A DNA stretch of 64,000 bases from an uncultured Bacillota bacterium (lineage in GTDB: Bacteria > Bacillota > Clostridia > Christensenellales > UBA1242). Shown piece by piece: positions 1 to 64,000 of this stretch. The translations under genes and the position numbers were made by a program. How positions within the stretch are numbered: position 1 is the first letter of the stretch; every line of letters begins with the position of its first letter. Location of the stretch: positions 17,291-81,290 of the forward strand of contig CASFPO010000007.1 of NCBI GenBank assembly GCA_949296805.1, read 5' to 3'. The notes beneath the pieces were generated by a model. The model was given only the letters and a program-made list of their open reading frames with translations. It did not search any database and had not been told where the DNA came from.

Positions 1-346
1 CTCTAACTCCGACAACGTGAACATTTACAGCATCAACAAGCATACCTGTAAAATATTCCACACTATACTTTACAGATTTACGCAAAGACTCAGCCACTGC
101 ACTTATTGATACACCATACTTTAAAATACAATACACATCAATATATATTCTGTTGTCGATATGACTAATCTTAATCCCTTTGGAATAAGATTCTTTTTTA
201 AATAATTCGTTAGCGCTATCTTTAACGGATTTAGAGACAAGGTCCACCACGCCATAACAATCGAGGGCGGCATAACCTGCAACAACCCTAATCGAATCGT
301 CTGATATGGAAATATTACCATAATAGTTATTGGTATCGACTGTCAT
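1..346 (-). CDS. Asp23/Gls24-family (alkaline shock, DUF322-like) protein; 3' end runs off the window
   Basis: Not in ORF track because there is no stop in the window. Manual translation from ATG (complement of 344-346): MTVDTNNYYGNISISDDSIRVVAGYAALDCYGVVDLVSKSVKD...NVHVVGVR. A GGGGGA RBS lies upstream. Divergent from rpmB, as yloU is in Bacillus. Confidence 0.75.
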   Translation of the reverse strand, partial: MTVDTNNYYGNISISDDSIRVVAGYAALDCYGVVDLVSKSVKDSANELFKKESYSKGIKISHIDNRIYIDVYCILKYGVSISAVAESLRKSVKYSVEYFTGMLVDAVNVHVVGVR

Positions 347-478
347 TTATCCCCCTAAAAATAGTTATTTCGCCTTATATATAATACAATATATCAAAAA
401 AAATTACAACCTTTTTTTAAACATTTACATAAATTTGTTACATATTTGCAAGGTTTGTAATATTTTTTTAAAAAAGAG

Positions 479-507
479 TTGATTTTTTTCTACAAAAATG
501 CTATAGT
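479..507 (+). promoter_or_regulatory. sigma-A-type promoter for rpmB
   Basis: TTGATT (479-484), 17-nt spacer, TATAGT (502-507). Confidence 0.5.
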
Positions 508-542
508 ATTATGCATAGAAAATTAAGTTAGGAGGCAAGATT

Positions 543-725
543 ATGAGCAAAATATGTGAAGTATGTGGCAGAGGCAAATTGTCAGGCAAACAAGTATCTT
601 TCTCTAATAAGAAATATAATAGAACTTATGAGCTCAACCTTCAAAAGACAACAATTGAGGTTGACGGAAAGCAAAAGACAGTCAAGGCTTGTGCAAGATG
701 CATCAGATCGGCAAAGAAAGCATAA
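543..725 (+). CDS. rpmB: 50S ribosomal protein L28
   Basis: 60 aa, MSKICEVCGRGKLSGKQVSFSNKK...ACARCIRSAKKA, which is the typical L28 pattern. AGGAGG 7 nt upstream. Confidence 0.95.
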   Translation: MSKICEVCGRGKLSGKQVSFSNKKYNRTYELNLQKTTIEVDGKQKTVKACARCIRSAKKA

Positions 726-767
726 AAACCGCTTTTTGCCAAAAAACAAAAATGGTATACTGTTTTT

Positions 768-1071
768 AACACACTTAGTGTGTTTTTTTGTTTGTTTGAA
801 CTATACCTAACTAAAACTACAAAGCGATTTGTTCTATAGCACAGCAAGATTTTTCTTATTAGCACACTTAGTGTGTTTTTTTTGTTTTGATAATATCCTT
901 AGCTTTAGCAAAACGAATAAACCTAATAAACCTACAGCAACATAGACTACTTTTTAGCACCATTAAGGTGTTTTTTTGTTATAATATGTAAAAGCTTAAC
1001 ATAATGATTAGGTCAAATAGGCTAGCAAGCTATAATGCAAGAGCCTTTTTAACATCTGAGATGTTTTTTTT
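768..1071 (+). repeat. Array of four terminator-like hairpins, each followed by T7-8, spaced 93-95 bp
   Basis: Stems: AACACAC/GTGTGTT (768-784), CACAC/GTGTG (863-875), CACC/GGTG (958-970), AACATC/GATGTT (1051-1065). Each is followed by an oligo-T run. Stems differ but stay complementary. Confidence 0.8.
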
Positions 1072-1113
1072 GCTAGGATAATAAAAATTTTAACAACCTC
1101 ACCCCCACTCACG

Positions 1114-2457
1114 CCCACACGGGTGCGTTGTGGGAAAAAGGATTAGGTATATTGAGTAGATGTAAGGGAAAAATACAAGGATAAGATAATAGGATAAGGA
1201 AAAGAGATTACTACAAGTATTAGATATAAAGATACAATAACAGGATTTGGGAAAAGGATTAGGTAAAAGACTTAGGTAGTGAGATTGAGTTAAGAGATTG
1301 AGTAGAACCTTTTAGCAGTACCTTTGATGTTGGTTTGTTTGTGTCGACTATCCTCACTCTCCTACTCCTAACCCACTACTTTTAATCAGTGACGCTTAAT
1401 TATCTACTTTTAATAAGCCTACAAAAAGCGTTCCTAAATTTATAGTACACCTATCTTTTACCCATTACGCCCACACGGGTGCGTTGTGGGAAAAAGGATT
1501 AGGCATATTGAGTAGATGTAAGGGAAAAATACAAGGATAAGATAATAGGATAAGGAAAAGAGATTACTACAAGTATTAGATATAAAGATACAATAACAGG
1601 ATTTGGGAAAAGGATTAGATATAAAGATTGGATATTTAGCAAATCATAATAAAATACCTTAGCTCGCACCAGTCTAATTTTTTCTAGGATATATAAATTT
1701 TAGCTAGCCTACCACCACTCACACTCACACGGGTGCGTTGTGGGAAAAAGGATTAGGTTGTTTTGTAAAATAGGTTACTCTGTAAAAAAGGATTAGGTTA
1801 TTGAGTAGATATAAAGAAAATATATAAGGATACAATAACAGGATTAGCTAAAAGGATTAGATATAAAGATTGGATATTTAGCAAATCATAATAAAATACC
1901 TTAGCTCGCACCAGTCTAATTTTTCTAGGATATATAAAATTTTAGCTAGCCTACCACCACTCACGCCCACACGGGTGCGTTGTGGGAAAAAGGATTAGGT
2001 TGTTTTGTAAAATAGGTTATTCTATAAAAAAGGATTAGGTTATTGAGTAGATGTAAGGGAAAAATACAAGGATAAGATAATAGGATAAGGAAAAGAGATT
2101 AGATATAAAGATACAATAACAGGATTAGAGAAAGAGATTACTACAAGTATTAGATATAAAGATACAATAACAGGATTATTAGGAAAAGAGATTGATATAA
2201 GTAGTAGATATAAGGATACAATAACAGGATTATTAGGAAAAGAGATTGATATAAGTAGTAGATATAAGGATACAATAACAGGATTTGGGAAAAGGATTAG
2301 GTAAAAGACTTAGGTAGTGAGATTGAGTTAAGAGATTGACTATTTAGCAAATCATAATAAAATACCTTAGCTCGCACCAGTCTAATTTTTTCTAGGATAT
2401 ATAAAATTTTAGCTAGCCTACTTCCTTTTTATCGCGCTCACACGGGTGCGTTGTGGG
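1114..2457 (+). repeat. Five-unit tandem array: conserved hairpin head plus variable purine-rich GGA subrepeats
   Basis: CCCACA-N9-TGTGGG (or CTCACA variant) hairpins at 1114-1134, 1470-1490, 1724-1744, 1966-1986 and 2437-2457. Bodies are nearly C-free on the + strand. GATACAATAACAGGATT occurs 7 times. No ORF >=60 aa on either strand. Confidence 0.85.
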
Positions 2458-2514
2458 GTTTTGTTTATCTTTTGTGCTATAATAAAGGTTTAAGACTATC
2501 TTTTATTCTATTGA

Positions 2515-3167
2515 TAAAAAAACAACTAAGTTAGTTATTTAGCTTAGTTGTCTGAGTCGGTTTTTTGCGTTAGCGTTCTAATTTTGCTATACAAAACTGC
2601 TTGTGTTGTGAAAAAGGCTTACAACTACCCTTTCCTCTATTGATAAAAAAACAACTAAGTTAGTTATTTAGCTTAGTTGTCTGAGTCGGCTTTTTGCATT
2701 AGCGTTCTTGTTTTGCTATACAAAACTGCTGTTGTGTGCTGTTGGGCATTAGCGTTCTAATTTTGCTATACAAAACTGCTTGTGTTGTGAAAAAGGCTTA
2801 CAACTACCCTTTTCTCTATTGATAAAAAAACAACTAAGTTAGTTATTTAGCTTAGTTGTCTGAGTCGGCTTTTTGCATTAGCGTTCTTGTTTTGCTATAC
2901 AAAACTGCTTGTGTTGTGAAAAAGGATTACAACTACCCTTTCCTCTATTGATAAAAAAACAACTAAGTTAGTTATCTAGCTTAGTTGTCCGAGTCGGCTT
3001 TTTGCATTAGCATTCTTGTTTTGCTATACAAAACTGCTGTTGTGTGCTGTTGGGCATTAGCGTTCTTGTTTAGTTATACAAAACTGCTTGTGTTGCGAAA
3101 AAGGCTTTAGTTTACTTTTGTCTATTGATACAAAAAAAAGACAACCAAGTTATCTAATTTAGTTGTC
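2515..3167 (-). repeat. Five tandem intrinsic-terminator units (minus-strand sense) downstream of cysS
   Basis: ACAACTAAG...CTTAGTTGT stems at 2522-2551, 2651-2680, 2830-2859 and 2959-2988, plus a degenerate GACAAC/GTTGTC at 3140-3167. Each is preceded on + by A7-8, which is a U-run after the stem on the minus strand. Spacing alternates 129/179/129/181 bp. Confidence 0.8.
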
Positions 3168-3279
3168 TAAAATTACTATTTTTGGATTAGCTTTCTTATT
3201 TAGCTTTGAAAAACTGTTATGCATTATTCAGGTTTTGATAGCTAATTCAACTGTTTTACATTATTTTAGTTGTCTATCT

Positions 3280-4641
3280 TTAATTTTTTACAATATCATA
3301 GCCATCTTTTTTGTCGTTGATGGTATAGCCTTGGCTTAAAAGTTCTCCTCGCAGTCTATCAGCCTCGGCATAGTTTTTATTCTGTTTTGCCTGCCAGCGT
3401 TTTTCTGCCAAGCTTTTTATCTCTTCTGGGATAGCATCATCCTCGTCAAGTTTGAGTCCTAGTATCTCGTTAAATTTAACTATCAGGTTATAAACATCCT
3501 TGCTTTTTGGCTCTTTCAACAGTTTTTGGCAAACCGCTAGTGCAATCGGCATATTAAGGTCATCATTGATAGCATTTAAAAATTCTTGACGGTAGCCTTC
3601 TTCTCTTTCTTTCGGCAAGCTGAAACTGCCATTTTTATGCTCTTTTACCGCATTCTTAAAATTTTTTAGCGAGTTGTGAGCTGACAGGAGTGAGTCATAG
3701 GTAAAGTTCTGCTGTTTTGAGTAGTGAGCGTTAAAGTAAAAAAATCTGAAATCTTCAGCAGTAAAGCCGTTGTTTTTTAAGTCCTCTATCGTAAAAACAT
3801 TGTGCAGGCTTTTGCTCATCTTTCCGCCATCTATCTGCAAAAACTCAAGGTGCATCCAAAATCTTACCACCTTATGTCCCTCAAGGCAGTCGCTTTGAGC
3901 AATTTCATTTTCGTGATGGATGGTTTTATGGTCGACTCCGCCAGTATGGATGTCAATATACTCGCCAAGATATTTCTTGCCGATGGTAGAGCATTCTATA
4001 TGCCAGCCCGGGTAGCCCATTCCCCAAGGGCTAGCCCACTGCATAATATGTTCTTTTGGAGCTTTTATCCAAAGAGCAAAGTCGGCAGGATGTCTTTTTT
4101 CGCCATCCACCTCAATCCTTGCGCCTGCTTTTTTGCTATTGATATCGTTTCCAAGCTGACCATATCCGCCAAACTTAGAAATATCAAAATACACACCCTT
4201 GCTGGTTATATAGGCATAGCCTTTATCTAGCAGACCTTGAACAAAGCTGATAATATCTTCAATCACGCTTGTTGCTGGTACGATATGCTCAGGCAGGTCA
4301 ATATTAAGCTCTTTTACATCCCTCATAAAGATATCTGTATAGTATTTTGCAATTTCATAAGGCGATTTATTTTCCTTTTGGCTGGCAACAAGCATTTTAT
4401 CCTCGCCCTCATCGGCGTCAGAGGTCAAATGCCCTACATCAGTGATATTCATCACGCCATCAATCTTATAGCCGTTATATTTAAGCGTTCTTCGAATATT
4501 ATCCATAAAAAGATAAGCCCTCATATTGCCTATATGAGGATAGCTATACACAGTTGGCCCGCAGGAGTACATTTTGACTGTATCTTGCAAGGGAGCAAAC
4601 TCCTCCTTTTTGCGAGTTAATGAATTATAAAACTTAAGCAT
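3280..4641 (-). CDS. cysS: Cysteine--tRNA ligase
   Basis: 453 aa with HIGN (YPHIGNMRAY), GWHIECS, HHENEIAQ and KMSKS motifs. Confidence 0.97.
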   Translation of the reverse strand: MLKFYNSLTRKKEEFAPLQDTVKMYSCGPTVYSYPHIGNMRAYLFMDNIRRTLKYNGYKIDGVMNITDVGHLTSDADEGEDKMLVASQKENKSPYEIAKYYTDIFMRDVKELNIDLPEHIVPATSVIEDIISFVQGLLDKGYAYITSKGVYFDISKFGGYGQLGNDINSKKAGARIEVDGEKRHPADFALWIKAPKEHIMQWASPWGMGYPGWHIECSTIGKKYLGEYIDIHTGGVDHKTIHHENEIAQSDCLEGHKVVRFWMHLEFLQIDGGKMSKSLHNVFTIEDLKNNGFTAEDFRFFYFNAHYSKQQNFTYDSLLSAHNSLKNFKNAVKEHKNGSFSLPKEREEGYRQEFLNAINDDLNMPIALAVCQKLLKEPKSKDVYNLIVKFNEILGLKLDEDDAIPEEIKSLAEKRWQAKQNKNYAEADRLRGELLSQGYTINDKKDGYDIVKN

Positions 4642-4726
4642 AAGTCTCCTTATTAAAATATTTATACGAGTAAAAGTTATGTTTTTCTAATAATATATAT
4701 TTTATTATCTTATAAAAAGATAATGG

Positions 4727-5110
4727 CTAAATTATCTTATTTAAAAAGGTATTTAAAGTGTCAATAGCCTTATCTACCTCTAAGCTGGTGTTACCGACAG
4801 CCTTTTCCACCTCTTGAGTAAACTTTTCAAGCTCCTTTTGACCTTTTTCGGTCAGCTGAACAAGTTTGCATCGTCTGTCTATATTAGACTGTTTGATAAC
4901 AACGTTCCCCTCTTTTTCAAGCTCGGCAATCATAAGGGCAAAGTTGGTCTTTTTAATGCCAAGTTTGTCTATAATCACGCCAAACGGGAGCGACTGGTAA
5001 ATCGAACAAAAAAGTAGCACTTTATTTTGAAGCACTGTGCGTTCTCCCCCTACTTTTAATAGATTGTCAAGCAGTCCGCTAATTTCAATAAGTTTTTCTA
5101 TATTCTTCAT
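4727..5110 (-). CDS. MarR-family transcriptional regulator
   Basis: 127 aa winged-HTH pattern: ...IIDKLGIKKTNFALMIAELEKEGNVVIKQSNIDRRCKLVQLTEKGQKEL. Confidence 0.75.
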   Translation of the reverse strand: MKNIEKLIEISGLLDNLLKVGGERTVLQNKVLLFCSIYQSLPFGVIIDKLGIKKTNFALMIAELEKEGNVVIKQSNIDRRCKLVQLTEKGQKELEKFTQEVEKAVGNTSLEVDKAIDTLNTFLNKII

Positions 5111-5268
5111 ACCCTTCTCTTTTCAAGTAAACCTAAAGGCAAAAAGTGCCTTTAAGCTAGCCAAAATGTTATCATTAAAGCATTTACTATATAAGTATAT
5201 ATAAAATTTTTATTAAATGCAAGCGATTTTTAGTTGATTTTGTTTGTCAATGAGATTAAAATATAAGT

Positions 5269-7500
5269 ATGCAAATTGAAGGACCTATCGAAGAAATCAT
5301 TTTTAGGAATGAGCAGAATGGTTATACCGTTTTTATTCTTGATTTTAAGTCAACACCTGTAACTTGTGTTGGCAAGCTTGTCAATGCAAATGTAGGCGAA
5401 AATCTTCTGCTAGAGGGCGAGTATGTAAACAACTCTAAATACGGCTATCAGTTTGCCTTTTCAAACTATGAGGTAACCTTGCCTACCACCCTTGCTGGAA
5501 TTGAAAAGTATCTTGCCTCGGGGCTTATCAAAGGCGTTGGACCTGTCACTGCTAGAAATATTGTCAAGCATTTTAAAGAGGCTACCTTTGATATCATTGA
5601 TATGAGTCCGTCTTCGCTTGCTGAGGTTAAAAATATCAGCCTTAAAAAAGCACTTGAGATTGGAGATAAGTTCAAAGAGCTGAAAAAAGTTCAAAACACC
5701 GTTATGTTTTTGCAAAAGTATAACATAACTACCAACACCGCCTTAAAAATCTATGAGACTTATGGTGGAAACACCATCGAAGTTGTTAAAAATAACCCCT
5801 ATAAGCTGGTCGAAGATATTGACGGCATAGGGTTTTTGACTGCCGACCGTATCGCTAAAAATATCGGTATACCAGAGGATAGTCAGTACCGAGTGAGAGC
5901 TGGGCTTCTGCACGCACTAAACAGTTCGGTAGAAAAGACCGGCAACACCTTTCTGCCAAAGCAGATGCTTTTGTCTCAGGCAGAAAATATACTCAACCTT
6001 GACCGCTCTAGCTACTCTGAGCTGTATGAAAATGCACTTGAAAACTTAACCCTTGACAAAACGGTTATCATTATGTGGAAAAACAATACAGAAATAGCAG
6101 TGCCTACCAAGTATTATTATTATGAATATTCAGTCTCCCAAAAGCTTGCTCTGCTCAACTCCTCTCAAGTGATTGAAAAGCAAGAGGTGGAGGATGAGAT
6201 AAAATTCTTTGAAGAGAAAAACAGAATTACCTTTCATCAAGAGCAGAAAGAGGCTATCAAAAGTGCCATCAATAATGGCGTGTCGGTCATCACTGGCGGG
6301 CCTGGTACTGGCAAGACCACCATTATCAAATGCATCATAGATATTGTAAAGCAAAACAACAAACGCTTTATGCTTCTAGCTCCGACTGGGCGTGCGTCAA
6401 AGCGGATGAGTGACAGCACAGGCGAAGAGGCAAAGACCATACACCGAGCGTTAGAAGTTGCCTCGGGCGACCTTACAAACCGCTTTATCTATAACGAAAA
6501 CAACAACTTTAAAACCGATGTGGTTATCGTTGACGAAGTGTCAATGGTTGACGTTGCTTTAATGAACCATCTGTGCAAGGCTCTGCCTAGAGACTGCAAG
6601 CTTATCCTTGTGGGCGACAAAGACCAGCTCCCTAGTGTTGGTGCTGGAAATGTGCTAGATGACATTATCAAAAGCGGAGTAATCAAAGTTACAATGCTTA
6701 CCAAAATTTACAGGCAAAGTGATGACAGTTTGATTATCACAAATGCCCACCTTATCAATTCTGGGAAGATGCCTTTGATTGACAACTCTTCAAAAGACTT
6801 CTTTTTTGAAGAAAAAAACAATCTAGACAGCATAAAACAATCTATCGTTGACCTTGTTGTAAAACGCCTGCCGAACTTTACCAAACTTGAAAGCACGCAA
6901 ATTCAAGTACTCGCTCCCCTTAAGGCTGGCGTGTGTGGAATTGACAACTTAAACAAATGTTTGCAGGCAAGCCTCAACCCACCCGCTATGACCAAGATGG
7001 AAATAGTGGTTGGCGAGAGTATCTTTCGAGTGGGCGACAAGGTTATGCAGACGACAAACAATTATAACCTTGTCTGGAAAAAACTGAATGGCTTTATTGA
7101 AGAAAAAGGCGAAGGTGTGTTTAACGGAGATATCGGCTATATTGAGCTGATTGATTTTCAAACGGGCGAAGTAGTTGTTGACTTTGAAGATGGTAGGCGT
7201 TGTCTATACCCAAGAACTGAGGTCAGTCAGCTTTCGCTTGCCTATGCCATCACTATACATAAAAGCCAAGGCTCTGAGTTTGACGTTGTGGTGCTACCTG
7301 CTATTGCTGGGCCTAGTATGATACTTACACGAAACCTAATCTATACCGCAGTGACAAGGGCTAAAAAGATGGTGGTAATAGTTGGCGAGCAGAAAAACTT
7401 AAAACGAATGGTTTCAAATAATTACACAGTGCAAAGATTTACTCTACTAAAAGATTTACTTATAGAATCGGATAAAAAAATAAAAGAATTATTTGAATAA
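5269..7500 (+). CDS. recD2: RecD2-type ATP-dependent DNA helicase (RecD/TraA family)
   Basis: 743 aa. Walker A GGPGTGKTT, DEVSMVD (Walker B), C-terminal AYAITIHKSQGSEF...YTAVTRAK. Confidence 0.92.
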   Translation: MQIEGPIEEIIFRNEQNGYTVFILDFKSTPVTCVGKLVNANVGENLLLEGEYVNNSKYGYQFAFSNYEVTLPTTLAGIEKYLASGLIKGVGPVTARNIVKHFKEATFDIIDMSPSSLAEVKNISLKKALEIGDKFKELKKVQNTVMFLQKYNITTNTALKIYETYGGNTIEVVKNNPYKLVEDIDGIGFLTADRIAKNIGIPEDSQYRVRAGLLHALNSSVEKTGNTFLPKQMLLSQAENILNLDRSSYSELYENALENLTLDKTVIIMWKNNTEIAVPTKYYYYEYSVSQKLALLNSSQVIEKQEVEDEIKFFEEKNRITFHQEQKEAIKSAINNGVSVITGGPGTGKTTIIKCIIDIVKQNNKRFMLLAPTGRASKRMSDSTGEEAKTIHRALEVASGDLTNRFIYNENNNFKTDVVIVDEVSMVDVALMNHLCKALPRDCKLILVGDKDQLPSVGAGNVLDDIIKSGVIKVTMLTKIYRQSDDSLIITNAHLINSGKMPLIDNSSKDFFFEEKNNLDSIKQSIVDLVVKRLPNFTKLESTQIQVLAPLKAGVCGIDNLNKCLQASLNPPAMTKMEIVVGESIFRVGDKVMQTTNNYNLVWKKLNGFIEEKGEGVFNGDIGYIELIDFQTGEVVVDFEDGRRCLYPRTEVSQLSLAYAITIHKSQGSEFDVVVLPAIAGPSMILTRNLIYTAVTRAKKMVVIVGEQKNLKRMVSNNYTVQRFTLLKDLLIESDKKIKELFE

Positions 7501-7680
7501 TTTGTTAAATTTTGTCGAAAACAGTTTTCAACTGTTTTTAACAGCTTTTTACAATTTTTGACAGCTTTTATCATATTTTTTACAGCTTTTATCATTTTTT
7601 GACAGTTTTTAACTGTTTTTTAGCAGTTTTCTACATAGTTCTACAATATTTAACAAATTTAAATAATTTTTACAAAAGGA
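7501..7680 (+). repeat. About 17 units of ~10-bp-phased ACAGnTTTT / T-tract repeats (predicted curved DNA)
   Basis: Visible in register in the 10-nt print blocks (acagttttca actgttttta acagcttttt ...). Contains an exact TGTCGAA at 7513-7519. Confidence 0.8.
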
Positions 7681-7685
7681 TGGAT

Positions 7686-8435
7686 ATGAAACATAGGTCA
7701 CTGAAGGAAATTTACAACAATTTTCTTGACAAACTTTTCCCTGTAGAAATTAGGTGTCTGCTTTGTGGCAAGGATATAGCAGAGGGCTCTTTTTTCTGCG
7801 AACAGTGCAGTGAAGAGGACATCTTTAATGAAGGCAATAAGTGTTTAAAGTGCGATGTTATGCTTGACGAGAAAGAAAAAATTTGTGACGATTGCAAAAA
7901 CAACACAAGGTATTTTGAAAGGTGCTTTTGTCCTTTAAATTACAACCAAAAGGTGCGAGGTGCTGTTGTAAAATTTAAAGATAAACACGCAAAATTTTAC
8001 GCCAAACCTTTTGCAAAAATTATATATAATAGGCTAAAAGAAGAAAAGCTTGAGTTTGATTTTATTCTGCCAGTGCCAGCCCACATCAATACCATAAAAC
8101 GCCGAGGCTATGACCCAGTAAAACTTCTTGCAGATGAGCTTTCACTATTAACAAAACTACCCGTCAAGCAAGCGATAATCAAAAAAGTGGACACAAGCAC
8201 ACAAAAGTTTTTGACCTACGAAACGAGGCAAGAAAACATAAGAGACAGTATTACCCGAGACCGAAGTATTGATATTACTGACAAGAGGATACTCCTTTTA
8301 GATGACGTGGTAACTACCTGTGCAACTATAAACTCATGTGCTATGCTACTTGGAAAGGCAAAGGTTGTTTACGCCTGTGCTTTAGCAAGAACTACAAAAG
8401 AGCTGGAAGAGCCAAAACTTGAAGAAGATGACTAA
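7686..8435 (+). CDS. comFC: ComF-family protein (ComFC-like phosphoribosyltransferase domain with N-terminal Cys4 zinc ribbon)
   Basis: CLLCG...CEQC...CLKC...CDDC, then LLLDDVVTTCATI (PRTase motif). Start chosen at ATG 7686 (AAAGG RBS 6 nt upstream); ATG 7680 or the track start 7599 are alternatives. Confidence 0.85.
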   Translation: MKHRSLKEIYNNFLDKLFPVEIRCLLCGKDIAEGSFFCEQCSEEDIFNEGNKCLKCDVMLDEKEKICDDCKNNTRYFERCFCPLNYNQKVRGAVVKFKDKHAKFYAKPFAKIIYNRLKEEKLEFDFILPVPAHINTIKRRGYDPVKLLADELSLLTKLPVKQAIIKKVDTSTQKFLTYETRQENIRDSITRDRSIDITDKRILLLDDVVTTCATINSCAMLLGKAKVVYACALARTTKELEEPKLEEDD

Positions 8436-8480
8436 AAAGCTAAAAATATTTAATTGATAAGATTTTTTTCAAAAAAACGC

Positions 8481-8509
8481 TTGACAGACGTATATTTATT
8501 TTATATAAT
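8481..8509 (+). promoter_or_regulatory. Consensus sigma-A promoter for tRNA-Glu
   Basis: TTGACA (8481-8486), 17 nt, TATAAT (8504-8509). Confidence 0.75.
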
Positions 8510-8545
8510 GAGGAAGTATCAAAAAATTCTCCCTTTTTGATATAT

Positions 8546-8620
8546 GGCCTCATGGTCAATCGGTTAAGACATCGCCCTTTCACGGCGGAGTGAGGGGTTC
8601 GACTCCCCTTGAGGCTACCA
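8546..8620 (+). tRNA. tRNA-Glu (anticodon UUC), CCA encoded
   Basis: Manual cloverleaf: acceptor GGCCTCA/TGAGGCT, anticodon stem TCGCC/GGCGG with loop CTTTCAC, T-arm GGGGTTCGACTCCCC, 3' ACCA. Confidence 0.9.
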
Positions 8621-9158
8621 GGAGGCGAAAACGGCATTGTTGCTTGTTTTCGCTTTTTTTAAAGCGAAAAGCTACGCCCTAACATTTGTTTTCGCCTCCC
8701 CGCACCAAACGTAAATTCTCGTTTCACTCGAATTTAGTGCGACTTCTTATGAGGATGATTATTATATACTGCGTTTCTGCCTAGGCTTATCGGGGTTCCC
8801 CGCAAATCGTGAGATTTGTGGGGTGGTTTTCGGGGTTCCCCGCAAATTGAAAATTTGTGGGGTGGTTTTCGGGGTCCCCAAAAATTGCATAATTTTTGGG
8901 GTAAAGGAGCAAACGAGCGTTGCCGCAATAGTTACATAGTAACTTTGCCTGAGCGTAGTTTGCGACGTGGCGGTGGCGCTTATTTTTTCTCTCCCGGGGT
9001 TCCCCGCAAATCGTCAGATTTGTGGGGTGGTTTTCGTGACCAAACGTGATTGCTAAAGCAATCAGTCACGACTTTTTATAAGGATGCTATTTTGATTTTG
9101 CATTGTTGCTTGTTTTCGCTTTTTTTAAAGCGAAAAGCTACGCCCTAACATTTGTTTT
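8621..9158 (+). repeat. tRNA-Glu-linked modular hairpin cassette bounded by a perfect 59-bp direct repeat
   Basis: DR at 8634-8692 and 9100-9158. 12-bp helix GGAGGCGAAAAC (8621-8632)/GTTTTCGCCTCC (8688-8699) abuts the tRNA CCA. Four copies of GGGGTTCCCC-GCAAATC-loop-GATTTGTGGGG-type hairpins at 8792-8831, 8832-8870, 8871-8907 and 8996-9035. Two ACCAAACGT internal-loop hairpins. Confidence 0.85.
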
Positions 9159-9200
9159 ACTTTTTTGTGTACCCCCAGAATATTTGGATTTTTTGACAAC

Positions 9201-9237
9201 AAAAAAACAGTTTAAGTGTTTGTTTAAACTGTTTTTT
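9201..9237. terminator. Bidirectional intrinsic terminator
   Basis: A7, ACAGTTTAA (9207-9215), loop, TTAAACTGT (9224-9232), T6. Confidence 0.7.
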
Positions 9238-9270
9238 CTTGTTCTTTTTATTTTGTTCAGTCTTTTATAC

Positions 9271-10296
9271 TTATGCTCGTTCTTCTTGTATCTCTTCTTT
9301 GTTTGCGTATTGACCGTCTATATTCTCTCGCTCTTGAGCCTTGATTTCTAAAAACTTATCTAATGCCTTGTTTGAATTCATTCCCAAAAGCATATCCATC
9401 ATTTTGTTATAACTAAGTTCAGCGTTGCAAGACATATACTCTTGAAATGTCTCTAAAGTGCCTTCTCTATCCTTTAAGTACTTATCATATAGCACAGTGG
9501 AAACAATTTCGCCTACAACATACCTCTCTGCGTAACGACGGCGTCTGCTTGTCATTTCTTTTAGTCTTTTAGCTAATACTTTGCTATTTTCATCCAATGA
9601 AATTTCGTACTCTAGTTCTTTTTTAGTCCTTTTGTCCAAAGGGAAAAAGCCCGCCATATCCAATATTTCGTTACACTGAAAACAATAATTAATTTCCCCT
9701 ACCAATGAATTATTCATATCAATAAATAGGTCTTTATATTCTTTTTGAGATATTATATTGTTTTCATAAAGATAGCCAGCAAACACCTTTATCATAAAAA
9801 GCGATTCTACCTCGCATATTAAAGTGTCGACTGCTCGTCTACTGCTCTTCATTCTTTGTGATGATGCGTGGGCTAGCTCGTGAACGATGGTCTGAAGTCC
9901 TATAATGTCATTTGTAGGGTTTATAACAATTTGTCTATATTTATCATTACAATAACTATCTTTATGGCGGTTGAAAGAAGATGGTTTGCTTACCTTTACC
10001 AAAACATTTTCATCATTTAAGACGCTATTTAAATTTTCGTATATTTTTGTCCCTAGTGATTTATAAAACTCAAAACATATCGTAAGCATATCCTCAAGGC
10101 TATAAGCCTTTTTTTCAAATTTTACCTCTTGTTTGCCGATTGTATTTTTTACCTTAGTCAACTTATCTCTATAACAATTTATGGCATTATATATTTTTAT
10201 TGATTTTGCATCTACATAGTTATCATTATACCTATCAATTGCTCTATTACCTATAACACTAAACATTATTTTTCTCCTATGCGGGTATTCTATCAT
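9271..10296 (-). CDS. Putative zinc metallopeptidase (HEXXH)
   Basis: 341 aa with IVHELAHASS and a downstream Glu (CEVES). The start overlaps the stop of the upstream transporter (ATGA), suggesting translational coupling. Confidence 0.55.
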   Translation of the reverse strand: MIEYPHRRKIMFSVIGNRAIDRYNDNYVDAKSIKIYNAINCYRDKLTKVKNTIGKQEVKFEKKAYSLEDMLTICFEFYKSLGTKIYENLNSVLNDENVLVKVSKPSSFNRHKDSYCNDKYRQIVINPTNDIIGLQTIVHELAHASSQRMKSSRRAVDTLICEVESLFMIKVFAGYLYENNIISQKEYKDLFIDMNNSLVGEINYCFQCNEILDMAGFFPLDKRTKKELEYEISLDENSKVLAKRLKEMTSRRRRYAERYVVGEIVSTVLYDKYLKDREGTLETFQEYMSCNAELSYNKMMDMLLGMNSNKALDKFLEIKAQERENIDGQYANKEEIQEERA

Positions 10297-11864
10297 AAAG
10301 GTTTATCTTTGTCAATACTTTTATTGCAGACACCAAGCATTATTTTTGTATTTTTTTCTTTTTGCAACATAGTCTCTGACATATTTTGAGAGGACTCTGC
10401 CTTTTCTCTCTCAAGCACCATCTGAACCTTAAGCACATCTGCCCGTTTAATTGAAAATTTAGAAAAAATCATAATTGCAAGCGACAAAAATATAGTGCAT
10501 CCAAAAAAGACAATTAGCCCTAAGCCGTTTTGTACGCTCATTGCTTGAACAGGCATAGTGGAATCAAATTTGATTAAGTCAAGCAGAAAACCGATTATCA
10601 GCAGTGCTACCGAGTTTGCAAGGTTATAGGTAAAGGTAAAGTAGCCGGTATATGCTCCAGCGTTACTTTGCCCTGTTTTAAAGATTTCAAGCGTTACGCA
10701 ATCGGCATACATTGAAAAAGGTAGAGAATACATAGCCCCTGCCCCAATTCCGCACAAGATTAGGCAAGGTATGGCTATAAAAAACATTGACTGGCTGTCA
10801 ATAAATTCACGGAAGAGAAAGGTTAGCACTGTTAAAAAAATCCCGAACACGATTGTGGAGAGAGAGATGATAAGCGCCCGCTTTTTATCCATCCGCTTTG
10901 AAGCGTACACCCAAAGTGGTTGAGAGGCTATCGCACCGCCAAAGAGAGCTATCAGCACTATTGATATTTGTGAAGAAGAAAAGTGGTAGCAATAGGTAAA
11001 AAGGTGCATACCAACTGACGTTAAAAAAGCTGAAGCGATGGTGGCAAAGGAGTAGCCAAGAATTACCGCTCTAAAATCCTTTTTCTTTAAAATATTAAAG
11101 TAGCCAGAGAGCAACTTTGACAAGTTAAACTTTTCTTTAGGCACTGCGAGTGAATAAATCTTATGTTTTTGTGTGTATCTTAGGCAAGAGAATATGGTTA
11201 TCAGTCCAAAAAAGATAAGCAAGGCTGAGTTTATGCAAGCGATGGTTATATATCCTTTTTGAGTGTACTGTTGTTGTATGCTAATGGAGATTGAGGACAT
11301 AAAAAAGTACATAAGGATACTTGGCAAAATCATACCTATTATATTAAATACCGTTTTAAAGCTTTGAATTTTTGACTGCTCGTTATAGTCGGGAGCAATA
11401 TCAATTGCAAGGGCTGAAAAAGGTGTGCCGTAGCAGGTGTTGGCAGTCTCGATAGCTAGCATACCGATTAAAAGCCAAAAGAACTTGCCAATCTCTGACA
11501 GTGAAGCTGGCATTGACCAAATGCAGATATTTAAAAAGGCAATTACAAAAATCCCAAAAAACATAAAGCCAAGGCGTTTGCCAAAAAACTTGTTTTTAGT
11601 ATTGTCAGATAGGTATCCAACAAGCGGGTCGCTTACCCCATCCCAAAGCGAAGAGATGGCAATAGCAATTCCGACAAGTGAGCCTGAAATACCCATTACA
11701 GCGGTAGCAAAAAACATTATAAAGTTGTTTAAAGTTTGCGACATAGAGCTATAGCCAAGTCCGCCTATTCCATAACATAATTTTGTGGTAAATTTTAGAT
11801 TTGTTTTCACTAACTTATTGTTATGTTGGACTTGCTGTAAATATGTTTTAAACAAAAAAATCAT
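10293..11864 (-). CDS. MFS transporter, glycoside-pentoside-hexuronide (GPH) cation symporter family
   Basis: 523 aa with about 12 TM segments. The GPH-type loop WDGVSDPLVGYLSDNTKNKFFGKRLGF is present. The exact start is uncertain. Confidence 0.75.
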   Translation of the reverse strand: MIFLFKTYLQQVQHNNKLVKTNLKFTTKLCYGIGGLGYSSMSQTLNNFIMFFATAVMGISGSLVGIAIAISSLWDGVSDPLVGYLSDNTKNKFFGKRLGFMFFGIFVIAFLNICIWSMPASLSEIGKFFWLLIGMLAIETANTCYGTPFSALAIDIAPDYNEQSKIQSFKTVFNIIGMILPSILMYFFMSSISISIQQQYTQKGYITIACINSALLIFFGLITIFSCLRYTQKHKIYSLAVPKEKFNLSKLLSGYFNILKKKDFRAVILGYSFATIASAFLTSVGMHLFTYCYHFSSSQISIVLIALFGGAIASQPLWVYASKRMDKKRALIISLSTIVFGIFLTVLTFLFREFIDSQSMFFIAIPCLILCGIGAGAMYSLPFSMYADCVTLEIFKTGQSNAGAYTGYFTFTYNLANSVALLIIGFLLDLIKFDSTMPVQAMSVQNGLGLIVFFGCTIFLSLAIMIFSKFSIKRADVLKVQMVLEREKAESSQNMSETMLQKEKNTKIMLGVCNKSIDKDKPL

Positions 11865-11909
11865 AACTGTTATTTTAGCTATGATTTCTATTCTGTCTAA
11901 GGCAAAACT

Positions 11910-12647
11910 TTACTCTTCTTCCTCATCCTCCCAAAGCTTATCTTCCTCGCTTGCTTCAGTTTTTGGATAGAGAAGTTTTTGTGCTATCTCAAAGCGAGAG
12001 TAGTTATAAAGGGCAAGCTCACAAACCTTGCCATCAATTATCTTTAAAAGTTCTTCGCTCTCTGGTCGTTCCTCTCTTGGCAGAAGCAAGGTCACTCCAT
12101 TTCTTACAATCTTTTTTCCTGTCTTGATGTCCTTATAGGTGGCTTTTTCGCAGAGTATATTTGCCCGATATCCTGTTCCGCAAATAACATTGTATTTTGT
12201 TGCCTCAATATCCACCTCTATCTTTGGGATAGTCTTTTTAACAAAGTCGTCAAGGTCAACGGTAAATGGCGTAGAAAAAGAGCTTTCAATCGCAGAAGAG
12301 ACCTGAAGAGAATAATCTTTTGGCTCTTCCCCCTCTTCAACACTGCCTAAAACATAGGTTTTTGGCGGTCTTTTCATATTTCCAACAAGCCTACTAAGTT
12401 TTCTTACCTTTAACACGTCTTTTCCCTTTTCTTCTTGAATTGAAATGACAATCCCTGCGTTTGAGAGCGTGTTATCTTCCACGTCATATACCACTTCTCT
12501 TGAAGAAATCTTACCTTGACTGACAATTCGATATTGTGGAAGCAGACCTGCCAGTTTTGAAATTATATCTTTAAACTTGCTATAGCCTAGCAAGACGAAG
12601 TGAAACTCCTTACTATTTTCAAGTTCAAGTTTGCTATTTTTATCCAT
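11910..12647 (-). CDS. Hypothetical protein with acidic C-terminal tail
   Basis: Start moved to MDKNSK (ATG at 12647), which has an AGGGGA RBS. No motif that I can assign. A weak CYTH-like impression is not supported by an ExExK motif. Confidence 0.5.
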   Translation of the reverse strand: MDKNSKLELENSKEFHFVLLGYSKFKDIISKLAGLLPQYRIVSQGKISSREVVYDVEDNTLSNAGIVISIQEEKGKDVLKVRKLSRLVGNMKRPPKTYVLGSVEEGEEPKDYSLQVSSAIESSFSTPFTVDLDDFVKKTIPKIEVDIEATKYNVICGTGYRANILCEKATYKDIKTGKKIVRNGVTLLLPREERPESEELLKIIDGKVCELALYNYSRFEIAQKLLYPKTEASEEDKLWEDEEEE

Positions 12648-12745
12648 AAATAATCCCCTATTAGTTATATAATACAATTTTTGTCTGCAAAAATCAAATG
12701 TTTAACCTTACTTTAAAATGGAATAATTAAAAAAGGAGGTTAAAA

Positions 12746-13339
12746 ATGCTTTTTAATGACAGTAAAACCAAAGAAAATCTAGCAAGAGCGTTTGCTGGGC
12801 TATGCCAAGACGGAGCTAGATACACTTTTATTTCAAAGAGTGCCTATAGCGAAGGCTACGCCTATATTGCAAATTTGCTTGAGCGACTTGCTAAAAATAA
12901 GATGGCTCACGCCTCGGCAATCTATCAGCTTATGCTTGACAATATAAAAAAATCTAAGGACAACGTATCCATTGAAGCAGGTTATCCTTTTGAAAACCAA
13001 CTACTTAAAACTAGCCTACTTGACTCTGCCGAGATAGAGGCATATCAGTATAAAAATGTCTATCCTCACTTTGCCAAGATTGCTAAAGACGAGGGCTTTA
13101 AAGAGATTGAAAAGTGTTTTTTGTGTATAAGCAAGGTTGGAGAAGAAAATTTTTTACTCTTAAAAACCCTTGCCGAGCGTTTTGAAAGCAAAAGCCTATA
13201 CAAGTCAGATGAAAAAGAACTTTGGATATGTTCTAACTGTGGCTATAGAGAAGCTTTAAAAGAGGCTTGGCAATCCTGTCCACTTTGCTCCTATCCAAAA
13301 GGCTATGTAATTGTGCCAAGACAGTATTTAAAAGGTTAG
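12746..13339 (+). CDS. Rubrerythrin-like protein (ferritin-like domain plus C-terminal rubredoxin CxxC...CxxC)
   Basis: 197 aa with an AGGAGG RBS. CSNCGY...CPLCS is present. By manual alignment to D. vulgaris rubrerythrin, most diiron ligands appear substituted. Confidence 0.8.
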   Translation: MLFNDSKTKENLARAFAGLCQDGARYTFISKSAYSEGYAYIANLLERLAKNKMAHASAIYQLMLDNIKKSKDNVSIEAGYPFENQLLKTSLLDSAEIEAYQYKNVYPHFAKIAKDEGFKEIEKCFLCISKVGEENFLLLKTLAERFESKSLYKSDEKELWICSNCGYREALKEAWQSCPLCSYPKGYVIVPRQYLKG

Positions 13340-13384
13340 GTTTGTAAATTTTAAAGGGTCTTTTTAATAATTTTCCTTACCAAT

Positions 13385-13415
13385 AAAAAAGCAACTTTAT
13401 AAAAAGTTGCTTTTC
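13385..13415 (+). terminator. Intrinsic terminator of the rubrerythrin-like gene
   Basis: GCAACTTT (13391-13398), ATAA loop, AAAGTTGC (13403-13410), then TTTT. Confidence 0.8.
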
Positions 13416-13669
13416 CTCTTTAGTACCTCATCTTTGCGAGATGTCTTTATCTTTTGTATGAAACTATTGCAAGGCATATTTTTATAAATTTTTTTGGAGT
13501 ATAAATAATTTCTCGATTACAAAAATAAGATTAATGTTTCCTACAAGGTCTTTTCTTTGTACAAGGATTGCCTTGCAATAAGCTTTTACACTGGGTCACA
13601 AAAATGCCTTTTGCGACCCAGTCTTTTGTACTGCTAATCTTTAACCTATGTAATTTATGTTAGAAGATT

Positions 13670-13948
13670 TTACTCTTTAGTAACAAGACTTTTAAAGCTT
13701 GCTCCAAACTTAAAAGTTGGGCAATAGCTAGATGGTATTGATATCTTCTCCTTTGTTTTAGGATTAATTCCCTCTCTAGACTCTCGTTTTTTCAGCTCAA
13801 ATGTGCCAAATCCGTCTATACAAATTTTCTCGCCCGCCTTTAATGCTTCAGCTATAGTTGATGCAAATGCTTCAAAGGCAATCCCTGCATCCTTTTGAGT
13901 GAAGTTTGCTTTATCTGCGAGTGCTTTAATAAATTGTTTTTTATTCAT
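13670..13948 (-). CDS. hup: HU-family DNA-binding protein
   Basis: 92 aa, MNKKQFIKALADKANFTQKDAGIAFEAF...GFGTFELKKRESREGINPKTKEKI. Confidence 0.93.
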   Translation of the reverse strand: MNKKQFIKALADKANFTQKDAGIAFEAFASTIAEALKAGEKICIDGFGTFELKKRESREGINPKTKEKISIPSSYCPTFKFGASFKSLVTKE

Positions 13949-14062
13949 TTAAAAAATCTCCTTTTAAAACAATAGGCTTCCACCTTGTGAACATTCTAGC
14001 ATATTTTAAGCGAATGTGCAAACTTTTTTACGCAATTTTACAAAATCTTTAAAATTAGCCTA

Positions 14063-14950
14063 TCAAGGTGTAAAATAAGCGATTATCTCTTTAAATATCA
14101 GCCTTAAATATTCGCCTAACACCTTTGCCCAGTTAAAGAAATCATTCTCGTGAGCCATTGCATTTCTTATTATAGATATAACCTTGCCTATCACTTTGTT
14201 AAGTTTGGCACTGCCAGTATCTCGGCTATCTTTACTTTCTGCCCGATTGTCGCCCATACAAAATAGAGCCTGCTCGTCAAGGTCACTGCCTACGGTAAAA
14301 AATCTAACTTGATAGGTCATTCCTCCTGCCGTTACAGGAATAATCTCTGTTGGATATTTGTTGATAAAGTTTTCAAGAAAGCCAACATCATAATAGCACA
14401 CCCCTTGAGCAAAGTTATCTTCGCTGTAGCTATACCCGCTCTCGCTTATCCCTAGCTCGTTCCACTCGTCATAGCTTTTGATATAGCTTTCATAGATTAC
14501 ATACTCGTCATCTTGCTCTGTGTAGACAATTTGGCGAGTGCTGTCGCCCTCTTTTATCCTAATAAGCCTCATCTCCATTGCACCGCCCTCGCCTACAGGT
14601 AGCATAACCAAGCTAATTTTATCTCCGCTAAAGGCTACCACCCGCTTGATAACGCTATAGCCCGGTCTCTCTTCACTTCGGTCAACAATAACAATATCGC
14701 CGTAAGAGAGCTTTTGCGTTCTTTCAATAAACACAGCGTCTTGTCTATCATCTGCTAAAGGCGAAGGGTTTAGGGTCGGTTGCATTGAAACATTTTCTAC
14801 CACTACATAGCCATACTTAAGATTAAATAATAGGTCGGTCACATTGACTAAAAGCAGTATAAACAAAATTGCACAAAAAAAAATGAAAAAACTCCCATTT
14901 TTTTCTTTTTTATGTTGTGAAAATTGCTCGTCAAACTCAAAGTATTCCAA
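14063..14950 (-). CDS. lepB: Signal peptidase I (S26) with enlarged middle region
   Basis: N-terminal TM, SMQPTL (catalytic Ser box) and GDNRAESKDSR box. At 295 aa it is longer than typical Bacillota SipS-type enzymes. Confidence 0.85.
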   Translation of the reverse strand: MEYFEFDEQFSQHKKEKNGSFFIFFCAILFILLLVNVTDLLFNLKYGYVVVENVSMQPTLNPSPLADDRQDAVFIERTQKLSYGDIVIVDRSEERPGYSVIKRVVAFSGDKISLVMLPVGEGGAMEMRLIRIKEGDSTRQIVYTEQDDEYVIYESYIKSYDEWNELGISESGYSYSEDNFAQGVCYYDVGFLENFINKYPTEIIPVTAGGMTYQVRFFTVGSDLDEQALFCMGDNRAESKDSRDTGSAKLNKVIGKVISIIRNAMAHENDFFNWAKVLGEYLRLIFKEIIAYFTP

Positions 14951-14991
14951 AACGCCCTCTCAATAGATAAATAATAACTTTTTTTGCCTAT

Positions 14992-15576
14992 TTAGTCAAC
15001 TTTTTTTAAGTCAACTCTTTTTGAAAATTCACATCCGCAATAATTTTGTCTATAAAGATTGTACTTTTTAGAAAGCTCGATGCTCTTTTTGTAGCCGTCT
15101 TGCTTTTTGTAATTGCCCTCTAAAAAGGTTATTCCCTCTTTCTCGCCAATCAAAAAGCCGAGTGCGTTGATAATCTCAGCGTTCTTGTGCGGGCTGACTG
15201 TCAAGGTTGTGCCAAACTTATCAAAGCCAAACGCCTTTGCCTTGAGTGCTGTCTTTTTAAGCCTCAGCGCAAAGCAGACAGAACATCGCCCGCCACCCTC
15301 TCTTTCATTTTCTAGCCCCTCAATTTCATTATAATACTCGCTTGGTGTATAGCCATCTTCAAGCACTGGGATATTTACAAGCTGGCAGTACCTTTTCTGC
15401 TCAGAAAGTCTATGCAAATACTCCTCTTTTGTATCTATATTAGGATTATAATAATATATAGTAATATCATAATCTTTAGAAAGCAAAGCTATAACCTGCG
15501 TGCTACAAGGTCCACAACAAGAGTGCAGAAGCAGTTTTTCTTTTTTGTTTTGAGGTAAACTATTTTGCTCTTCCAA
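14992..15576 (-). CDS. queH: Epoxyqueuosine reductase QueH (DUF208)
   Basis: LLLHSCCGPCS N-terminal Cys cluster and C-terminal YRQNYCGC. Confidence 0.85.
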   Translation of the reverse strand: MEEQNSLPQNKKEKLLLHSCCGPCSTQVIALLSKDYDITIYYYNPNIDTKEEYLHRLSEQKRYCQLVNIPVLEDGYTPSEYYNEIEGLENEREGGGRCSVCFALRLKKTALKAKAFGFDKFGTTLTVSPHKNAEIINALGFLIGEKEGITFLEGNYKKQDGYKKSIELSKKYNLYRQNYCGCEFSKRVDLKKVD

Positions 15577-15603
15577 AATTTTCTCCTTTTATTTTTTCAA
15601 AGC

Positions 15604-16068
15604 TTACTCCACCGTTCGCAAAAGTTTGACAAGGTCAGCAAAGGCGGGCTCTTTTTTTAGATAAGCTTTTATGTCACTATCAAAGTTTTTGGTGGTAATC
15701 ATAAAACAGCCAAGGCAGTCGCCACAATTGACAAAAACTTGAAGGGTGTAAAACAGCTCATCCTTAAACCCCCTTATCACATACAAAGGAAAAACAAAAT
15801 CCTTTATGCGAAGGTTGGTAAAAAAAATAAACTCATACTTGCCCGTCAAAACGCTATACTTTTCTGTAAGCTGTTGGTAGGATTGATAAAATTCTTCTGG
15901 GTCACGATGGACTTCAAAAAGAGAGATAACCCTGCCCTCTTGCGAAAAATAATTTTCTCGATTGATAAAACCTTGCCCGTTATCTAAAAAGTATCGGTCT
16001 TGGCTAACTTGATAGCCTTTAGGCAAGTCAAAGGACATTTCATTTAAGGTGCGAATAATTCTCTTCAT
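15604..16068 (-). CDS. Hypothetical protein
   Basis: 154-aa ORF in a compact minus-strand gene string. No recognisable motif. Confidence 0.5.
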   Translation of the reverse strand: MKRIIRTLNEMSFDLPKGYQVSQDRYFLDNGQGFINRENYFSQEGRVISLFEVHRDPEEFYQSYQQLTEKYSVLTGKYEFIFFTNLRIKDFVFPLYVIRGFKDELFYTLQVFVNCGDCLGCFMITTKNFDSDIKAYLKKEPAFADLVKLLRTVE

Positions 16069-16173
16069 CCTCTCTCCCCTTTTATGATAACTCTTTTAAC
16101 AAAAAAAGTCAAGGTTAAAGGATACTTAACTTCTGCTTGCTTAAAAAAATTTTTACAAAAGGCAAAACCATAT

Positions 16174-16509
16174 CTAAAAACTACTTAATGCATACATCAT
16201 CATATCATTAACGCTTTGGTCAGTTAGATAGTAGACTAAAATTTTGCCATCTCGCTTGTAAGCGACTATATTTTGGTCTTTAAGCTGTTTAAGTTGATGA
16301 GAGATAGTGGTCTGATTGATATTAAGCACATTTGACAGGTCATTGACGCACATATTCATCATAGAAAGACAGGTTAAAATCTTTATCCTGGTCGAGTCAG
16401 AAAAGTTTTGAAAATAGTCAGCAAGCTTGCTTATAGCCTTTTCCTCTGGAAGCGTGGAAAGAATTTCTTGTTTATTTCGCTCACTTAAAAGTAAAAATCT
16501 ATTTTGCAT
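16174..16509 (-). CDS. ArsR/SmtB-family transcriptional regulator
   Basis: 111 aa, FSDSTRIKILTCLSMMNMCVNDLSNVLNINQTTISHQLKQLKDQNIV (wHTH). It has a single Cys at the position of the ELCVCDL metal site. Confidence 0.85.
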   Translation of the reverse strand: MQNRFLLLSERNKQEILSTLPEEKAISKLADYFQNFSDSTRIKILTCLSMMNMCVNDLSNVLNINQTTISHQLKQLKDQNIVAYKRDGKILVYYLTDQSVNDMMMYALSSF

Positions 16510-16663
16510 AATTCCTCCTTGTAATCACAATTTTAAAAAAATAGTCATAAAAAATAACGTATCTCAATCTATATTTATTAAACCATACACAAAAGAAAAA
16601 GCAAAATAGAAAACTAAGCTATTTTGTCGAGCTTGTAAGATTTTTGTAATTTAAGGAGGGAAA

Positions 16664-16855
16664 ATGATTTCATCACAAAATATCTTATTTGTTCTACTTT
16701 TGTCAGTAATTGCAAACGCAACCGACACCAACCTTAACACCAACACCAACTTTTTGCTTTTGCTACTGCTCGCACTAGGCGGACAAAATAACTTTGGCAG
16801 TGGCTGTTGCCAAAACACCTGCCCAGGACAGTCATCTTTTAATACATTCTTTTAA
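16664..16855 (+). CDS. Small hydrophobic Cys-containing peptide (63 aa), divergent from the ArsR gene
   Basis: AGGAGGG RBS 6-7 nt upstream. MISSQNILFVLLLSVIANA...LLLLLLALGGQNNFGSGCCQNTCPGQSSFNTFF. Confidence 0.55.
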   Translation: MISSQNILFVLLLSVIANATDTNLNTNTNFLLLLLLALGGQNNFGSGCCQNTCPGQSSFNTFF

Positions 16856-17304
16856 TAGAAGATAAACCCAAACTCCTAAGTTTACTATGCTACCTACAAA
16901 AAGTGGATAATCCACCCAGGTCAGTCATCCTTTAACACATTCTTTTAATAGAAGATAAATTTAACCCCAAAATCCACTCCGATACCTACAAAAAGCGAAT
17001 AATTCGCCCAGGTCAGTCATCCTTTAACACATTCTTTTAATAGAAGATAAACCCTAGCCCCAAAGTTTACTATGCTACCTACAAAAAGTGGATAATCCAC
17101 CCGGGTCAATCATCTTTTAACACATTCTTTTAATAGAAGATAAACCCAAACTCCTAAGTTTACTATGCTACCTACAAAAAGTGGATAATCCACAAAAAGC
17201 GAATAATTCGCAAAAGAGGTTTGACATTTAGTAAAAATTTTTTAAAAAAGATAAAATTTAACCCCTAAGTTTACTCAGAAACCTATAAAAAGCAGATAAT
17301 CTGC
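16835..17304 (+). repeat. About 93-bp tandem units that reiterate the 3' end of the small ORF; each carries a covarying short palindrome
   Basis: CCAGGTCAGTCATCCTTTAACACATTCTTTTAATAGAAGATAAA repeated 4 times. Palindromes GTGGATAATCCAC (16903, 17088, 17181), GCGAATAATTCGC (16995, 17199) and GCAGATAATCTGC (17292). Confidence 0.85.
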
Positions 17305-17404
17305 ATTTTTTTGAAAAATTTATGAAAATTATTTTGACTTATTCACTTTTTATGCTATCATTGTCTTGTAAATTAATAAAAAGTAAACAAAAGGAGGGGA
17401 AAAA

Positions 17405-17836
17405 ATGTATTCATTACTAAATCTTGTATCTGATTGGGGTGGATTTATTAATAATATGGATGGTCTTACTAGTGCTCAAATAGACCTTTTGAACAGCGTA
17501 TTTAGTATTATCTCTACTGTATTATGGGTAGTACTTGCTATTGTTGGTGCAATTGGTGCAATCTATGCTATCTATCTTGGCGTTCAACTTGCAAAAGCTG
17601 ATGAACAAGGCAAGCGTGATGACGCTAAAAAACACCTTATCACAACAGTTATTGCCGTTGGTGTTACAGTGGCTTTAATCTTGGTATTTAATATCTTCTT
17701 ACCAATGATTTTGGATGCTTTCCAAGTAGGTCAATCTGGAGGAAGTGGTAACACAGACATAGGAAATGATGATGAAGGTGGTGGTATGATTACACTATTT
17801 TCAAACTTTGCTAATATGATAAAATGCAGTTTATAA
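17405..17836 (+). CDS. Small two-TM membrane protein, possible TrbC/VirB2-like (T4SS-pilin-like) fold
   Basis: AGGAGGGG RBS. TM1 (VLWVVLAIVGAIGAIYAIYLGV), charged loop QLAKADEQGKRDDAKKH, then TM2. The family assignment is from memory of the pilin pattern and was not searched. Confidence 0.6.
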   Translation: MYSLLNLVSDWGGFINNMDGLTSAQIDLLNSVFSIISTVLWVVLAIVGAIGAIYAIYLGVQLAKADEQGKRDDAKKHLITTVIAVGVTVALILVFNIFLPMILDAFQVGQSGGSGNTDIGNDDEGGGMITLFSNFANMIKCSL

Positions 17837-17860
17837 CCCCTGCTATTTGATAAAATATAA

Positions 17861-17886
17861 AAGCGGTAGAAATATCGCTTTTTTTA
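17861..17886 (+). terminator. Intrinsic terminator
   Basis: AAGCG (17861-17865)...CGCTT (17876-17880), then T7. Confidence 0.55.
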
Positions 17887-17967
17887 TTTGACAATAGGGC
17901 AAAATTCTTGCAAAAAAGTTTAAAATATGCTATTATGTTTTTAAGTTAATTGCTATAGGAGATAAAA

Positions 17968-18303
17968 ATGCAATCTTTATTGTTGATAGGAAATTATGTT
18001 TACACTGGCGGTCTTGCGTGGCTGAATAATGTCTATGAGGTTTTGCCACCGATTTTGTATACCATCCTTGCCCTGATTGGCGGGGCTGGAAGTATTTATG
18101 CCATCGTGCTTGGCGTCAACCTCGCCAGAAGTGACAGTGAAGATAAGCGAAAGACAGCCTCAAACAGAATGAAAAACACAATAGTTGGCGTAGTTTTGCT
18201 GTTAGTTTTGGTGCTATTTATTACCCTTGCCATCCCTGAAATTCTGCACGCTGTATATCCTGAGTATGTTATATCGCCCGAGCAGGCTAGTGAGTTAATG
18301 TAG
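17968..18303 (+). CDS. Paralog of 17405-17836 (two-TM, pilin-like)
   Basis: LIGGAGSIYAIVLGVNLARSDSEDKRKTASNRMKNTIVGVVLLLVLVLF aligns with the upstream protein's TM-loop-TM core. Confidence 0.6.
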   Translation: MQSLLLIGNYVYTGGLAWLNNVYEVLPPILYTILALIGGAGSIYAIVLGVNLARSDSEDKRKTASNRMKNTIVGVVLLLVLVLFITLAIPEILHAVYPEYVISPEQASELM

Positions 18304-18452
18304 GCAAAAGCTATAATTTAAAGCAACTTAGCAAGCAAAAAAATAGATACAAAAGGATGTATCGCAAAATACTGCTAAAAAAATACTTTTGCCAAAAAAA
18401 TTATCAACATTTTATAGACTTAATCATAAAAATTTGTGTAAGGAGAAAAGCT

Positions 18453-18923
18453 ATGCACAAATTTTTTTGTAATTACAACAGCTTGACCGAAAGGTATGAG
18501 CTAGCACTAAACCGCAACAATCCTTTTAAGAGTAATGTAAATATCCAAGCACAAAACACCTTACTCCCACAACTGCGTGAGCTTTTGCAAGTCGTCTATG
18601 ACAATCTGCAAATTTTAAAAGAAATACCCGCCCTTGAAGAAAATTTACAAAAACTTTCTGAAAGTGAGTTACTTCTGTCAAACCTTTACTACTCCCTCTT
18701 TGCAAGTCCGCTAGAGCTAAATGACAAACAAACTACTCTCTCCCCTGCCGAGCTTTTGACTGAAACACTAGAAAAACTAACCCAGCTTGAGCAGAAAATC
18801 AATATCCCAGAGTACAACCGCCTTGCCAGGATGATTAAAGACACTTTGCAAGACATCCTAAACGCCCTTATCTCAACCCCAAACGCACCCTCGCCAACCT
18901 CAACCGCTCCCACTAGCAAGTAA
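18453..18923 (+). CDS. Hypothetical helical protein ending in a Pro/Thr/Ser-rich tail
   Basis: Start moved to MHKFF (ATG 18453), which has a AAGGAG RBS. The C-terminus is ...ISTPNAPSPTSTAPTSK. Confidence 0.55.
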   Translation: MHKFFCNYNSLTERYELALNRNNPFKSNVNIQAQNTLLPQLRELLQVVYDNLQILKEIPALEENLQKLSESELLLSNLYYSLFASPLELNDKQTTLSPAELLTETLEKLTQLEQKINIPEYNRLARMIKDTLQDILNALISTPNAPSPTSTAPTSK

Positions 18924-18929
18924 ACACAC

Positions 18930-20040
18930 AAATCGTACCCCACCACTGCTAGCTGAAACACTGTACAAAAAACATAAGCTCTACAACTTCCACCACTGCT
19001 AGCGGAAATACTTTAAATCACACCGCCGACACGCTAATCTTATTAAAACTATCCCATCCCCCCACCTACTCCCAGCTACAGAAAAATGTACTCTCGACCG
19101 CCAAATCTATTCAAAACTACTCCAAGTTACCTCAAAATCTACTCCCACCTACTCCAAATCCACTGCTACCTACTCCAAGTTACCTCAAAACTGCACCACC
19201 GACAAGCCTATTCAATCAAAGCTACTCCAAATCTACTCCCACTACTCCAAATCCACTCCCATCTACTCCCACCTACTCCAAAATGTACTCTCAACCGCCA
19301 AATCTGCTCTAAAATTGCTCCGAGTTACCTCAAAACTGCACCACCGACAAGCCCATTCAATCAAAAAACTATCTCATCCACTCCAAATCCACCTCAACCT
19401 ACTCCAAGTTACCTCAAAACTGTACCACCGACAAGTCCATTCAATCAAAAACTATCTCGTCTACTCCAAATCCACCTCAACCTACTCCAAGTTACCTCAA
19501 AACCGTAACGCCGACAAGTCCATTCAATCAAAAAACTATCTCATCTACTCCAAATCCACCTCAACCTACTCCAAGTTACCTCAAAACTGTACCACCGACA
19601 AGTCCATTCAATCAAAAACTATCTCATCTACTCCAAATCCCCCTCAACCTACTCCAAGTTACCTCAAAACTGCACCACCGACCAGCTAACCTACTCTAAA
19701 ACTGCTCCAACCTACAGCAAAATGTACTCTCGCACGCTAAATCTACCCTAAAACTACTCCAAGTTACCTCAAAATCACACCACCGACAAGCCCATTCAAT
19801 CAAAAACTATCTCGTCTACTCCTAGCTAATCCAAATCTACTCCTACCTACTCCAAAATGTACTCTCAACCGCCAAAGTCCACCCCCAAAACCGCCACCAA
19901 GACCACTTAAACTACTCCAAATGTACCCCACCTACTCCTACCTACTCCAAATTGTACTCTCACACGTCAAATCTGCTCTAAAACTGCTCCCACCTATTCC
20001 AACCTACTACAAACTACTGTAAAAATGACCGCTCGCTACT
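18930..20040 (+). repeat. G-depleted (plus strand) repeat region with a core 83-84 bp tandem array
   Basis: AAGTTACCTCAAAA anchors at 19124, 19177, 19322, 19406, 19489, 19573, 19656 and 19761. About 4 G per 60 nt in sampled lines. Confidence 0.85.
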
Positions 20041-20099
20041 TTTTATCTCACAAATGACAGCTTTTTTTAATAACCCACTAGCCAAACTTTTTGTAAACC

Positions 20100-20300
20100 T
20101 TTTGAAAAAAGTTTAGAAATATAAACTTAAGTTTAGAAATATAAACTTAAATTTAGAGGTTAGTTTAGAAGTGCGAGATTAGGTTAGAGGTGCGGGGTTT
20201 AGGTTAGAGGTGCGAGTTTAGGTTAGAGGTGCAGGCTTAAGATTAAAAGTATGGGCTTAAGTTTAGAGGTGCAAGTTTAATTTAGAGGTGCGAGTTTAGT
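20100..20300 (+). repeat. C-depleted tandem array of ~19-20 bp units (GTTTAGGTTAGAGGTGCGA-like), about 10 copies
   Basis: gtttagaaatataaacttaa x2, then (a/g)tttag(a/g)ggt(g/t)... units. About 3 C per 60 nt. Confidence 0.85.
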
Positions 20301-20317
20301 TTTCTTTAGAAAAGTAA

Positions 20318-20346
20318 AATTCCCGAGAAAGCCCGGGAATTTTTTT
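20318..20346. terminator. Bidirectional intrinsic terminator after the collagen-like gene
   Basis: AATTCCCG (20318-20325)/CGGGAATT (20334-20341), flanked by an A-run and T6. Confidence 0.75.
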
Positions 20347-20399
20347 AAGCTTGTGTAAATTTAAAATTACAATAAAAAGCTTTAAGGTGTTAACTTGAT

Positions 20400-21572
<1,173 letters not shown>

Positions 21573-21633
21573 TTAAACCTCTCTTAGAGCAATCGCTCCA
21601 ATTCACTATATGTGAAAAAAACAAAATTTGCTA

Positions 21634-21662
21634 TTGATTTTTACCTGAAAAGTTGTTATAAT
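21634..21662 (+). promoter_or_regulatory. sigma-A-type promoter
   Basis: TTGATT (21634-21639), 17 nt, TATAAT (21657-21662). Confidence 0.6.
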
Positions 21663-21722
21663 ATATAAAAATAAAGTTTGAAAAATAAGAATAAGCTTAA
21701 AATAATTACAAAAGGAGGCTAT

Positions 21723-22271
21723 ATGGAACAAAAAGAAATTGATGAAATGGGCGAATTTTTAAGCAATAAAATTAGTAGAGAACTTAAAACTCTATCTCGT
21801 TGCAAAAAAGCGTTAAAGTTGTATACTGCTTATCACGTTGTAAGATATAACAGAAAACCTGACCCAAATCCAAAGATTGAAATTGATAAAGAAAATTACA
21901 ATATACGAATGTCTGTATTTAAAGAAGACCAACTTAGCAAACTGGAACTTATGAGAAAAATTGATAAGGTCAGCCTTGACGAGCTAAATGATAGCCTTAA
22001 AAAACTTCAAGCACGAGAACCTGCAGACAATACAATCTTTATAGACGACTTACTGTCTGTGCTAAAAACCTATCCAAGTCTCCATTCAGAAGAACGCATT
22101 ATCGCCGGCATAGCTTTAGAAACCTTTTACCGCTTTGTACTAGACCAAAGATTTATTTCTCGTTTTAACTATGCCTTTTATGCCTCAGTTAAAGACACTT
22201 ATTTAACACTTCTTGCCGAAAAAGAAAAACCTAAACAGCAAGAAGATGACCTAGAACAAGAAGAAGATTAA
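21723..22271 (+). CDS. Hypothetical protein with acidic C-terminus
   Basis: Start moved to MEQKEIDEM (ATG 21723), which has an AAGGAGG RBS. No recognisable motif. Confidence 0.55.
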   Translation: MEQKEIDEMGEFLSNKISRELKTLSRCKKALKLYTAYHVVRYNRKPDPNPKIEIDKENYNIRMSVFKEDQLSKLELMRKIDKVSLDELNDSLKKLQAREPADNTIFIDDLLSVLKTYPSLHSEERIIAGIALETFYRFVLDQRFISRFNYAFYASVKDTYLTLLAEKEKPKQQEDDLEQEED

Positions 22272-22280
22272 TATCAAAAA

Positions 22281-22500
22281 TTGTTGAATTTTGTTGAAAA
22301 ATATGAATTTTTGTTGAATTGTCTGAATTATTGTAGAATAGTGTTGGATTGTGTTGAAATATTTGTATTTTTGTTGAATTGTCTGAATTATTGTAGAATA
22401 GTGTTGGATTGTGTTGAATAGTTTGAATTTTTGTTGAACTATTTGAATTTTTGTTGGAAATTGTTGGAAAATGTTGAATATGTAAAATTTTGTTAGAAAA
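22281..22500 (+). repeat. 22 units of an exactly 10-bp-phased repeat, consensus (T/G)TGTTGAAT(T/A)
   Basis: The units stay in register with the 10-nt print blocks for 220 bp. TGTTGAA x8, TGTTGGA x4, TGTAGAA x2. A 60-bp higher-order repeat links 22311-22370 and 22371-22430. Confidence 0.9.
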
Positions 22501-22743
22501 AACATAAAAATTGACAAAGTTTTTATGTTTTTTTATTGCTTTATATATTTTTATTCAAATGCAACCTTTTTTATTAATATTTGCATTTACAACTATTTTT
22601 TTAAGAGTTTAATCTTTATCTTTTTAACCTTTTCTGTAAAAGTGATAGGTTAGGCAAAATTCTTCGGCTTTAAAAACTTAAGGTACAAAAAATGCTAGCA
22701 AGCTTACAATTTTTTGCATAAGTAATTTTGTAAAGGAGAAACT

Positions 22744-23775
22744 ATGGCTAACGAAGATTTTTATATCGGTGCAAATGATGAGCATGGGGTAAATCCACCT
22801 ACTCCTGGCAAACGCACCCCATTTATTACCGAGCTTGGCAGACAAATTTATGAAAATGAGTTCAATCGCTCTGCCAAAAACAAATTTATTGAGGCTTGTA
22901 TGCGACAGGATTTTTCGGTATTTGATGTGAAGAGTGAGCTTCAAGACATTTCTATTTCTGAGCGAGTGAGGAGGATAAACTCGCAAAATTTGACCTTGCT
23001 TGTAACCTTTGCCTACAATGCCTTTGGCGAGGAATTTAATTCGGCTTCGGGGCTAGAGGTGTATTACTCTCTACTCAATCCTCAAGTGAACGCAAGCAAA
23101 ACGCTCTCAGAAGATGTTTACAACCGTTTAATTCAAGGTACATATCAAGTGGGAAGAGGGGTAAAAACGATAGATGTTGGAGTGCTTTCAAGTGTAAACT
23201 GCCCGTCAACGCTGATCGAGGCTGGCTTTATGACCAATTTAAGAGAGGCGGGACTTATGCTCAATCCTCTTTTTGTGACCGAGGTTGGCGAAGAGGCGTG
23301 CCAAGGCGTTTGTGACTTTTTGGGGGTAAGTTATCTGCCCCGAGACAACTTGTCGCTCTACCCTCTACTCAGAACGGGAAGCTCAAATAATTTTGTCTAT
23401 CTTCTGCAATTTATTTTAGCAAATCAGTATGGCTATTCCCTTGCAGTTGACGGAATTTTTGGCAGTCGAACTGCAAGTGCTGTGAGGGATTTTCAAGCAA
23501 ACAACTCTCTTTCTGTTGACGGGCTTGTGGGCAACAACACCTGGAAAACGCTGTTAACTCTGCCTCAATATCCACTGCTTAGAGAGGGCAACCGAGGAGC
23601 TTATGTAAGGTTTTTGCAACAACTGCTAGAGAGCAAACTCTATCCACTCGGCAACATTGACGGAATTTTTGGCAGTCAAACCTTGAATGCTGTATGCTCT
23701 TTTCAATCGGCAAACAATCTGGCAGTTGACGGAATTGTTGGACCAAATACTTGGGGCGTGCTTGCAACAACTTAA
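22744..23775 (+). CDS. N-acetylmuramoyl-L-alanine amidase (Amidase_3-like) with two C-terminal PG_binding_1 repeats
   Basis: EHGVNPPTPGKRTP...ENEFN...TFAYNAF...GLEVYYS. Two repeats of GIFGSxTxxAVxxFQxxNxLxVDGxVGxNTW. AAGGAG RBS. Confidence 0.8.
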   Translation: MANEDFYIGANDEHGVNPPTPGKRTPFITELGRQIYENEFNRSAKNKFIEACMRQDFSVFDVKSELQDISISERVRRINSQNLTLLVTFAYNAFGEEFNSASGLEVYYSLLNPQVNASKTLSEDVYNRLIQGTYQVGRGVKTIDVGVLSSVNCPSTLIEAGFMTNLREAGLMLNPLFVTEVGEEACQGVCDFLGVSYLPRDNLSLYPLLRTGSSNNFVYLLQFILANQYGYSLAVDGIFGSRTASAVRDFQANNSLSVDGLVGNNTWKTLLTLPQYPLLREGNRGAYVRFLQQLLESKLYPLGNIDGIFGSQTLNAVCSFQSANNLAVDGIVGPNTWGVLATT

Positions 23776-23850
23776 AGTTTTTGCAAAATTGTATTCGCCC
23801 TTTTGGTTTTATCCCTTACGCTGATACTGACAAGTAAAGCCTAATTAATC

Positions 23851-23882
23851 GCTCTATTTTTAGCAAAAGTAGAGCTTTTTTA
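23851..23882 (+). terminator. Intrinsic terminator of the amidase gene
   Basis: GCTCTA (23851-23856)...TAGAGC (23870-23875), then T6. Confidence 0.7.
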
Positions 23883-23957
23883 ATAGAGCTAGGTTCTGTT
23901 TTAAGACTAAGCTTTTGGAAAATACCCTCTTATTGCAAGCGAAGTTTACAAAACTCG

Positions 23958-25001
23958 TTAAAGGTCAAATTTTTTATTGCTAAAAACCCGTTTTTGATTT
24001 GCCCGACTTAAGCACGCTCCCAAGATATAGGAATTTCTGTCGTTGATGGTGTCGTTATTTGTCAATTGCCAAACGATTTTATGCACATCCTCTTCGTCAA
24101 GCAAAGAGATATGATATAGCAGTTTGTCTTGGCTAAAGTCTGTCTGATAAAACCGCAGTTTGCCCTCTTTGGTTTTTTTGATAGCTTGAGAAAGCACACT
24201 CATTATCTCGCTAAAGCAAGCCTTTTCTTCACTGCTATACCCCCAATAGTTAAAAAACACCTTAAAATTTTCACTTAACAGAGTTTTTATCTCCGCCTCC
24301 TCCCCGCACGCACGCACTTTTGAAAGAATTTTATTTTCATTGATGGACTGACTAAAAGTTAGTTCATCAGTATCAGTATCAGTAACAGTATCAGTTACAG
24401 TATCAGTAACAGTATCAGTATCAGTATCAGTTACAGTATCAGTTAGGTTATGGTTAGGTTTTTCTAGGTTATGGTTAGGTTTCGTTAGGTTTTGGTTAGG
24501 TTTTTCTAGGTTATGGTTAGGTTTCGTTAGGTTTTGGTTAGGTTTCGTTAGGTTAGGCTCCGGTTTTTCTAGGTTATTGTTAGGTTTTGTTAGGTTTTGG
24601 TTAGGTTTTTTTAGGTTTTGGTTAGGTTTTTTTAGGTTAGGCTCCGGTTTTTCTAGGTTTTGGGTATTTTCATCGTTTAACAAGTCTTTTTCGTCAAAAT
24701 TTTCCTCTGTTTCTAATTCATTTTCATTTGTTGGAGGCGTGTTTTCTTGATATTCTTGCTTTTTTGGTCTTCCACCCTTCTTCCCGTTTTCTATGCGTGC
24801 GTCATATCTCATATTATTTAATTCCAACCCAGTAGAAAAACACAACAGCATTGCGTTGACGACTGGCGAGAGGTTCTCGGGCATCTGTCCGCTAAAGCCA
24901 TATTCTACTAGTGCTTTGTAGGTCTCAAGCTGATTTTCCTCTGGAAGTGCATTGATGGCGTTTGTCCAATTTTTAAAGATTATAAAACTTTCTCTTGACA
25001 T
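23958..25001 (-). CDS. Repeat-containing protein with a small phage/plasmid-type N-terminal helical domain
   Basis: Start at MSRESF (ATG 25001), AAGGAGAA RBS. The N-terminal ~85 aa end in NGKKGGRPKK (recalls DUF6291-type proteins; unverified). Then KPNxNL(T/E/K) octapeptide x ~11 and (D/V)T repeats. Confidence 0.6.
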   Translation of the reverse strand: MSRESFIIFKNWTNAINALPEENQLETYKALVEYGFSGQMPENLSPVVNAMLLCFSTGLELNNMRYDARIENGKKGGRPKKQEYQENTPPTNENELETEENFDEKDLLNDENTQNLEKPEPNLKKPNQNLKKPNQNLTKPNNNLEKPEPNLTKPNQNLTKPNHNLEKPNQNLTKPNHNLEKPNHNLTDTVTDTDTDTVTDTVTDTVTDTDTDELTFSQSINENKILSKVRACGEEAEIKTLLSENFKVFFNYWGYSSEEKACFSEIMSVLSQAIKKTKEGKLRFYQTDFSQDKLLYHISLLDEEDVHKIVWQLTNNDTINDRNSYILGACLSRANQKRVFSNKKFDL

Positions 25002-25126
25002 AATTTTCTCCTTTTGCAACATTATTTTATCATTACAAAAAAAGCTTTTTCAATGTTTACTGCCACTTTTTTTTGAAATTAAGCCCTCAAAAAAGAAATA
25101 TTTTTTATTTTAGTTGATAAAAAAAA

Positions 25127-25155
25127 TTGATTGTGATAAACTTTAATGGTAAACT
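25127..25155 (+). promoter_or_regulatory. Candidate promoter for tRNA-Ser
   Basis: TTGATT (25127-25132), 17 nt, TAAACT (25150-25155). Confidence 0.45.
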
Positions 25156-25166
25156 ACTTCTCTCGT

Positions 25167-25257
25167 GGAGACGTACCGAAGAGGTCGCAACGGGACGCAC
25201 TCGAAATGCGTTTGTCGAGTAATCGGCACGTGGGTTCGAATCCCACCGTCTCCGCCA
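25167..25257 (+). tRNA. tRNA-Ser (anticodon CGA), long variable arm, CCA encoded
   Basis: Acceptor GGAGACG/CGTCTCC, anticodon stem ACGCA/TGCGT with loop CTCGAAA, variable arm TTGTCGAGTAATCGGCAC, T-arm GTGGGTTCGAATCCCAC. Confidence 0.9.
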
Positions 25258-25577
25258 TAGAGAAAAAAACTGCGCTATTGTTTCTGTTCACGCTCTGCGT
25301 GAAAATGAAACCCTTTCGCTTGTTTTTTTCTCCCGGGGTTCCCTGAAAATCGTAAGATTTTTAGGGTGGTCATCGGGTTCCCTGAAAATCGTAAGATTTT
25401 TAGGGTCACTTCCGCACCAAACGTAAATGCTTGCCTAAAAGGGTACCCATAAAATTGTCAAATTTTATGGGATAAAAAATAAACGAGCATTACCGCAAAT
25501 ATTGTGAAACAATTTTGCCTGAGCGTAGTTTATTTCGTGAGTTAAGACTTTCTACAATGAAACCCTTTCGCTTGTTT
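25258..25577 (+). repeat. tRNA-Ser-linked modular hairpin cassette bounded by a 22-bp direct repeat
   Basis: DR AATGAAACCCTTTCGCTTGTTT at 25304-25325 and 25556-25577. Hairpins CCCTGAAAATC-GTAA-GATTTTTAGGG x2 (25335-25413) and CCCATAAAATT-GTCA-AATTTTATGGG (25441-25477). Shares the CCGCACCAAACGTAAAT and AAACGAGC..GCCTGAGCGTAGTTT modules with the tRNA-Glu cassette. Confidence 0.8.
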
Positions 25578-25631
25578 GACCTTCTGCGTAAAAATTTTGA
25601 CTTTGTTATTTAACAATTAAAAGGATATGTT

Positions 25632-26576
25632 ATGAAAAAATTTAAGGTTATAGTTGATACTGACCCTGGCGTTGATGATACCGCCTGCATCGTGTTTATG
25701 CTTTTTGATAAAAAACTTGATATCAAACTTTTTACTACCGTCTCTGGCAATGTTAAACTTAAGTCTGCCACGAGAAACTTGCTCCATATCCTTGAAAAGT
25801 TTGGCAAAGATTATCCCGTTGCGATGGGAGCTAGCAAGGCTATGTATAGAGAAACGCCGACCGCTGAAAATGTTCACTCTAAAGAAGGTATGGGTGGATA
25901 TATCCCGCCAAAGAGTGTAAAGCTTTCCCCTTTAAAAGAAGATGCAGTTTCGGCAATGTATAAAGTTTTGATGGAGGGCGATGGGGATATCATCCCTATT
26001 GTTCTTGGCCCGCATACAAATATGGGACTACTTTTAACCAAACACCCTGAGGTTATCAAAAAGATACCAAAGATAATCTTTATGGGCGGTTCGCCTTTTG
26101 GCGTTCCTGGCTTTCCTGACCACATTTCCTTTAATATCCGCTCTGACCCTGAAGCTTTTAAGATTGTGCTTGAAAGTGGTATCCCTCTTGTGATGGTTCC
26201 CTCTGATATGGGAAGAAGAAAGGCATACCTAACCGAAGAGCTTGTCTATCAAATCAGAGACACAAACGATGTGGGAAAATTTTTGTTTACAATGTATGAC
26301 AAATACTGGGAAAGATTTTTCCCAGACAAGCGAATTGCCACCAACGACACCTGTGCCTATATCTATCTTACCCACCCTCATCTTTTTAAATGCAAAAAGG
26401 TTGAGGTTAAAGTTGACCTTGAAGAAACTCCCGGCAAAACCTTTGTTAACTTTAACAAAAAAGGTCATATAAAATTGACGATAAGTGTAAAGCGAAAAAG
26501 ATTTTTAAAATTATATATGAAAAAATTAAAAGAACTTTCTTTTATCAAGTTTGACATGCCACAGGATAATAAATAA
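25632..26576 (+). CDS. Nucleoside hydrolase (inosine-uridine preferring, IUNH family)
   Basis: 314 aa. N-terminal VIVDTDPGVDDTACIVFML (DxDxxxDD Ca-binding motif). Confidence 0.88.
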   Translation: MKKFKVIVDTDPGVDDTACIVFMLFDKKLDIKLFTTVSGNVKLKSATRNLLHILEKFGKDYPVAMGASKAMYRETPTAENVHSKEGMGGYIPPKSVKLSPLKEDAVSAMYKVLMEGDGDIIPIVLGPHTNMGLLLTKHPEVIKKIPKIIFMGGSPFGVPGFPDHISFNIRSDPEAFKIVLESGIPLVMVPSDMGRRKAYLTEELVYQIRDTNDVGKFLFTMYDKYWERFFPDKRIATNDTCAYIYLTHPHLFKCKKVEVKVDLEETPGKTFVNFNKKGHIKLTISVKRKRFLKLYMKKLKELSFIKFDMPQDNK

Positions 26577-26582
26577 TGTTAA

Positions 26583-26630
26583 AAAAAGACTTAAAACTTG
26601 GCTTAAATATTGCTAGTTTATAAGTCTTTT
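26583..26630 (+). terminator. Intrinsic terminator (long bulged stem flanked by A7/T7)
   Basis: AGACTTAAAACT (26587-26598) pairs with AGTTTATAAGTCT (26615-26627) with one bulge, followed by T7. Confidence 0.6.
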
Positions 26631-26930
26631 TTTGTCGAATAATTTGAATTTTTGTTGAATTTTTTGTATTTTTGTTGAATTATTTGAATTTTTTTGTATT
26701 TTTGTTGAATATTTTGTATTTTTTTGTAATTTTATGTATTTTTGTTGAATTTTTTGTAAAATTGTTGATTTTTTTGTATTTTTATGAATTTTTGTTGAAT
26801 TATTTACAATTTTCGACATTTTTTTATATTTTTTAAAATAATATTTTCTACAATATTTTTTATTATTTTACATTATTTTTTATTTTTTGATAATTTTATT
26901 TATTTTTTGACAAAATTTGACAAAGTTTTT
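26631..26930 (+). repeat. About 30 units of the same exactly 10-bp-phased repeat family (TTTGTTGAAT / TTTTTGTATT), grading into phased T-tracts
   Basis: In register with the print blocks. TGTTGAA x5, exact TGTCGAA at 26633-26639 and inverted TTCGACA at 26812-26818. Confidence 0.9.
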
Positions 26931-28002
26931 ATTCTTTTAAGTTATTAAAAAAGTTTTCATTATAAAGCACGCTAGCATTATCTGGCTTAAATTTTTTGGA
27001 AAGCTTATGATAAAACTTTGACCGCTTTTTATCCCCTAATCTATAATAACATACGCATAGCTCAAGGGCTGGCAAAAATTGGTAGCAGTCAAGGTTTACA
27101 AATCCGCCACCTGCCACATTTGGTTTTGCTTGCAAGGCTTGTTCGTACCAATATATTGCCTTTTTATATTCTCCGCTCTCCTCAAAGATTTTACCAATTT
27201 CAAACAGTACTTCCCCTCTTGGCAAGTCATAGACGAAGGAGCCAAAGAGTGCAGTTAAGGCATTGTTCTTTTCCTTTTTAAGTTGATAACATTTTGAGAG
27301 ATTTAAACAGGCTTCTATATTATTCTCGCTCCAGCCCTTGCCTTGCGAGAGAAAGACGGCAAAGGTGTGGATTGCCTCATCGATGAGATTGTTATAGTAT
27401 AGCTCCCTTGCATAGTAAAATTGTTGCCGTGGCGTAAAGGTTTTACCAGAGCTGAGCATTCTACGATATATATTTAAGTTCCTATCAGTGTGAGGTTTAT
27501 CTTTTCGGTTATGAAAAACAGATATATCCTCTCGGTAGATAACTTTGCCTTGAAGAGAGATAACTTCGTGAATTGGGTCTTGAAAGCGAAAGAGCGGGCT
27601 GTTTTTGACTATTCGCTCTCGCATAAATTTAAAGGTCGGCTCAAAGTTTTTTGTATAGGCAGTGACGTAGGAGCACATAACTACATCAAAATCCTGCTCG
27701 CTTGCTTTTAGCTCCTTTATCTTTTCCACGCTGTCCTTTAAGACAAGGTCATCGCCATCAAGCCACATAATATAGTCACTTGTTGCCTTATCAAAAGAAA
27801 AATTTCTTGCCTTTGAAAAGTCGTACACCCATTCAAAAAAGTAGACTTTATCGGTAAACTGCTTTGCTATCTCTACCGTTTTGTCTGTAGAGCCTGTATC
27901 GACTACAATTATCTCGTCTACGCAGTCTTTGACGCTTGTTAGGCACTCGGCTAGAGTTTTTTCTTCATCTTTTACTATTAGGCATAGTGATAGAGTTTTC
28001 AT
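26929..28002 (-). CDS. Family-2 glycosyltransferase fused to TPR repeats
   Basis: LSLCLIVKDEEKTLAECL...VVDTGSTDKT...WLDGDD (GT2 DxD), then a TPR-like C-terminal half (YYNNLIDEAIHTF..., EYKKAIYWYEQALQ). Confidence 0.82.
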   Translation of the reverse strand: MKTLSLCLIVKDEEKTLAECLTSVKDCVDEIIVVDTGSTDKTVEIAKQFTDKVYFFEWVYDFSKARNFSFDKATSDYIMWLDGDDLVLKDSVEKIKELKASEQDFDVVMCSYVTAYTKNFEPTFKFMRERIVKNSPLFRFQDPIHEVISLQGKVIYREDISVFHNRKDKPHTDRNLNIYRRMLSSGKTFTPRQQFYYARELYYNNLIDEAIHTFAVFLSQGKGWSENNIEACLNLSKCYQLKKEKNNALTALFGSFVYDLPRGEVLFEIGKIFEESGEYKKAIYWYEQALQAKPNVAGGGFVNLDCYQFLPALELCVCYYRLGDKKRSKFYHKLSKKFKPDNASVLYNENFFNNLKE

Positions 28003-28193
28003 AGTTTAATATATGTTTTTTATTTTATATTTGATAATTTCTTTTTAATTTATTTTTTATAAATATTTTTATAATTTACGCAAATAATTATTTTATATAT
28101 ATTTATATAAATTAATATATATTTCGTCAAAATATTTTGATTTTTTCCATCACTATGATAAAATGCTTATATATGAATAAGAGGTGTAAAGTT

Positions 28194-31100
28194 ATGATTA
28201 GTAAAAGATTATTTAACGGATTTATAATTTCTTTTATTTTAATTGGTCTTCTAGCTTGCGGTATGTTTTTTTCGAGTAACAAACTGCCTAGTACCTTTGC
28301 TGAGCCACCAACCTATCAAATGATTGAAAATACTCAGTATGACTATCTTGATGTTAACCAAAACAATACTACTGGCAATTATCAAGATACCATCTTTCTT
28401 ATGCAAGGCGGTCAGACTGGTAGCTCGATTGATGTAAGCATAGCGAGAGGAGACCTTATATCCAACTCACTTGGCAATCAAAACTATGCTTACATTTCAG
28501 GTTTGGATGAAAGCGGAACGCCAAGAGAATATTATTACTTTAGTTTTCCTAACAACCTTTCACTTTACTATAACTTGACCAACACCCAGGTTGAGAGCGG
28601 ACAGAGTGGCACCAACCTTTTGCAAGAACAACTTATCAGCACTTATGCAACCTCTAATGGAGATAACGCTTTTGCTATTGAAAGTATTGGACTTACTCCG
28701 CAAAAGCTGGAAATTTCCTTTCTACTTAACACTCTTGAAAGTCAACCTCAGTTTTCTGGCAATCAGGTAATTTTAAATCAAGAGGGAATTTACACCTTAG
28801 TCATCAACGTCAACCTTTACTTTACAGATAATGGCGGAATAACCTTTACTCCTAGTGTTGCCACCATCTACTACACCTTTATGGTTTTCAACTCGGAAAC
28901 TTACTTTAATTTCTCCTCTGGTCTGCCTAACCTTACACCTTCTTCCAATATGCAGTCTACGGCACTACCTTCTTCAAACAGATTTTCAAGATATTATTTT
29001 TATAACTACTCCTATAGTGGAGATTCATTAACTGACCCAAATGCCCTTGCTACAATCTCTTACAATCCAAACCTTTATCAGCTTACCATAACCTATGTTG
29101 ACTTAAATAGTAACAGTTACACCTCTACTTTGGTTTATAGTAATGGAGAGTTCTCGCAAGTGGACGACAATGGAAATGTTATTGACGAGAGCGAATACTT
29201 TGTGCAAAGTTATCTTGAGGGCGAAGATGGAAAAGTTGTATTTTTAAATCTTGGCTACTATGATATCTCTTTGCAGTACCTTTACACTTCTGAGCAAAAT
29301 GTATACGAGCTTCCACTTGACCAGCTTGAGAACACCACCCTTTTAAATAAAGACCAACGCTTGTATATCTATGGCTATCAAGCAGTATATTCTGACTATG
29401 CAAGCATTGACCCTGTAACTAATCAGCCTGAGGCAGTGGAGCTAAAAACCTATAACTTAGAGGAGCTTGTTCAAGAAAACAGCGCTGATATTACCGCTTC
29501 TGTAAACAACTATTTGGTAAATCATCCAGATATTATAGGAAGCTCGGCAAACAATACCAGCAATCCTATAAGTTATGTTGGAGTAAACTACAAGACGGTA
29601 AGTGCTCCTATGCCTTTTGATAACGACCTGATTGAAACGATGGCTTTAACTTATCTAAATGAACTTGAAATAAGCCCTGCCTCTACCAATCAAACGCCTA
29701 TCAAGTTTATCACAAACGGCAACCTTTCAGCAGTTAACAGTAGAATTTATAGGCTTACCACCACAAGAACTGATGGAATAGTAAGTTATCAAACTGATGG
29801 CTATTCTAACTTTGAAGGCTTTAACCAAAACGAGCCAGGAATTTACCTTTACCTTATTCAATACTCCTATGACAATTACCTTTCTACTACTGGTACTTTG
29901 CAAAACTCTTACTATCACTATCAGATATTCTTCTTTGAAATTACCAACACACTGCCAACTGTAACTGTGCTAGATGAAGAGTTGAATGAAGTTTACGCCT
30001 CTGGCTTTACTAACAAAGGTGTGTACATAATAAATGACTCGCAAAGCAATAATTATGACGCTGAGGTCACTATCACACTTTCTGCCTATAACTATAACAG
30101 AGAAAATGATAACGATAACAGAGAAAATGATAACTATAACAGAGAAAATTATTACTATTACGACCAAGATATAACTACCCTTTCAAATTATGGCATATAC
30201 TACACCTACTTTGAGTATTTATCGGGCGAAGAAAATAGCCTTTATAACGAAAAGCTTGGTGGAAAGTATGGAATTTATATTGACCCGTCTAACCCTTACT
30301 CAAACGCCTACTATACAATCAATGTTTACTCAGCTAACACCACCCAGCCAAGTACCAAATATTTTACTATAGACACAAGTGAAATCAGCGGAATAAGTGC
30401 AAGAAGTGTAAGCTTTTCTTCAAACAACACCTACAGAATAGGCTCAGCCCTTTCTTCCTATAACACAAATCAACCTACTGTATTTTCTTGGAATGAAAAG
30501 CCTAGCGGAGCTAGAACTTATGGCTATGTAAAATATATACCGCTTTCTAGCATCAATTATTACTCCTCTCAAACAAATTCGGCAAGTTTGACTCAGCTAT
30601 TAAATTACTGGCTAGATGAGGGTATACTTCCAGTTTCTTATAAGATTGACTTCTCGCAAACAAATCAATCGTCGTGGTCAGAATATCGCAACTCACTATC
30701 CTTTACCTCGACCATTGACGCCACCTATGTTAAATCTAATGCTGGGTTCTATATTCTAGAAGTCTATGACCAGGCTGGAAACTCAAAATTTGAGGTATTC
30801 TTGCTTGACACCACACAGCCACTCTTTGTTCAACATACCCAGTATAATAGCGAAATTAGACAGATTATGACCAACAATCAAAGCATTTCAGTCCCTGAAA
30901 GTGGAACAAGAATGTGGATTGAGTGGGGAAGCCAAAAAGCTATCTATCTAGAAAGTTTAGAAGCTTATCAGTTAATCACTCCTTACCGCTACAGTCCTGA
31001 CTATCAAGCTGACGCTGTAAGGCTAAGCGAAAAGCTAAATGAATTTTTCTCCTCTAGCAGTGAGGATATTTACAGAGCTACTACCATTACAGTTGGTACT

Positions 31101-34100
31101 GTAAATTCGACTACAGAAAGCGGTCAAGTGACTACAGGAATAAGTAGTTATAACGGCAACTATCTTTTGATTGACATTGATGAGGTTAGCTTTATACGGG
31201 ATACCACTTCAAGCACCTACTCTCGCTGGCAAGGAATATATAGCTATGAGCTTACCTTCCTTGACGAAAATAATGAGGCGATTGAAGGCACTTACCGAAT
31301 ATTGATTAGAGATAGTTCTAACAGCTATATAACAGGCAATGAGACCTATGACTTTTTAAATAATCCAAGTGCCTTTTTAACCTTTAATGTTACCTCTGAT
31401 GACGCAAAGCTTTCTGTCTACCGAGGCGAAGGCGAACTGCTTGCCTTTTCAAGCTTTAACAATTCTGGCAACCTTTACTATTATGAAGAGAACGGCGAAA
31501 CTATCTACACCCACCTGCCTGTTATCAATGAGACAGACCTAGAGCAAAGTGAACTGACTTATCGCTTTGCCTACTACTCGCCTGTCAACGCTGATGAAAA
31601 CTTGATTGTTTCCTTTATTCCACTTGCTGAAAACGGCTCAACACTTGAATATGTTACGGTAACTTACTACCCTTACATAAAATCACAATATGTTGTAGAT
31701 GGTGTATACTATTACTATTATGATATATCAGATAACCCTCAAGATATACAACAAATACCTATCTTTACCTATTCAAGCAATGACACTTATGAACCTGGTG
31801 CCGTAGTTACCTTTGACTTATCTCTTGGAAGTGGTACCTTGCCATCGGCTGGGCGTTATGTGCTTGAAAGACAATATATAGAAGGCAATGAAACTGACCA
31901 ATATGACTACTTTAGAAGAACTATTACCTTTGATGTAGACGAGTTTGGCATTATCTCTCCACTTGAAACGGTAGATAACGGAGAAAGCTCTTCGCTTGAG
32001 AGCATAGTTGGTGGAGATATCATCCTTAGTATGTATAGTGGCGAGGGCAATTCGTCAATTGAGGTTTCCTTCCCAAGCTACAGTCAAGATACCGGGCTTA
32101 ACAGTGGCTCTTTCTACACCCAAGAGGAGTTTGTAAGCGAGGATATCGTGCCAAGTTTTAGCGTTTCTGGAAACAAGCTACCTATGAGCTTGTATGTTCC
32201 AAAGTACAAGTTTACCACTCACGCTGTATATGACGAGGCAACAAATAGCTACTCGGTAAATTACAATAATGGACTTTCCTATTATGGCAACAGCTACTAT
32301 AGCTTAGGCAGTGACAATCTTTGGCATGTCTACTCAGAGGGCGTAGAGATTAGCGAGCCTTTTAATAGCGAAAGCGAAGCCCTTGCCTTCCTTCAAGACA
32401 AAGCTTCGATTGCTGAATATGTTCTTCAAGCAAAAATTGTTGCTTATGTTACAGAAAATGGCATAAGCACCACTAAATATTACTACTCTGACGGAAGCAC
32501 AACAAATGGATACCTAAACTTTTTTGAAACAGCAGAAAATGGTATTATAACTTCTACCTCTCCTGCGGTAGACAACTTCTACTTGCAAGGAAATTATGTT
32601 GTAACTTTATATCAATCCTATAACGACCCGCAAAGCTCCTTCTATTCTTTCTACAAGTTTGGCTTTGTGATAGAATCAGATGAGCCTGAGTATAACCTTC
32701 TTGATAGTGAGGGTTATCAGCTTAATGAGGTAACTCCTGGGGTATATTACACCAACAGTGACAGCATAACTGTTCAGTGGGAAGTGCCTACTAGCAACTA
32801 CCAAGCAAAAATTAATGAGGACTTTGATTATATCTATATAACCTCTTCGGGAAGTTTTTCTCACAGTGGCGAAGTTATAGCCGATGGCAATACGAGGTCA
32901 TTTACTATAGACTGCTCTGATTTAATCTTGACAAATGGCTCTTCACTTTCTATCACTTTGGAATTTGAAGGTCATAACTCTTCCTTCTACAGACGAACAA
33001 CTAAAACTATCTATTTTGATAGGTCTGCACCGCTTGAGAACCTAAATAACCTTATGGCAAACACCGAGAGTGCGACCGAAATCTTTACAACAAACTATCA
33101 ACAGCTAGAGTTTAGGTCTTATCAAGACTATCAAGGAGAGGCGCTTGAGGTTACTGCCTCGAACCTAAGCGAAATAGCAAATGCTAGCTACTCTTACACT
33201 ATCTCTACTGGAACCTTTAGGTATTTTAGCTATAATGTTACAACTTCTTTCTTTAATGATGTGCTTATGCAAAGCTTAAGAAATGCTTCTACTAATACCT
33301 TTGGCACACAGGAAATATATTATAGGCAAATACCAGCACTCGACTCCTACACACAAGTGGATAGGCATTCCTTTGCAGAAAACAGTTACTTCTCGCTTAT
33401 GGTTGATGATAATCTGTCGCTCAGCTGTGGCTATTATGAGATTGTTGAGCGTGACCACGCTGGCAATATGACAGTGTATCTTGTCTATGTAATCGACTCT
33501 ACCTTTGAGGTAGACGAAAACGTTTCAGATATTGCACTAAGCTATATAAACAATAATCATACCGAAAGTAATTATGTTTACTCAAGTCAAATTTCCAACG
33601 GCTATAATATCTATTCTAACAGCGGATTTACCCTTGAGCAAGTTTCATATAAATCTGACCCTTGGAATATCTTCTACGTTCAACTTTACGGGCAGAGCCC
33701 AGTAAGATATTTGACTTCGCCTTGGCTTGAAGAGGGTTATGTTTATAGGGTTACTATAAGCTCCTCTGCAATAGATTTTCAGCAGATTGCCCTTTCTACC
33801 ATCTTTGCTAGTGTTGAATCTTCTAGCAACAAACATATCCTTACTTTGACGGATAGAACTTCTGGCAGTATGCAAAATGTTTATCTAGCTATAATGGACG
33901 CCAATATCTACACCGAAAAGGTTGAGGACCCGCAAAGAACATCGGCAATATTAAATATTTCAGTGCCGACGCTCGCTCAATACCAAAGCACTACCACCGC
34001 TTATGTATTTCCTACAAATATCAAGATTTATCAGTTTAATCCACTCTCCTCTCAAGAAGATGGCTATGATATCTTGATGGAAGCAAATCAGCTGACCTAT

Positions 34101-36650
34101 GGCACTTGGACTCCGCTTGATATCTATCAGCCAGCTCTTAGCTATATTAGTTTTAACTATATAAATAACGGCGCTACCCTGCAAATTGTTATCAATCTTG
34201 GTGCAAATGCCCCACAAAAGGTTAAGTTTGAAATTTTAGACAACTTTGGCAATACCACCACAATTATTCAGCTTGCAAATGAAGTTGCCTATGACGAGAT
34301 AAGCGGAACCTATGCCATCTACACCCTTACCGAAAGTAATGGCGATGTTACCTATCTATCACAAAATGATATTACCTTTACTTACAATGAGCTACTTTAC
34401 ACAATCGATATCTTTGATATAGACGGCACTTCAATAATAGACAGCCTTAACGCTACTCATCTTGCAAATAATCTTGCCACCTATACTTTCTCGGCTGAGG
34501 AAGGTTTGAATATATGGAATGACTACTATAGAATCGATATTTTTGACAGCGAAAATGGAGATTATTTAAGAACACTCCACCTTCGTCTTTACTATCAACT
34601 GCCATACTTGACTTTCCAAACAAGCGAAGTTGAAAATGGCGGTATAGCCTTCTTTGATAGAAACCTTGTTCTATTTGAGAGAAATGACTTTGGTCAAGAG
34701 ACTGGAGTAACTGTAAACTTTAACGGAAACTCATACTCGGCTACTGCAACGGTGCTGACCACCTATTCTCCTACTGTTCGTGTGAGGTTTAGAGATGGTC
34801 AAGCCTTAAATTATAACGGTGTTTACTCCTATCAAGATAGCTATGGATACAGCGTATATCTTTCTAGCAATGGTGGTCAATCTTGGACAAACATCAACGA
34901 TAGATATTCTGCAACAAGCGGATACACTATCTCGGGAGTAAATGATTATTTGATTTTAATCATATATGACTCCGACCAAGTATTTACCGACCTATGCCAG
35001 ATTTATAAAATTAGTATTCTTGACTATACTGCCTCTTACTATTATATTACAGTAGACGGGCTGGTTATCGAGCCAAGCGATATGATTTATAAAGATAGTC
35101 AAGGCAAGGAATATCACACAAGCTATCTAGTAGCTGTTGACATTGATGACAAAGATAACAGACTTCATGTAAATCCTAACACAGAGCTAAATGTTGTAAT
35201 AAGCTCGCCAGTTGTTTCTAGCACAGGCACAGATGTTTCTGTTGAAACTTATTCCTATTCTTGCAATCAATCACGTGGCGATTTTGCAATAATCTATATC
35301 CCGCCATCTGATAATATAGTAACCGAGTTTACAGCTGAAACTACCTCTGGCGGTGTTACTAACTTAAGATTAAATTCTGGCTCAGTAGCTACTGTGGTGG
35401 ATGGCGAAGATGAACGCCAATATGACAGAATTAAAATTAATTTTACCTCTTATTATGGAATCAGCCAAAACTTAGTTAATATTGAGGTATTAAAATACTT
35501 TAATGGTCAATATGTTCAAATTACCCCACAGGTATACACTTCTGGCACAACAAACTATATTTATCTTGAAAAAGCTGGCTCTTATAGGTTAAGACTTTAT
35601 GACTCCTGCCAACCTGCCAACGAGCAGAGTTTTAATGGCAATCGCTACTTTGACCTTATCTTCTTAAACGGAGTGCCTTTCACTATAACCTATACCGACA
35701 CTATAACAGGCGAGCAAGTAATCTCTGAAAGAGTTGACAGGGCTGTATATAACGGAAGTGTTATCCTTTCGCTTTACAACCTTTCTACCTACTATCAAAT
35801 TGGTCACTATCCAAGAATTTCAGTTACTCGAAATGGTGCAAGTTACACGGGTTATACTTCTTCTAATAACACTTACACCTTTACAAGTCCTGGCTACTAC
35901 ACTGTAACTTTTGTGGATGCTATATCTTCGCTTGAGGGCGAGGCAAAAGAGTTGCGACAAGACCAATTTAACTTTACTATCATAAATGAAAATGAATCTC
36001 GCTATTCTTATACCTTTAGTCCATATAAAAATTACTATGTTGAAAGCGTTATTAAATATAATGGAGATAATGAAGTTGATATCACTCAAGATTTGATAGA
36101 TATAGGCAACTTTGAAACGGTACAGATAAACGGCAGGACTTACCTTTCGGAAGTGTCACTTAGCTACCTTGACAACAAAACTGGCAGTGGTAAATACAAA
36201 CTAACTATCAACACTAACGATTTAACCTATGCAAATTCTACAAGTAGCTCTTACACCTTTGAGTTTTGGCTTAACAATCAAGTTCCGCCTTTGAATATAT
36301 CTTTAAATGAAGGCGATTCAACAACTGGCTCTATCACAATAACCTTTAATGTACAAAACTTCTACAATGCTATGGGCGATTGTTATATCCGCATTGGCTC
36401 TGACTACTACTACTTTACAGCAGACACGCTTGCAAGTTATGGCGATGTTTATACAATAACCATTAATGAGACTGGCACTTATTATGTACAAGTCTACACG
36501 ATGAGTAACAACCTGCTCTACTCAAGCAAAATTGTGAGAAACGAGCCACTAAATGCCTTTGCTATAATTGCTATAATTATTGGTGTAATTGCTTTAGTAG
36601 CTATCATCTTAATAACAATCAGACTTAGAAAGAGGCAAAAGGTTAAATAA
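28194..36650 (+). CDS. Giant (2818 aa) N/Y/S/T-rich surface protein with N-terminal signal (possible lipobox LLAC) and C-terminal TM anchor
   Basis: Start moved to MISKRLFNGFIISFILIGLLACG (ATG 28194, AAGAGG RBS). The C-terminus is LNAFAIIAIIIGVIALVAIILITIRLRKRQKVK. No LPXTG, and no catalytic motif recognised. Confidence 0.8.
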   Translation: MISKRLFNGFIISFILIGLLACGMFFSSNKLPSTFAEPPTYQMIENTQYDYLDVNQNNTTGNYQDTIFLMQGGQTGSSIDVSIARGDLISNSLGNQNYAYISGLDESGTPREYYYFSFPNNLSLYYNLTNTQVESGQSGTNLLQEQLISTYATSNGDNAFAIESIGLTPQKLEISFLLNTLESQPQFSGNQVILNQEGIYTLVINVNLYFTDNGGITFTPSVATIYYTFMVFNSETYFNFSSGLPNLTPSSNMQSTALPSSNRFSRYYFYNYSYSGDSLTDPNALATISYNPNLYQLTITYVDLNSNSYTSTLVYSNGEFSQVDDNGNVIDESEYFVQSYLEGEDGKVVFLNLGYYDISLQYLYTSEQNVYELPLDQLENTTLLNKDQRLYIYGYQAVYSDYASIDPVTNQPEAVELKTYNLEELVQENSADITASVNNYLVNHPDIIGSSANNTSNPISYVGVNYKTVSAPMPFDNDLIETMALTYLNELEISPASTNQTPIKFITNGNLSAVNSRIYRLTTTRTDGIVSYQTDGYSNFEGFNQNEPGIYLYLIQYSYDNYLSTTGTLQNSYYHYQIFFFEITNTLPTVTVLDEELNEVYASGFTNKGVYIINDSQSNNYDAEVTITLSAYNYNRENDNDNRENDNYNRENYYYYDQDITTLSNYGIYYTYFEYLSGEENSLYNEKLGGKYGIYIDPSNPYSNAYYTINVYSANTTQPSTKYFTIDTSEISGISARSVSFSSNNTYRIGSALSSYNTNQPTVFSWNEKPSGARTYGYVKYIPLSSINYYSSQTNSASLTQLLNYWLDEGILPVSYKIDFSQTNQSSWSEYRNSLSFTSTIDATYVKSNAGFYILEVYDQAGNSKFEVFLLDTTQPLFVQHTQYNSEIRQIMTNNQSISVPESGTRMWIEWGSQKAIYLESLEAYQLITPYRYSPDYQADAVRLSEKLNEFFSSSSEDIYRATTITVGTVNSTTESGQVTTGISSYNGNYLLIDIDEVSFIRDTTSSTYSRWQGIYSYELTFLDENNEAIEGTYRILIRDSSNSYITGNETYDFLNNPSAFLTFNVTSDDAKLSVYRGEGELLAFSSFNNSGNLYYYEENGETIYTHLPVINETDLEQSELTYRFAYYSPVNADENLIVSFIPLAENGSTLEYVTVTYYPYIKSQYVVDGVYYYYYDISDNPQDIQQIPIFTYSSNDTYEPGAVVTFDLSLGSGTLPSAGRYVLERQYIEGNETDQYDYFRRTITFDVDEFGIISPLETVDNGESSSLESIVGGDIILSMYSGEGNSSIEVSFPSYSQDTGLNSGSFYTQEEFVSEDIVPSFSVSGNKLPMSLYVPKYKFTTHAVYDEATNSYSVNYNNGLSYYGNSYYSLGSDNLWHVYSEGVEISEPFNSESEALAFLQDKASIAEYVLQAKIVAYVTENGISTTKYYYSDGSTTNGYLNFFETAENGIITSTSPAVDNFYLQGNYVVTLYQSYNDPQSSFYSFYKFGFVIESDEPEYNLLDSEGYQLNEVTPGVYYTNSDSITVQWEVPTSNYQAKINEDFDYIYITSSGSFSHSGEVIADGNTRSFTIDCSDLILTNGSSLSITLEFEGHNSSFYRRTTKTIYFDRSAPLENLNNLMANTESATEIFTTNYQQLEFRSYQDYQGEALEVTASNLSEIANASYSYTISTGTFRYFSYNVTTSFFNDVLMQSLRNASTNTFGTQEIYYRQIPALDSYTQVDRHSFAENSYFSLMVDDNLSLSCGYYEIVERDHAGNMTVYLVYVIDSTFEVDENVSDIALSYINNNHTESNYVYSSQISNGYNIYSNSGFTLEQVSYKSDPWNIFYVQLYGQSPVRYLTSPWLEEGYVYRVTISSSAIDFQQIALSTIFASVESSSNKHILTLTDRTSGSMQNVYLAIMDANIYTEKVEDPQRTSAILNISVPTLAQYQSTTTAYVFPTNIKIYQFNPLSSQEDGYDILMEANQLTYGTWTPLDIYQPALSYISFNYINNGATLQIVINLGANAPQKVKFEILDNFGNTTTIIQLANEVAYDEISGTYAIYTLTESNGDVTYLSQNDITFTYNELLYTIDIFDIDGTSIIDSLNATHLANNLATYTFSAEEGLNIWNDYYRIDIFDSENGDYLRTLHLRLYYQLPYLTFQTSEVENGGIAFFDRNLVLFERNDFGQETGVTVNFNGNSYSATATVLTTYSPTVRVRFRDGQALNYNGVYSYQDSYGYSVYLSSNGGQSWTNINDRYSATSGYTISGVNDYLILIIYDSDQVFTDLCQIYKISILDYTASYYYITVDGLVIEPSDMIYKDSQGKEYHTSYLVAVDIDDKDNRLHVNPNTELNVVISSPVVSSTGTDVSVETYSYSCNQSRGDFAIIYIPPSDNIVTEFTAETTSGGVTNLRLNSGSVATVVDGEDERQYDRIKINFTSYYGISQNLVNIEVLKYFNGQYVQITPQVYTSGTTNYIYLEKAGSYRLRLYDSCQPANEQSFNGNRYFDLIFLNGVPFTITYTDTITGEQVISERVDRAVYNGSVILSLYNLSTYYQIGHYPRISVTRNGASYTGYTSSNNTYTFTSPGYYTVTFVDAISSLEGEAKELRQDQFNFTIINENESRYSYTFSPYKNYYVESVIKYNGDNEVDITQDLIDIGNFETVQINGRTYLSEVSLSYLDNKTGSGKYKLTINTNDLTYANSTSSSYTFEFWLNNQVPPLNISLNEGDSTTGSITITFNVQNFYNAMGDCYIRIGSDYYYFTADTLASYGDVYTITINETGTYYVQVYTMSNNLLYSSKIVRNEPLNAFAIIAIIIGVIALVAIILITIRLRKRQKVK

Positions 36651-36878
36651 AACAAAAAAAGGCTTTACTTAATTTGAAAAAATCAATTTTGTAAAGTCTT
36701 TTTTATTTTAAAATCTACCTATAAAAACACACGACAAAAGCAATAACTTAAGGCTAGAAATATTAAAACGCAATAACTACAAAAGTAGCTTAGCAAAAAT
36801 TATCCAAACAATAAAAACACTTTGACAATATATGGCTTGACAGAAAAGCCTAAGGCAATCAAAAAAAGTTTTATAAAC

Positions 36879-36926
36879 AAAAAAGTAACCTTTTTCAAGT
36901 GTAAAATGCACTATTAAAGGTTACTT
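36879..36926 (-). terminator. Intrinsic terminator of the rplK-rplA operon (bidirectional shape)
   Basis: AAGTAACCTTT (36883-36893)/AAAGGTTACTT (36916-36926), with an A-run on + before the stem (U-run on the minus strand). Confidence 0.7.
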
Positions 36927-36976
36927 TTATTAATTTGTAAATTGTTAATTTTATAAATTGCTAAAAAGCAATAAAA

Positions 36977-37657
36977 TTACATTACAACATTGATTTTTAT
37001 ACCTGGGCTCATAGTTGAGGCAATGGTAACATTTTTAAAATATTGTCCTTTTGCCGCAGCTGGTTTTGCCTTTGAAAGAGCTTCAATAACTGTGTTAAAG
37101 TTTTCAAGCAATTTGTCTTTGCCAAAGCTTACCTTGCCGATAATTACATGAACGTTATTGGTTTTATCAAGTCTATATTCAACTTTACCTGCTTTAGCGT
37201 CATTGATTGCCTTAGTTACGTCCATAGTAACTGTTCCGCTCTTTGGGTTTGGCATAAGTCCTTTTGGTCCAAGAACTCTTGCAACTCTACCAACAAGTCC
37301 CATCATATCTGGGGTTGTGATTGCAACGTCAAAATCAAGCCATCCGCTTTGAATTTTTGTAATGATATCCTCTGCTCCAACATAGTCAGCACCTGCTTTA
37401 ACAGCCTCGTCTGCCTTATCTCCCTTAGCGATAACAAGCACCTTTAAGGTTTTGCCTGTTCCGTTTGGAAGAATACAAACTCCTCTAACCTGTTGGTCGG
37501 CATTTCTACCGTCAACACCAAGTCTTACGTGAAGCTCGACAGTCTCGTCAAACTTTGCCTTTGGAAGAGAAAGAAGTGTATCAAATCCGCTAGCAACATC
37601 GTAGGACTTTTGTGTAATAGCTTGAGTGCTTTGAGCATATTTTTTACTTACCTTCAT
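36977..37657 (-). CDS. rplA: 50S ribosomal protein L1
   Basis: 226 aa, ...[24 protein letters not shown]...[15 protein letters not shown]. Confidence 0.97.
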
Positions 37658-37667
37658 TTTAGCCTCC

Positions 37668-38096
37668 TTAGTCTACTACAGTTACGCCCATACTACGAGC
37701 TGCGCCCTCTACCATAGACATAGCCGATTCAATAGATGTGCAGTTAAGGTCTGGCATCTTAGTTTCTGCTATCTGTCTGATTTGAGCTTTGGTTATACTT
37801 CCGACTTTTGTTTTGTTTGGTACTGCTGAACCCTTTTCAAGCCCTAATGCCTTTTTAATAAGAATAGCTGCTGGTGGGGTTTTGAGTACAAATGAGAAAC
37901 TTCTATCTGCATAGATAGTTACCACAACAGGAATCTTAAGTCCTGCCTGCGATGCGGTCTTCTCGTTAAACTCTTTGGTAAAAGCACCTAAGTTGATTCC
38001 GTGAGGTCCAAGTGTTGAACCTACTGGAGGTCCCGGGGTGGCTTTACCTGCGTCAAGTTGCAATTTTACAACTGCGCTAATCTTCTTTTCTGCCAT
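37668..38096 (-). CDS. rplK: 50S ribosomal protein L11
   Basis: Start moved to [26 protein letters not shown] (ATG 38096, AAGGAGG RBS). The track's longer start is upstream of the RBS. Confidence 0.97.
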
Positions 38097-38245
38097 TTTA
38101 ATCCTCCTTAAGTGGTAAATTGAGTGGTTGCAGTTCCGCTCTCCCACAATATTTGTATATTTATGTTATACCAACATGGTAGTTTTGTGTCTTGCCAAGG
38201 ACAATATTTATAGCCTTTTTGCCATAAAATCTTTTTAAACTGCTC

Positions 38246-38983
38246 TTAAGAATTGAGTTTGCGAAGCTGAGCTAGCCCTACATCCACAGGAGTTTCTCGG
38301 TTGAACATTTCTACATTAACAGAAACAATTCCGCTCTCCTTATCTATAGCTGTGACAACGCCAAATTGTCCGTTAAGAGCACCGTCAATAATTTCTACCT
38401 TATCGCCTGGCTCAAGGTCAACGTCTACCTTGATTTTTTCAAGTCGCAATTTCATAACTTCTTCATCTGTCATTGGCAAAGGTCTACCTTTTGGCCCTAC
38501 AAAGCCTGTTATACCTCTTGTTCTTATCACGTTATGCCAGATATCGTCAGCATACTTCATCTTAACTAAGATGTAGCAAGGCATTGACTTTCTTTGAACA
38601 AGTCTTTTCTTGCCATTTTTTTCTTCAACAACATCTTCCATTGGAATGATAATATCAAAAATTCTATCTTGAAGATTAAACTTTTCAATAACGGTCTCTA
38701 AATTTTCTTTTGCAACATTTTCATAGCCTGAAAAGGTGTGAAGTACATACCACTTTGCTGGCAAGCTATCCACAAACTCCCTATAGCTCTTTTCATCATC
38801 ATATAAAACAGCACCCTCTTGGCTATTTTCTTGTTCTGTTGAAGAGTTCTCATCTTCCTTGTTCACATTTTCGCTAGAGTTCTCTGTTTTATCCTGCTCT
38901 AAAGCTTGATTGTCAAGGTTTGCCTGCCCTTCTGTAGCCTTTTCTACATTATCGTTTGGGGTAATCAATTCTTTATCTTCCAT
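38246..38983 (-). CDS. nusG: Transcription termination/antitermination factor NusG with ~75-aa acidic N-terminal extension
   Basis: The NGN domain starts at AKWYVLHTFSGYEN. KOW: GDKVEIIDGALNGQFGVV. Confidence 0.93.
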   Translation of the reverse strand: MEDKELITPNDNVEKATEGQANLDNQALEQDKTENSSENVNKEDENSSTEQENSQEGAVLYDDEKSYREFVDSLPAKWYVLHTFSGYENVAKENLETVIEKFNLQDRIFDIIIPMEDVVEEKNGKKRLVQRKSMPCYILVKMKYADDIWHNVIRTRGITGFVGPKGRPLPMTDEEVMKLRLEKIKVDVDLEPGDKVEIIDGALNGQFGVVTAIDKESGIVSVNVEMFNRETPVDVGLAQLRKLNS

Positions 38984-38997
38984 AACTTAAACCTCTT

Positions 38998-39390
38998 CTA
39001 CCTTAATAAGTTCATCAATTGACCTAAGCCATAGTCGATGCCAAATATAACTACAGCAAAAATCAAAACGACAACAAGTACTACTCCAGTTTTTTTGCAA
39101 ACATCAGCAAACGATGGCCAAGTAACTTTTTTAAGTTCTGCAAAAGTCTCTCTAGTCTTTCGCCTAAGTCCACCCTTTTCTTTGCCGTTTTTCTTTTTCT
39201 TATCAACTTTAGCCTTTTGTTTTTCTTGGGCTTTATCTTCTTTTGAAGGTTTTTTCTCTTCCTCTTTTATTTTTGCTGGGCTTTTAGCCTCATCTTCAGA
39301 AGCAAAGCTATCAACCCTAACAGCTTTATCGCTTAGAACAGGTTGAGAAGAGTTTTGCTTATTATTTTTTGCCTTTTTCTTTTTAGACAT
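38998..39390 (-). CDS. secE: Preprotein translocase subunit SecE with ~75-aa Lys/Glu-rich N-terminal extension
   Basis: C-terminal FAELKKVTWPSFADVCKKTGVVLVVVLIFAVVIFGIDYGL. GGGGGAG RBS. Confidence 0.9.
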   Translation of the reverse strand: MSKKKKAKNNKQNSSQPVLSDKAVRVDSFASEDEAKSPAKIKEEEKKPSKEDKAQEKQKAKVDKKKKNGKEKGGLRRKTRETFAELKKVTWPSFADVCKKTGVVLVVVLIFAVVIFGIDYGLGQLMNLLR

Positions 39391-39404
39391 AACTCCCCCT
39401 TAGG

Positions 39405-39566
39405 CTATTTTGTTTCTTTATGAACAGTTCTCTTTCCACAACGAGAGCAGAATTTTTTGATTTCAACTCGCTCTGGATTTGCTGTGGTGTTCTTGCTTGT
39501 AGCATAGTTTCTCTCTTGACACTCAGTGCAAGCAAGGATTATATTTTTACGTTTTGGTGTTGCCAT
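39405..39566 (-). CDS. rpmG: 50S ribosomal protein L33 (53 aa; below the ORF-track cutoff)
   Basis: Manual translation: [64 protein letters not shown]. Sits directly upstream of secE, as in Bacillota. Confidence 0.93.
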
Positions 39567-39605
39567 TTTACTTCTCCTAACAAAAAACTAACACCTCGTC
39601 TGAAG

Positions 39606-39634
39606 TGCTAGATTAATATTATCATATCTATTAT
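39606..39634 (-). promoter_or_regulatory. sigma-A promoter of the rpmG-secE-nusG operon
   Basis: Minus strand: TTGACA (39634-39629), 17 nt, TAATAT (39611-39606). Confidence 0.65.
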
Positions 39635-39722
39635 GTTTTGTCAACAATTTATTAGATATTTTTTATTGTTTTTTAAATATTTTGTCTTTTTTGCAAAGCT
39701 TTTTTGCCGTCTTTAATTGATT

Positions 39723-40004
39723 TTACTTTTGCAAGTCCTTTTTTGACACGCTTGCCTCAATCAGCATTACGTAATCCTCTGGGTTTGACGCTTTTTTTAC
39801 GCTTTCAAAATCGGTCGGAGCATTAAAGTCAAGGTCATACTTTTCTATATAAACAAAGTAGGCTTTTAAAAACTCCTTTGCGTACAGAAAAGCTTCCTCA
39901 ACAACAGTGCCATCGGTAGTCAGTTCAATATCTGGAAAAAGCACACGATATATATCGTTTTCTTTATCTTTTATAAATACCGCAGGATAGACATAATTTT
40001 TCAT
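39723..40004 (-). CDS. hicB: HicB-family antitoxin-like protein (N-terminal domain only, no DNA-binding domain)
   Basis: 93 aa, MKNYVYPAVFIKDKENDIYRVLFPDIELTTDGTVVEEAFLYAKEFLKAYF. This is the HicB-type pattern YxYxxxx...FPDxxxxxTxGxTxEEAxxxAKEaL. Confidence 0.65.
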   Translation of the reverse strand: MKNYVYPAVFIKDKENDIYRVLFPDIELTTDGTVVEEAFLYAKEFLKAYFVYIEKYDLDFNAPTDFESVKKASNPEDYVMLIEASVSKKDLQK

Positions 40005-40005
40005 T

Positions 40006-40137
40006 AAAAATACTCCTTAAACAATTAGCATTTTTATCTCTAATATTAATTTTAACACAAAACCCTTCTTTTTCCAAGTATTTTAAACACTTTTTATCAA
40101 GATTAACCTTTTCTCCTCGAATAGTTAGCAGTAAATA
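40006..40137 (-). pseudogene. hicA: Possible decayed hicA toxin remnant upstream of hicB
   Basis: The minus-strand frame opening after the TGA at 40140-40138 reads ...GEKVNLDKKCLKYLEKEGFCVKINIRDKNANCLRSIFNE. The HicA-like ends (K..LK.LEKEGF and ..LRSI..) are present but there is no ATG and the central GSH segment is missing. Confidence 0.3.
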
Positions 40138-40264
40138 TCAAATATTTCCTAAGTAACATACTTTCCTTTGTGTTTTAAACACTTTTTAATTATATTTAAC
40201 TTTTTATATTTATGTTTTTAAACACCGAGTTTCAAACACCGTGTTTTAAACACTTTTCAAACAC
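40081..40264. promoter_or_regulatory. Six TTT(T/C)AAACAC motifs including two perfect 13-bp palindromes GTGTTTTAAACAC
   Basis: Palindromes at 40170-40182 and 40241-40253. Half-sites at 40081-40090, 40213-40225, 40231-40239 and 40254-40264. Confidence 0.6.
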
Positions 40265-40265
40265 T

Positions 40266-42995
40266 TTAAGCGGAGTGGTCGGCATCCCAACAGCAATTTT
40301 TATATTTCTTCCCACTTCCGCAAGGGCAAGGGTCATTTCTGCCCGCTTTTGGCTTATCGTTATATACGGTTTTTTGCACTTGAAGTTTTTGCTTTTTAGC
40401 TTTTTCGGCTCGCTCCTCTGGAGAAAGTTCTTTGCCTGTAAAGAGAATTTTAACTGGCTCTGGTTGTTTTGGCACTTCTCGTCTGATTCTGGCATTGAGC
40501 AGAGTTTTACACGTCATCTCTTTAATCTTTTCTACCATCGAGTCGAACATATCAAAGCCCTCTTTTTTATAGGCAAAGATTGGGTCTTGTTGACCAAATT
40601 GACGAGAGAGGATTTCATCCTTCATAATCTGCATATTTTCAATCTGGCTCATCCAATTTATATCTACCATACGAAGAAGAACATTCCGCTCAATATCTTC
40701 AAAGTTTATGCCAAGCTCTTTTACCTCTTGCACTCGCTCGTCATAGCGTTTGTTTACCTCAGCTAGTACCTTTTCTGTAAGCTCATCCACATCGCAATCT
40801 TCAACAAATTGTTCGTCTATAAGATTGCTTTCCTTTTCAAGAAAGCCATTTTCAAGCTCTTTATTGAGTGCTGGCAAGTTCCATTCATAATATGGGATTT
40901 CGTCAGAGATTATTTTGTTTATGCTAGAGCGTAGCACCTCTGGAAGCATCCTCATAATTTGGTCATGCACAGGCTCGCCATCAAGGACTTTATTTCTCTC
41001 GCTATAGATAATCTCACGTTGCTTATTCATAACATCGTCAAATTGGAGAACAGTCTTTCTGATTGAGAAGTTTTGAAGTTCTACCTTACGCTGAGAGTTT
41101 TCTATCTGTTTTGAGAGTTGTTTAAGCTGGATAGGTGTTGAATCGTCAAACTTAAAGAAGGCTAAGAGCTTACGCAGTCTATCAGTTGCAAATCTTTTGA
41201 ACAGGTCATCATCAAGCGATAAGAAGAACACGCTTGAGCCAGGATCGCCTTGACGGCCTGACCTTCCTCGAAGCTGATTGTCAATTCGCCTAGACTCGTG
41301 TCGCTCAGTTCCGATTATATGAAGTCCGCCTAGAGATATAACTGTTTCCTTTTCTTTATCTGTGATTGCTTTATACTTATTAAATAAGTTGTTATACTCT
41401 TCTCTTGCTCTGTTTAACGCCTCATCTTCAAGGTAGTTAAAAGCGGTTGCATAGGATATCTCCTCATCACTAAAGCCCTTGTCTTTCATCTCCTTTTTAG
41501 CCATAAACTCAGGGTTTCCGCCAAGCAAAATATCAGTACCACGCCCTGCCATATTTGTTGCAATGGTTATTGCACCAACTCTGCCTGCCTGGGCTACGAT
41601 TTCGCTTTCCCTTTCATTATTTTTAGCGTTTAAGACTTGATGTTTGATGCCCTCTTTTTTAAGTTCCTGCGAGAGCATTTCTGACTTATCAATATTGATT
41701 GTACCAATAAGAGCTGGCTGACCTGTCTTTTCGCAGTCCTTTATCTCTTCAATGATTGCCTTAATCTTGCCTTTTTCTGAGATGTACATAATATCTGGGT
41801 AGTCAACTCTCTGCCTTGGTTTATTGGTTGGAATTATAACTACGTCAAGGTTATAAATTGTTCTAAACTCGCCCTCTTCGGTCTTGGCAGTACCTGTCAT
41901 ACCTGAGAGTTTTTTGTACAGCCTAAAGAAGTTTTGGAAGGTTATTGTAGCAAGCGTTTGGTTTTCATCACGGATGTCGACACCTTCTTTAGCCTCAATT
42001 GCCTGATGCAAACCCGAGCTAAATCGTCTACCCGGAGACAGACGGCCGGTAAACTCGTCAACTATGATAACCTCGCCATCTTTGACGATATAGTTTTCAT
42101 CTCGGTGCATAATAAAGTTGGCACGAAGAGCGTTGTTGATATAATGGCTAAGCTCAATATTTTCAATATCAGAAAGGTTGTCTATATGGTAAAAACTTTC
42201 TGCCTTTTTGATACCTTTATCGGTAAGGTTGATTTGTTTGGTCTTGATATCTATTTCAAGATCTACCCCTGCCTTTAAGGTTTTTGCAAAGTTTTGTGCT
42301 ATCTTATAGCCATCGGTTGACTTATTGCCTCTGCCACTGATGATAAGCGGAGTCCTTGCCTCGTCAATCAAGATACTGTCCACCTCGTCGACTATGGCAA
42401 AGTTGAGCCCTCGCTGAACACGAGCGTTTTTGTTGATTGCCATATTATCTCTAAGATAGTCAAAGCCCAGCTCGTTATTTGTTGTATAGGTTATGTCGGC
42501 ATTGTATGCCTCTTTCTTTTGCTTATCATTTTGACCGTTTAGTGAAACTCCAACCGTCAATCCTAAAAATTTATAGACCTTACCCATCCACTCGGCATCA
42601 CGTTTTGCAAGGTATTCGTTTACAGTAACTACATGCACGCCCTTGCCAGTGATAGCATTAAGATAGGCAGGCAAGGTTGCCACCAAGGTTTTACCTTCTC
42701 CTGTAGCCATCTCAGCAATTCTGCCTTGATGGAGAGCAATACCGCCCAAGATTTGCACGTAGAAGTGCCTCATATTTAAAACTCTTGCCGAGGCTTCCCT
42801 TACAACCGCATAGACCTCTGGAAGAAGGTCGTCAAGGCTTTCGCCTACCTTGTATCTATTTTTAAATTCCTCAGTGCAAGCACGCAGTTGGTCATTGGTA
42901 TAATTTTTATACTTCTCTTCAAGAGCGACAACCTTATCTGCAATTTTCTTGAGTTTTTTAACTTGTGCTTTATTTTCATTACCAAAAAGTCCCAT
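40266..42995 (-). CDS. secA: Preprotein translocase ATPase SecA
   Basis: 909 aa. MATGEGKTLVATLP (Walker A), DEVDSILIDEARTPLIISG, C-terminal zinc motif CPCGSGKKYKNCC. Confidence 0.98.
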   Translation of the reverse strand: MGLFGNENKAQVKKLKKIADKVVALEEKYKNYTNDQLRACTEEFKNRYKVGESLDDLLPEVYAVVREASARVLNMRHFYVQILGGIALHQGRIAEMATGEGKTLVATLPAYLNAITGKGVHVVTVNEYLAKRDAEWMGKVYKFLGLTVGVSLNGQNDKQKKEAYNADITYTTNNELGFDYLRDNMAINKNARVQRGLNFAIVDEVDSILIDEARTPLIISGRGNKSTDGYKIAQNFAKTLKAGVDLEIDIKTKQINLTDKGIKKAESFYHIDNLSDIENIELSHYINNALRANFIMHRDENYIVKDGEVIIVDEFTGRLSPGRRFSSGLHQAIEAKEGVDIRDENQTLATITFQNFFRLYKKLSGMTGTAKTEEGEFRTIYNLDVVIIPTNKPRQRVDYPDIMYISEKGKIKAIIEEIKDCEKTGQPALIGTINIDKSEMLSQELKKEGIKHQVLNAKNNERESEIVAQAGRVGAITIATNMAGRGTDILLGGNPEFMAKKEMKDKGFSDEEISYATAFNYLEDEALNRAREEYNNLFNKYKAITDKEKETVISLGGLHIIGTERHESRRIDNQLRGRSGRQGDPGSSVFFLSLDDDLFKRFATDRLRKLLAFFKFDDSTPIQLKQLSKQIENSQRKVELQNFSIRKTVLQFDDVMNKQREIIYSERNKVLDGEPVHDQIMRMLPEVLRSSINKIISDEIPYYEWNLPALNKELENGFLEKESNLIDEQFVEDCDVDELTEKVLAEVNKRYDERVQEVKELGINFEDIERNVLLRMVDINWMSQIENMQIMKDEILSRQFGQQDPIFAYKKEGFDMFDSMVEKIKEMTCKTLLNARIRREVPKQPEPVKILFTGKELSPEERAEKAKKQKLQVQKTVYNDKPKAGRNDPCPCGSGKKYKNCCWDADHSA

Positions 42996-43270
42996 TTAAA
43001 ACAAATTCTCCTTAAAAAATAATCTTACTATAATTTTAACCATTTTTACCTAAAAGTCAAATTTTTTATTGACTTACTATAAAAATTAATGTTACAAAAG
43101 GGCTTTTTTGAAATAAATTCAAGATATTTTAGCGGATTTTTTGCTTATCTTAACTAATTAATTAATTTTATTTTGAAAAAATCAGCCAATTTATTAAAAC
43201 TGCTATTGACTTAAAATAATTATTGTTGTATAATAAACATAAGATATTTTTAGTAAAAAAAGGAGATATT

Positions 43271-45646
43271 ATGGGATTTCTATCAGCAATAAAAAAGAAG
43301 ATTAGCTCTCTTTCCGCTAGCATAAAAGACAGCAGAAGATACCGCCCTGCTTATCTTAAAGAAGCGGTAAAATCTGCCGACCTTAAGAAAGATACTTTTT
43401 CTGGCTACAACGCAGTCAACGGCTTTCAGCTTAGAACAGGCGAGAGCAATTTTATAGAAAAGACAGCCTATTATGAGGACTTTTCTACCGCTCATTTTGA
43501 TAAAAATTTTGCTAAAAAGCACAAAAATATTGATGATGTGCTTGCTTTTGTAAAAAATTTGGCGAATTTTATTCCAGAAAGTGAATACCGCACGCAAATT
43601 AACACTGCAAATAGGCGAAGAAGAGGCTCTTCTTCAAACCCTACTCAGCTTTCGGTAGAAGGGCTATTTGAATACTTTTCGGGCGGGCAGAATTTGAGCG
43701 AAGAGGACATTATCGCCTACTCAAACATTGCCAAAAACACTCAAGCAAAAGCTAGAGCCCTTGCCTATATCAAAGCTAACTTTGTTAGCATTTGCAATAT
43801 GCGTTCTTTATCGGACAAAGACGAAAAGGCAAGTCTTGACAAGTATAAGGAGCTATTTTCTATCATCAAAGATTATTGTGATGAGGACATCAACAAATTT
43901 AATATTACCGAGTTTAACCCAGAAAATATCAATAGTGAAATATTATCTTCAGAGAACAACCTTTTAAAAGGTGCATATTTTGCTCAGATTAGGTGTGACG
44001 AGCTTGTTAAAACAAGGATTAATCAAGAGCTTGCCAAGGCAGAAAAGCTTAACCAGTTTGCCGAGGAGCTTTCTAGCAATATGCAAACTTATGATAAAAG
44101 CATTGAGGCAATTGACAATATAAACAATGCAAAACTTGCAAGAGAGCAAGCCCTCGCCCTTAAACTCGAGGAGACTGACGAAAAGTTAATTGAAGCCCTT
44201 GACTACTTTAGAAGAATGCCTTCTTGCAGTGACAAAACTCTTGAAAAATTATGGATTACTGGCAAGAGAGATGCTAAAAAGGCAGGCACACTTAGACAGC
44301 AAGAGCTACTTGACTCGCTTGAGCGAATGGTTAGGTCAAGTGCCTTTGATATGTATGATGCGATTAGCCAAAAACAAATTGACGCTTTAGACAAGCCTTA
44401 CAGTCAAGAAGAAAGACTTGTAACAGTTTTTGATAGTAATAGTAACGAAACTGACAAAATAGCAAATCTTAGTGCTAAGGACTTTTCTATCTTTGGCGGA
44501 GAAGATGGCGACTATAACGCTTTTATTAATACTCTTGTTTCATATAATGAATATGACGGAGTTGACCACAGTGGCGACATTTTAAGAGTGCGAGTTGATA
44601 ATAGCCAAGACCCACCTATGCTTTACACTGACAGACAAGAAAAGGTGCTTAAAAGCATCTATCTTAAGCTAAACAATTATGCAAAACAGATGGTCAATTC
44701 TGCTGACTTTGATGGCAATCCGCTTAAAAACCTTTGCTACAGCTCACTTAGAAAGTCTATTGACGATAACGCTTTAGACAAACTAGCAACTATTCTTTAT
44801 GGAGACAATGTAAAGCAAGGTCAAATATTTACCTACCCTACTTTTGCCAAGCTTTCAGTAAAACAACTTGAGGCGATTGGCGACTTTGTAACCACTTACA
44901 AACCAGTAAAATCTTTCTTGCAAGACACTGGGCTTAAAGAAAGCGACCTTGACAATTATGAGATTGACAGACAACTTGTTGAGCAACTTTCGCCAGAAAA
45001 ATCTCCAAGATACTGCAAACTTAAATATGTGATGAACTCTATGCAACGCAGTGCCCTTGAGTATAACCGAGAAACTTTAAAGCAAAGGCAGGAGCAGAAT
45101 GAAAAAGCCATCAACTCAAATCTTGTAGACAGCGAAACTTTATTTGAAGATGCAAAGATTTGCTTAGAAAATATTCAAGATATATACGATGAAAACAAAA
45201 CGATTGAAGAAAAAGAAGAATATGAAATTGCACCTGACACCGTAGCCCAAGGTGCTGACAGCAACAATGACGCTAAGGATAGAATTGACACCTTTGCATA
45301 TGGTATGTTACAAAGTGCTTTCCTTCCTGATGAGCCAGAACAAATCAATCAAAACACCGTACGTTTGGGCAAAATACAACCAAGCAACAGATTAGCCTTT
45401 GAAGAGAAAACTTTTGAAGAGAACATTGACGAACTTGTACAACTAACCAAAGATACCCTAAAGGATTATTCAAATGACCTTAAAAAATTGCCTAAACTTA
45501 CTAAAAAGCAAAAGGCAGAGCTTTACGCAAAGCATATAACCGCTAGCGACTATAAAACTATCAGCAATTGGACAAATTTTATTAGTGAGACGGTTAAAGC
45601 GTTGCAAACTAGTGAAAACTTCCAAGAAAATGAAAGTTCAATTTAA
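43271..45646 (+). CDS. Large hypothetical protein (791 aa), predominantly helical, N-terminal amphipathic MGFLSAIKKKISSL
   Basis: Start moved to ATG 43271 (AAAGGAG RBS). No TM segment, signal peptide or catalytic motif recognised. Confidence 0.7.
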   Translation: MGFLSAIKKKISSLSASIKDSRRYRPAYLKEAVKSADLKKDTFSGYNAVNGFQLRTGESNFIEKTAYYEDFSTAHFDKNFAKKHKNIDDVLAFVKNLANFIPESEYRTQINTANRRRRGSSSNPTQLSVEGLFEYFSGGQNLSEEDIIAYSNIAKNTQAKARALAYIKANFVSICNMRSLSDKDEKASLDKYKELFSIIKDYCDEDINKFNITEFNPENINSEILSSENNLLKGAYFAQIRCDELVKTRINQELAKAEKLNQFAEELSSNMQTYDKSIEAIDNINNAKLAREQALALKLEETDEKLIEALDYFRRMPSCSDKTLEKLWITGKRDAKKAGTLRQQELLDSLERMVRSSAFDMYDAISQKQIDALDKPYSQEERLVTVFDSNSNETDKIANLSAKDFSIFGGEDGDYNAFINTLVSYNEYDGVDHSGDILRVRVDNSQDPPMLYTDRQEKVLKSIYLKLNNYAKQMVNSADFDGNPLKNLCYSSLRKSIDDNALDKLATILYGDNVKQGQIFTYPTFAKLSVKQLEAIGDFVTTYKPVKSFLQDTGLKESDLDNYEIDRQLVEQLSPEKSPRYCKLKYVMNSMQRSALEYNRETLKQRQEQNEKAINSNLVDSETLFEDAKICLENIQDIYDENKTIEEKEEYEIAPDTVAQGADSNNDAKDRIDTFAYGMLQSAFLPDEPEQINQNTVRLGKIQPSNRLAFEEKTFEENIDELVQLTKDTLKDYSNDLKKLPKLTKKQKAELYAKHITASDYKTISNWTNFISETVKALQTSENFQENESSI

Positions 45647-45653
45647 TAACTTT

Positions 45654-45681
45654 AAAAAAGCATAAATTTTATGCTTTTTTT
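45654..45681 (+). terminator. Intrinsic terminator between the two large hypothetical genes
   Basis: GCATA (45660-45664)/TATGC (45670-45674) core within AGCATAAATTTTATGCT, then T7. Confidence 0.75.
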
Positions 45682-45724
45682 GTTGACCCAAAAGTATTAA
45701 AATTTTGCCCTTCCGCCATTTTTC

Positions 45725-45753
45725 TTGACAAATAACTTATATAATGATATTAT
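45725..45753 (+). promoter_or_regulatory. Candidate promoter of the 1765-aa gene
   Basis: TTGACA (45725-45730), 17 nt, TATTAT (45748-45753). Confidence 0.5.
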
Positions 45754-45785
45754 TATACTATAATACTTTATACAAAGGAGTAAAT

Positions 45786-48700
45786 ATGGCAGTAGAAAAT
45801 TCTGTTTCTATTAACGTAGATGTTAACGCACAAAACTCAGAAGGCAAACCGCTTAGTCAAAAAATAACAATGCACAACAAGCATTTTTGGGACGAAGACT
45901 CTTATTTTGCTTGTAGCGATGGCAGTGATAACCTTTTGCAAGTGGGACCTAAAAAATTAGTTCACTATTTTACCCTTAGCGGACTTGACAAATTTTTATC
46001 AGAGGATGGGCGATCGCTTTCAGCTGACAGCACACTTGCCTCTATCCTAACAAAAGGTATTTCCCTTGGAATGCACTCTTTGCAGGTAAGCCAAAATGGT
46101 AAAGACCTTAATATTGATATTGACGCCTCGGGCTACCATATCTCTGTTACACCAAGACAAATTACTTTAACTTATTCTAGTGGCGAGGAGAAGAAAAGCT
46201 ATTCTTACTCGTCAGAGGGCTGTGTTGATGTATCTTTTAATGCCATTGTAGTTATAAATATGCTGCTTTCTGAGCGAGCTACCACTGTAAAAAGTGCTGA
46301 AGATATTTATGACATACCACCTTATTTGCTTGGAATGTATTTTAAAAATCACAAAGATGACTTTACTAACAAGATAGACAAAACAAAGCTTACAAAAATC
46401 ACTTTTACTGAAGATGGACAGCCTTACTGCTTTGTTACCCACGTCAATAAAAAAAATGAAAGAGAAGTTTTGCTTTTTACAGGCGGAAAACTAGTACCTT
46501 TACAAGATATTATGGAGCCTCAGTATGACCCGTCTACCAACAGCTATAACCTTGTTGCTACTTCAAAATCGGCTGAGCATCCAGAACACTTTGCTATACC
46601 TATTGAAGTAGACGAAGAGGGCTTTATTTCTGACAAAACTTTAACAGGACTTTCTGTTCTATTTGTTGAAACCAGACTTGATTATGATGTTACCGCACCA
46701 GATGGAACGTATATAGACTTTATTAATGAGGTAGATGGCAAGGAAAAACTAAATAAAGACGCTTTTGTTGAAAAAGGCACTATAGAATATACCCCAAACT
46801 TTTTTGCCATAATGCCAGTAGAGGCTGAAGGTAACGAGGCTGAGGGTGACGCTAGTAGCACAAGTGGTAGCGAAGAGGCAACAGGAACTGGTGGCGAAGA
46901 TCCAGCAGGTGCTGGTAGCGAAGAGCCTACGGGAGCTGAAAGTGAAGAGTCGGCAGAAACCAGTGGCAGTGCGTCAGCAGGAGAACCAGCAGGAGCTGAT
47001 GGTGGAGAGCCAGCTGGTGCGGGGGCTGGTGGCGGAGCTGGTGCTAGTGCGTCATCTGGTGCGGGAGATAGAAGCGGAGAGGCTTCTGGCAAACCACATG
47101 CCAACAATCCATACCTTAACTACTACAATTATCAAAACAGTGCTGAAGCCAAGCAAGAGCTTAAAGAGAGAAATGCTCAATTTAAGGCAAATATGCAAAC
47201 TTTTAACACTGCAATGGGCGACAGTTTGTTCGGAGTTGGTGCTATTATGACGCTTGTTTCACTTATACCAGGGGTTGGGCTTGCAGTAATGATACCTGGG
47301 TTGATACTATCTTGCGTAGGACTTGTGCAAACAACTTTTGCCGATGACCTTGTATTTAGTCCTTTTAAGGTTGCAAAACACAAGATAAGAGATTACCGAT
47401 TTGAAGAGGGAGAAGAATTTGAGTACCGTAGCAAGTTTTTAGAGCGAGAGAAGGAGCTTGACAGACTGCACGAAAATTCGCAGGAGGCGTTAAGTGAATT
47501 TCTTTCAATATACTCAAATTTAGGCGAAGGCGAAAATACCTTTGCCCTCACTTTGGCAGAGCTATTTAACAGCAATGGTGTGGGCATAGCTATAGACGGC
47601 GACAAGATGTCACAACTCCACTCGCTTGACCATTTAGACCAAAGTATAGCTATGGCGTCTATCCTTGAGCAGATAGCGAGCGAAACGTCAGAAGAAGAAA
47701 AAGCCAAGCTTATTGAAAGTTTTGCAGACAATTATTTTCAAGACTTAACCGAGGAGCAGTTAAATTTAATTAATACCACCCTCTTCAGTGACAGTAACAA
47801 AGAAGGGCTAAAGGCTTATTTAAGGCAACTAAACCAAACAAATACCGTTTTAGCACAAGAGAGAACACTGTTTAACTCTCAGCAACAGGAGCTTGATAAT
47901 GCGACCATCTATCGAATAAAGTTTTTTGCTAGCACGCCACAGCTTTCTGAGGAGCAGAGAGTAAAATTATTTGAGAGATATGGCGAAGATATTATAAAAT
48001 TTGCCCTTACTAAATATAACGGCTCTGCGCAGATTCTAGAAAGTATTGTATCCTCTGCGCCAGAGGGCACTCAAGCTCAGCTTAACGAGATACTTGACAA
48101 CGCTTTTGATAGGGTTCAAGCCAAGTTTGACTCAATAGATAAGCAAGCGTCTGACAATGTTGCAAAACACGAGCAAGTAGAGGTTTTGCGTGGGTTTGCT
48201 GGTGCTATATCACAGCTTGAAAATGTGGGCGACAATCTTGTGACAATTGACCAGCTTAGCCAATCGGTAAAGGAGTTTACAAATGGTTGCACTCAGCTCT
48301 TGCATCAAGACAGCAAAGCAATGGAAAGCCTTGGCGCAATTGCTGATGCATTAGTTCGAGGCAAGTCTCATCTTGACGCTTCGCATAGAAATGAACAATC
48401 TATTCTCAATCAAATTGCTAGCTATTTTGCAGGGTTTGAGGATACTTCGGCTGAGGCTACAAGTTTGACTGACAAGCAAAAGGAATGTTTTGAAAAACTT
48501 GAAGAGGCAGGCTTTTATAAAGAGATTGCCACTTTGTATCAGCATCAATCGACTCGCACTTTGCTTCCAGCTTTATCTGGCAAGGTAGAGAGCGAGGAGA
48601 GTATAATTAATATTGTAGACATTTTGGCAAAGGAGAGGTTACTCTCTGTTATTGAAGAGGCTAGCAAGAGCAGTGGCGCACGAACACTGCTGAGCAAAAA

Positions 48701-51083
48701 GACTCCTCAAGAGCTTGCCGAGATGATAGAGGTAGCAGACGATGGCACAGTAACTGTTAATTTTGGCGGAGTAAGTTTTGAGTACACAAACGAAGATAAG
48801 CAAGAGTGCTTGTCCACTCTTGACTATGTAAATGCAAGAGCCGAATATGACAAGGAGAAAAATAAAACTGCAATAAACCTTATAGATGACAATTTTGTTA
48901 AGCTTGCCTTGACCGATGTAAATAACTCTAGCTCGCCTATTGCAAGGTTTGACAGTGCAAGCGGAAGCTATATAGTTGAAAATTATAATGACTCTGAGCA
49001 CCCTACGATAACAACAGAGGCAGAATTATTTGCAGACCTTGAGCGAAGATACCCTAGCTTTGCCTCTTACGATGAGGAGACTAAGCGAAGGTTTGTGCTT
49101 ACTAAACTTGGTCTAGAAGGTCAGCAAGCAAGGCTTAAACATATGACAGAAAAGCTTAACCTAATCTCAGAGCGAGAAGAGTTAAGGCTTGAGAGCGAGA
49201 TTAAAAAGGGCGTAAATGTTGAGGCTAATAAAACCAAAAAGGCTGAGCTTAATGCAAGACGCACGGCAAAAGAGCAGGAATACGAGGTGTTATCTGCCAT
49301 CTACAGTAATGCGGAAGAGCTAATAAATGCTATTTTAAGTGGAAAGGTTGACCGCTTGTATGATGACCTAACTATCAGAAAAACCTTAGAAGATGAGGTA
49401 GACCTTGACTCTACTACCCTCTCCGACCTTGGCGCAGAAGTGAGCAAAAAGGTTGTGCAGTACACTGCGTTTGAAAAGCTTATCACTGACTTGCCATTAT
49501 CGGAGCAAGAGAAAAAGGATATAACTCAAGCTATCAAGACCAACCTTTCTACTCACAGTACCACACCACTTGACCAAATAGTTAGAGAGGAGCTAAAACC
49601 TTATCTAGAGAGTGCTACTGTTGACGGAAAAACTTGTCAGGCAATCTTGACACCTTTCTTTGAAGATGGCAAGCTTGACGGCAAGAAAACCGAAGAATTT
49701 TGTCAAAGCAAGGACGAGTTAATCGATAAGAGAACAAAATTAAATCTGACTTCAGCTAAATTCCTCTTTGGCGATAAATACACCAAAAAGCAGTATAAAA
49801 CTAGCAAAAATAGAGCCAAGGCAACAGAGCAGACCTATACTGACTATGTTGACTTCTTTGCAAAAAATAGCAAGTTTGACAGCAGAACTAAAAAGACCCC
49901 ACTCTACCCTGACAAAACTTTTGAAAGTGAAGAAGAGCTAAAAGAGCAAATTATTAGCGACCTAGCAAAAGCTAAAACAAAAAGAGCGCAAGATAAAGTT
50001 ATCTCTGGCTTTGCAATAGCGTTGGGCTGTGAAAAAGAGTACAAGTCTGCTAAAAAACTTATTGCCGATAAAAATATACAAAATGACGACAATAGAACTT
50101 ATATTAAGGCTACCGCAACAAAGAGCAAACGCCAAAGGGCTCACGAAAAGGTAGAGTCGTTTGTTCAAGACCTACTTAGCTCTGATTTGACAACTGCTGA
50201 CAAAATTGAAGAAGAAAAGCTTAGACAAAAAGTATTTGACCATCAACAAGCGTTTGACGCTATGGGTGTTTCTGCAAAAACACTGATTGAAACTTTGCAA
50301 AATGACAAATTAACCCAAGAGCAGAAGGAAGAAAAAATTAAAGAATGGCAAGAGCAGTATAACCTTAATAGAGAACTTGACGATATGCAACTTGATGACA
50401 TCATTGCAGTTGCAGATGAGGCAAGGTTTGGCGCAACGGAAGAAGATAGAGCTAAAATAAGAGCAAAAGCTATATACAAGAGGCAAAAAAGCGCTTATGC
50501 AATATACAGCAAAAAGAGCAAGTTGATAGAAAAGTTTTTGACCGAAAACCCAACCTATCCTTATGCACAAGAACTTATTAACGCCTTTGCAAAGGGCGAC
50601 CAAAGTTTCTTTGATTTGCACCCTGAGGCTAGGCAAGAAGGACTTTCTTTTGACGTAAACGATTTACACTATATGCAATATCTTGGCATAGATAGTTCTT
50701 CCTTTACAGGAAAAACAGTAGGAAAAAATCCTTCGCTTTCTGATAAAGAGAGAAAGAAGTTTGAAAAGACCTTAAAGAAAACTGCTCAAAAACTGACAGA
50801 AAAATTGCAAGAAGAAAGAGCAATGGCAACCGTTAGAATGGAGCAGAACTATAAAGCTTTTAGCAATCAGACCAAGGATGTAAATACCACTTATGGACGT
50901 GACAAAACAAGAAATAGAGATGCACGTGATGAAAATATAGTGCCACTATCTATCGCCCTGCAAAGACTTAAACTTGCAAGACAAAAAACCACTGCTCAAG
51001 AGCATACGCCGTCTGCTCCTAGCGCTGAAGCGACTAGAGTAACAGCGTCAGCACGTGAAGATGAAGGACGAGAAAGCGAATAA
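45786..51083 (+). CDS. Very large hypothetical protein (1765 aa): N-terminal globular region, acidic G/A/E/S disordered segment, TM hairpin, ~1250-aa E/K-rich helical region
   Basis: Start moved to MAVENSVSINV (ATG 45786, AAAGGAG RBS). TM hairpin FGVGAIMTLVSLIPGVGLAVMIPGLILSCVGLV. No P-loop or other catalytic motif seen. Confidence 0.75.
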   Translation: MAVENSVSINVDVNAQNSEGKPLSQKITMHNKHFWDEDSYFACSDGSDNLLQVGPKKLVHYFTLSGLDKFLSEDGRSLSADSTLASILTKGISLGMHSLQVSQNGKDLNIDIDASGYHISVTPRQITLTYSSGEEKKSYSYSSEGCVDVSFNAIVVINMLLSERATTVKSAEDIYDIPPYLLGMYFKNHKDDFTNKIDKTKLTKITFTEDGQPYCFVTHVNKKNEREVLLFTGGKLVPLQDIMEPQYDPSTNSYNLVATSKSAEHPEHFAIPIEVDEEGFISDKTLTGLSVLFVETRLDYDVTAPDGTYIDFINEVDGKEKLNKDAFVEKGTIEYTPNFFAIMPVEAEGNEAEGDASSTSGSEEATGTGGEDPAGAGSEEPTGAESEESAETSGSASAGEPAGADGGEPAGAGAGGGAGASASSGAGDRSGEASGKPHANNPYLNYYNYQNSAEAKQELKERNAQFKANMQTFNTAMGDSLFGVGAIMTLVSLIPGVGLAVMIPGLILSCVGLVQTTFADDLVFSPFKVAKHKIRDYRFEEGEEFEYRSKFLEREKELDRLHENSQEALSEFLSIYSNLGEGENTFALTLAELFNSNGVGIAIDGDKMSQLHSLDHLDQSIAMASILEQIASETSEEEKAKLIESFADNYFQDLTEEQLNLINTTLFSDSNKEGLKAYLRQLNQTNTVLAQERTLFNSQQQELDNATIYRIKFFASTPQLSEEQRVKLFERYGEDIIKFALTKYNGSAQILESIVSSAPEGTQAQLNEILDNAFDRVQAKFDSIDKQASDNVAKHEQVEVLRGFAGAISQLENVGDNLVTIDQLSQSVKEFTNGCTQLLHQDSKAMESLGAIADALVRGKSHLDASHRNEQSILNQIASYFAGFEDTSAEATSLTDKQKECFEKLEEAGFYKEIATLYQHQSTRTLLPALSGKVESEESIINIVDILAKERLLSVIEEASKSSGARTLLSKKTPQELAEMIEVADDGTVTVNFGGVSFEYTNEDKQECLSTLDYVNARAEYDKEKNKTAINLIDDNFVKLALTDVNNSSSPIARFDSASGSYIVENYNDSEHPTITTEAELFADLERRYPSFASYDEETKRRFVLTKLGLEGQQARLKHMTEKLNLISEREELRLESEIKKGVNVEANKTKKAELNARRTAKEQEYEVLSAIYSNAEELINAILSGKVDRLYDDLTIRKTLEDEVDLDSTTLSDLGAEVSKKVVQYTAFEKLITDLPLSEQEKKDITQAIKTNLSTHSTTPLDQIVREELKPYLESATVDGKTCQAILTPFFEDGKLDGKKTEEFCQSKDELIDKRTKLNLTSAKFLFGDKYTKKQYKTSKNRAKATEQTYTDYVDFFAKNSKFDSRTKKTPLYPDKTFESEEELKEQIISDLAKAKTKRAQDKVISGFAIALGCEKEYKSAKKLIADKNIQNDDNRTYIKATATKSKRQRAHEKVESFVQDLLSSDLTTADKIEEEKLRQKVFDHQQAFDAMGVSAKTLIETLQNDKLTQEQKEEKIKEWQEQYNLNRELDDMQLDDIIAVADEARFGATEEDRAKIRAKAIYKRQKSAYAIYSKKSKLIEKFLTENPTYPYAQELINAFAKGDQSFFDLHPEARQEGLSFDVNDLHYMQYLGIDSSSFTGKTVGKNPSLSDKERKKFEKTLKKTAQKLTEKLQEERAMATVRMEQNYKAFSNQTKDVNTTYGRDKTRNRDARDENIVPLSIALQRLKLARQKTTAQEHTPSAPSAEATRVTASAREDEGRESE

Positions 51084-51089
51084 AAGTAA

Positions 51090-51125
51090 AATAAGGCAAT
51101 TTAATTTTTGCCTTATTTTTTTATT
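51090..51125 (+). terminator. Intrinsic terminator
   Basis: AATAAGGCAA (51090-51099)/TTGCCTTATT (51108-51117), then a T-run. Confidence 0.85.
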
Positions 51126-51420
51126 TTTATTATTTTTTTAATTTTTTAAACTTTTTTATTATTTTTTTATATTTTTTTAATTTTTTTGTAATTTATCATT
51201 ATTTTTTATTAATTTTACCTATTTTTAATTATTTTTTAATTATTTTTATTAATTTTTTATTATTTTTTTATTATTTTTTAGCTTTTTTTATTATTTTCTT
51301 ATTAATTATCATTATTTTTTATCATATTAATTAAAAAATATATTTTTATTTTAAAAAATAATTTTATCAGATAAATTTTATTTTATTTTTAAAGCACAAA
51401 ATTTTTAGTTTTGACTTTAC
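51126..51420 (+). repeat. About 300 bp of almost pure A/T with ~10-bp-phased T-tracts
   Basis: Print blocks repeatedly end in T-runs (ttatttttat tattttttta attttttaaa ...). Only a handful of G/C. Confidence 0.8.
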
Positions 51421-51435
51421 TATCGATATAAATCG

Positions 51436-51444
51436 TGGTATAAT
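51436..51444 (+). promoter_or_regulatory. Extended -10 promoter element for ychF
   Basis: TGgTATAAT at 51436-51444. Confidence 0.5.
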
Positions 51445-51470
51445 ATATAAGAATTTAAAAGGATGAGATT

Positions 51471-52562
51471 ATGAAGATTGGTGTTGTAGGTTTGCCAAAT
51501 GTTGGCAAAAGTACATTATTTAATGCGATTACAAATGCGGGAGCTCAAAGTGCAAACTACCCATTTTGTACCATCGAGCCAAACATTGGTATCGTGGATG
51601 TTCCTGACGAGCGGTTGCAAGTGCTTGGCAAGATGTATAATACTTTAAAGATTACCCCTGCCTCGATTGAATTTGTTGATATAGCAGGGCTAGTGGCTGG
51701 TGCGAGCAAAGGCGAAGGGCTTGGCAACAAGTTTTTAAGTCATATTCGTGAAGTTGACGCCATTGTACACGTGGTAAGGTGTTTTACAAATGAAAAGATA
51801 ATTCACGTAAACGGCTCAATTGACCCCATTCGTGATATTGAGGTTATCAATCTTGAGCTTGCCCTTGCCGACCTTGAGCAAGTCACAAAGCTCTATGAAA
51901 AAAACTCAAAGCTTGTCAAGACTGGCGACAAAAGTTTGGCTATGGTTGTTTCATTGCTTGAAAAAGTTAAAAATGCCCTTGAAAATAATATCCCTGCAAG
52001 GCGACTTTCTTTGCAAGAGGAAGAAGAGACACTACTTAAAAACTTTCAACTTTTGACTGCAAAGCCTTGTATTTATGTAGCCAATATTGCTGAAGAAGAC
52101 GTTGGCAAGGCAGACAACGACTTTGTCAAAAAAGTAAAGGAGTATGCAAGCAAAGAAAACGCCAAGGTCATAACCCTTTCTGCTAAGCTTGAAGAAGAAC
52201 TTGCCACTCTTGAAGTTGAAGAGCGAGAGGTTTTTAAAAGGGAGCTTGGCATTACAGAAAGTGGACTTGAAAAGCTGGTCAGTGCAAGTTATGATTTGCT
52301 TGGGCTTATGTCTTTCTTGACTGCTGGCGAAAAGGAAGTGCGAGCTTGGACAATCAAAAAAGGCACAAAAGCACCTCAAGCTGCGGGCAAAATTCACACC
52401 GATTTTGAAAAAGGATTTATTAAAGCTGAAGTGGTCTCTTATGAGGATTTGACCACTTGTGGCTCTTATCTTAAAGCCAAAGAAAAAGGCAAAGTGCGAA
52501 TGGAAGGCAAGGATTATGTAGTACAAGACGGCGATGTTATGCTTTTTAGATTTAATGTTTAA
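51471..52562 (+). CDS. ychF: Ribosome-binding ATPase YchF
   Basis: 363 aa, MKIGVVGLPNVGKSTLFNAIT, with the C-terminal TGS-like domain. Confidence 0.97.
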   Translation: MKIGVVGLPNVGKSTLFNAITNAGAQSANYPFCTIEPNIGIVDVPDERLQVLGKMYNTLKITPASIEFVDIAGLVAGASKGEGLGNKFLSHIREVDAIVHVVRCFTNEKIIHVNGSIDPIRDIEVINLELALADLEQVTKLYEKNSKLVKTGDKSLAMVVSLLEKVKNALENNIPARRLSLQEEEETLLKNFQLLTAKPCIYVANIAEEDVGKADNDFVKKVKEYASKENAKVITLSAKLEEELATLEVEEREVFKRELGITESGLEKLVSASYDLLGLMSFLTAGEKEVRAWTIKKGTKAPQAAGKIHTDFEKGFIKAEVVSYEDLTTCGSYLKAKEKGKVRMEGKDYVVQDGDVMLFRFNV

Positions 52563-52582
52563 AATATAAAAAATATTTTTTA

Positions 52583-52621
52583 AAGTGAGCCACAAAAAAT
52601 ATAAAAAAGGTTCACTTTTTT
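52583..52621 (+). terminator. Intrinsic terminator of ychF
   Basis: AAGTGAGCC (52583-52591)/GGTTCACTT (52609-52617) with one G-U pair, then T-run. Confidence 0.65.
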
Positions 52622-52755
52622 GATAAAATAATAATTATTTATGATTTTTTACTAAAAATAATAATTATTTAATAATTTTTGCAAGTATTTTTTGAAATTT
52701 ATTTTATTGCTTGAAATATTTTTATTTTTGCTATATAATTTTAAAAAGGATTATT

Positions 52756-53175
52756 ATGAAAGAAAATAATTTTTTAATTTCTCAAAGTGACAAGTTCGCT
52801 CTTCTTGATAAAATTTTAAAGACCAATCTTTTGCCTTTAGCATTCATTGGCGACAGCGTTCACACCCTATTTGTGAGAGAGTATGTTTTGAATAGTCAAT
52901 CGTCAAAAATGGCAAATTATCATTCTACTGCCTCGAGGTACTGCCAAGCCTCTATGCAGGCAAAAGTGCTACTTGCATTTCTGCCTAATTTATCGCAAGA
53001 GGAACAAGAGATAGTTAGGCGAGGTCGCAACGCAAAACCCAAGCATCACGCAAAAAATTCTAGCGTAACTGACTACTTTTACGCCACTGCCTTTGAGGTG
53101 CTAGTTGGTTATCTTTACTTAAAAGGCGACAAAAAGCGACTTTGTGAGTTATTAAACTTTTCGCTCACTTTATAA
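52756..53175 (+). CDS. mrnC: Mini-ribonuclease 3 (Mini-III)
   Basis: Start moved to MKENNF (ATG 52756, AAAGGA RBS). LAFIGDSVHTLFVREYV and RRGRNAKPKHHAKNSS motifs. Confidence 0.88.
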   Translation: MKENNFLISQSDKFALLDKILKTNLLPLAFIGDSVHTLFVREYVLNSQSSKMANYHSTASRYCQASMQAKVLLAFLPNLSQEEQEIVRRGRNAKPKHHAKNSSVTDYFYATAFEVLVGYLYLKGDKKRLCELLNFSLTL

Positions 53176-53205
53176 GGATTAAAAATTTTTTAAAAGAGGT
53201 TAATT

Positions 53206-53934
53206 ATGTATATAGAAGGAAAAAATGCAATCAAGCAAGCACTCGAGGCTGGAGTGACTATCAACAAGCTTATGATAGACAAAAATTATCAAGGCAGAAA
53301 GGATGAGATTATTAGCCTTGCTGTGCAGAAGAAAATTAAGTTTGAATTTGTGCCGAAGCTTGTGCTTGACAAGAAGTCGAAAACTGCTCATCATCAAGGA
53401 TATATTGCAGAAAGTGTGGACTTTAATTATTGTGAGGTTGAGGATATACTTGCAAAGGCTTTGACTAGAGGAGAAAGTCCATTTATTGTTATCCTCGACG
53501 GACTTGAGGACCCGCATAATTTTGGTGCAATCATCCGCTCGTGTGAATGTGCTGGTGTGCATGGAATAATCATCCCTAAAAACCGAGCTGTTCAAGTTAA
53601 TGAAACTGTTATCCGCACTAGCACGGGTGCGATTTCTAATATGCTTATTGCCAAAGTGACCAACCTTAAAGACGCCATAAAAGTACTTAAAGAAAATAAT
53701 GTTTGGGTTTATGCCTGTGAGGCAAAGGGCGAGAATATCTTCTCTTGCAACAAAGATTTTTCATTGCCAACCGCCATTGTAATCGGCTCGGAAGGGTTTG
53801 GAGTTAGGCAGTCGCTTATTGCTTATTGCGACGGCGTGTTATCGCTTCCGCTTAAAGGCAAGGTCAACTCTTTAAACGCTTCGGTAGCTTGCGGGATTGT
53901 TGTATTTGAAATTGTAAGAAGAAGGCAAGTTTAA
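53206..53934 (+). CDS. rlmB: 23S rRNA (guanosine-2'-O)-methyltransferase RlmB (SpoU/TrmH family)
   Basis: 242 aa. LDGLEDPHNFGAIIRS, IGSEGFGVR, NSLNASVACGIVVFE. Confidence 0.9.
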   Translation: MYIEGKNAIKQALEAGVTINKLMIDKNYQGRKDEIISLAVQKKIKFEFVPKLVLDKKSKTAHHQGYIAESVDFNYCEVEDILAKALTRGESPFIVILDGLEDPHNFGAIIRSCECAGVHGIIIPKNRAVQVNETVIRTSTGAISNMLIAKVTNLKDAIKVLKENNVWVYACEAKGENIFSCNKDFSLPTAIVIGSEGFGVRQSLIAYCDGVLSLPLKGKVNSLNASVACGIVVFEIVRRRQV

Positions 53935-53958
53935 AAAAATATGTTAAAAGGATTAGGC

Positions 53959-54053
53959 GGGCAAAAGTCCGCTCTGCCAAGCCCTTGGCAGAGCCTTTTC
54001 GCCCCTAGGCGAAAAGAAATTTTAAACGCAAGTTTAAAATTTGACTTTTGCCC
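53959..54053 (+). other. 95-nt near-perfect four-way-junction element (closing helix plus three tetraloop hairpins), 29 nt upstream of the sigH start
   Basis: P1 GGGCAAAAGTC (53959-69)/GACTTTTGCCC (54043-53). H1 CTCTGCCAA-GCCC-TTGGCAGAG (53972-93). H2 CTTTTCGCC-CCTA-GGCGAAAAG (53995-54016). H3 AAATTTTAAAC-GCAA-GTTTAAAATTT (54017-42). Confidence 0.85.
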
Positions 54054-54082
54054 CTACGCCACACTAAACAAGGAGAAAAAGA

Positions 54083-54667
54083 ATGACTGATGAAGAATTA
54101 TCGCAACAAGCTCAAGCAGGACAAGAGAGTGCTGTAAACCAGTTGCTTACAAAATACAAGCCACTTGTCAATCAGATAGCAAGAAGTTACTTTTTAACCG
54201 GTGGAGAAATGGAGGATATTGTCCAAGAAGGAATGATTGGACTATTTAAGGCTATAATGCACTATAATGGCAAGAGTGCCTCTTTTAAAACCTTTGCTAG
54301 CACTTGCATAAAACACCAAATTCAAAGTGCGGTACGAGTGGCAAGTTCGGAAAAAAACAAAATCCTCTCCTCCGCCCTGCCTATCATTGACCTTGTAAAT
54401 ACCGAGGAGGAAGAAGATAAGTCAGAGATTGTCTTTCCATCAGACTTACCTTCCCCAGATGAACGCCTTTTAGAGAAAGAACGCATTATGGAAATCGTTG
54501 AAAATATAAGAAAAACTCTCTCTAAGCTGGAATTAAAAGTGCTATCACTGTATTTAAAGGGCTTTAGTTATAATGAAATCTCTAAGCAGAGTGGGTTAAG
54601 CAAAAAAAGTGTTGACAATGCCCTTACCAGAATCAAAAATAAACTCGCCTTCCTAAAGTGTTGTTAA
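54083..54667 (+). CDS. sigH: RNA polymerase sigma factor SigH
   Basis: 194 aa, ...YKPLVNQIARSYFLTGGEMEDIVQEGMIGLFKAIMHYNGKSASFKTFASTCIKHQI... AAGGAGAA RBS. Follows mrnC-rlmB, as in Bacillus. Confidence 0.88.
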   Translation: MTDEELSQQAQAGQESAVNQLLTKYKPLVNQIARSYFLTGGEMEDIVQEGMIGLFKAIMHYNGKSASFKTFASTCIKHQIQSAVRVASSEKNKILSSALPIIDLVNTEEEEDKSEIVFPSDLPSPDERLLEKERIMEIVENIRKTLSKLELKVLSLYLKGFSYNEISKQSGLSKKSVDNALTRIKNKLAFLKCC

Positions 54668-54679
54668 GTGTCGTTGACA

Positions 54680-55190
54680 GGTGTTGTTAACACCTTTTTT
54701 ATTTAAGTGTTATTATAAAACTTATTTTTTTCTGCGATTTTGTTTAATTATGTATTTAATTTTATCTATTATTAGGTGTTGTTAACACCCTTTTTTATAT
54801 TTAAGGTTACTGTAAACCTTATTTTTCTCTGCGATTTTGTTTAATTATGTATTTAATTTTATCTATTATTAGGTGTTGTTAACACCCTTTTTATATTTAA
54901 GGTTACTGTAAACCTTATTTCTCTCTACGATTAAGTTTGATTGTGTATTTAATTTTATCTATTATTAGGTGTTGTTAACAGGTGTTGTTAACACCCTTTT
55001 TTATTTAAGTGTTATTATAAAACTTATTTTTCTCTACGATTTTGTTTATTTGTGTAATAAGTTTTACTTATTATCTAGTGCTAACAGCACATTTTTTATT
55101 TAAGTTTTTCTATAATCAAAGTTTTTTCTGCGAAGTAATTTAATTATGATACAAATTTTATCTGTTAATTAGTGCTAACAGCACATTTTT
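54680..55190 (+). repeat. Six tandem ~95-109 bp units, each with a terminator-like hairpin plus T-run, downstream of sigH
   Basis: GGTGTT-GTT-AACACC at 54680, 54775, 54872 and 54981 (with a partial duplicate at 54968). Covarying GTGCT-AAC-AGCAC at 55078 and 55172. Each is followed by T5-6. Confidence 0.85.
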
Positions 55191-55273
55191 AGTATATCAG
55201 TTGACTTATTTGTTTTTTTGATATATTATTAATCAAAATAGTTTTTTGCTAAGCTATTTGGCTGGCAAAGGAC

Positions 55274-55356
55274 GAAGGTCAAATTTTAAACTTTCGTTTA
55301 AAATTTCCTTTCGCTAAAAGCGAAAGGGCTTGCAAAGAATTTGCAAGCTGACCTTC
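55274..55356 (+). other. 83-nt four-way-junction element (second family member), 21 nt upstream of the metG start
   Basis: P1 GAAGGTC (55274-80)/GACCTTC (55350-56). Ha AAATTTTAAAC-TTTC-GTTTAAAATTT (55281-306). Hb CCTTTCGCT-AAA-AGCGAAAGG (55307-27). Hc GCTTGCAAA-GAA-TTTGCAAGC (55328-48). Confidence 0.85.
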
Positions 55357-55377
55357 CCCGCCTACAAGGAGAAAAGT

Positions 55378-57387
55378 ATGGAGAACAAATTTGTAAAACC
55401 AAGACCACAGTTTCCTAAAAAAGCTGTTATAACCTCTGGTATGCCCTATGGGAACAAACTTATTCACTTTGGGCATCTAGGAATGATACTGCGTGCTGAC
55501 GTATTTGCACGCTTTCTGCGAGACAGAATTGGCAAAGATAATGTTATCTATGTATCAGGGACAGACTGCTATGGCTCGCCAGCGGTCGAGGCTTTTAGAA
55601 AACTGCAAGAAGAGGGAAAATACAAGGGGCAAACTCTTCTTGACTTTGTTACCCAAATGCACGACAAACAAAAGGAAATCCTTGATAAATTTGAAATATC
55701 TTTTAACTTTTATGGTGGCTCTGCTATTGGTAGAGCCGGGCAGATTCACGAAGAGCTTAGCGAATGGTTTATTAAAACCTTACACCAAAATGGTATGGTG
55801 TCAAAGCATTCTTCCTACCAATTTTATGACAAAAAGCATAAGTGCTTACTTAATGGCAGACAAGTTATCGGCAAATGCCCTATTGATAATTGCCAAAGTG
55901 AAAAGGGCTATGCTGACGAGTGCGACCTAGGTCATCAATATCTTCCACAAGACTTAATCGACCCTATCAGTGCTTTAAGTGGAGATAAACCAGAGCTTGT
56001 GAAGATAGAAAATCTTTATTTTGACCTCGAAAAATGCACCGACCTTTTAAAAGAATGGATTAGCTCGATTGAAAAAAATAGCGACACCCCTCAATTTATG
56101 GTAAAGGAAATAAAAGAATTCTTTAAAAAGCCTGAGATTTATATCAAAAAGGAGTATTTTGAAGAATTCAACAAAATACAAAACCTTTTGCCACCTTTTA
56201 CAGAGCTTGAGCGTGGAGATAAAGCTCCTAAGACCATCGTTTTTGACAATCTTGAAGATAGAGAAAAGGCTTGTGAAATTTTGGCTTCAAAGGGCATTCG
56301 CTACCGTACAGGCAAGACGTTAACGCCTTTCCGCTTAACTGGAAATATCTCTTGGGGCGTGCCTTGTCCTACTATTGACGGCATTTCTGGGCAAACTTTT
56401 TATGTATGGCCAGAAAGTTTGTGGGCTCCGATTACCTTTACAAAAACCTATCTTGAGGCTAAGGGCTTTGATGACGAAGAATGGAAAAAATACTGGGCTG
56501 ACCCTGACGCCCAAGTTTATCAGTTTTTAGGCGAGGATAATCTATACTTTTATGGACCTGCACAGCAGGCTATTTGGCTATACACTCAAGGCAAAAATCC
56601 TGTGCTTAAGCCAGAAAAAGGACAACTGCAACTTACTAAAATCAATCCTATCAAATCAATACTTTATATGAACAAAAAGGCAAGTTCGTCTGGTTCAATC
56701 AAGCCACCTATGGCTATCGAATTTTTGGAGCATTACACTGCCGAACAAATCAGAATGCACTTTCTTGCTATGAATCTTGCCAATAACAATGTTTCACTTT
56801 CGCCAAAGGCTTTTGACAAAGATGACACCAGTGATGACATCGATCCAGTTGTCAAGGAAGGCAATCTGCTTACCAATGTCTACAATCGAATTTTGCGTAC
56901 TGTATTTTATTCAACTCAAACTCACTTTGATGGAATATTGCCAAAGTCCTCTATTGACGCAAGTACAATGGAAGAGTGCAGTAAAGTTATACTTAATGTT
57001 GAAAGATTTATGTATGATAAAAAATTCCATCAAGTTTATAACGCCCTTGATGTGTTTATTAGAAATATCAATAAATACTGGGTTAAAGAGATAAACAACT
57101 GCGTTACAGAAGAAAAGCTTGGGCATTTAACAGCAAACACTATGCAAATGATATTTGTTGCTAATGCCCTGCTCCATCCAATAGCACCAAGCGGAACAGA
57201 AAATGTGGCAGATTATATCGGCTTTAACAAAGACCTCTGTTTTAACTGGGAAAATATCTTTGGTAAATATGAAAGCGTGCTTGATAAGTCAAGAGGTGGC
57301 ACTATAAAAGAATTAAAACCAAAAGAAGATTTCTTTAAACGCCATCAGTCGCAACTTGACGAGCTTGCAAAGAAAATGAATGAATAA
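55378..57387 (+). CDS. metG: Methionine--tRNA ligase
   Basis: Start moved to MENKFVKPRP (ATG 55378, AAGGAGAA RBS). MPYGNKLIHFGHLG (HIGH-type), a zinc-knuckle region GKCPIDNCQSEKGYADECD, overall MetRS pattern. Confidence 0.9.
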   Translation: MENKFVKPRPQFPKKAVITSGMPYGNKLIHFGHLGMILRADVFARFLRDRIGKDNVIYVSGTDCYGSPAVEAFRKLQEEGKYKGQTLLDFVTQMHDKQKEILDKFEISFNFYGGSAIGRAGQIHEELSEWFIKTLHQNGMVSKHSSYQFYDKKHKCLLNGRQVIGKCPIDNCQSEKGYADECDLGHQYLPQDLIDPISALSGDKPELVKIENLYFDLEKCTDLLKEWISSIEKNSDTPQFMVKEIKEFFKKPEIYIKKEYFEEFNKIQNLLPPFTELERGDKAPKTIVFDNLEDREKACEILASKGIRYRTGKTLTPFRLTGNISWGVPCPTIDGISGQTFYVWPESLWAPITFTKTYLEAKGFDDEEWKKYWADPDAQVYQFLGEDNLYFYGPAQQAIWLYTQGKNPVLKPEKGQLQLTKINPIKSILYMNKKASSSGSIKPPMAIEFLEHYTAEQIRMHFLAMNLANNNVSLSPKAFDKDDTSDDIDPVVKEGNLLTNVYNRILRTVFYSTQTHFDGILPKSSIDASTMEECSKVILNVERFMYDKKFHQVYNALDVFIRNINKYWVKEINNCVTEEKLGHLTANTMQMIFVANALLHPIAPSGTENVADYIGFNKDLCFNWENIFGKYESVLDKSRGGTIKELKPKEDFFKRHQSQLDELAKKMNE

Positions 57388-57400
57388 CCTTTTAAAAAAT

Positions 57401-57450
57401 GCACCTTAAAATATGGATTATACTTCATATTTAAGGTGTATTTTATATTT
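57401..57450 (+). terminator. Candidate terminator of metG
   Basis: CACCTTAAAATATG (57402-15)/CATATTTAAGGTG (57426-38) with one bulge, followed by T-rich sequence. Confidence 0.55.
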
Positions 57451-57570
57451 TAAAAGTGACAGGAGCTAAAAAAGTGCGTTAAATTTTATCTTAATTTAAT
57501 AAAAATTAGCAAAAATATCTATAAAAAGCAGTTAGCGACAAAAAATGTCAAATATTTTAAGCAAAATATA

Positions 57571-57599
57571 TTGACAAAGGCTAAATAAAGGAATATAAT
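57571..57599 (+). promoter_or_regulatory. Consensus sigma-A promoter for initiator tRNA
   Basis: TTGACA (57571-76), 17 nt, TATAAT (57594-99); the tRNA starts 13 nt later. Confidence 0.8.
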
Positions 57600-57611
57600 A
57601 TATAATGTTAT

Positions 57612-57688
57612 CGCGGGATGGAGCAGTTCGGAAGCTCGTCGGGCTCATAACCCGAAGGCCGTTGGTTCAAATCCAACTCCCGCAACCA
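57612..57688 (+). tRNA. Initiator tRNA-fMet (anticodon CAU), CCA encoded
   Basis: C1-A72 mismatch (CGCGGGA.../...TCCCGCA-A-CCA). Three G-C pairs closing the anticodon stem (TCGGG-CTCATAA-CCCGA). T-arm GTTGGTTCAAATCCAAC. Confidence 0.92.
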
Positions 57689-57948
57689 CGTCGCAAACTA
57701 CGCTCGGACAAAATTGCTTTGCAATTTTTGTACTGACGCTCGTTTGCTCCTTTTCCCCACAAATCTCACGATTTGCGGGGTACCCCATATCTCCCCCACA
57801 AATCTTACGGTTTGCGGGGGTTTTTTGTAAGCCAGACTTTTTTATCGGTTTCGGGTTATATCAAGCTCAATGAAGTTGAGCGAAGATATAATCTCGTTTT
57901 CGGCTGTTAGTTCTTTTAACTCCCGCAACCACGTCGCAAACTACGCTC
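57675..57948 (+). repeat. 212-bp hairpin cassette bounded by a perfect 31-bp direct repeat that includes the last 14 nt of tRNA-fMet
   Basis: AACTCCCGCAACCACGTCGCAAACTACGCTC at 57675-57705 and 57918-57948. The interior holds the inverted B module and hairpins CCCCACAAATC-TCAC-GATTTGCGGGG (57755-80) and CCCCCACAAATC-TTAC-GGTTTGCGGGGG (57793-57820). Confidence 0.85.
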
Positions 57949-58010
57949 TGCAAAAAAAGTCTAGCTTTTGGAGTTCGCCTCATTTTGCCAGACTTTTTTA
58001 TTATAAATTT

Positions 58011-58679
58011 TTAGCTATAAAAATATATTGCAAGTACTAAAATTATCATTGCTATAATCTTAAATTGTGAACAAAGCACTGCTTTTGTTTTTCCCTCTTT
58101 TAAAAGATGGGAAAAAACTTCGCTTAGCAAAAGCATTACAATTGCCACAGCGGTAAGGATAGTGCTAAGCATATGTCTTGTATTTAAGATATTATTTATG
58201 CCAAAACCTATTCCTAGTCCAATTGAGGCAAAAGTTAAAACGGTTAGGATTATAGCACTCGAGTCCTTATATTTTTTTATTCCACAAATTATAAGTCCTA
58301 CTGCCATACCTAAAAGCAAGCCACCTAAAAGAGCATACATTTCAAACGAGGCAAGTGAGAGCAAGCTAAGAGCAATTGCAAGATAATATAGTATATTTGA
58401 AAAACCGCTTAAAAGTTGTTTTGCCTTTTGATTTTGGATATTATTTGTTTGAACACCTTCATTAAAAATATTGATTACCAAAGCTATAACGACAAAAAGA
58501 GAAAGGGCGTTTAAAATTGAGGTTAAGTTTATTGTAACAATTGCATAAACTAGCAATAAAAGCATTGTTAGCGACCTTACAAGGTAACCCTGCCAATCTC
58601 CCTTATCTTTAAAAATTGCATAAAATACACTCATAATTACACTTGCCAAGGCAAGCAAGATTATTGGAACTAATATCAT
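58011..58679 (-). CDS. Polytopic integral membrane protein (about 7 TM), function unknown
   Basis: 222 aa, hydrophobic throughout. No motif assigned. Confidence 0.6.
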   Translation of the reverse strand: MILVPIILLALASVIMSVFYAIFKDKGDWQGYLVRSLTMLLLLVYAIVTINLTSILNALSLFVVIALVINIFNEGVQTNNIQNQKAKQLLSGFSNILYYLAIALSLLSLASFEMYALLGGLLLGMAVGLIICGIKKYKDSSAIILTVLTFASIGLGIGFGINNILNTRHMLSTILTAVAIVMLLLSEVFSHLLKEGKTKAVLCSQFKIIAMIILVLAIYFYS

Positions 58680-58756
58680 AGTTATATTTTAACCGAAAAA
58701 TAAAATAAAACAAAGCAAATTAAATAATTTTTTTAAATTTGTAACAAAATAATTAT

Positions 58757-59320
58757 ATGTTTAAAATAAAAGACCTTTTGTTATATTTAAGTGCCTTTGT
58801 TCCGATGTATGTATTAATCCTCTTTAGGCTTATCATTGATATAATTAATGATAACCTTTCTTTTAATGTACTTAATACCATTAATCTTATTACCCTTTTG
58901 CTTTTAATTGCACTTGGAATAGCTGGTCTTTTTATCAATGTTTTTCATCAAAAGGATATAGAAAGAAAGGTTATCATTATTAAAAAACAAAACATTACTG
59001 ACAGGCATTTTTTAGGTTATTTTTCCCTTTTTGTGCTGTTTGCTTTGCAACTTGAACTCTCGCTTGTGAGTGACTATTGTTTGTTTATATTAATTTTAAT
59101 TTTTATAGGTGTAGTTTATATAAAAAATTCCCTTTATTATATCAATCCTCTTTTAAATATACTTGGCTACAACTTTTATGACATTGTCTATATTGAAGAA
59201 ACAAGTCACTCCAAAGGCGAATGCAAAATTTTTTACCGAGGCGAGCTTAAAACCAATCAAAGTTATTTAGTTAAATTTAAAAATGACAACTTTGCTTTTA
59301 TTGATAAAAATAAAAGATGA
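58757..59320 (+). CDS. Membrane protein (about 4 N-terminal TM plus small C-terminal soluble domain), function unknown
   Basis: 187 aa. No obvious RBS, so the start is uncertain. Confidence 0.5.
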   Translation: MFKIKDLLLYLSAFVPMYVLILFRLIIDIINDNLSFNVLNTINLITLLLLIALGIAGLFINVFHQKDIERKVIIIKKQNITDRHFLGYFSLFVLFALQLELSLVSDYCLFILILIFIGVVYIKNSLYYINPLLNILGYNFYDIVYIEETSHSKGECKIFYRGELKTNQSYLVKFKNDNFAFIDKNKR

Positions 59321-59586
59321 TACTTTTTGTAAAAAACGGCAACTTTTTAAGCTTTATAGAGTTATTTTCTATTGTCCTTTGCATAGTTCCTTTTGACAAA
59401 CTTCTTTATTTTTATAAGCCTTTTCTTAAAGCTTATTAAGCTTGTAATCCGCCCTTTCTTGACAAATTTTAACTGTAAAAAAGTTGTTAATTTTTAAAAA
59501 CACTTGCCTTTTTCCTTATATTTATATATAATATATTATATATAATATATAGGAGATAAAGGGAATTTTCCCGCTCGTCTTTTTAA

Positions 59587-61680
<2,094 letters not shown>

Positions 61681-61748
61681 AGATGGTAATTGCAATTCAG
61701 CTTAAAAAATTATTCAAATAAATTTGTTAAATAGACAAGGAGCTAAAT

Positions 61749-64000
61749 ATGGAAAGCAAAAAGTCACTTGATGAAATTTTCAAAGATGCGAAAATTGAAA
61801 AAGTCGATACTGTTGACAATCTAAAAAAATCTTTTATCTCATATGCGATGGCGGTTAATGTGTCAAGAGCCATCCCTGATGTGCGAGATGGACTTAAACC
61901 TGTGCACCGCCGTATCCTATTTGATATGGGCGAGATGGGCAACTTCTACGACAAGCCTACCAAAAAATGTGCCAGAATTGTCGGCGACGTAATGGGTAAA
62001 TACCACCCGCACGGAGATAGCTCGGTATATGACGCAATGGTAAGACTTGCTCAAGACTTTTCCATCCGCTATCCGCTTATTGATGGTCAAGGTAACTTTG
62101 GCTCTGTCGATGGCGACCCTCCTGCCGCTATGCGTTACACTGAGGCTCGCCTTTCTAAGATTGCCTCGCTAATGCTTGAGGATATAGACAAAAACACCGT
62201 TGACTTTTATCCTAACTTTGACAATACCTTAGAGCAACCTGCCGTACTTCCAGCCAAGATACCTAACCTACTTATAAACGGTTCTGACGGTATTGCCGTT
62301 GGTATGGCGACAAATATTCCGCCTCACAATCTAACAGAGGTTTTAAACGGTTTGCAAGCCCTTATTGACAATCCTGAGATTGATATTGACGAGCTTATTA
62401 AGATTATTCCTGCTCCTGACTACCCTACTGGCGGGATTATTATGGGCAGAACGGCTGTAAAACACGCCTACAAGACTGGGCGTGGCGGAATTGTAGTGCG
62501 TGGGCGTGCTGAGATTGAAGAGACTGCGTCTGGGCGAAGTAGAATTATTATTACCGAGCTTCCTTATCAAGTAAACAAAGCACAGCTTATTATACAAATA
62601 GCCGACCTTGTAAAAAACAAACGCCTTGACGGTATCAGTGACATTAAAGAAGAATCTGACCGAAAAGGTATGAGAATTGTTATTGACATAAAGAAGGATT
62701 TTAACGCACAGGTAGTACTTAACAGCCTGTATAAGATGACACAACTTCAAAAGAGCGGTGGAATAATCTTTCTTGCCTTAGTTAATGGCACTCCAAGAAT
62801 ACTTAACTTAAAGGAGATGTTATACTACTATCTTGAGCATCAAAAGGAAGTTTTGACTCGCAAGACTCAGTTTGAGCTAGCAAAAGCCAAGGAGCGAGAG
62901 CATATTGTAAAGGGTTTGGTAATCGCCCTTGCAAGCATTGATGAGGTAATTGCCATCATCAAGTCTTCTGAAGATAAGCAAGAGGCAGTAACAAGGCTTA
63001 CTCAAAACTTTGAGCTTGACGAAACTCAAGCAAACGCTATACTTGAGATGAAATTGTCAAGGCTTACCTCACTAGAAGTTGAAAAGCTCAATCAAGAGCT
63101 TCGTGAACTTGACGCCTTGATCATCGACCTTGAGGATATTCTTGCCACCCCTGCCCGCATCTTAAAAATACTTAGGGATAATTTTGAAGAGATTAAAAAG
63201 CAGTTTGGCGACAAGCGTAAAACAGAGATTAGTTTTGACGCTGGTGGCATTGATGTTGCCGACCTTATTGAAAAAGAGGATGTTGTTGTCTCTTTAACTA
63301 AGCAAGGTTACATCAAGCGAATGTCAACAAGTGAGTATAAGGCTCAAAATCGTGGAGGAGTTGGCGTAACCGCACACAAGACTAAGGAAGAAGATTATGT
63401 TACCACTATGTTTGTAACCTGCACGCACGATGACCTGTTATTCTTCTCAAGTCGAGGGCGAGTGTACTGCATTAAGGCTTATGAAATTCCAGAAGCTCAA
63501 CGCACGGCTAAAGGTAGGGCTATTATCAACCTTTTAATGCTCAGTGAGGGCGAAAAGATTACTGCTGTGATACCTAGAAAGGAAGGCGATAGTGGTAATT
63601 TAATTATGGTTACAAGAAAGGGACTTATCAAAAAGACTGCTCTTGACGAGTTTGCCTCTATCAGAAAGGCAGGCAAAGTTGCCATCCATCTAGTTGAAGA
63701 TGACGAGCTGATTGGCGTGGAGCTTTCTTGCGGAAGTGACGATATTTTGATTGCCTCTCATTTTGGCAAATGTATCCGCTTTAATGAAAGTGATGTGCGC
63801 TGTATGGGAAGAGAAAGTCAAGGCGTACGCAGTATGAGGCTTGCAAGTGGCGATTATATTGTTGATATGACTATTATTAAGCCAAATACTCAAATTATTA
63901 CCATTTCTGAAAATGGATATGGCAAGCGAAGTGATGTGAGTGAGTATAGACTTCAGTCTCGAGGCGGAAAAGGTATTAAAGCTGGCAACTTTAACGAAAA
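61749..64000 (+). CDS. gyrA: DNA gyrase subunit A (3' end beyond the window)
   Basis: Not in the ORF track because there is no stop in the window. Manual translation: [19 protein letters not shown]...[18 protein letters not shown]...[23 protein letters not shown]...[19 protein letters not shown]. Confidence 0.97.

Follow-up and report, generated by a model that had tools for sequence, protein, structure and literature searches.

Among the parts of bacterial genomes that are least well understood are small structured repeats, of which REP, BOX and Correia elements are examples. In Streptococcus pneumoniae, BOX elements (boxA - boxB(n) - boxC) are gene-less and modular, contain a variable number of internal hairpins of ~40 nt, lie in transcribed intergenic DNA and can be closed by pairing of their outer parts. 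REP, BIME and REPIN sequences are GC-clamped imperfect palindromes of ~26-35 nt with a conserved non-Watson-Crick position, which form extragenic arrays downstream of genes and keep their fold while the sequence drifts. At tRNA genes, integrative islands and CIMEs carry direct repeats of the tRNA 3′ part that start in the T-loop, a sublocation known to be used by tRNA-targeting integrases, and these islands stack and vary between strains. Intrinsic terminators placed after tRNAs form trailer hairpins that combine a GC core with an A-rich 5′ arm and a T-run. These traits, with transcription as a probable one, recur in a family of hairpin repeats anchored to tRNA genes, one member of which is the cassette at positions 8621-9158 of the stretch of 64,000 nt analysed here (hereafter, the window).

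Despite these likenesses, the family departs from each of the described systems. The initial annotation of this DNA had compared the cassette with BOX, and the resemblance is apt as an analogy, both being modular elements with a variable number of internal hairpins; nevertheless, BOX elements are scattered between protein genes without anchoring at tRNA 3′ ends and do not copy host sequence, whereas the tRNA-anchored family has more module types, nested in terminator-like helices, and the likeness is one of build only. To our knowledge, neither of them has a dedicated transposase. Compared with REP, BIME and REPIN, the copies keep one orientation instead of forming alternating or inverted doublets, they reach tens rather than hundreds, and the RAYT (Y1 HUH) transposase does not track their number; tRNA anchoring and host-tRNA copies have no counterpart there. 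Unlike tRNA-gene islands and CIMEs, the units are short (~70-120 bp) and devoid of a recombinase gene, and the repeat of the window lies outside the tRNA. We know of no att site that features an inverted, host-matched copy of the T-arm. As for terminators, a plain version of the trailer hairpin is the predicted tRNA-Glu terminator of two relatives (L012 and L030), but the “loops” of the present family comprise hundreds of nucleotides of nested hairpins, and the trailer hairpin of the window (TH1) has no T-run. Finally, the hairpins of module A are separated by a constant linker (TGGTTTTCGGGGTT) and not by the unique spacers of a CRISPR array. Full-text searches of the literature yielded no account of hairpin repeats anchored to tRNA genes in this manner; the closest case was a palindrome that follows tRNA genes at a distance of 10 bp in Methanopyrus (PMC5217627). 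The family appears to be undescribed.

The features of the cassette are compiled in Table 1. The closing helix of TH1 (8621-8632 / 8688-8699) shows 100% complementarity, and the inner hairpin of the module X that it encloses has arms of 10 bp (8647-8656 / 8661-8670). This X copy is identical to the one at the distal end, so that a perfect 59-bp direct repeat brackets 407 bp. Inside, A hairpins are spaced 39-40 nt apart, and an A-A-A-W block occupies the “loop” of a terminator-like helix whose arms, GCGTTTCTGCC (8771-8781) and GGCGGTGGCGC (8969-8979), are followed by TTATTTTTT, with a T-run at 8980-8989. The complete form of this hairpin, with a AGAGAAAAAAC 5′ arm right after the tRNA CCA, is present in C6, L030, L038 and L068; in the window allele the 5′ arm of the 8969-8994 closing helix has been lost and its partner is partial. 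The sequence ACTTTTTTGTG belongs to the flank at the tRNA-Glu locus. Protein coding was rejected, the only ORFs being of 41-77 aa, overlapping 8734-9049 and encoding repeat-derived peptides. The TH1 helix, the inner hairpin, the 59-bp repeat, the four A hairpins and the two CAAACG structures with covarying stems were found exactly where the initial annotation had placed them. Its reading of the A hairpins has to be amended in two details. Of three copies taken as identical CCCCGCAAATC sequences, two do read ...ATC/GAT..., while the copy at 8838 reads ...ATT-GAA-AAT, a compensated pair; and the fourth is indeed a fully compensated variant, but its loop is GCAT (4 nt) and not GCATA.

Table 1. 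Features of the cassette behind tRNA-Glu(UUC) and location of two sister cassettes (positions in the window).
Feature	Positions	Strand	Remarks
Consensus sigma-70-type promoter of tRNA-Glu, TTGACA-17-TATAAT	8481-8509	+	12/12 match; identical in all strain alleles
tRNA-Glu(UUC), encoded CCA, cassette anchor	8546-8620	+	ARAGORN; Rfam RF00005, 58 bits
Trailer hairpin TH1, encloses module X	8621-8699	+	12-bp closing helix from the first base past CCA
Module X copy 1, first 59-bp repeat	8634-8692	+	Inner hairpin 8647-8670
Module K1, GCAC / CAAACG / TAAATTC-loop-GAATTTA / GTGC	8702-8740	+	
Linker Z1 (GACTTCTTATGAGGATGATTATTATATAC)	8741-8769	+	Always after K and before the next unit; same linker 5′ of distal X copies
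Terminator-like closing helix + T-run, A-A-A-W block as “loop”	8771-8994	+	Helix present in MFE fold
Module A hairpin 1, CCCCGCAAATC GTGA GATTTGTGGGG	8798-8823	+	GGGGTTC just 5′; 60.8 bits
Module A hairpin 2, CCCCGCAAATT GAA AATTTGTGGGG	8838-8862	+	
Module A hairpin 3, CCCCAAAAATT GCAT AATTTTTGGGG	8876-8901	+	A-U in place of G·U
Module W, GGAGCAAACGAGCG - hairpin - GAGCGTAGTTTGCGACG	8906-8967	+	Accompanies A at many loci
Module A hairpin 4, CCCCGCAAATC GTCA GATTTGTGGGG	9002-9027	+	58.8 bits
Module K2, GTGAC / CAAACG / TGATTGC-TAAA-GCAATCA / GTCAC	9036-9069	+	
Linker Z2 (GACTTTTTATAAGGATGCTATTTTGATTTT)	9070-9099	+	Same linker 5′ of X in C28 and C6
Module X copy 2, second 59-bp repeat, distal cassette end	9100-9158	+	Closing arms missing except GTTTT
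Bidirectional terminator-type hairpin, common to convergent 331-aa gene	9202-9237		14-bp perfect arms; T-run 9232-9239
Convergent 331-aa gene	9271-10266	-	
Sister cassette after tRNA-Ser(CGA)	25167-25577	+	Trailer hairpin, two A hairpins, B variant, W-like module
Sister cassette after initiator tRNA-Met	57612-57948	+	W + two A hairpins inverted

The proposal that the modules form a real covarying family held for both the A hairpin and the CAAACG motif. In the A hairpin, 99.5-99.6% of cells were paired and double-sided changes occurred at 5-6 of the 11 pairs, values that none of 500 shuffles reached; tetraloops were of the GNNA type in 95 out of 115. The K motif was present in 13 variants across species, with covarying stems and an invariant CAAACG. 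Hairpin sequence drifts between species while the pairing is retained. Pair 5 of the A hairpin is G·U and otherwise almost only A-U or U-A, a G·U count that is inflated because the pattern used to retrieve 46 loci fixed this position as a wobble, and because the alignment had itself been fitted to the model. Since this G·U alternates almost only with A-U, pairing is kept on the tRNA-sense strand alone. The whole cassette folded 6.5 SD better than shuffles which, together with the covariation of the hairpin family, excludes chance. Fold z-scores of the two strands were equal (-6.55 and -6.74), and the lower folding energy computed for the plus strand could be compositional. A and W were also present inside larger conserved helix-closed elements distant from tRNAs. 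Searches against Rfam 15 matched only tRNAs at gathering score, with nothing credible at E<=1 or E<=0.01 on 18 loci.

Because the tRNA-Glu promoter is of consensus type and no canonical terminator precedes the cassette, the latter is probably transcribed in this allele as a long structured 3′ trailer of tRNA-Glu. A terminator scan of 8400-9320 flagged only three A hairpins, each with a weak T-run, the A hairpins followed by TGGTTTTC being those scored as terminator-like; the hairpin at 9202-9237 has the best stem and T-run after the cassette, yet it was not flagged. As judged from sequence, the G·U pair, the GNNA loops and the one-sided CAAACG loop suggest that the modules are tolerated or selected as RNA. 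GNNA loops and G·T wobbles likewise stabilise hairpins of single-stranded DNA. In other species, simple units appear to be preceded by a good terminator, and this speaks against their being required in the primary transcript of the tRNA.

Modules recur in the window after tRNA-Ser(CGA) (25341-25471) and, inverted, after initiator tRNA-Met (57755-57819), as had been reported initially. The tRNA-Ser(CGA) cassette contains A hairpins at 25341-25366 and 25380-25405 and the B variant at 25446-25471, and is bracketed by a 21-bp repeat (25305-25325 = 25557-25577). At tRNA-fMet, the sole inverted case in the window genome, an inverted W follows directly after the CCA, the inverted A hairpins lie at 57755-57780 and 57794-57819, and a 31-bp repeat (57675-57705 = 57918-57948) includes the last 14 nt of the tRNA. 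The expectation that direct repeats would occur at other cassettes was thus borne out, with 13 bp at tRNA-Leu(UAG) and 18-51 bp in relatives. Elsewhere in the genome, the cassette of tRNA-Leu(CAA) is 81% identical to that of the window over 415 nt, and in the first 175 nt past the CCA 163 of 174 positions coincide; nearly the whole window cassette is therefore paralogous to the tRNA-Leu(CAA) cassette from the first base past the CCA.

Across the genus, whose genomes measure 0.8-1.3 Mb (1.1 Mb for the window genome), 43 of 61 genomes, each a species, had A-module matches, with 0-54 copies each, and 18 had no copy. A scan of 185,579 species representatives with the exact core found no matches outside uncultured gut Clostridia/Firmicutes MAGs. 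More than half of the exact-core copies (33/57) lay within 600 nt of a tRNA; all 33 were on the tRNA strand and 30 were downstream. The tRNA linkage and co-orientation seen in the window therefore extend across the genus. In the window genome, 6 out of 8 module loci were tRNA-adjacent, as were 8 out of 15 in G066, with the same host tRNAs. At 3′-UTR loci, modules were co-oriented with the upstream protein gene. From these matches, the family would sit almost only behind tRNA genes in one genus of uncultured gut Clostridia.

The cassette had been described as bounded by the 59-bp repeat, and this part of the initial annotation did not stand. The genome contains six full copies of module X and a partial one, and three 59-mers are 100% identical at two tRNA loci, twice in the window contig (C7) and once behind tRNA-Leu(CAA) (C28:12226). 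In every case the same linker Z lies just before the second X copy, which makes this copy part of a larger repeated unit, and the closing arm does not resume after it. The window repeat begins 13 nt past the CCA and leaves the tRNA outside, unlike the bracketing by a tRNA 3′ part that marks a CIME or att scar. The TH1/X unit is also found after the CCA of tRNA-Leu(CAA) and, in C43, after a ...GCACCA end that adjoins a serine-recombinase island behind tRNA-Leu(CAG). None of the three copies of TH1 showed the flanking duplication around its 12-bp inverted arms that would characterise a MITE. The 59-bp repeat is a dispersed module and not an insertion footprint.

The comparison of strains proposed in the initial annotation, made here among those whose ComF is >=98% identical, revealed that cassette content differs between conspecific strains, with at least four arrangements at the comF-tRNA-Glu locus. 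Apart from an indel of 6 nt, the window cassette was recovered in an independent scaffold (L023), and L025 and L029, two contigs from one further sample, matched both cassette ends; hence, the cassette is not an assembly artefact. In two independent samples (L030 and L031), the genes on both sides were retained together with the right half of the cassette, but the first X copy was missing and, consequently, there was no 59-bp repeat. Instead of the first X they carried a terminator, an inverted T-arm copy, two A hairpins and a pseudo tRNA-Glu tail, and their sub-array at 8771-8994 contained two A hairpins versus three in the window. In L034, TH1 was followed by different modules and, in L026, by the ABM-dinB genes, which in the window genome follow the tRNA-Pro cassette. 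The second X copy was kept in all alleles with the right flank. Neither an empty site nor a filled-empty pair with a clean junction was found for the window cassette among the strain alleles. In most species, tRNA-Glu is followed by a plain terminator only.

In many species the simplest unit consists of the tRNA, a terminator, an inverted T-arm copy, a constant hairpin and a direct copy of the tRNA from nucleotide 59 to CCA. The T-arm and tail copies match the unit's own host tRNA, and at 16 loci (tRNAs Glu, Met and several Leu) an inverted T-arm copy was accompanied by a perfect or near-perfect 18-nt tail copy. Bracketing repeats that include the tRNA 3′ part are present at fMet (31 bp), in the L030 allele and at 27 loci in relatives, 19 of which start 18 nt from the tRNA 3′ end. 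In every case one and the same hairpin splits the pseudo T-loop, with the inverted T-arm copy 5′ of it, and tandem stacks of units exist. We considered whether the repeat boundary corresponds to a transcript 3′ end and discarded it as a general rule, the right boundary falling in a terminator T-run in three young units.

The window genome harbours about five tyrosine-integrase islands, together with several large-serine-recombinase genes adjoining tRNA genes. Its classical integrase islands have AT-rich arm repeats, intact pseudo T-arms and no A, K or W modules, and tyrosine-integrase islands were discarded as module source because their ends carry no modules. In C43, tRNA-Leu(CAG) is separated from its module cassette precisely by a serine-recombinase island; this cassette ends in an A-split pseudo-tail, and the island beside it looks like a later insertion. 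In G053, such an island is bounded by a 20-nt tail repeat starting in the T-loop. The A hairpin was absent at the far ends of the other serine-recombinase islands examined, and the module-rich G060 and G024 had no intact close homologue of the C43 recombinase. The ...GCACCA-ending sequences of C11, C43 and G066 were considered as missed tRNAs or structured RNAs and rejected (fold z of -0.7 to -1.2, no tRNA match); they look like far ends of serine-recombinase islands. No recombinase gene was found in or beside the cassettes. A Y1/RAYT transposase was rejected as driver, PF01797 being present in 8 of 61 genomes without correlation with module count: it was absent from the module-rich G060, G076, G021 and G024 and present in the module-free G006 and G074. 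A reverse transcriptase making retro-copies of tRNA tails was also rejected, since it occurred in 17 of 61 genomes and was missing from the most module-rich ones.

How did this cassette arise? If one mobile cassette (407 + 59 bp) had inserted downstream of tRNA-Glu and duplicated its target or attachment site as the 59-bp repeat, this would explain the perfect repeat and would be in line with the bracketing repeats of other cassettes, but we regard it as highly improbable: X is found at other loci too, as a third identical 59-mer and three further copies, the distal X belongs with linker Z to a larger unit after which the closing arm fails to resume, the proximal X is missing from L030/L031 although their distal X and right flank are there, and L026 joins the proximal X to a different flank. 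It is also improbable, though less so, that the cassette is a decayed stack of the ends of recombinase elements, either remnants or miniature non-autonomous integrative elements, with pseudo-tRNA tails as att repeats and the A hairpin as arm site. The fixed T-loop start of the tail repeats, the tandem stacks, the wealth of integrases and recombinases at tRNAs in a 1.1-Mb genome and the C43 and G053 islands point in that direction; the classical integrase islands devoid of A, K and W modules, the absence of an A hairpin from the far ends of the other serine-recombinase islands examined, the inverted host-matched T-arm copy foreign to known att sites, the exclusion of the tRNA from the 59-bp repeat and the lack of an intact close C43-recombinase homologue in G060 and G024 point away from it.

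A dedicated structured RNA, that is, a tRNA-Glu precursor domain or a separate small RNA acting as processing or termination signal, protective 3′ structure, protein platform or T-arm decoy/antisense, would make the variability of the DNA secondary. Co-orientation with tRNAs (33/33) and with upstream protein genes, the conserved G·U amid covarying pairs, the mostly GNNA loops and invariant one-sided CAAACG loop, pairing kept across diverging species, the lack of a terminator between tRNA-Glu and the cassette in the window allele and the helix-closed elements away from tRNAs are all in keeping with this possibility. We nonetheless consider it unlikely, given that locus content differs wholesale between strains, that most species have a plain terminator after tRNA-Glu and 18/61 genomes have no copy, that simple units lie behind efficient-looking terminators, that Rfam provides no match, and that one closing helix of the window allele (8969-8994) has no 5′ arm and a partial partner. 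The reading that we favour, with a probability of roughly 0.6, is that 8621-9158 is a strain-specific allele of a gene-less mosaic of lineage-specific structured repeat modules (A, K, W, Z and the trailer hairpins TH1/X and TH2). Such mosaics would be put together at the DNA level behind tRNA genes, to whose 3′ ends they are anchored, and would be under constraint as a single strand, probably RNA. The inverted cassette of tRNA-fMet and the absence of a co-varying enzyme among those considered (Y1 transposase and reverse transcriptase) count against it, as do the good terminators ahead of simple units, the equal z-scores of the two strands, the stability that the same wobbles and loops give to DNA hairpins, the inflated G·U count and the lack of a clean filled-empty pair among the strain alleles.

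In this assembly, the tRNA 3′ end would receive new units through duplicative insertion or through recombination, at T-loop nucleotide 58/59 or immediately past the CCA, a hot spot shared with the serine- and tyrosine-recombinase islands of these genomes. Recombination or gene conversion between copies, as well as tandem gain and loss, would then reshuffle the units. Modules would tend to land in loops of trailer or terminator hairpins already in place, giving rise to the nested helices of the window cassette, and as RNA they might act, for instance, as nested extensions of tRNA terminators or as barriers to 3′ decay. A bolder and tentative idea, which we hold as possible rather than probable, is that the family represents a new kind of non-autonomous element, or an RNA, that tailors itself to the host tRNA. 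Each unit would join, through the constant G·U hairpin, an inverted T-arm copy and a direct copy from T-loop nucleotide 59 to CCA, and its inverted copy would be able to splint the split T-arm halves into a three-way junction. Such units could be either the footprint or guide of a T-loop-specific insertion mechanism, maybe with a host or serine recombinase in trans, or a transcribed mimic of the tRNA tail with a cellular role, and the window cassette would be an evolved stack of them.

Two features of this family were found in no paper or Rfam family: a strict anchoring to tRNA 3′ ends with fixed orientation, and units that copy the T-arm (inverted) and the tail (direct) of their host from one T-loop position. 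Thanks to this fixed boundary and to the copies matched to the host, the mechanism lends itself to direct tests. Besides, the cassettes are hypervariable between strains of one species, short-read assemblies break there at tRNA genes, and module X marks at least one difference in gene order between strains; as a consequence, they are relevant to the typing of strains and the quality of MAGs in a group of uncultured gut bacteria that is widespread and has genomes of 0.8-1.3 Mb.

All the elements that the initial annotation had listed behind tRNA-Glu(UUC) were recovered at the positions collected in the table. Two of its readings needed correction: the main hairpin (module A) has four copies, but the one at 8838 reads ...ATT-GAA-AAT and not ...ATC/GAT, and the fully compensated variant is present with a GCAT loop rather than GCATA. 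The same modules do occur again after tRNA-Ser(CGA) and, inverted, after initiator tRNA-Met. An assembly artefact was ruled out, since a scaffold of another assembly carries the same cassette save for a 6-nt indel and contigs of one further sample agree with both cassette ends.

Features of the tRNA-Glu(UUC) cassette and of related loci (window positions unless a contig is named)
Feature	Position	Remark
tRNA-Glu(UUC)	8546-8620	
Perfect 12-bp helix (trailer hairpin TH1)	8621-8632 / 8688-8699	begins at the base after CCA
Inner hairpin, 10 bp	8647-8670	
Perfect 59-bp direct repeat (module X)	8634-8692 = 9100-9158	407 bp between copies
CAAACG-loop structures (module K), two	8702-8740, 9036-9069	
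CCC...GGG hairpin (module A), four copies	8798, 8838, 8876, 9002	
Core helix of trailer hairpin TH2	8771-8781 / 8969-8979	followed by a T-run
Repeated tail of a small ORF	16777-17305	92-93-nt units
Pseudo tRNA-Leu 5′ half	C49:8674-8847	before tRNA-Leu(UAG)
Degraded Y1-transposase remnant	C49:9128-9274	just downstream of the pseudo tRNA-Leu
tRNA-Pro(CGG) cassette	C6:7049-7400	ABM-dinB-yolD genes behind its distal X
Serine-recombinase island	C43:950-4224	3.2 kb

The cassette had also been described as bounded by the 59-bp direct repeat, a view that did not hold. In a self-search of the 1.12-Mb genome (49 contigs, 33% G+C), this 59-mer, module X, turned up in full six times and in part once. Three of them sit right after CCA and the arm (G)GAGGCGAAAAC, behind tRNA-Glu, behind tRNA-Leu(CAA) and behind a ...GCACCA end in contig C43; in the other setting, the same ~30-nt linker, GACTTYTTATWAGGATG.TATTTT.ATTTT, precedes three copies. 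The two 59-mers of the tRNA-Glu cassette and the one behind tRNA-Leu(CAA) are 100% identical. These two cassettes share 81% identity over 415 nt, with 163/174 positions identical in the first 175 nt from the base after CCA, and judged by this alignment the tRNA-Glu cassette as a whole is a paralogue of the one behind tRNA-Leu(CAA). The 59-bp repeat thus consists of two copies of a dispersed module and is not the footprint, target duplication or attachment-site duplication of one insertion.

The modules form a dispersed, covarying, tRNA-anchored and strand-fixed family. The window's genome holds eight module loci: five follow tRNA-Glu(UUC), Ser(CGA), fMet, Leu(CAA) and Pro(CGG), one precedes tRNA-Leu(UAG), and two adjoin serine-recombinase islands (contigs C11 and C43). 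With a covariance model, the A hairpin was found in 43/61 genomes of the genus, the copy number ranging from 0 to 54 per genome. When one representative genome of each of 185,579 species was scanned for the exact core, matches were confined to uncultured gut Clostridia/Firmicutes MAGs. The proposed tRNA association was borne out among these species representatives, as 33/57 exact-core copies had a tRNA no more than 600 nt away, every one of these 33 on the tRNA strand and 30 of them downstream; many of the remaining copies were found at contig ends. In a second genome of the genus, G066, 8/15 loci adjoin tRNAs, for the most part those that host modules in the window's genome as well (Glu-UUC, Ser-CGA, Leu-CAA, Met, Leu-UAG). 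Modules were also seen inside larger elements. One, a conserved structured element with the closing sequences CAGACTGTAGA ... TCTACAGTCTG, measures roughly 330-380 nt and holds A and W modules (W being another hairpin unit); in several species it was seen downstream of protein genes (L077 and L078 of G066, L100, L105), and it had no Rfam match. The other, a repeat of several hundred nt in which the 19-mer GCGGGGGGGGTAAAATAGG occurs, has an A hairpin in its interior; its three dispersed copies in G066 (the 19-mer in L075 and L076, its reverse complement in L079) are joined by one within the tRNA-Glu cassette of that genome (L068).

Compensatory changes in the module stems, already pointed out from the window, extend across the family. 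The 11-bp A stem was 99.5% paired in the 20 copies of the window's genome, with five pairs changed on both sides, and 99.6% paired in 125 distinct copies from about 35 species, with six such pairs; in neither set did any of 500 shuffles reach the observed values. Pair five is mostly G·U, a count inflated by 46 loci fetched with a pattern fixing that wobble, with A-U or U-A as nearly the sole alternatives, and the pairs on either side of it covary, so that pairing is preserved on the tRNA-sense strand only. On this strand, 95/115 tetraloops are GNNA. In 13 variants of module K from several species, the 5′-side CAAACG is invariant and both outer and inner stems covary. Compared with shuffles, each strand of the cassette folds better by about 6.5 SD; the plus strand exceeds the minus strand in stability by 27 kcal/mol, but its shuffles are likewise the more stable ones. 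These features fit a functional single-stranded form of the tRNA-sense strand, RNA or ssDNA alike; thus the wobble pair does mark the strand, as had been claimed, but does not tell an RNA-level structure from ssDNA.

Strain variation was followed through the neighbouring ComF-like protein. Assemblies with an at least 98% identical ComF show at least four arrangements, so that the tRNA-Glu locus is hypervariable: that of the window (a); one with both flanking genes as in the window, found in two independent samples (b; L030, L031); TH1/X followed by other modules (c; L034); and TH1/X joined to the ABM-dinB-yolD genes (d; L026). The right part of arrangement (b), from TTCTGCCTAGGC to the flank, matches the window with one A copy fewer. 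Its left part comprises tRNA-Glu, a plain terminator, GGGGAGTCGAACCC, which is the complement of the tRNA-Glu T-arm, GGGGTTC, two A hairpins and CTCCCCTTGAGGCTACCA, a copy of the T-arm and tail split in the T-loop. Only the distal X is present, hence no 59-bp repeat. The content of the cassette thus varies between strains; no clean empty site was found among these ComF-matched assemblies. In most other species of the genus, an ordinary terminator alone follows the orthologous tRNA-Glu. The ABM-dinB-yolD genes lie behind X at two different tRNAs, Glu in L026 and Pro(CGG) in the window's genome, so that X appears to mark a gene-order difference between strains, reflecting either a real rearrangement at X or a chimaeric short-read contig in L026. 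Contigs of several short-read samples end inside or just after tRNA-Glu (L024, L025, L027, L028, L032, L033), as expected if repeat modules break assemblies at tRNA genes.

A compact form of the family occurs in many species with its parts in this order: the tRNA, its trailer and terminator, an inverted copy of its own T-arm (14-17 nt), GGTTCG, the constant element GGGTTC-hairpin-TAAGG and a direct tRNA copy that runs from T-loop nucleotide 59 to CCA and to which a trailer copy is often added. Units are sometimes stacked in tandem. At the 16 loci with both inverted and direct copies, both fit the adjacent tRNA (Glu, Met, several Leu isoacceptors), T-loop variant included, and the direct repeat starts 18 nt from the tRNA 3′ end at 19/27 loci. 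Host-tRNA copies are present in arrangement (b) and absent from the window's tRNA-Glu cassette, which we read as a complex, derived form within the family.

Nesting was seen repeatedly. The trailer hairpin TH2, AGAGAAAAAAC.GCGCTTCTGCC ... GGCGGTGGCGCTTGTTTTTTCTCT, has its first 21 nt in common with a sister species' plain tRNA-Glu terminator and varies in loop content from locus to locus; in the window its core helix, which forms in the MFE fold, encloses A-A-A-W, and a linker, Z, stands in place of its A-rich 5′ arm. K hairpins at other loci enclose a further hairpin, B, and W, and the pseudo tRNA-Leu 5′ half is interrupted at two points, each time by an A-type hairpin. Thus, modules would tend to occupy the loops of older hairpins. 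The pseudo 5′ half (L005) is followed by an inverted D-arm copy (CGTCGTCTGCCATTCCGCC), and the whole folds as a multi-branched palindrome. Elsewhere in the window, a small ORF has its final ~33 nt repeated four to five times together with the sequence that follows, and every unit contains a small covarying hairpin (GTGGATAATCCAC / GCGAATAATTCGC). In this genome, then, tRNA genes are not the only ones whose tails are copied in tandem along with downstream sequence.

Neither Y1 transposase (8/61 genomes) nor reverse transcriptase (17/61) tracks module number, and both were rejected as drivers. About five tyrosine-integrase islands of the window's genome use tRNAs other than the cassette hosts, and no modules were found at their ends or pseudo-tails. 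Tyrosine-integrase genes adjoining tRNAs or pseudo-tails are unusually many for a 1.1-Mb genome (C41, C12, C15, C6, C20, C4, C33); their hosts, Arg-ACG, Arg-CCU, Ala, Gly-CCC, Thr-GGU, Tyr and Lys, carry no module cassette. The C43 island (L130) carries the gene of a large serine recombinase of 501-559 aa (Resolvase, Recombinase and zinc-ribbon domains), with its 3′ end converging on tRNA-Leu(CAG). The island lies exactly between the CCA of this tRNA and an older TH1-K-...-A cassette ending in an A-split pseudo-tail of the same tRNA. Across the genus, many genomes have homologous genes that converge on tRNAs for Leu, Ser and Asn, each preceded by a conserved trailer ...GAGCAATCCGAACC... and terminator, and in G053 such an island is bounded by a 20-nt tail repeat starting in the T-loop.

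We favour assembly at the DNA level, in which duplicative insertion and recombination would act at the tRNA end, with gene conversion and the gain or loss of units in tandem coming later. The window's allele would be transcribed as a long structured trailer, because the tRNA-Glu promoter matches at 12/12 positions and no ordinary terminator precedes the cassette, and its hairpins would be selected or tolerated at the RNA level. That the modules are a dedicated functional RNA, to which their covarying stems might point, is unlikely. Scars or hitch-hikers of recombinases, which the C43 island brings to mind, seem a little less probable still; the other serine-recombinase islands examined had no A hairpin at the far end. 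A single mobile cassette is disfavoured and highly improbable, with the strain data against it.

The modular build does resemble that of pneumococcal BOX elements, as noted earlier, and of REP/BIME arrays, but the family fails defining features of each of these and of att scars. REP/BIME arrays alternate, whereas these copies keep one orientation and the RAYT transposase is absent. The pseudo-tails are like att scars of tRNA-integrated islands; unlike in such islands, no recombinase lies in or beside the module cassettes, and the repeat of the window's cassette lies outside the tRNA. A full-text literature search found no description of tRNA-anchored hairpin elements of this kind, and we file the family with structured extragenic repeat mosaics. 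On a bolder reading, its units may be elements that are host-templated and target the T-loop. The recombination hot spot of these genomes is clearly the tRNA 3′ end.

What the first reader, a model, noticed from the sequence alone, without database searches (positions are those of the whole stretch)
22281..22500. 220 bp of an exactly 10-bp-phased TGTTGAA repeat (22 units), one mismatch from the Spo0A 0A box
The array stays in perfect register with the 10-nt print blocks: ttgttgaatt ttgttgaaaa atatgaattt ttgttgaatt gtctgaatta ttgtagaata gtgttggatt gtgttgaaat ... I counted TGTTGAA 8 times, TGTTGGA 4 times and TGTAGAA 2 times, with a 60-bp higher-order repeat.

A strict 10.0-bp period places every site on nearly the same helical face. 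This is the geometry of plasmid parC-type centromeres and of cooperative response-regulator arrays. TGTTGAA differs by one base (C to T) from the established 0A box TGTCGAA. The sister array at 26631 contains exact TGTCGAA and TTCGACA.

The two arrays are in direct orientation and bracket a ~4.1-kb segment holding the amidase, the repeat protein, tRNA-Ser and the nucleoside hydrolase. Possible roles are a titration or decoy array for Spo0A or another regulator, a nucleoid-protein loading site, a centromere-like site, or the borders of a mobile segment.
Basis: partly seen in the sequence, partly recalled or inferred. Interest (0 to 1): 0.6.

Follow-up and report, generated by a model that had tools for sequence, protein, structure and literature searches.

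The report
Long array of Spo0A-type boxes
A 220-bp non-coding stretch in a tiny spore-forming gut Clostridia genome holds 22 same-strand, 10-bp-spaced copies of a known weak variant of the binding site of the sporulation master regulator Spo0A, so it is probably an unusually large docking site for that regulator, although binding is untested.

Summary
A 60-bp higher-order repeat matches at 56/60.

The genome (1.12 Mb, an uncultured gut Clostridia MAG) encodes a bona fide Spo0A, plus SigK-like, SpoIIE and SpoIIGA genes. Four independent lines tie the unit to Spo0A:
- TGTtGAA-N3-TGTtGAA is a published Spo0A footprint in phage Nf.
- Four such phased boxes lie upstream of this genome's own spo0A. 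Relatives carry canonical TTCGACA boxes in the corresponding upstream region.
- Near-perfect tandem pairs are rare in the genome (9). They lie in the arrays, at spo0A and at a sigK-like gene.
- A matrix built from relatives' spo0A promoters scores 14 of 22 in-phase units above the genome's 99th percentile.

My best reading is a fast-evolving, low-affinity, cooperative operator array for a Spo0A-family protein, made by tandem duplication. It would act as a local high-threshold switch, a regulator sink, or both.

The centromere, iteron and mobile-border readings find no support. Curvature alone does not explain this array. Arrays of this kind are rare: 2 of about 66 congeners, and ≥4 boxes in 2 of 401 Clostridia. 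Function is inferred, not shown.

The parts
22281..22500 (+). Array B, the finding: 22 head-to-tail 10-bp units with consensus TTGTTGAATT. The box is TGTTGAA, the C4->T variant of the 0A box.
22311..22430 (+). Two copies of a 60-bp higher-order unit (six boxes each, 56/60 identical). This is a recent tandem duplication.
22510..22526 (+). ATTGACAAAGTTTTTAT, a motif shared with the end of array C. It contains a reverse-type box or a -35-like TTGACA. Its role is unexplained.
26631..26800 (+). Array C, forward part: 17 units. TTGTTGAAT x6 and TTGTCGAAT x1 alternate with degenerate TTTTTGTAT units.
26801..26933 (+). Array C, 3' part. Box orientation flips here (TTTACAA, TTCGACA, TTCTACA, TTTTACA, TTTGACA x2) within phased T-tracts. 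It ends in TTTGACAAAGTTTTTAT.
7490..7665 (+). Array A: three forward units (including TGTCGAA at 7513) followed by about 13 reverse units (TTTTGACAG, TTTTTACAG, TTTCAACTG). It lies between recD2 and comFC.
21678..22271 (+). Upstream gene P0001 (182-197 aa, no family hit). In 4 genomes it lies divergent from a BclA-like collagen gene. It is not associated with arrays elsewhere.
22744..23775 (+). Downstream gene: an Amidase_3 + 2x PG_binding_1 cell-wall hydrolase, 245 bp after the array. A CATA-type -10 (sigma E/K-like) lies about 25 nt before the ATG, as in its orthologs.

Best explanation
Array B is a tandem array of low-affinity Spo0A operator boxes, and so are its sisters at 26631, at 7490, and on contigs C27 and C34. 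Each unit is the C4->T variant (TGTTGAA) of the 0A box TGTCGAA. The units are head to tail with a 3-bp spacer. This is the arrangement in which two Spo0A DNA-binding domains sit side by side on tandem boxes. Twenty-two boxes offer about eleven adjacent dimer sites, so occupancy should be cooperative and should need high Spo0A activity. What is shown: the sequence anatomy, the presence of Spo0A, and the use of the same boxes at genuine Spo0A-target promoters in this genome and clade. What is inferred: the array arose by tandem duplication of a box pair (20-bp and 60-bp units) inside an AT-rich spacer. Once occupied, it would act locally on the flanking cell-wall and surface genes as a roadblock or high-threshold switch, act as a sink for the regulator, or both.
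For: (1) The genome encodes Spo0A. It scores above the NCBIfam equivalog cut-off and aligns to the 1LQ1 and 1FC3 DNA-binding domains, with recognition helix SKVERGMRHAIEVAW. SigK-like, SpoIIE and SpoIIGA genes are also present.
(3) Four phased boxes (TGTTGAA, TGATGGA, TGTTGAG, TGTTGAA) lie 60-100 bp upstream of this genome's spo0A and of its nearest relatives'. About 75 other relatives carry canonical TTCGACA boxes phased at 10 bp in that upstream region, and some have TTCGACA-N3-TTCAACA.
(4) In 301 genomes of the order, the only two triple TGTYGAA arrays lie directly upstream of spo0A.
(5) Tandem pairs with at most 1 mismatch number 9 in this genome against 0-3 in shuffles. Six are in the arrays, one is at spo0A and one is about 45 bp upstream of a sigK-like gene. 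The spoIIE upstream region has four phased reverse boxes.
(6) A matrix was built from 114 unselected neighbour boxes in 77 relatives' spo0A promoters. It scores array B in phase at a mean of 4.39 bits, against a genome 99th percentile of 4.23. Fourteen of 22 units exceed that percentile. Out-of-phase means range from -0.4 to -4.8. The best of 1500 random windows scores 1.30.
(7) Array B is only at the 10th percentile of predicted curvature, so bending alone does not explain it.
Against: No binding data exist and none can be obtained here. C4 is a contacted base, and mutating it (C4A) lowers affinity about 10-fold in C. difficile, so each box is weak. The arrays show no common gene context: they lie upstream of an amidase, in a convergent gap, between recD2 and comFC, after tadA, and upstream of ppdK. 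Orthologous amidase loci in 8 congeners have no array. Arrays of this type occur in only 2 of about 66 genus genomes. This fits fast neutral turnover as well as it fits function. Perfect TGTTGAA 10-bp iterons also occur in unrelated viral contigs, so the word and period are not unique to Spo0A. This genome also has many phased T-tract spacers.
Confidence: 0.55

Rival explanations
1. The array is a neutral minisatellite. A box pair or an AT-rich 10-bp word expanded by slippage or unequal crossing-over. The array has no selected function, and any Spo0A binding is incidental.
For: The 20-bp and 60-bp higher-order structure includes a 56/60 recent duplication. The array is absent from orthologous loci and from nearly all congeners. 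The arrays share no gene context. The genome is repeat-rich and has many phased T-rich spacers.
Against: The units are only 57% alike pairwise, yet no indel breaks the register over 220 bp. The conserved positions are those of the 0A box (T1, G2, T3, G5, A6, A7), not just T-tracts. A second species, G062, independently has the same word at several loci, including spo0A and a deacetylase promoter.
Confidence: 0.2
2. The arrays are bound mainly by the stand-alone Spo0A_C paralog (contig C12, about 145 aa, helix SLVDRSMRHAMKMSF) rather than by Spo0A itself.
For: The paralog exists in this genome. Its own promoter carries a conserved inverted operator, TTTTGTAAA...TTTACAAAA, doubled at 10 bp in this genome, in G062 and in L122. 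Arrays A and C contain many TGTAWWW/TTTACAA units and share the forward-then-reverse layout. The closest ortholog (63%) is in G062, the other array-bearing species.
Against: Array B keeps G at box position 5 in most units and matches the spo0A-promoter matrix, not TGTAAAA. Paralogs occur in roughly a third or more of the genus, and most of those genomes have no arrays.
Confidence: 0.12
3. The array is a structural DNA element. Phased A/T tracts would give intrinsic curvature that serves an upstream promoter or nucleoid packaging, with no sequence-specific regulator.
For: Arrays A, C, D and E and the T-rich array at 51116 rank in the top 0.005-0.25% of predicted curvature. At least six further phased T-tract spacers exist in the genome.
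Against: Array B itself is at only the 10th percentile of curvature (the wedge parameters were recalled from memory). Curvature does not require the conserved G2 and G5. The scan found no convincing sigma-70 promoter next to array B.
Confidence: 0.08
4. The arrays are iterons or a parC-type centromere of an integrated replicon, or the direct-repeat borders of a mobile 4.1-kb segment.
For: There are two same-orientation arrays, 72-74% alike, 4.1 kb apart. The bracketed genes have phage-family hits (endolysin-like amidase, DUF6291), and a tRNA-Ser lies inside. Ten-bp TGTTGAA iterons exist in viral contigs.
Against: No rep, par, integrase or transposase gene lies in or beside the segment. The flanks are housekeeping genes: RecD2, ComFC, QueH, rubrerythrin. 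The units are degenerate, unlike iterons. Similar arrays lie at unrelated loci (C27, C34, window 7490). No phage or plasmid record is similar.
Confidence: 0.03

Closest known systems
Tandem 0A boxes bound by Spo0A (B. subtilis abrB and spo0A promoters; phage phi29/Nf site 0A-1'; PDB 1LQ1)
   Same: The heptamer family is the same. The exact variant TGTtGAA is footprinted in phage Nf. The boxes are head to tail with a 3-bp spacer, giving a 10-bp period. The organism has a Spo0A with a conserved recognition helix.
   Different: Known sites have 1-4 boxes at defined promoter positions. Here there are 22-30 contiguous boxes. One array lies 245 bp from the next gene and another lies in a convergent gene gap. 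Binding is untested.
Repeated decoy transcription-factor sites (synthetic tetO arrays in yeast, PMC3322331; response-regulator decoy titration, PMC8599769)
   Same: Many tandem binding sites outside a core promoter could sequester a regulator and sharpen or delay its dose-response.
   Different: Those are engineered or theoretical cases for other regulators. I know of no natural Spo0A decoy array, and the full-text search found none.
Plasmid iterons and parC-type centromeres (R1 parC, pSK41 parC, P1/F/R6K iterons)
   Same: Direct repeats at about one helical turn form a cooperative protein-DNA filament.
   Different: No Rep, ParR or ParM partner gene is nearby. The context is chromosomal. The repeats are degenerate rather than near-identical, and there are multiple dispersed arrays.
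Phased A-tract curved DNA upstream of promoters in AT-rich Firmicutes
   Same: The AT-rich sequence has a 10-bp period and is intergenic. Sister arrays are predicted to be strongly curved.
   Different: Array B is not predicted to be notably curved, and it conserves G positions that curvature does not need.

Membership tests
Spo0A operator (0A-box site) | Core heptamer TGTCGAA or a near-consensus variant known to be bound | tested here: met
   TGTTGAA x8 plus one-off variants. TGTtGAA pairs are footprinted by Spo0A in phage Nf (PMC2731898).
Spo0A operator (0A-box site) | Tandem same-strand boxes with a 3-bp spacer (10-bp centre-to-centre) | tested here: met
   There are 22 units in exact 10-bp register.
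Spo0A operator (0A-box site) | The host encodes Spo0A with a conserved DNA-recognition helix | tested here: met
   PF08769 scores 134 bits. TIGR02875 scores 215 against a cut-off of 200. The protein aligns to 1LQ1 and 1FC3.
Spo0A operator (0A-box site) | The same box type is used at accepted Spo0A targets in the same organism or clade | tested here: met
   The spo0A promoter, the sigK-like promoter and spoIIE upstream all carry such boxes. A matrix from relatives' spo0A promoters scores the array in the top 1%.
Spo0A operator (0A-box site) | Position relative to a regulated promoter | tested here: inconclusive
   Array B ends 245 bp before the amidase ATG. The scan found no clear sigma-70 promoter. 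Array C lies in a convergent gap.
Spo0A operator (0A-box site) | Physical binding by Spo0A | not testable with these tools
   This needs EMSA, footprinting or DAP-seq.
Plasmid iterons / parC-type centromere | Adjacent rep or par (ParR/ParM/ParA) gene and a mobile replicon context | tested here: not met
   The neighbours have no such Pfam or PHROG hits. Housekeeping genes flank the region. No plasmid or phage record is similar.
Plasmid iterons / parC-type centromere | Near-identical repeat units | tested here: not met
   Mean pairwise unit identity is 57%.
Intrinsically curved promoter-upstream DNA | Phased A/T tracts giving high predicted curvature | tested here: inconclusive
   Array B is at the 10th percentile, whereas its sister arrays are in the top 0.25%. 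The model parameters were recalled from memory.
AbrB-type transition-state regulator site (paired TGGNA) | The genome encodes an AbrB/SpoVT-fold protein | tested here: not met
   PF04014 finds nothing in a 97%-complete genome.
Borders of a mobile segment | A recombinase gene and presence/absence polymorphism of the bracketed segment | tested here: inconclusive
   No recombinase is present. Three assemblies are identical.

The most novel reading that the evidence does not exclude
The arrays are natural decoy or titration sites that tune the sporulation threshold. In this whole lineage Spo0A carries Glu instead of the phospho-acceptor Asp56. It may therefore be controlled by its concentration rather than by a phosphorelay. 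In a 1.1-Mb genome, about 70-100 extra low-affinity boxes would buffer free Spo0A and make the switch sharper. Their rapid gain and loss between species would then be a simple evolutionary dial on when cells commit to sporulation.
Probability: 0.12. Interest if true: 0.85.

Novelty: new variant of a known kind. Interest (0 to 1): 0.6.

Why it matters
Spo0A sites are normally one to four boxes at promoters. A 22-30-box array would be the largest natural docking site known for this regulator. It would be a candidate natural example of transcription-factor titration by repeated sites in bacteria. It occurs in a reduced-genome, uncultured gut sporeformer whose Spo0A lacks the canonical phospho-acceptor. 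How such organisms set the sporulation threshold is an open question, and simple in vitro and surrogate-host experiments could test it.

Tried and rejected
- A strict lag-10 autocorrelation scan at ≥0.68 missed array B, which is too degenerate. It was replaced by a combined lag-10/20/30 score and by box-chain scans.
- Orthologous amidase loci in 8 congeners show no array and no synteny.
- P0001 as the array's binding partner was rejected. Its homologs in G062, G010 and G037 have no array beside them.
- The Spo0A_C paralog does not co-occur specifically with arrays. It is widespread in the genus.
- A shift in Spo0A specificity was rejected. The recognition helix is invariant across 80 relatives whatever the box type.
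- Rfam shows nothing but tRNA-Ser. BLAST against phages and plasmids gives no match.
- The viral-contig pattern scan found only unrelated perfect iterons.
- AbrB was rejected because the gene is absent.
- Strain comparison failed.
- The promoter and terminator scans were uninformative.

Full report
**Observation.** Window 22281-22500 reads as 22 ten-base units with no insertion or deletion. The unit consensus is TTGTTGAATT, and the best-kept positions are T2, T4, A7, G6 and G3. Autocorrelation is stronger at lag 20 (0.67) than at lag 10 (0.55). Positions 22311-22370 and 22371-22430 match at 56 of 60. The array is therefore built from box pairs, with one recent 60-bp duplication. The units are otherwise only 57% alike pairwise, yet the register is never broken. 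The same intergenic sequence is identical in two other public assemblies, and a short-read assembly of another run breaks inside the array. It is therefore not an artefact of one assembly.

**Organism and context.** The genome is 1.12 Mb, 33% G+C, in 49 contigs and 97% complete. Its relatives are uncultured gut Clostridia MAGs of 0.8-1.3 Mb. Contrary to my first guess, it is a sporeformer. It encodes a Spo0A above the NCBIfam equivalog cut-off, a second stand-alone Spo0A_C protein, a SigK-like sigma factor, SpoIIE and SpoIIGA. Array B lies between an unknown 182-197-aa gene and an Amidase_3 + PG_binding_1 hydrolase. The wider 17-36 kb region encodes pilin-like, collagen-like (BclA-type), glycosyltransferase and giant surface proteins. 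Genes at 5-16 kb are housekeeping.

**Is the word a Spo0A box?** Five independent lines say yes.
[quoted passage not shown] That is exactly the unit and spacing here. In C. difficile, G2, C4 and G5 are the contacted bases, and single mutations such as C4A cost about 10-fold in affinity (PMC3485338). TGTTGAA should therefore be a weak site.
- **The spo0A promoter.** In this genome, four boxes phased at 10 bp (TGTTGAA, TGATGGA, TGTTGAG, TGTTGAA) lie 60-100 bp upstream of spo0A itself. The two nearest relatives have the same arrangement. About 75 other relatives carry canonical TTCGACA boxes phased at 10 bp in that upstream region, and several have TTCGACA-N3-TTCAACA.
- **The order.** Across 301 genomes, the only two triple TGTYGAA arrays lie directly upstream of spo0A genes.
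- **This genome.** Tandem pairs with at most one mismatch number nine, against 0-3 in shuffles. Six are in arrays, one is at spo0A, and one is about 45 bp upstream of the SigK-like gene. The spoIIE upstream region has four phased reverse boxes.
- **A matrix from relatives.** It was built from the 114 unselected neighbours (±10 bp) of anchor boxes in 77 relatives' spo0A promoters, and reads nTGT[C/T][G/T][A/T]A. It scores array B in phase at a mean of 4.39 bits, above the genome's 99th percentile for 10-mers (4.23). Fourteen of 22 units exceed that percentile. Out-of-phase registers average -0.4 to -4.8. The best of 1500 random 220-bp windows reaches 1.30. The same matrix recovers this genome's own spo0A promoter.

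The Spo0A recognition helix is invariant across the clade. TGTTGAA is therefore a tolerated weak variant, not a new specificity. CpG is depleted in the genome (observed/expected 0.67), which may favour the C-to-T drift of boxes.

**Census.** A combined lag-10/20/30 scan finds five phased arrays in the genome, three of them in this window. Box-chain scans add C27:59850-59990 and C34:7937-7976. Arrays A and C, and the longest array of the congener G062, share a forward-then-reverse layout. The genome also has at least six phased T-tract spacers without good boxes.

Among 61 genus genomes, only this one and G062 have repeated TGTTGAA-N13-TGTTGAA. Five further close relatives have none. Among 401 Clostridia genomes, only two have four or more consecutive boxes. 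Orthologous amidase loci in eight congeners have no array and no synteny. Long arrays are therefore rare and evolutionarily young.

**Rivals.**
- **Curvature.** A wedge-model calculation, with parameters recalled from memory, puts arrays A, C, D and E in the top 0.25%. Array B is only at the 10th percentile. Bending alone does not explain the finding.
- **Iterons, centromere or mobile borders.** No rep, par or recombinase genes are nearby. The units are degenerate, the context is chromosomal, and no phage or plasmid is similar. Perfect TGTTGAA iterons do exist in unrelated viral contigs, so the word alone is not diagnostic.
- **AbrB.** The fold is absent from the genome.
- **The stand-alone Spo0A_C paralog.** This is a live alternative. 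Its own promoter carries a conserved inverted operator, TTTTGTAAA...TTTACAAAA, doubled at 10 bp in three species. Arrays A and C contain many such units. Array B, however, keeps the G of position 5 and fits the spo0A-promoter matrix.
- **Neutral minisatellite growth.** This cannot be excluded. It fits the patchy distribution and the lack of a common gene context.

**Mechanism proposed.**
- Shown: the anatomy, the regulator gene, and the same boxes at genuine targets.
- Inferred: Spo0A dimers fill adjacent box pairs cooperatively at high regulator activity. The 10.0-bp period makes bound proteins wind about once around the helix over the array. The filled array either blocks or switches transcription of the flanking wall and surface genes, or sequesters regulator.

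The amidase and five of its orthologs have a CATA-type -10 about 25 nt before the start codon. This hints at a mother-cell sporulation promoter, so the neighbourhood is plausibly sporulation-linked.

**A notable side observation.** Spo0A in this whole lineage has Glu at the phospho-acceptor position. This makes a concentration-driven switch, and hence titration by arrays, worth testing.

**Limits.** No binding, expression or strain-variation data could be obtained.

Noticed in passing
G000 contig C35:14444-15187 (L001:1084-1827); relatives L030-L109: Spo0A of this lineage has Glu at the phospho-acceptor position. PDFLISEVMLSEIDG aligns to B. subtilis PDVLVLDIIMPHLDG. About 74 of 80 relatives share this, and more distant ones keep Asp. 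This suggests a phosphorylation-independent Spo0A.
   Followed up: partly
G000 contig C12:20355-20900 (L002:1780-2030, minus strand); L119-L123: A stand-alone Spo0A_C paralog (about 145 aa) has a conserved inverted operator, TTTTGTAAA...TTTACAAAA, in its own promoter. The operator is doubled at 10-bp spacing in three species.
   Followed up: partly
window 22510-22526 and 26917-26933; G062 L146:1701-1800: The motif TTGACAARGTTTTTAT follows both arrays B and C. It recurs three times in a 33-bp tandem repeat in the collagen/P0001 island of a congener. Its role is unknown, and it does not fit a sigma-70 promoter.
   Followed up: partly
window 51116-51322; C48:9967-10228; C49:37935-38131; C14:3158-3255; C41:15-118; C42:107-173: These are phased T-tract spacers with a 10-11 bp period and no good 0A-like boxes. 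Several rank among the most curved DNA of the genome in a wedge model.
   Followed up: partly
G000 contig C45:61102-61821 and 61863-61879 (L110): A SigK-like pro-sigma gene has a TGTTGAA-N3-TGTCGAA pair about 45 bp upstream of its start codon.
   Followed up: partly
G000 contig C16: about 2270-2310, upstream of spoIIE (start 2355): Four reverse boxes phased at 10 bp (TTCTACA, TATGATT, TATGACA, TAAGACA) lie upstream of spoIIE.
   Followed up: no
window 22715-22725; L005, L006, L009, L011 at about 1470-1480: The amidase gene and its orthologs share a CATA-type element 22-30 nt before the ATG. It resembles the -10 of mother-cell sigma E/K promoters.
   Followed up: no
window 20400-22271; L146, L147, L148: The unknown gene P0001 is found in only 4 of 61 genus genomes. 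It always lies divergent from a BclA-like collagen gene, which suggests an exosporium-type module.
   Followed up: partly
window about 43000-46000: Cumulative GC skew reaches its minimum here. Gene orientation switches from minus to plus at about 43.1 kb. This could be a replication origin or terminus, or a local effect.
   Followed up: no
viral contigs L125-L127, L132-L134, L137, L142, L144: A family of about 15-18 kb viral contigs (47-52% G+C) carries perfect GCTGTTGAAT x3-9 iterons next to a second iteron type (GTGTCATTAC). They are unrelated to Spo0A hosts.
   Followed up: no
G000 contig C37:5200-5700: A second copy of the DUF6291 repeat-protein gene carries CCTAAC-type coding repeats. Next to it is a phased A-tract stretch that is the second most curved window of the genome.
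   Followed up: no

Follow-up and report, generated by a model that had tools for sequence, protein, structure and literature searches.

A predicted hairpin-anchored giant protein between secA and ychF, a lineage-specific candidate tether or hub of the cytoplasmic membrane in Clostridia

The window analysed here is a stretch of 64,000 nucleotides from an uncultured bacterium of the Clostridia. Between secA and ychF it contains two large orphan genes, called gene 1 and gene 2 in the following, that encode proteins of 791 and 1765 amino acids (P1 and P2). They were first pointed out in a sequence-only reading, and that both are real genes is confirmed by their near-consensus promoters, their GGAG sites and the purifying selection acting on them (dN/dS 0.13-0.18 for P1 and 0.25-0.40 for P2). 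The flanking genes were identified by Pfam SecA domains together with the NCBIfam secA equivalog, and by NCBIfam TIGR00092 at 8.5e-153 for ychF. The features of the locus are as follows, with the two proteins taken from translation.

40266-42995, minus strand: secA, the divergent left flank
43206-43234, plus strand: predicted sigma-70-type promoter of gene 1 (TTGACT-17-TATAAT, 11 of 12 consensus matches)
43271-45646, plus strand: gene 1, encoding P1 (791 aa)
43274-43327, plus strand: N-terminal amphipathic helix of P1 (aa 2-19)
45654-45681, plus strand: A/U-rich terminator-like hairpin between the genes (-10.4 kcal/mol, then U7)
45725-45753, plus strand: predicted sigma-70-type promoter of gene 2 (TTGACA-17-TATTAT, extended -10 TG)
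45786-51083, plus strand: gene 2, encoding the hairpin-anchored giant P2 (1765 aa)
45786-46685, plus strand: beta-rich head of P2 (aa 1-300)
46692-47141, plus strand: acidic Gly/Ala/Glu/Ser linker of P2 (aa 303-452)
47217-47342, plus strand: hydrophobic hairpin of P2 (aa 478-519)
47343-48185, plus strand: membrane-proximal helical core of P2 (aa 520-800)
48186-51080, plus strand: variable helical tail of P2 (aa 801-1765)
51088-51119, plus strand: terminator 3' of gene 2 (12-bp stem, then T-run)
51471-52562, plus strand: ychF, the right flank

Both genes have a GGAG 5 nt upstream of the ATG, in keeping with the strong ribosome-binding sites ascribed to them earlier. The promoter of gene 2 lies downstream of an alternative ATG at 45744, which makes 45786 the likely start. 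With fewer than 3 G-C pairs, the hairpin at 45654-45681 escaped a consensus terminator scan; 0 of 200 shuffles were equally stable (z = -4.17). As had been proposed, each gene is thus predicted to have its own promoter, with a terminator-like hairpin separating the two. The gene for P2 is present in a single copy in its own genome, which is about 1.1 Mb in size and rich in giant surface proteins, and a database entry with 100% identity to P2 likewise has 1765 aa.

P2 consists of several distinct parts. In the AlphaFold2 model the head contains three beta-meander-plus-helix units (pLDDT about 75-85), and the linker that follows has the composition and the predicted disorder (pLDDT < 50) of the acidic disordered segment described from sequence. 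The linker DNA contains short tandem repeats (46821-47044), and all of the indel columns between two strains (28 of 28) fall within P2 alignment columns 301-450, i.e. in the linker. The single long hydrophobic stretch of the protein, aa 478-519, reaches a Kyte-Doolittle maximum of 2.29 and has a central IPGVG turn, with AlphaFold2 helices at 453-492 and 498-517. This hairpin can be aligned and is conserved among relatives; it is Gly/Ala/Pro-rich, with a short, uncharged turn. The core next to it is the best-conserved part in alignments and carries the motifs FLExExELD, YNxNGxGF, FxxxYF and RYG, with a pLDDT of 80-89 at residues 550-790. The tail is charge-balanced and becomes mildly basic toward the C-terminus. 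It had been described as about 1250 aa of heptad-like sequence, of which the helical character holds, but not the heptads throughout: only 13 of 247 P2 windows have a heptad periodicity above the 99th percentile for shuffled windows, nearly all of them at residues 456-890, and in a model of residues 1-1150 the tail is split up, its helices being about 5-60 residues long and interspersed with small beta insertions. As modelled, the tail forms successive helical bundles and not a continuous heptad coiled coil. A search for internal repeats in P2 found none that were significant, with one weak pair (1107-1195 versus 1508-1611, E 0.007). The conserved unit of P2 is the head, linker, hairpin and about 300 aa of helical core, and the remainder is plastic.

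Selection is distributed unevenly over these parts. Between near-identical strains, pN/pS is 0.06-0.17 in the hairpin and core, where purifying selection on P2 is strongest, and 0.2-0.25 in the tail, whereas the head, at 0.9-2.1, shows no such selection (Fisher p 3e-3 to 5e-9). In the strains with these head values, secA has a dN of 0.0009. The non-synonymous divergence of P2 is about 30 times faster than that of secA, and this is why P2 has been invisible to annotation. P2 and secA have similar dS values among three near-identical strains, and cassette replacement was not seen.

No characterised family could be named for either protein from sequence, and this was borne out by searches of Pfam, NCBIfam, PHROGs and PADLOC, in which the best matches of P1 and P2 had E-values of about 0.003-0.07 and fell far short of the curated cut-offs where these are given. 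A profile of P2 retrieved designed helical constructs only from the PDB (E 0.017), and a profile search of the PDB with P1 was empty. Foldseek searches with AlphaFold models, proposed earlier as a check, were run for both proteins, and no match of P1 or P2 combined E <= 1e-3 with a meaningful TM-score. For P2 (a model of residues 1-1150, also of moderate quality, pLDDT 65) the best E was 0.52 against the PDB and 0.011, at a TM of 0.07, against BFVD; for P1 (an AlphaFold2 model of moderate quality, pLDDT 74) it was 0.068 against the PDB. It had also been stated that there is no P-loop or protease signature, and Walker A and HExxH motifs are indeed absent from P1 and P2. SMC/Rad50-type coiled-coil ATPases have Walker A/B heads flanking a long antiparallel coiled coil; here there is no Walker A motif, the heptad signal is sparse, and the SMC matches in Foldseek have TM <= 0.13 and an rmsd > 57 Å. 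Only 3-4 close relatives each of P1 and P2 turned up among 5.8 billion proteins in a word-indexed search, and exhaustive profile searching of 1.84 billion representatives gave 62 proteins, each a giant of the same family or a fragment.

P2 does have relatives at the same locus. The region between secA and ychF was inspected in 24 genomes of the genus, and all 24, as well as two additional near-identical strains, have one hairpin giant there (741-2244 aa). The flanking genes have overall identities of 67-96% (secA 67-85% and ychF 73-86% across the genus), whereas the identity of P2 within the genus falls to 15-30% and then becomes undetectable. Divergent giants are still linked by hhalign from head through hairpin (99.2% probability, E 1e-19), and over the P2 head of divergent orthologues (95%, E 4e-8). 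Of 34 orthologues scanned, 33 have a single hydrophobic hairpin, about 30-50 aa long, and the other has two shorter overlapping segments. The position of the hairpin ranges from 390 to 1614 residues into the protein, and the length after it from <300 to >1300 aa. In this family the architecture (head, acidic stalk, hairpin, core) has been conserved while the sequence has been lost.

Some of the giants carry additional modules. In three orthologues the N-terminus is formed by a full-length aldo/keto reductase (PF00248, matched over positions 2-290 of 291 with an E of about 1e-39), and in three giants arrays of BspA-type LRR_5 repeats lie ahead of the head; in a Pfam scan of 25 giants such accreted LRR_5 heads were the sole matches. 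The match of the aldo/keto reductase-headed orthologue to the family profile was non-significant, so its orthology rests on position and architecture. These giants show how a membrane anchor can acquire enzyme or LRR modules. The hairpin giants between secA and ychF form a new, unnamed family. It is defined by one gene, flanked by a divergent secA and a co-oriented ychF, whose product lacks a signal peptide and combines a beta head and an acidic linker with a single hydrophobic hairpin, about 30-50 aa long. P2 and its gene have all of these features. Beside ychF or secA, no homologue was found in 16 other families of the order or in about 30 other genera of the family. One genome (G190) has two hairpin ORFs after secA, which were rejected as they lack profile similarity to the giants.

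P1 is an all-helical, soluble protein. The amphipathic start and the absence of a transmembrane segment noted earlier are both upheld, with a hydrophobic moment of 0.33-0.50 at the N-terminus (protein mean 0.26) and no hydrophobic segments; the amphipathic N-terminus is conserved among P1 proteins. The AlphaFold2 model (pTM 0.51) has long helices at 230-314 and 584-642. The N-terminal 'MGLF/MGFL' amphipathic helix and the long helices after it resemble PspA/Vipp1 (IM30, ESCRT-III-like), which also start with an amphipathic helix. However, P1 is about three times longer, it has no PspA_IM30 match in Pfam, and PDB sequence and Foldseek searches returned no PspA, Vipp1 or ESCRT-III structure.

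The distribution of P1 is much narrower than that of the giants. It was found in 14 of 151 sampled genomes of the genus, all in one subclade, where a close P2 giant always accompanies it (in 13 of 14 on the same contig, within about 2-3 kb). By phylogenetic profiling the two genes are not a conserved pair, as the giant occurs at this locus in every inspected genome of the genus. Other relationships were considered and rejected: P1 is not a paralogue of P2 (BLASTP E 0.69), giants of 2200 aa are not P1-P2 fusions since their N-terminal head is the same as that of P2, and P1-like ORFs in two genomes of the genus (G002 and G015) were non-significant in hhalign.

The one helix-turn-helix hydrophobic segment of P2 is predicted to place both large flanks on the same side of the membrane, as suggested before, and the N-terminal region was correctly described as having no signal peptide. 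Which side the arms are on had been left open, and by sequence rules of thumb it should be the cytoplasm. This follows from the absence of a signal peptide, from the short turn of the hairpin, which has no charge, from the 15 residues on either side of the hairpin, which in the orthologues scanned are net positive on average in otherwise acidic proteins, and from the aldo/keto reductase heads of some orthologues, as aldo/keto reductases are a cytosolic, NAD(P)H-dependent class of enzymes.

The reading that we prefer, with somewhat less than even confidence, is that P2 is a lineage-specific, single-copy, hairpin-anchored protein of the cytoplasmic membrane that acts as a tether or hub. Of the membrane-tethered scaffold pair originally suggested, the scaffold remains as the best available reading, its role being a matter of interpretation, and the pair does not, as P1 is limited to a subclade. 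Under the tether or hub reading, the selected module for anchoring or assembly would consist of the hairpin and the roughly 300 aa of helical core next to it, and the flexible acidic linker would keep the beta-rich head off the membrane. In some species an aldo/keto reductase or a BspA-type LRR array would lengthen the head, and the long variable tail could offer an extra interaction surface. P1 may bind the membrane peripherally via its amphipathic helix, as an accessory partner that arose in one subclade. The data show that the genes are real, and they show the architecture, the pattern of selection, the synteny, the phyletic range and the lack of known relatives; the topology, the tether or hub role and an interaction between P1 and P2 are what we infer from these features.

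Known hub and scaffold proteins offer partial parallels. HubP of Vibrio and FimV of Pseudomonas are very large, strongly acidic, fast-evolving polar hubs that are anchored in the membrane and have a long cytoplasmic part thought to recruit proteins; their hallmarks are a LysM domain in the periplasm, one transmembrane helix and a C-terminal FimV domain. P2 is likewise giant, acidic, fast-evolving and predicted to be membrane-anchored, but its anchor is a hairpin with both arms predicted to be inside, and it has no LysM or FimV match in Pfam and no similarity to them in sequence or fold. EzrA, a Firmicute protein, has one N-terminal transmembrane helix and a long cytoplasmic helical region with spectrin-like repeats. 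P2 shares with it a membrane anchor and a long, predicted cytoplasmic region of helical bundles, but has no EzrA match in Pfam or Foldseek and no significant internal repeats. Phage tape-measure and internal virion proteins are similar to P2 in being long and helical with Gly-rich hydrophobic hairpins, and they are the top BFVD matches, although non-significant (E 0.011-0.09, TM < 0.1); P2 differs in having no PHROGs match or prophage context and in its fixed chromosomal locus across the genus. For the hub function itself, no structural or sequence analogue was found in Pfam, NCBIfam, PHROGs, PADLOC, PDB, Foldseek or BFVD.

Gut Clostridia with reduced genomes are uncultured and are believed to rely on other cells. 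A gene of 5 kb that is kept in single copy at one housekeeping locus in all inspected species of the genus, with genomes of only about 1 Mb, must serve something important. On the other hand, fast divergence, a head pN/pS near or above 1 and BspA-type LRRs are more typical of conflict or cell-contact proteins than of a housekeeping scaffold. It is unlikely that P2 is such a protein. Its head would then be engaged in an arms race, as target or as sensor, and the opponent would be a phage or a partner or host cell; P2 could for instance be an entry factor or exclusion protein, or anchor a cell-contact structure on the cytoplasmic side. This would explain the hypervariability of P2. It is consistent with head values near or above neutrality in strains whose secA barely differs, with the loss of detectable identity inside one genus, with the N-terminal LRR_5 additions and with a small genome that encodes many giant surface proteins. 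It also agrees with the proposal that reduced-genome gut Clostridia live in dependence on partners (PMC12306168), a group of which this organism is a putative member. However, there are no PADLOC or PHROGs matches, and all genomes inspected have the gene, a single-copy gene, at this fixed housekeeping locus rather than in a variable island. The similar dS of P2 and secA among the three near-identical strains, with no cassette replacement, also argues against it, the head is predicted to be cytoplasmic, and a pN/pS near 1 may simply mean relaxed constraint. A further reading, also unlikely, is that P2 is an unrecognised kind of bacterial cortical organiser, with a hairpin anchor, a constrained membrane-proximal core for assembly, and a flexible acidic stalk on which heads can be exchanged, be it the native beta domain, an aldo/keto reductase or an array of LRRs. 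Its head would be under diversifying selection from contact with a rapidly changing partner, e.g. a phage or partner-cell factor, and one radiating genus of gut Clostridia with reduced genomes would retain its gene in single copy as part of the core genome. If it is true that the head diversifies in the cytoplasm, this points to an unrecognised intracellular process of conflict or recognition.

Membrane-inserting hairpins are also known from reticulon, caveolin and the chlamydial Inc proteins. It is quite unlikely that P2 is chiefly a membrane-shaping wedge, in which hairpin and oligomerising core bend the membrane or partition it, at sites such as the poles, septa or forespore, and the arms are secondary. 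Such a role would agree with a Gly/Ala/Pro-rich hairpin of 30-50 aa with a tight turn as the sole invariant architectural element, with the strongest constraint in the core next to it, and with a local heptad signal limited to about residues 456-890. But no fold match to membrane-remodelling proteins was obtained, and 700-1900 aa of variable arms under purifying selection (as in the tail) would be left unexplained. The wedge and the hub overlap as models, and in the wedge model the hairpin is the effector.

An exported P2, with its hairpin inserted into another membrane or displayed at the surface, is very unlikely. Chlamydial Inc proteins have a bilobed hairpin of about 40 aa, usually near the N-terminus, with helical or coiled-coil arms on the same side; they evolve fast and in a lineage-specific manner, and they are type III-secreted into the host vacuole membrane. 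P2 has such a bilobed hydrophobic domain (about 40 aa, an IPGVG turn and a helix-turn-helix model) between long helical arms, and the BspA-type LRRs ahead of the head in three giants are usually located in surface proteins. P2, however, comes from a Clostridia MAG, its family has the hairpin 390 residues or more into the protein, and the evidence favours the bacterium's own membrane. To our knowledge Clostridia have no type III secretion system, which also counts against export, as do the missing signal peptide, the on average net positive flanks on both sides of the hairpin and the aldo/keto reductase at the N-terminus of orthologues. The true surface giants of this genome all have N-terminal signal-like segments, which P2 lacks.

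That genes 1 and 2 are decaying or spurious ORFs left open by chance in AT-rich DNA has next to no probability: homologues are confined to one genus and sequence conservation is very low, but at the sequence level this is refuted by dN/dS far under 1, by regional pN/pS and by frames of 741-2244 codons that are unbroken in all genomes inspected, and in addition both genes have predicted promoters and ribosome-binding sites and AlphaFold2 gives confidently folded domains.

The interval between secA and ychF holds two genes on one strand, each preceded by its own near-consensus promoter, and the features of the locus are as follows.

40266-42995 (-), secA, left flank
43206-43234 (+), promoter of P1, near-consensus sigma-70-type, TTGACT-17-TATAAT
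43271-45646 (+), P1 gene, 791 aa
45725-45753 (+), promoter of P2, near-consensus sigma-70-type, TTGACA-17-TATTAT with extended -10 TG
45786-51083 (+), P2 gene, 1765 aa
51088-51119 (+), terminator after P2
51471-52562 (+), ychF, right flank

Each gene has a GGAG ribosome binding site 5 nt ahead of its ATG. Because the second promoter sits downstream of an alternative ATG at 45744, the likely start of P2 is 45786, and the same start was picked by the gene caller behind an independent database entry (1765 aa, 100% identity). Between the genes lies an A/U-rich 12 bp hairpin followed by U7 (-10.4 kcal/mol, z = -4.2). The GGAG sites, promoters and terminator-like fold bear out the open reading frames and signals of the sequence-only reading, and independent transcription of P1 and P2 is plausible. 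From the P2 terminator to the ychF promoter, about 200 bp (51113-51322) are nearly all A/T and comprise about 20 copies of a T-rich 10-11-bp unit, i.e. helically phased T-tracts.

P1 and P2 are real genes under selection. When the window was compared with two near-identical strains (L026, an ENA contig, and L027, a Logan contig), dN/dS was 0.13-0.18 for P1 and 0.25-0.40 for P2, with 0.014 for secA and 0.12 for nusG; values below 1 for both proteins exclude spurious ORFs. Synonymous divergence is alike across the four genes (0.07-0.10) and dN is 0.027 in P2 versus 0.0009 in secA, so P2 evolves about 30 times faster at non-synonymous sites.

This change is unevenly spread along P2, for which an AlphaFold2 model was made of residues 1-1150 (pLDDT 65). 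The head (residues 1-300, pLDDT 75-85) is rich in beta structure, is built from three beta-meander-plus-helix units and has a pN/pS of 0.9-2.1. It is followed by a Gly/Ala/Glu/Ser linker (303-452) that was earlier described as acidic and disordered, with which both the composition (25 acidic versus 4 basic residues in 301-400) and the model agree; its pN/pS (301-460) is 0.3-0.5. The linker DNA (46821-47044) contains tandemly repeated short units (15, 24 and 12 bp), and all 28 indel columns of a two-strain comparison fall in alignment columns 301-450, covering the linker, which suggests that the length of this stalk varies by slippage. The hydrophobic hairpin (modelled helices 453-492 and 498-517, with the turn IPGVG) leads into a compact helical domain at 550-790 that is the best-predicted part (pLDDT 80-89), and pN/pS over the hairpin and next ~300 residues (461-800) is 0.06-0.17. 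The N-terminal 300 residues differ significantly from this core in each of the three strain pairs (Fisher p = 4e-5, 3e-3 and 5e-9). Past residue 790 the model continues with helices, each about 5-60 residues long, along with two small beta insertions, and the tail (801-end) shows pN/pS of 0.21-0.25. The tail had been called heptad-like; it is helical in the model but not one long coiled coil, as heptad periodicity exceeds the 99th percentile of shuffled sequence in only 13 of 247 windows, all but one within residues 456-890, and a crude a/d score finds no heptad-rich stretch.

P2 lacks a signal peptide. Of 34 orthologues scanned, 33 have a single long hydrophobic segment and the other has two shorter overlapping ones. 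In these otherwise acidic proteins the 15 residues on either side carry a mean net charge of about +1, and the turn is short and uncharged, which together support the earlier proposal of a hairpin with its flanks on the same side of the membrane. Positively charged flanks stay cytoplasmic under the positive-inside rule, so both arms of P2 should face the cytoplasm. In three genomes the secA-ychF gap holds a 1700-1706-codon open frame headed by an aldo/keto reductase domain (PF00248, E ~1e-39, positions 2-290 of 291), with the hairpin at about residues 1324-1376 in each:

4537-9648 (+) of locus L074, aldo/keto reductase-headed giant
3847-8958 (-) of locus L075, aldo/keto reductase-headed giant
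3667-8760 (-) of locus L076, aldo/keto reductase-headed giant

Aldo/keto reductases are a cytosolic, NAD(P)H-dependent enzyme class, and the position of such a domain at the very start of proteins that lack a signal peptide speaks for a cytoplasmic head. Three other members (locus L018, 5071-11802 (-), and proteins P0033 and P0024) have BspA-type LRR_5 arrays ahead of the usual beta head (E-values 3e-46, 3e-71 and 5e-19). Thus, the N-terminus is a place of module addition.

Eight further genomes of the genus have the gap filled by one giant ORF of 1574-2244 aa that is 22-32% identical to P2, between genes that are 59-96% identical. Three more species have the same arrangement, with one locus cut at the contig start and missing the secA side. 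A profile of the conserved region matches 59 of the 151 genomes sampled from the genus, with E-values running continuously from 1e-189 to 1e-4, a slide that is the signature of divergence past detection and not of gene loss. As a direct test, nine genomes were inspected in which the profile match was absent or, in G002, marginal (E 1e-4). Each keeps one large ORF in the gap (741-1918 aa) with a single 38-52-aa hydrophobic hairpin, located anywhere from residue 389 to 1614. Profile-profile comparison links the short forms to the family from head through hairpin (99.2% probability, E 1.2e-19) and the forms with a C-terminal hairpin over the head (95%, E 4e-8). Head, acidic linker and hairpin (plus core) thus make up the conserved unit, while N-terminal extensions (up to ~1280 aa) and the C-terminal tail (<300 to >1300 aa) vary. 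No homologue was found in 16 other families of the order, no profile match in 57 other genera of the family, and no P2-like gene at 20 ychF and 12 secA neighbourhoods of other genera. When 1.84 billion representative proteins were searched exhaustively with a profile, only 62 matched, all such giants or fragments. P2 is single-copy in its genome, where no second protein has the same architecture. In another genus of the family (genome G190, locus L088), two ORFs directly downstream of secA, 11829-12920 (+) and 12938-16432 (+), of 363 and 1164 aa, both contain a hydrophobic, Gly/Ala-rich segment resembling a hairpin; the larger ORF has no profile similarity to the P2 family, and these may be analogues or a coincidence.

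P1 is rarer, its profile matching 14 of the 151 genomes. All 14 have a close P2 (E <= 1e-107); the two share a contig in 13, at most ~2-3 kb apart, and in G149 the matches are on separate contigs. As to whether the two always co-occur, P1 was never seen without a close P2, but P2 mostly occurs without P1. The sequence-only reading of P1 as having an amphipathic start and no transmembrane segment agrees with the hydropathy, which shows no hydrophobic segment, and with the N-terminus MGFLSAIKKKISSL (MGLFKNI... in relatives), which is amphipathic and conserved. The AlphaFold2 model (9-sequence alignment, pLDDT 74, pTM 0.51) is all helix except for a single small beta-hairpin; the helices at 230-314 and 584-642 are very long. 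In G002, a 567-aa ORF between secA and the giant (L036, 7230-8933 (+)) has a P1-like beginning, MGLFMFEKFKEKLK. Against the P1 profile it aligns at the corresponding N-terminal position, but weakly and short of significance (hhalign E 0.066). This ORF may be a P1 that has diverged very far.

Both proteins were first regarded as orphans, and they still are: neither matches curated families (Pfam, NCBIfam, PHROGs, PADLOC) or PDB sequences, and the models match no solved or viral fold. Likewise, Walker A and HExxH motifs are absent from both, in line with the lack of a catalytic signature noted before. By architecture, P2 can be likened to the polar hub proteins HubP and FimV, to chlamydial Inc proteins (bilobed hairpin and helical arms) and to EzrA-type anchored helical regulators, and the P1 N-terminus alone to PspA and Vipp1, in each case only in the sense of "works like"; on testing, some defining feature of every analogue was absent or inapplicable.

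As a hypothesis for function, we tentatively favour P2 acting as a tether or hub in the cytoplasm, anchored to the membrane. Anchoring or assembly would fall to a constrained module made up of hairpin and core, interaction surfaces would be offered by the long tail and by the head carried on the acidic stalk, and P1 would be an accessory at the membrane periphery in one subclade. Of the scaffold-type pair proposed earlier, an anchored scaffold is still the favoured reading, but the two genes are not a conserved pair, as most P2 genes lack P1. The main rival, a head engaged in a conflict or recognition process, would account for the head pN/pS of ~1-2 and for the extreme divergence, but is unlikely for a single-copy gene at a fixed, housekeeping locus, found there in every genome inspected and without a defence-system signature. 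That the hairpin itself shapes the membrane is rather improbable, and overlaps with the hub model. Export of P2 to another membrane is at odds with the topology evidence and very improbable. No description of the P2 family was found in the libraries and literature searched. New here are the retention of the giant gene in profile-negative genomes, as judged by synteny plus hhalign, the definition of its conserved core, the selection contrast between head and core among strains, and the profile of P1 across the genus.

The source assembly is 1.12 Mb and 97% complete, and MAGs with the same locus are deposited under "uncultured Clostridia bacterium". In the host family, with dozens of genera, every genome is 0.7-1.6 Mb, and those of the remaining families of the order are 1.3-3.2 Mb. 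This fits the description of UBA1242 (Christensenellales) as a reduced-genome gut family (PMC12306168). The ten largest ORFs occupy ~8% of this genome (G000); six, on contigs C39, C35, C11, C1, C49 and C7, are 2837-6413 aa long, and five of these six have an N-terminal signal-like hydrophobic segment. The 2837-aa ORF lies in the window at 28137-36650 (+), and is Ser/Tyr/Thr/Asn-rich with a signal-like N-terminal segment and a C-terminal transmembrane anchor. Its synteny is kept in relatives at 42-63% identity, and its product is probably a giant surface protein.

Follow-up and report, generated by a model that had tools for sequence, protein, structure and literature searches.

A perfect four-way junction upstream of a SigH-like sigma factor gene is probably one copy of a structure-defined extragenic palindrome family in uncultured Clostridia

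Introduction

Does the conspicuous fold that fills the rlmB-sigH spacer of an uncultured Bacillota bacterium control the sigma factor gene behind it, or does it belong to something more general? In the window (the whole stretch of DNA that was analyzed, 64 kb), a first-pass annotation had described a near-perfect four-way junction at positions 53959 to 54053 and had proposed four possible roles for it: a 5' untranslated region stabilizer or processing signal, a protein-binding platform controlling sigH, a DNA cruciform, or a mobile palindromic element. The last two of these come closest to the evidence presented here, while the sigH control platform is not supported.

With moderate confidence, we interpret this element (c1) as belonging to a family of nested palindromes outside genes that is restricted to one lineage and similar in kind to REP/BIME elements, whose fold is selected strand-symmetrically and which has no gene specificity. 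The components of this interpretation differ in strength. Family membership and the lack of gene specificity are highly probable and host-level selection on pairing is fairly likely, a primary action at the DNA level is plausible though short of probable, and a primary action as an RNA barrier is rather doubtful. The REP/BIME elements of Proteobacteria are extragenic palindromes that serve as decay barriers in mRNAs and as DNA sites for proteins (PMC2817692, PMC3733652).

Results

Two copies of a four-way junction in the window

Element c1 is a complete 95-nt four-way junction, here called forward on the plus strand, where the conserved hairpin H3 adjoins the 3' strand of the closing helix P1. 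The 5' strand of P1 (GGGCAAAAGTC, 53959 to 53969) pairs over 11 bp with its 3' strand (GACTTTTGCCC, 54043 to 54053), and between them lie H1 (GCTCTGCCAA-GCCC-TTGGCAGAGC, 53971 to 53994, 10 bp), H2 (CTTTTCGCC-CCTA-GGCGAAAAG, 53995 to 54016, 9 bp) and H3 (AAATTTTAAAC-GCAA-GTTTAAAATTT, 54017 to 54042, 11 bp), all on the plus strand. The stem of H3 consists of A and T only, except for the C-G pair adjoining the loop. The sequence was as first described, and so were P1, H2 and H3, while H1 is one pair longer than had been listed. All 41 pairs are Watson-Crick, the three hairpins abut, and RNAfold leaves a single unpaired nucleotide at the junction instead of the three originally counted. As a plus-strand RNA, c1 had a predicted folding energy of -55.9 kcal/mol (z = -10.8; 0 of 200 shuffles were as good), and the minus strand adopted the same fold with -55.5 kcal/mol (z = -8.7). 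With DNA parameters, the energy was -40.0 kcal/mol (z = -11.2). The covariance model R1 scored c1 at 57.3 bits (E value of 6e-12), and the values in unrelated DNA did not exceed 21.5 bits.

The element starts 24 nt after the stop codon of rlmB (53206 to 53934, plus strand), whose product scored above the NCBIfam cut-off for RlmB. As had been noted, it ends 29 nt before the ATG (54083) of the sigma factor gene (54083 to 54667, plus strand), the product of which has its best matches among SigH models, below their cut-offs (157 versus 208 bits). The synteny ychF / Mini-III / rlmB / sigH is present, as in Firmicutes, and backs the original gene names. The metG gene (55378 to 57387, plus strand) matched the right model best, also below its cut-off. 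No promoter match was found between rlmB and c1, and only 29 nt remain on its 3' side; therefore, transcription through c1 into sigH would have to begin at a more distant 5' site, which makes c1 part of a presumed rlmB-sigH co-transcript. Two other ideas about this spacer were discarded. A promoter made by c1 itself (TTGACT at the H3/P1 joint) has no acceptable -10 box after it, and TTGAC is missing from the copies at the dnaB locus. A link to the neighboring Mini-III RNase gene reflects ancestral synteny, since Mini-III is also present in relatives that do not have the element.

The second family member that had been placed before metG is real (c2, 55264 to 55362), with its core ending 21 nt from the metG ATG (55378), but it is inverted with respect to c1 (H3 comes first on the plus strand), and its closing helix is partly decayed (outer P1, GGC..GG / CC..GCC) around a perfect core at 55274 to 55356. 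Its H3 (AAATTTTAAAC-TTTC-GTTTAAAATTT, 55281 to 55306, plus strand) is one of two matches of the H3 pattern in the window, versus 0.03 expected by chance, and model R1 scored c2 at 44.3 bits on the minus strand. Within this one genome, c1 and c2 have in common only H3 and part of H2. Each is followed by ACAAGGAGAAAA before the start codon. A promoter-like site (TTGACT-17-TATTAT, 55201 to 55229, plus strand), identified by its match to the consensus alone, lies 5' of c2, which should be within the metG 5' leader. In the orthologous metG region of the sister species, a consensus match (TTGACA-17-TATTAT) is found ca. 40 nt 5' of the element.

The H3 subfamily and its covariation

We scanned for the exact H3 pattern in the genomes of 185,579 species, each represented once, as well as in metagenomic and viral contigs. 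The species genomes yielded 16 loci, and seven of the matches were complete four-way junctions, located in five metagenome-assembled genomes (MAGs) of uncultured Clostridia. Three more full junctions appeared on three metagenomic contigs. There were no matches in the viral contigs, nor did blastn find c1 in phage and plasmid collections. The matches in Clostridium ljungdahlii, C. ragsdalei, Chryseobacterium, Bacteroidota and others were lone hairpins and were not counted as family members. The family is thus present in several related uncultured Clostridia genomes, and copies of the H3 subfamily occupy three loci, namely, rlmB|sigH, sigH|metG and the divergent spacer between an M1 peptidase gene (pepM1) and the dnaB(DnaB_2)-dnaI operon. 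Throughout the subfamily, the H3 stem is invariant and its loop variable, and P1, H1 and H2 differ between copies. The sigH copy of relative L012 and the dnaB copy of relative L011 have H3 in common, their H2 stems are identical (GTTTTGCC) and their P1 helices resemble each other (GGCGGAAG); therefore, the subfamily has moved between unlinked loci.

MAFFT shifted the helices of the copies out of register and thus gave an incorrect structural alignment. Instead, a covariance model was built from the three dnaB-locus copies, and the other copies were aligned to it. In the resulting model-fitted alignment of 10 distinct H3-subfamily copies, 99.2% of 392 cells were standard pairs, 23 of the 41 pairs had changed on both sides, and double changes outnumbered one-sided ones by 70 to 2, with only 2 G·U cells against these 70 double changes. 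None of 500 shuffles reached these values, and the controls with slid partners were 25 to 59% paired. Covarying pairs were distributed over P1 (8 of 13), H1 (all 8 modelled) and H2 (7 of 9), whereas the 11 pairs of H3 were invariant in the 10 copies. Base pairing is conserved, covarying and strand-symmetric (Watson-Crick only), and the relatives provide both covariation and further copies.

A wider class defined by shape

A strict structure-only scan required a perfect helix (≥6 bp) enclosing three perfect hairpins that abut and have stems of ≥7 bp. It matched twice in the window and 19 times in 296 kb of clade DNA, versus no match in 20 shuffled windows (1.28 Mb) and none in 126 kb from unrelated genomes. 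Searches of related genomes yielded at least 14 elements of this architecture that are distinct in sequence. Sequence-unrelated members came from the strict scan (L010, 1724 to 1818; L011, 300 to 397; L015, 792 to 884 and 1088 to 1183) and from a scan of the relatives' DNA based on minimum free energy (L041, 1485 to 1579; L042, 10263 to 10357; L043, 8117 to 8224), which also returned degenerate forms (L017, 5 to 82; L011, 7158 to 7250; L041, 14802 to 14888). Their length ranges from 78 to 108 nt, mostly 93 to 99 nt, with a closing helix of 7 to 14 bp plus three hairpins. Each element has 37 to 46 pairs, of which none or one is G·U, and these are restricted to helix ends except for a single internal T·G in H2 of the L010 element. 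The folding energy is the same on both strands across elements.

Outside the H3 subfamily, pairwise identity was 0.54 to 0.69, compared with a mean of 0.57 for shuffles. The family is defined by structure, not by sequence, as a G+C-rich inverted repeat of 7 to 14 bp that closes three abutting perfect hairpins in ca. 95 nt. This closing repeat is perfect and 7 to 14 bp long in every copy, with a sequence that is kept only within the H3 subfamily (GGGCGGAAAG-like) and is unrelated elsewhere; the outer ends of the elements read GGGC, GGCG, GCCC, AGCC, CAAG, TATT or GATA. Local density varied from two clear copies per 64 kb in the window to four per 21 kb (L041) and none per 21 kb (L045). The distribution of the shape-defined class is known from about 300 kb of clade DNA, the genome- and metagenome-wide scans having used the exact H3 sequence.

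Along these elements, the longest flanking direct repeats were 0 to 3 nt in 16 tests, which is chance level, so that target-site duplications are absent. The neighborhoods of the copies showed neither a transposase nor any other dedicated protein, no Y1 transposase family appeared among the precomputed Pfam matches of genes within 10 kb of the copies, and neither near-identical copies nor a parent element were seen in the sequence compared. With no target-site duplication and with closing helices that differ from one subfamily to the next, neither feature points to a means of dispersal. One alternative to our interpretation holds that the elements are specified by their shape and not by their sequence, so that a perfect four-way junction (a "double cloverleaf" with both strands folded) is read by a junction-specific protein. 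The reader of the junction might be a recombinase or transposase directed by structure, by which the elements would be spread and flipped, or else a nucleoid or repair protein that would use them as fixed Holliday-junction-like landmarks or intergenic supercoil sinks; the sigH and metG copies would then be two landmarks of a genome-wide system. We consider this unlikely.

Gain, loss and inversion between strains, with stems that hardly change

The species of the window and that of L012 are sisters, with MetG proteins 86% identical. In L012, L025 and L032, the metG copy has the forward orientation, whereas that of the window is reversed. The rlmB, sigH and metG genes of L025 are about 98% identical to those of L012, but its rlmB-sigH spacer consists of a different 71 nt without the element, although L025 keeps the metG copy. 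In seven loci of related lineages (SigH, 74 to 78% identical), the element was absent at both sites, and rlmB overlaps sigH, abuts it or lies ≤45 nt from it. A more distant relative (DnaB, 71% identical) had no element in 21 kb. Hence, the element is gained or lost between close strains. No clean insertion boundary could be defined, given that the element-free spacers differ throughout. Together with the presence of the same architecture at other genes, this absence from a 98%-identical strain and from seven related loci and the inversion of the metG copy relative to its ortholog speak against the device controlling sigH that the first-pass annotation had suggested, and equally against a gene-specific role for a spacer that stands in for that of yacP. 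Since c1 must be transcribed at this site, it may still influence in a generic way how stable the rlmB-sigH transcript is or how it is processed.

Where the element is retained, the stems barely change. The window and L002 are 93% identical overall, with immediate flanks that are scrambled, and c1 is identical at 95 of 95 positions; in c2, the differences are confined to the loops and the end of P1. Over 12 close-strain comparisons (the most diverged pair was left out, and several share a reference element, so that the counts are partly nonindependent), 2 of 980 stem positions had changed, compared with 38 of 1,918 in the flanks and 9 of 168 in the loops. In these few and partly nonindependent comparisons, stem change was ca. 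10 times below that of the flanks and loop change above it.

These data bear on a second alternative, that the elements are MITE-like debris, selfish or neutral palindromes that do nothing for the host, in which template switching, with one arm copied onto the other, is enough to keep the stems perfect. Much of the distribution would follow from it: presence/absence polymorphism, random orientation, occupation of any intergenic context, confinement to one subclade and the dispersal of the H3 subfamily to three unlinked loci. Strand-symmetric pairing also fits, as do the pair flips and the inversions, and template switching is known to make perfect hairpins (PMC8794818, PMC8604942). However, neutral stems should change at about the neutral rate, by paired changes, and we observed the ca. 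10-fold deficit relative to flanks, with loops evolving faster, and an intact c1 amid scrambled flanks. Furthermore, the architecture and the length of 93 to 99 nt persist without sequence similarity, and neither a target-site duplication nor a conserved terminal repeat was found, all of which leaves this explanation with a small chance of being right.

Genomic contexts argue against a dedicated RNA signal

Every kind of intergenic spacer is occupied, in both orientations. Elements were located in co-directional spacers (rlmB|sigH, sigH|metG and pepM1|LRR gene), including a position 3' of pepM1, between convergent genes (L041 at 1485 and L043 at 8117), in divergent spacers (pepM1<>dnaB and tyrS<>223-aa gene) and 3' of tRNA genes (L011 and L041). 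At the dnaB locus, an alignment of five species placed a conserved promoter (TTGTAA-17-TGnTAAACT) on the dnaB side of the element, and the peptidase gene has a -10 box of its own directly 5' of its start codon, so that the element is predicted to lie between two divergent core promoters. Because the conserved promoter is 3' of the element, this copy is probably not in the dnaB mRNA. At the tyrS locus, two promoters matching the consensus at 12 of 12 and 11 of 12 positions both face away from the element, and a weaker match (10 of 12, minus strand) abuts one of its ends. Some copies are probably not transcribed, if these consensus predictions hold. As a separate observation, three loci (sigH, metG and dnaB) carry the element near a start codon, which also fits a shared cis-regulatory role.

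A third alternative makes exactly such a role the reason for the element, as a dedicated cis-regulatory RNA in the sigH, metG and dnaB leaders that would act as a stabilizer, as an RNase III/Mini-III site or as a platform for an H3-recognizing protein. The distances to the start codons (29 nt for c1 and 21 nt for c2), the ACAAGGAGAAAA that follows each of them, and the good promoter matches 5' of c2 and of its ortholog are in its favor. So are the lack of room for a promoter after c1, by which it would be co-transcribed with sigH, the conservation of stems between strains, and the invariance of the H3 stem, with a varying loop, at three loci in at least five species. Against it, the sigH and metG copies do not share an orientation, nor do the metG orthologs, the sigH copy is missing from a 98%-identical strain and from all seven relative loci sampled, and the conserved dnaB promoter lies 3' of its element, which is probably outside the mRNA. 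In addition, members with unrelated sequences were located behind genes, in convergent spacers and between divergent promoters, and neither the near absence of G·U pairs nor tetraloops that are not of the stable RNA types would be expected under selection on one RNA strand. We regard this explanation as quite improbable. On the same grounds, a structured RNA under one-strand selection in general was rejected, considering that both orientations occur at orthologous and paralogous sites, that G·U pairs are scarce and that the two strands have equal energies.

A known class of structured RNA or signal (tRNA-like element, riboswitch, ribozyme or intrinsic terminator), which the cloverleaf-like topology and the position in leaders and 3' regions might suggest, is extremely improbable, since ARAGORN and Rfam (RF00005) found only three true tRNAs, all elsewhere (8546, 25167 and 57612), in line with the first-pass view that the element is not a tRNA, Rfam gave no match at the gathering threshold and no riboswitch family even at E ≤ 10 (only SraB, with an E value of 1.9, and a plant miRNA, with 9.2, both far below their cut-offs), the perfect stems have no internal loops or conserved unpaired nucleotides for a ligand or catalytic core, and no T-tract follows c1, c2 or the 3'-located copies. 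The true terminator-like hairpins of the region are elsewhere, at 54679 to 55184.

Discussion

What is maintained and how

Returning to the interpretation that we favor, of a nested-palindrome family selected for its fold, what is maintained would be the fold itself, on both strands, probably in DNA and additionally in whichever strand is transcribed, and what is kept would not be a gene-specific RNA signal. Upkeep might combine purifying selection with template switching between the arms during replication, a process that homogenizes inverted repeats and can invert the segment between them and that could accordingly both repair and flip the elements. Selection and arm homogenization are not fully separable in these data.

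In the manner of REP/BIME elements, the copies would act as generic structural punctuation. Where they are transcribed, as c1 would be in the rlmB-sigH co-transcript and c2 in the metG leader, a junction of -56 kcal/mol would block exonucleases and offer two coaxial stacks of ca. 20 bp to double-strand RNases, thereby uncoupling the fate of the downstream mRNA from the sequence upstream. In these two leaders, the elements would probably be a decay or processing barrier. Any action of a copy that is not transcribed, such as one between divergent promoters, would be that of an extrudable DNA junction, either a supercoil sink or a site for junction proteins.

Comparison with known extragenic elements

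The likeness to REP/BIME elements is broad, since both are extragenic, noncoding and palindromic, occur in either orientation and in any spacer, vary between strains, have no target-site duplication and are transcribed into mRNAs. However, a REP is a single imperfect hairpin of 20 to 40 nt with a conserved GTAG/CGTC head, while the elements described here are 78 to 108 nt long and have four perfect helices and no conserved head. REPs also often number more than 100 near-identical copies and are associated with a RAYT (Y1 HUH) transposase, whereas members of the present family can be unrelated in sequence.

Among miniature elements, the Correia element can bind IHF, and RNase III binds or cuts its transcripts (PMC2649163). 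Correia/NEMIS elements (Neisseria) and other MITEs (ERIC, BOX, RUP and RPE) resemble ours in their size, their gene-adjacent location and their terminal inverted repeats that pair in the transcript, and they sit beside genes and alter expression. MITEs nevertheless have conserved terminal repeats read by a transposase, a target-site duplication (TA in Correia) and many similar copies, in contrast to the elements of this family, whose closing repeats differ between subfamilies, which show no duplication and whose interior is made of three perfect hairpins instead of a loosely structured core.

A more distant parallel is the inverted terminal repeat of the parvovirus AAV, in which an outer palindrome encloses smaller ones and forms a multiway junction in single-stranded DNA, with flip and flop orientations. 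That repeat is a T-shaped three-way structure that ends a linear single-stranded genome and works as a replication origin with a Rep nicking site. The likeness would lie in the nested palindromes and the two orientations, and the elements described here are internal to a bacterial chromosome.

Quasipalindromes share with the family perfect arms, paired changes including pair flips, and inversion between inverted repeats, and template switching both generates perfect hairpins and preserves them, besides inverting spacers (PMC8794818, PMC8604942). Template switching is, however, a mutational mechanism and not a class of elements, and alone it leaves the constant three-hairpin plan of 95 nt and the slow stems unexplained. 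We found no description of such elements in the literature searched, and an extragenic family built on a four-way junction appears to be undescribed.

Implications and a possible degenerate relative

The extragenic repeats known so far in bacteria are recognized by sequence, while here the constant feature is an architecture of ca. 95 nt. If our interpretation is true, either a junction of this shape, in DNA or RNA, has a host function in an unstudied lineage of Clostridia, or a structure-reading mechanism copies, flips and repairs the elements; either way, they would offer a clean natural system for work on the upkeep of nested palindromes. In practical terms for annotation, a striking fold before a regulator gene need not regulate that gene.

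The window also contains, directly 3' of tRNA-Glu (8621 to 8700, plus strand), a single perfect hairpin of 9 bp enclosed by a closing helix of 12 bp. This could be a degenerate relative of uncertain membership, with an R1 score of 23.5 bits, when unrelated DNA reached scores of up to 21.5 bits.

Predicted promoters and leaders of related lineages

A promoter match, a four-way junction and a leader region are combined at positions 5300-5970 of L022, which correspond in reverse orientation to positions 700-1330 of L015, from a related lineage. The strong promoter match in this L022 region has a run of eight G residues (G8) inside its spacer and is followed by one four-way junction, which lies within a leader of ca. 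390 nt ahead of a gene encoding 612 aa. The module made up of the junction and a tail of ca. 70 nt is present there in duplicate. In the tail, the sequence of the closing helix's 5' strand (AGCGAATGT) recurs, which makes an alternative pairing possible.

At the M1 peptidase gene, a TATATT box conserved in five species is located ca. 6 nt 5' of the start codon (L041 positions 9735-9760 and orthologues), a distance that suggests a leaderless mRNA.

Repeats in the intergenic spacers

Structured spacers are unusually abundant in the source genome. Between sigH and metG, five units of ca. 96 nt are arranged in tandem (window positions 54692-55183), and in each of them a T-run comes after a terminator-like hairpin with the sequence GGTGTTGTTAACACC or GTGCTAACAGCAC. 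This spacer measures 504 nt in L002, a strain 93% identical to the window, versus 711 nt in the window, so that the number of units probably varies among strains.

Long T-rich intergenic arrays with units of the TTTTTGTTGAA type were found at 22268-22517, 24400-24714, 26609-26912 and 51105-51350, and their phasing of 10, 20 or 21 nt agrees with the helical repeat of DNA. Other intergenic stretches, at 1173-2409, 2438-3138, 16821-17237, 19135-19808 and 20142-20298, hold several additional families of long tandem repeats, with unit sizes of ca. 54 to 356, 129/179, 92 to 93, 83 to 84 and 19 to 20 nt.

Each of the window's three tRNA genes is flanked by members of a separate hairpin-repeat family (GGGGTTCCCCGCAAATCGTGAGATTTGTGGGG and variants) and by longer segments in common (8792-9027, 25341-25531 and 57686-57819). 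Directly 3' of tRNA-Glu (8621-8700), a 12-bp closing helix (GGAGGCGAAAAC/GTTTTCGCCTCC) surrounds one perfect 9-bp hairpin. The covariance model of the four-way junction gave this element a borderline score of 23.5 bits (background, ≤21.5 bits). It is partially repeated near 9100-9160, and related degenerate elements are found in L011 and L041, from related lineages, also 3' of tRNA genes.

Among the coding sequences, an ORF on the minus strand (20400-21572) encodes a collagen-like Gly-X-Y protein and contains 9-nt periodic repeats at 20844-21480. Two ORFs are very large (28137-36650, 2837 aa; 45744-51083, 1779 aa).
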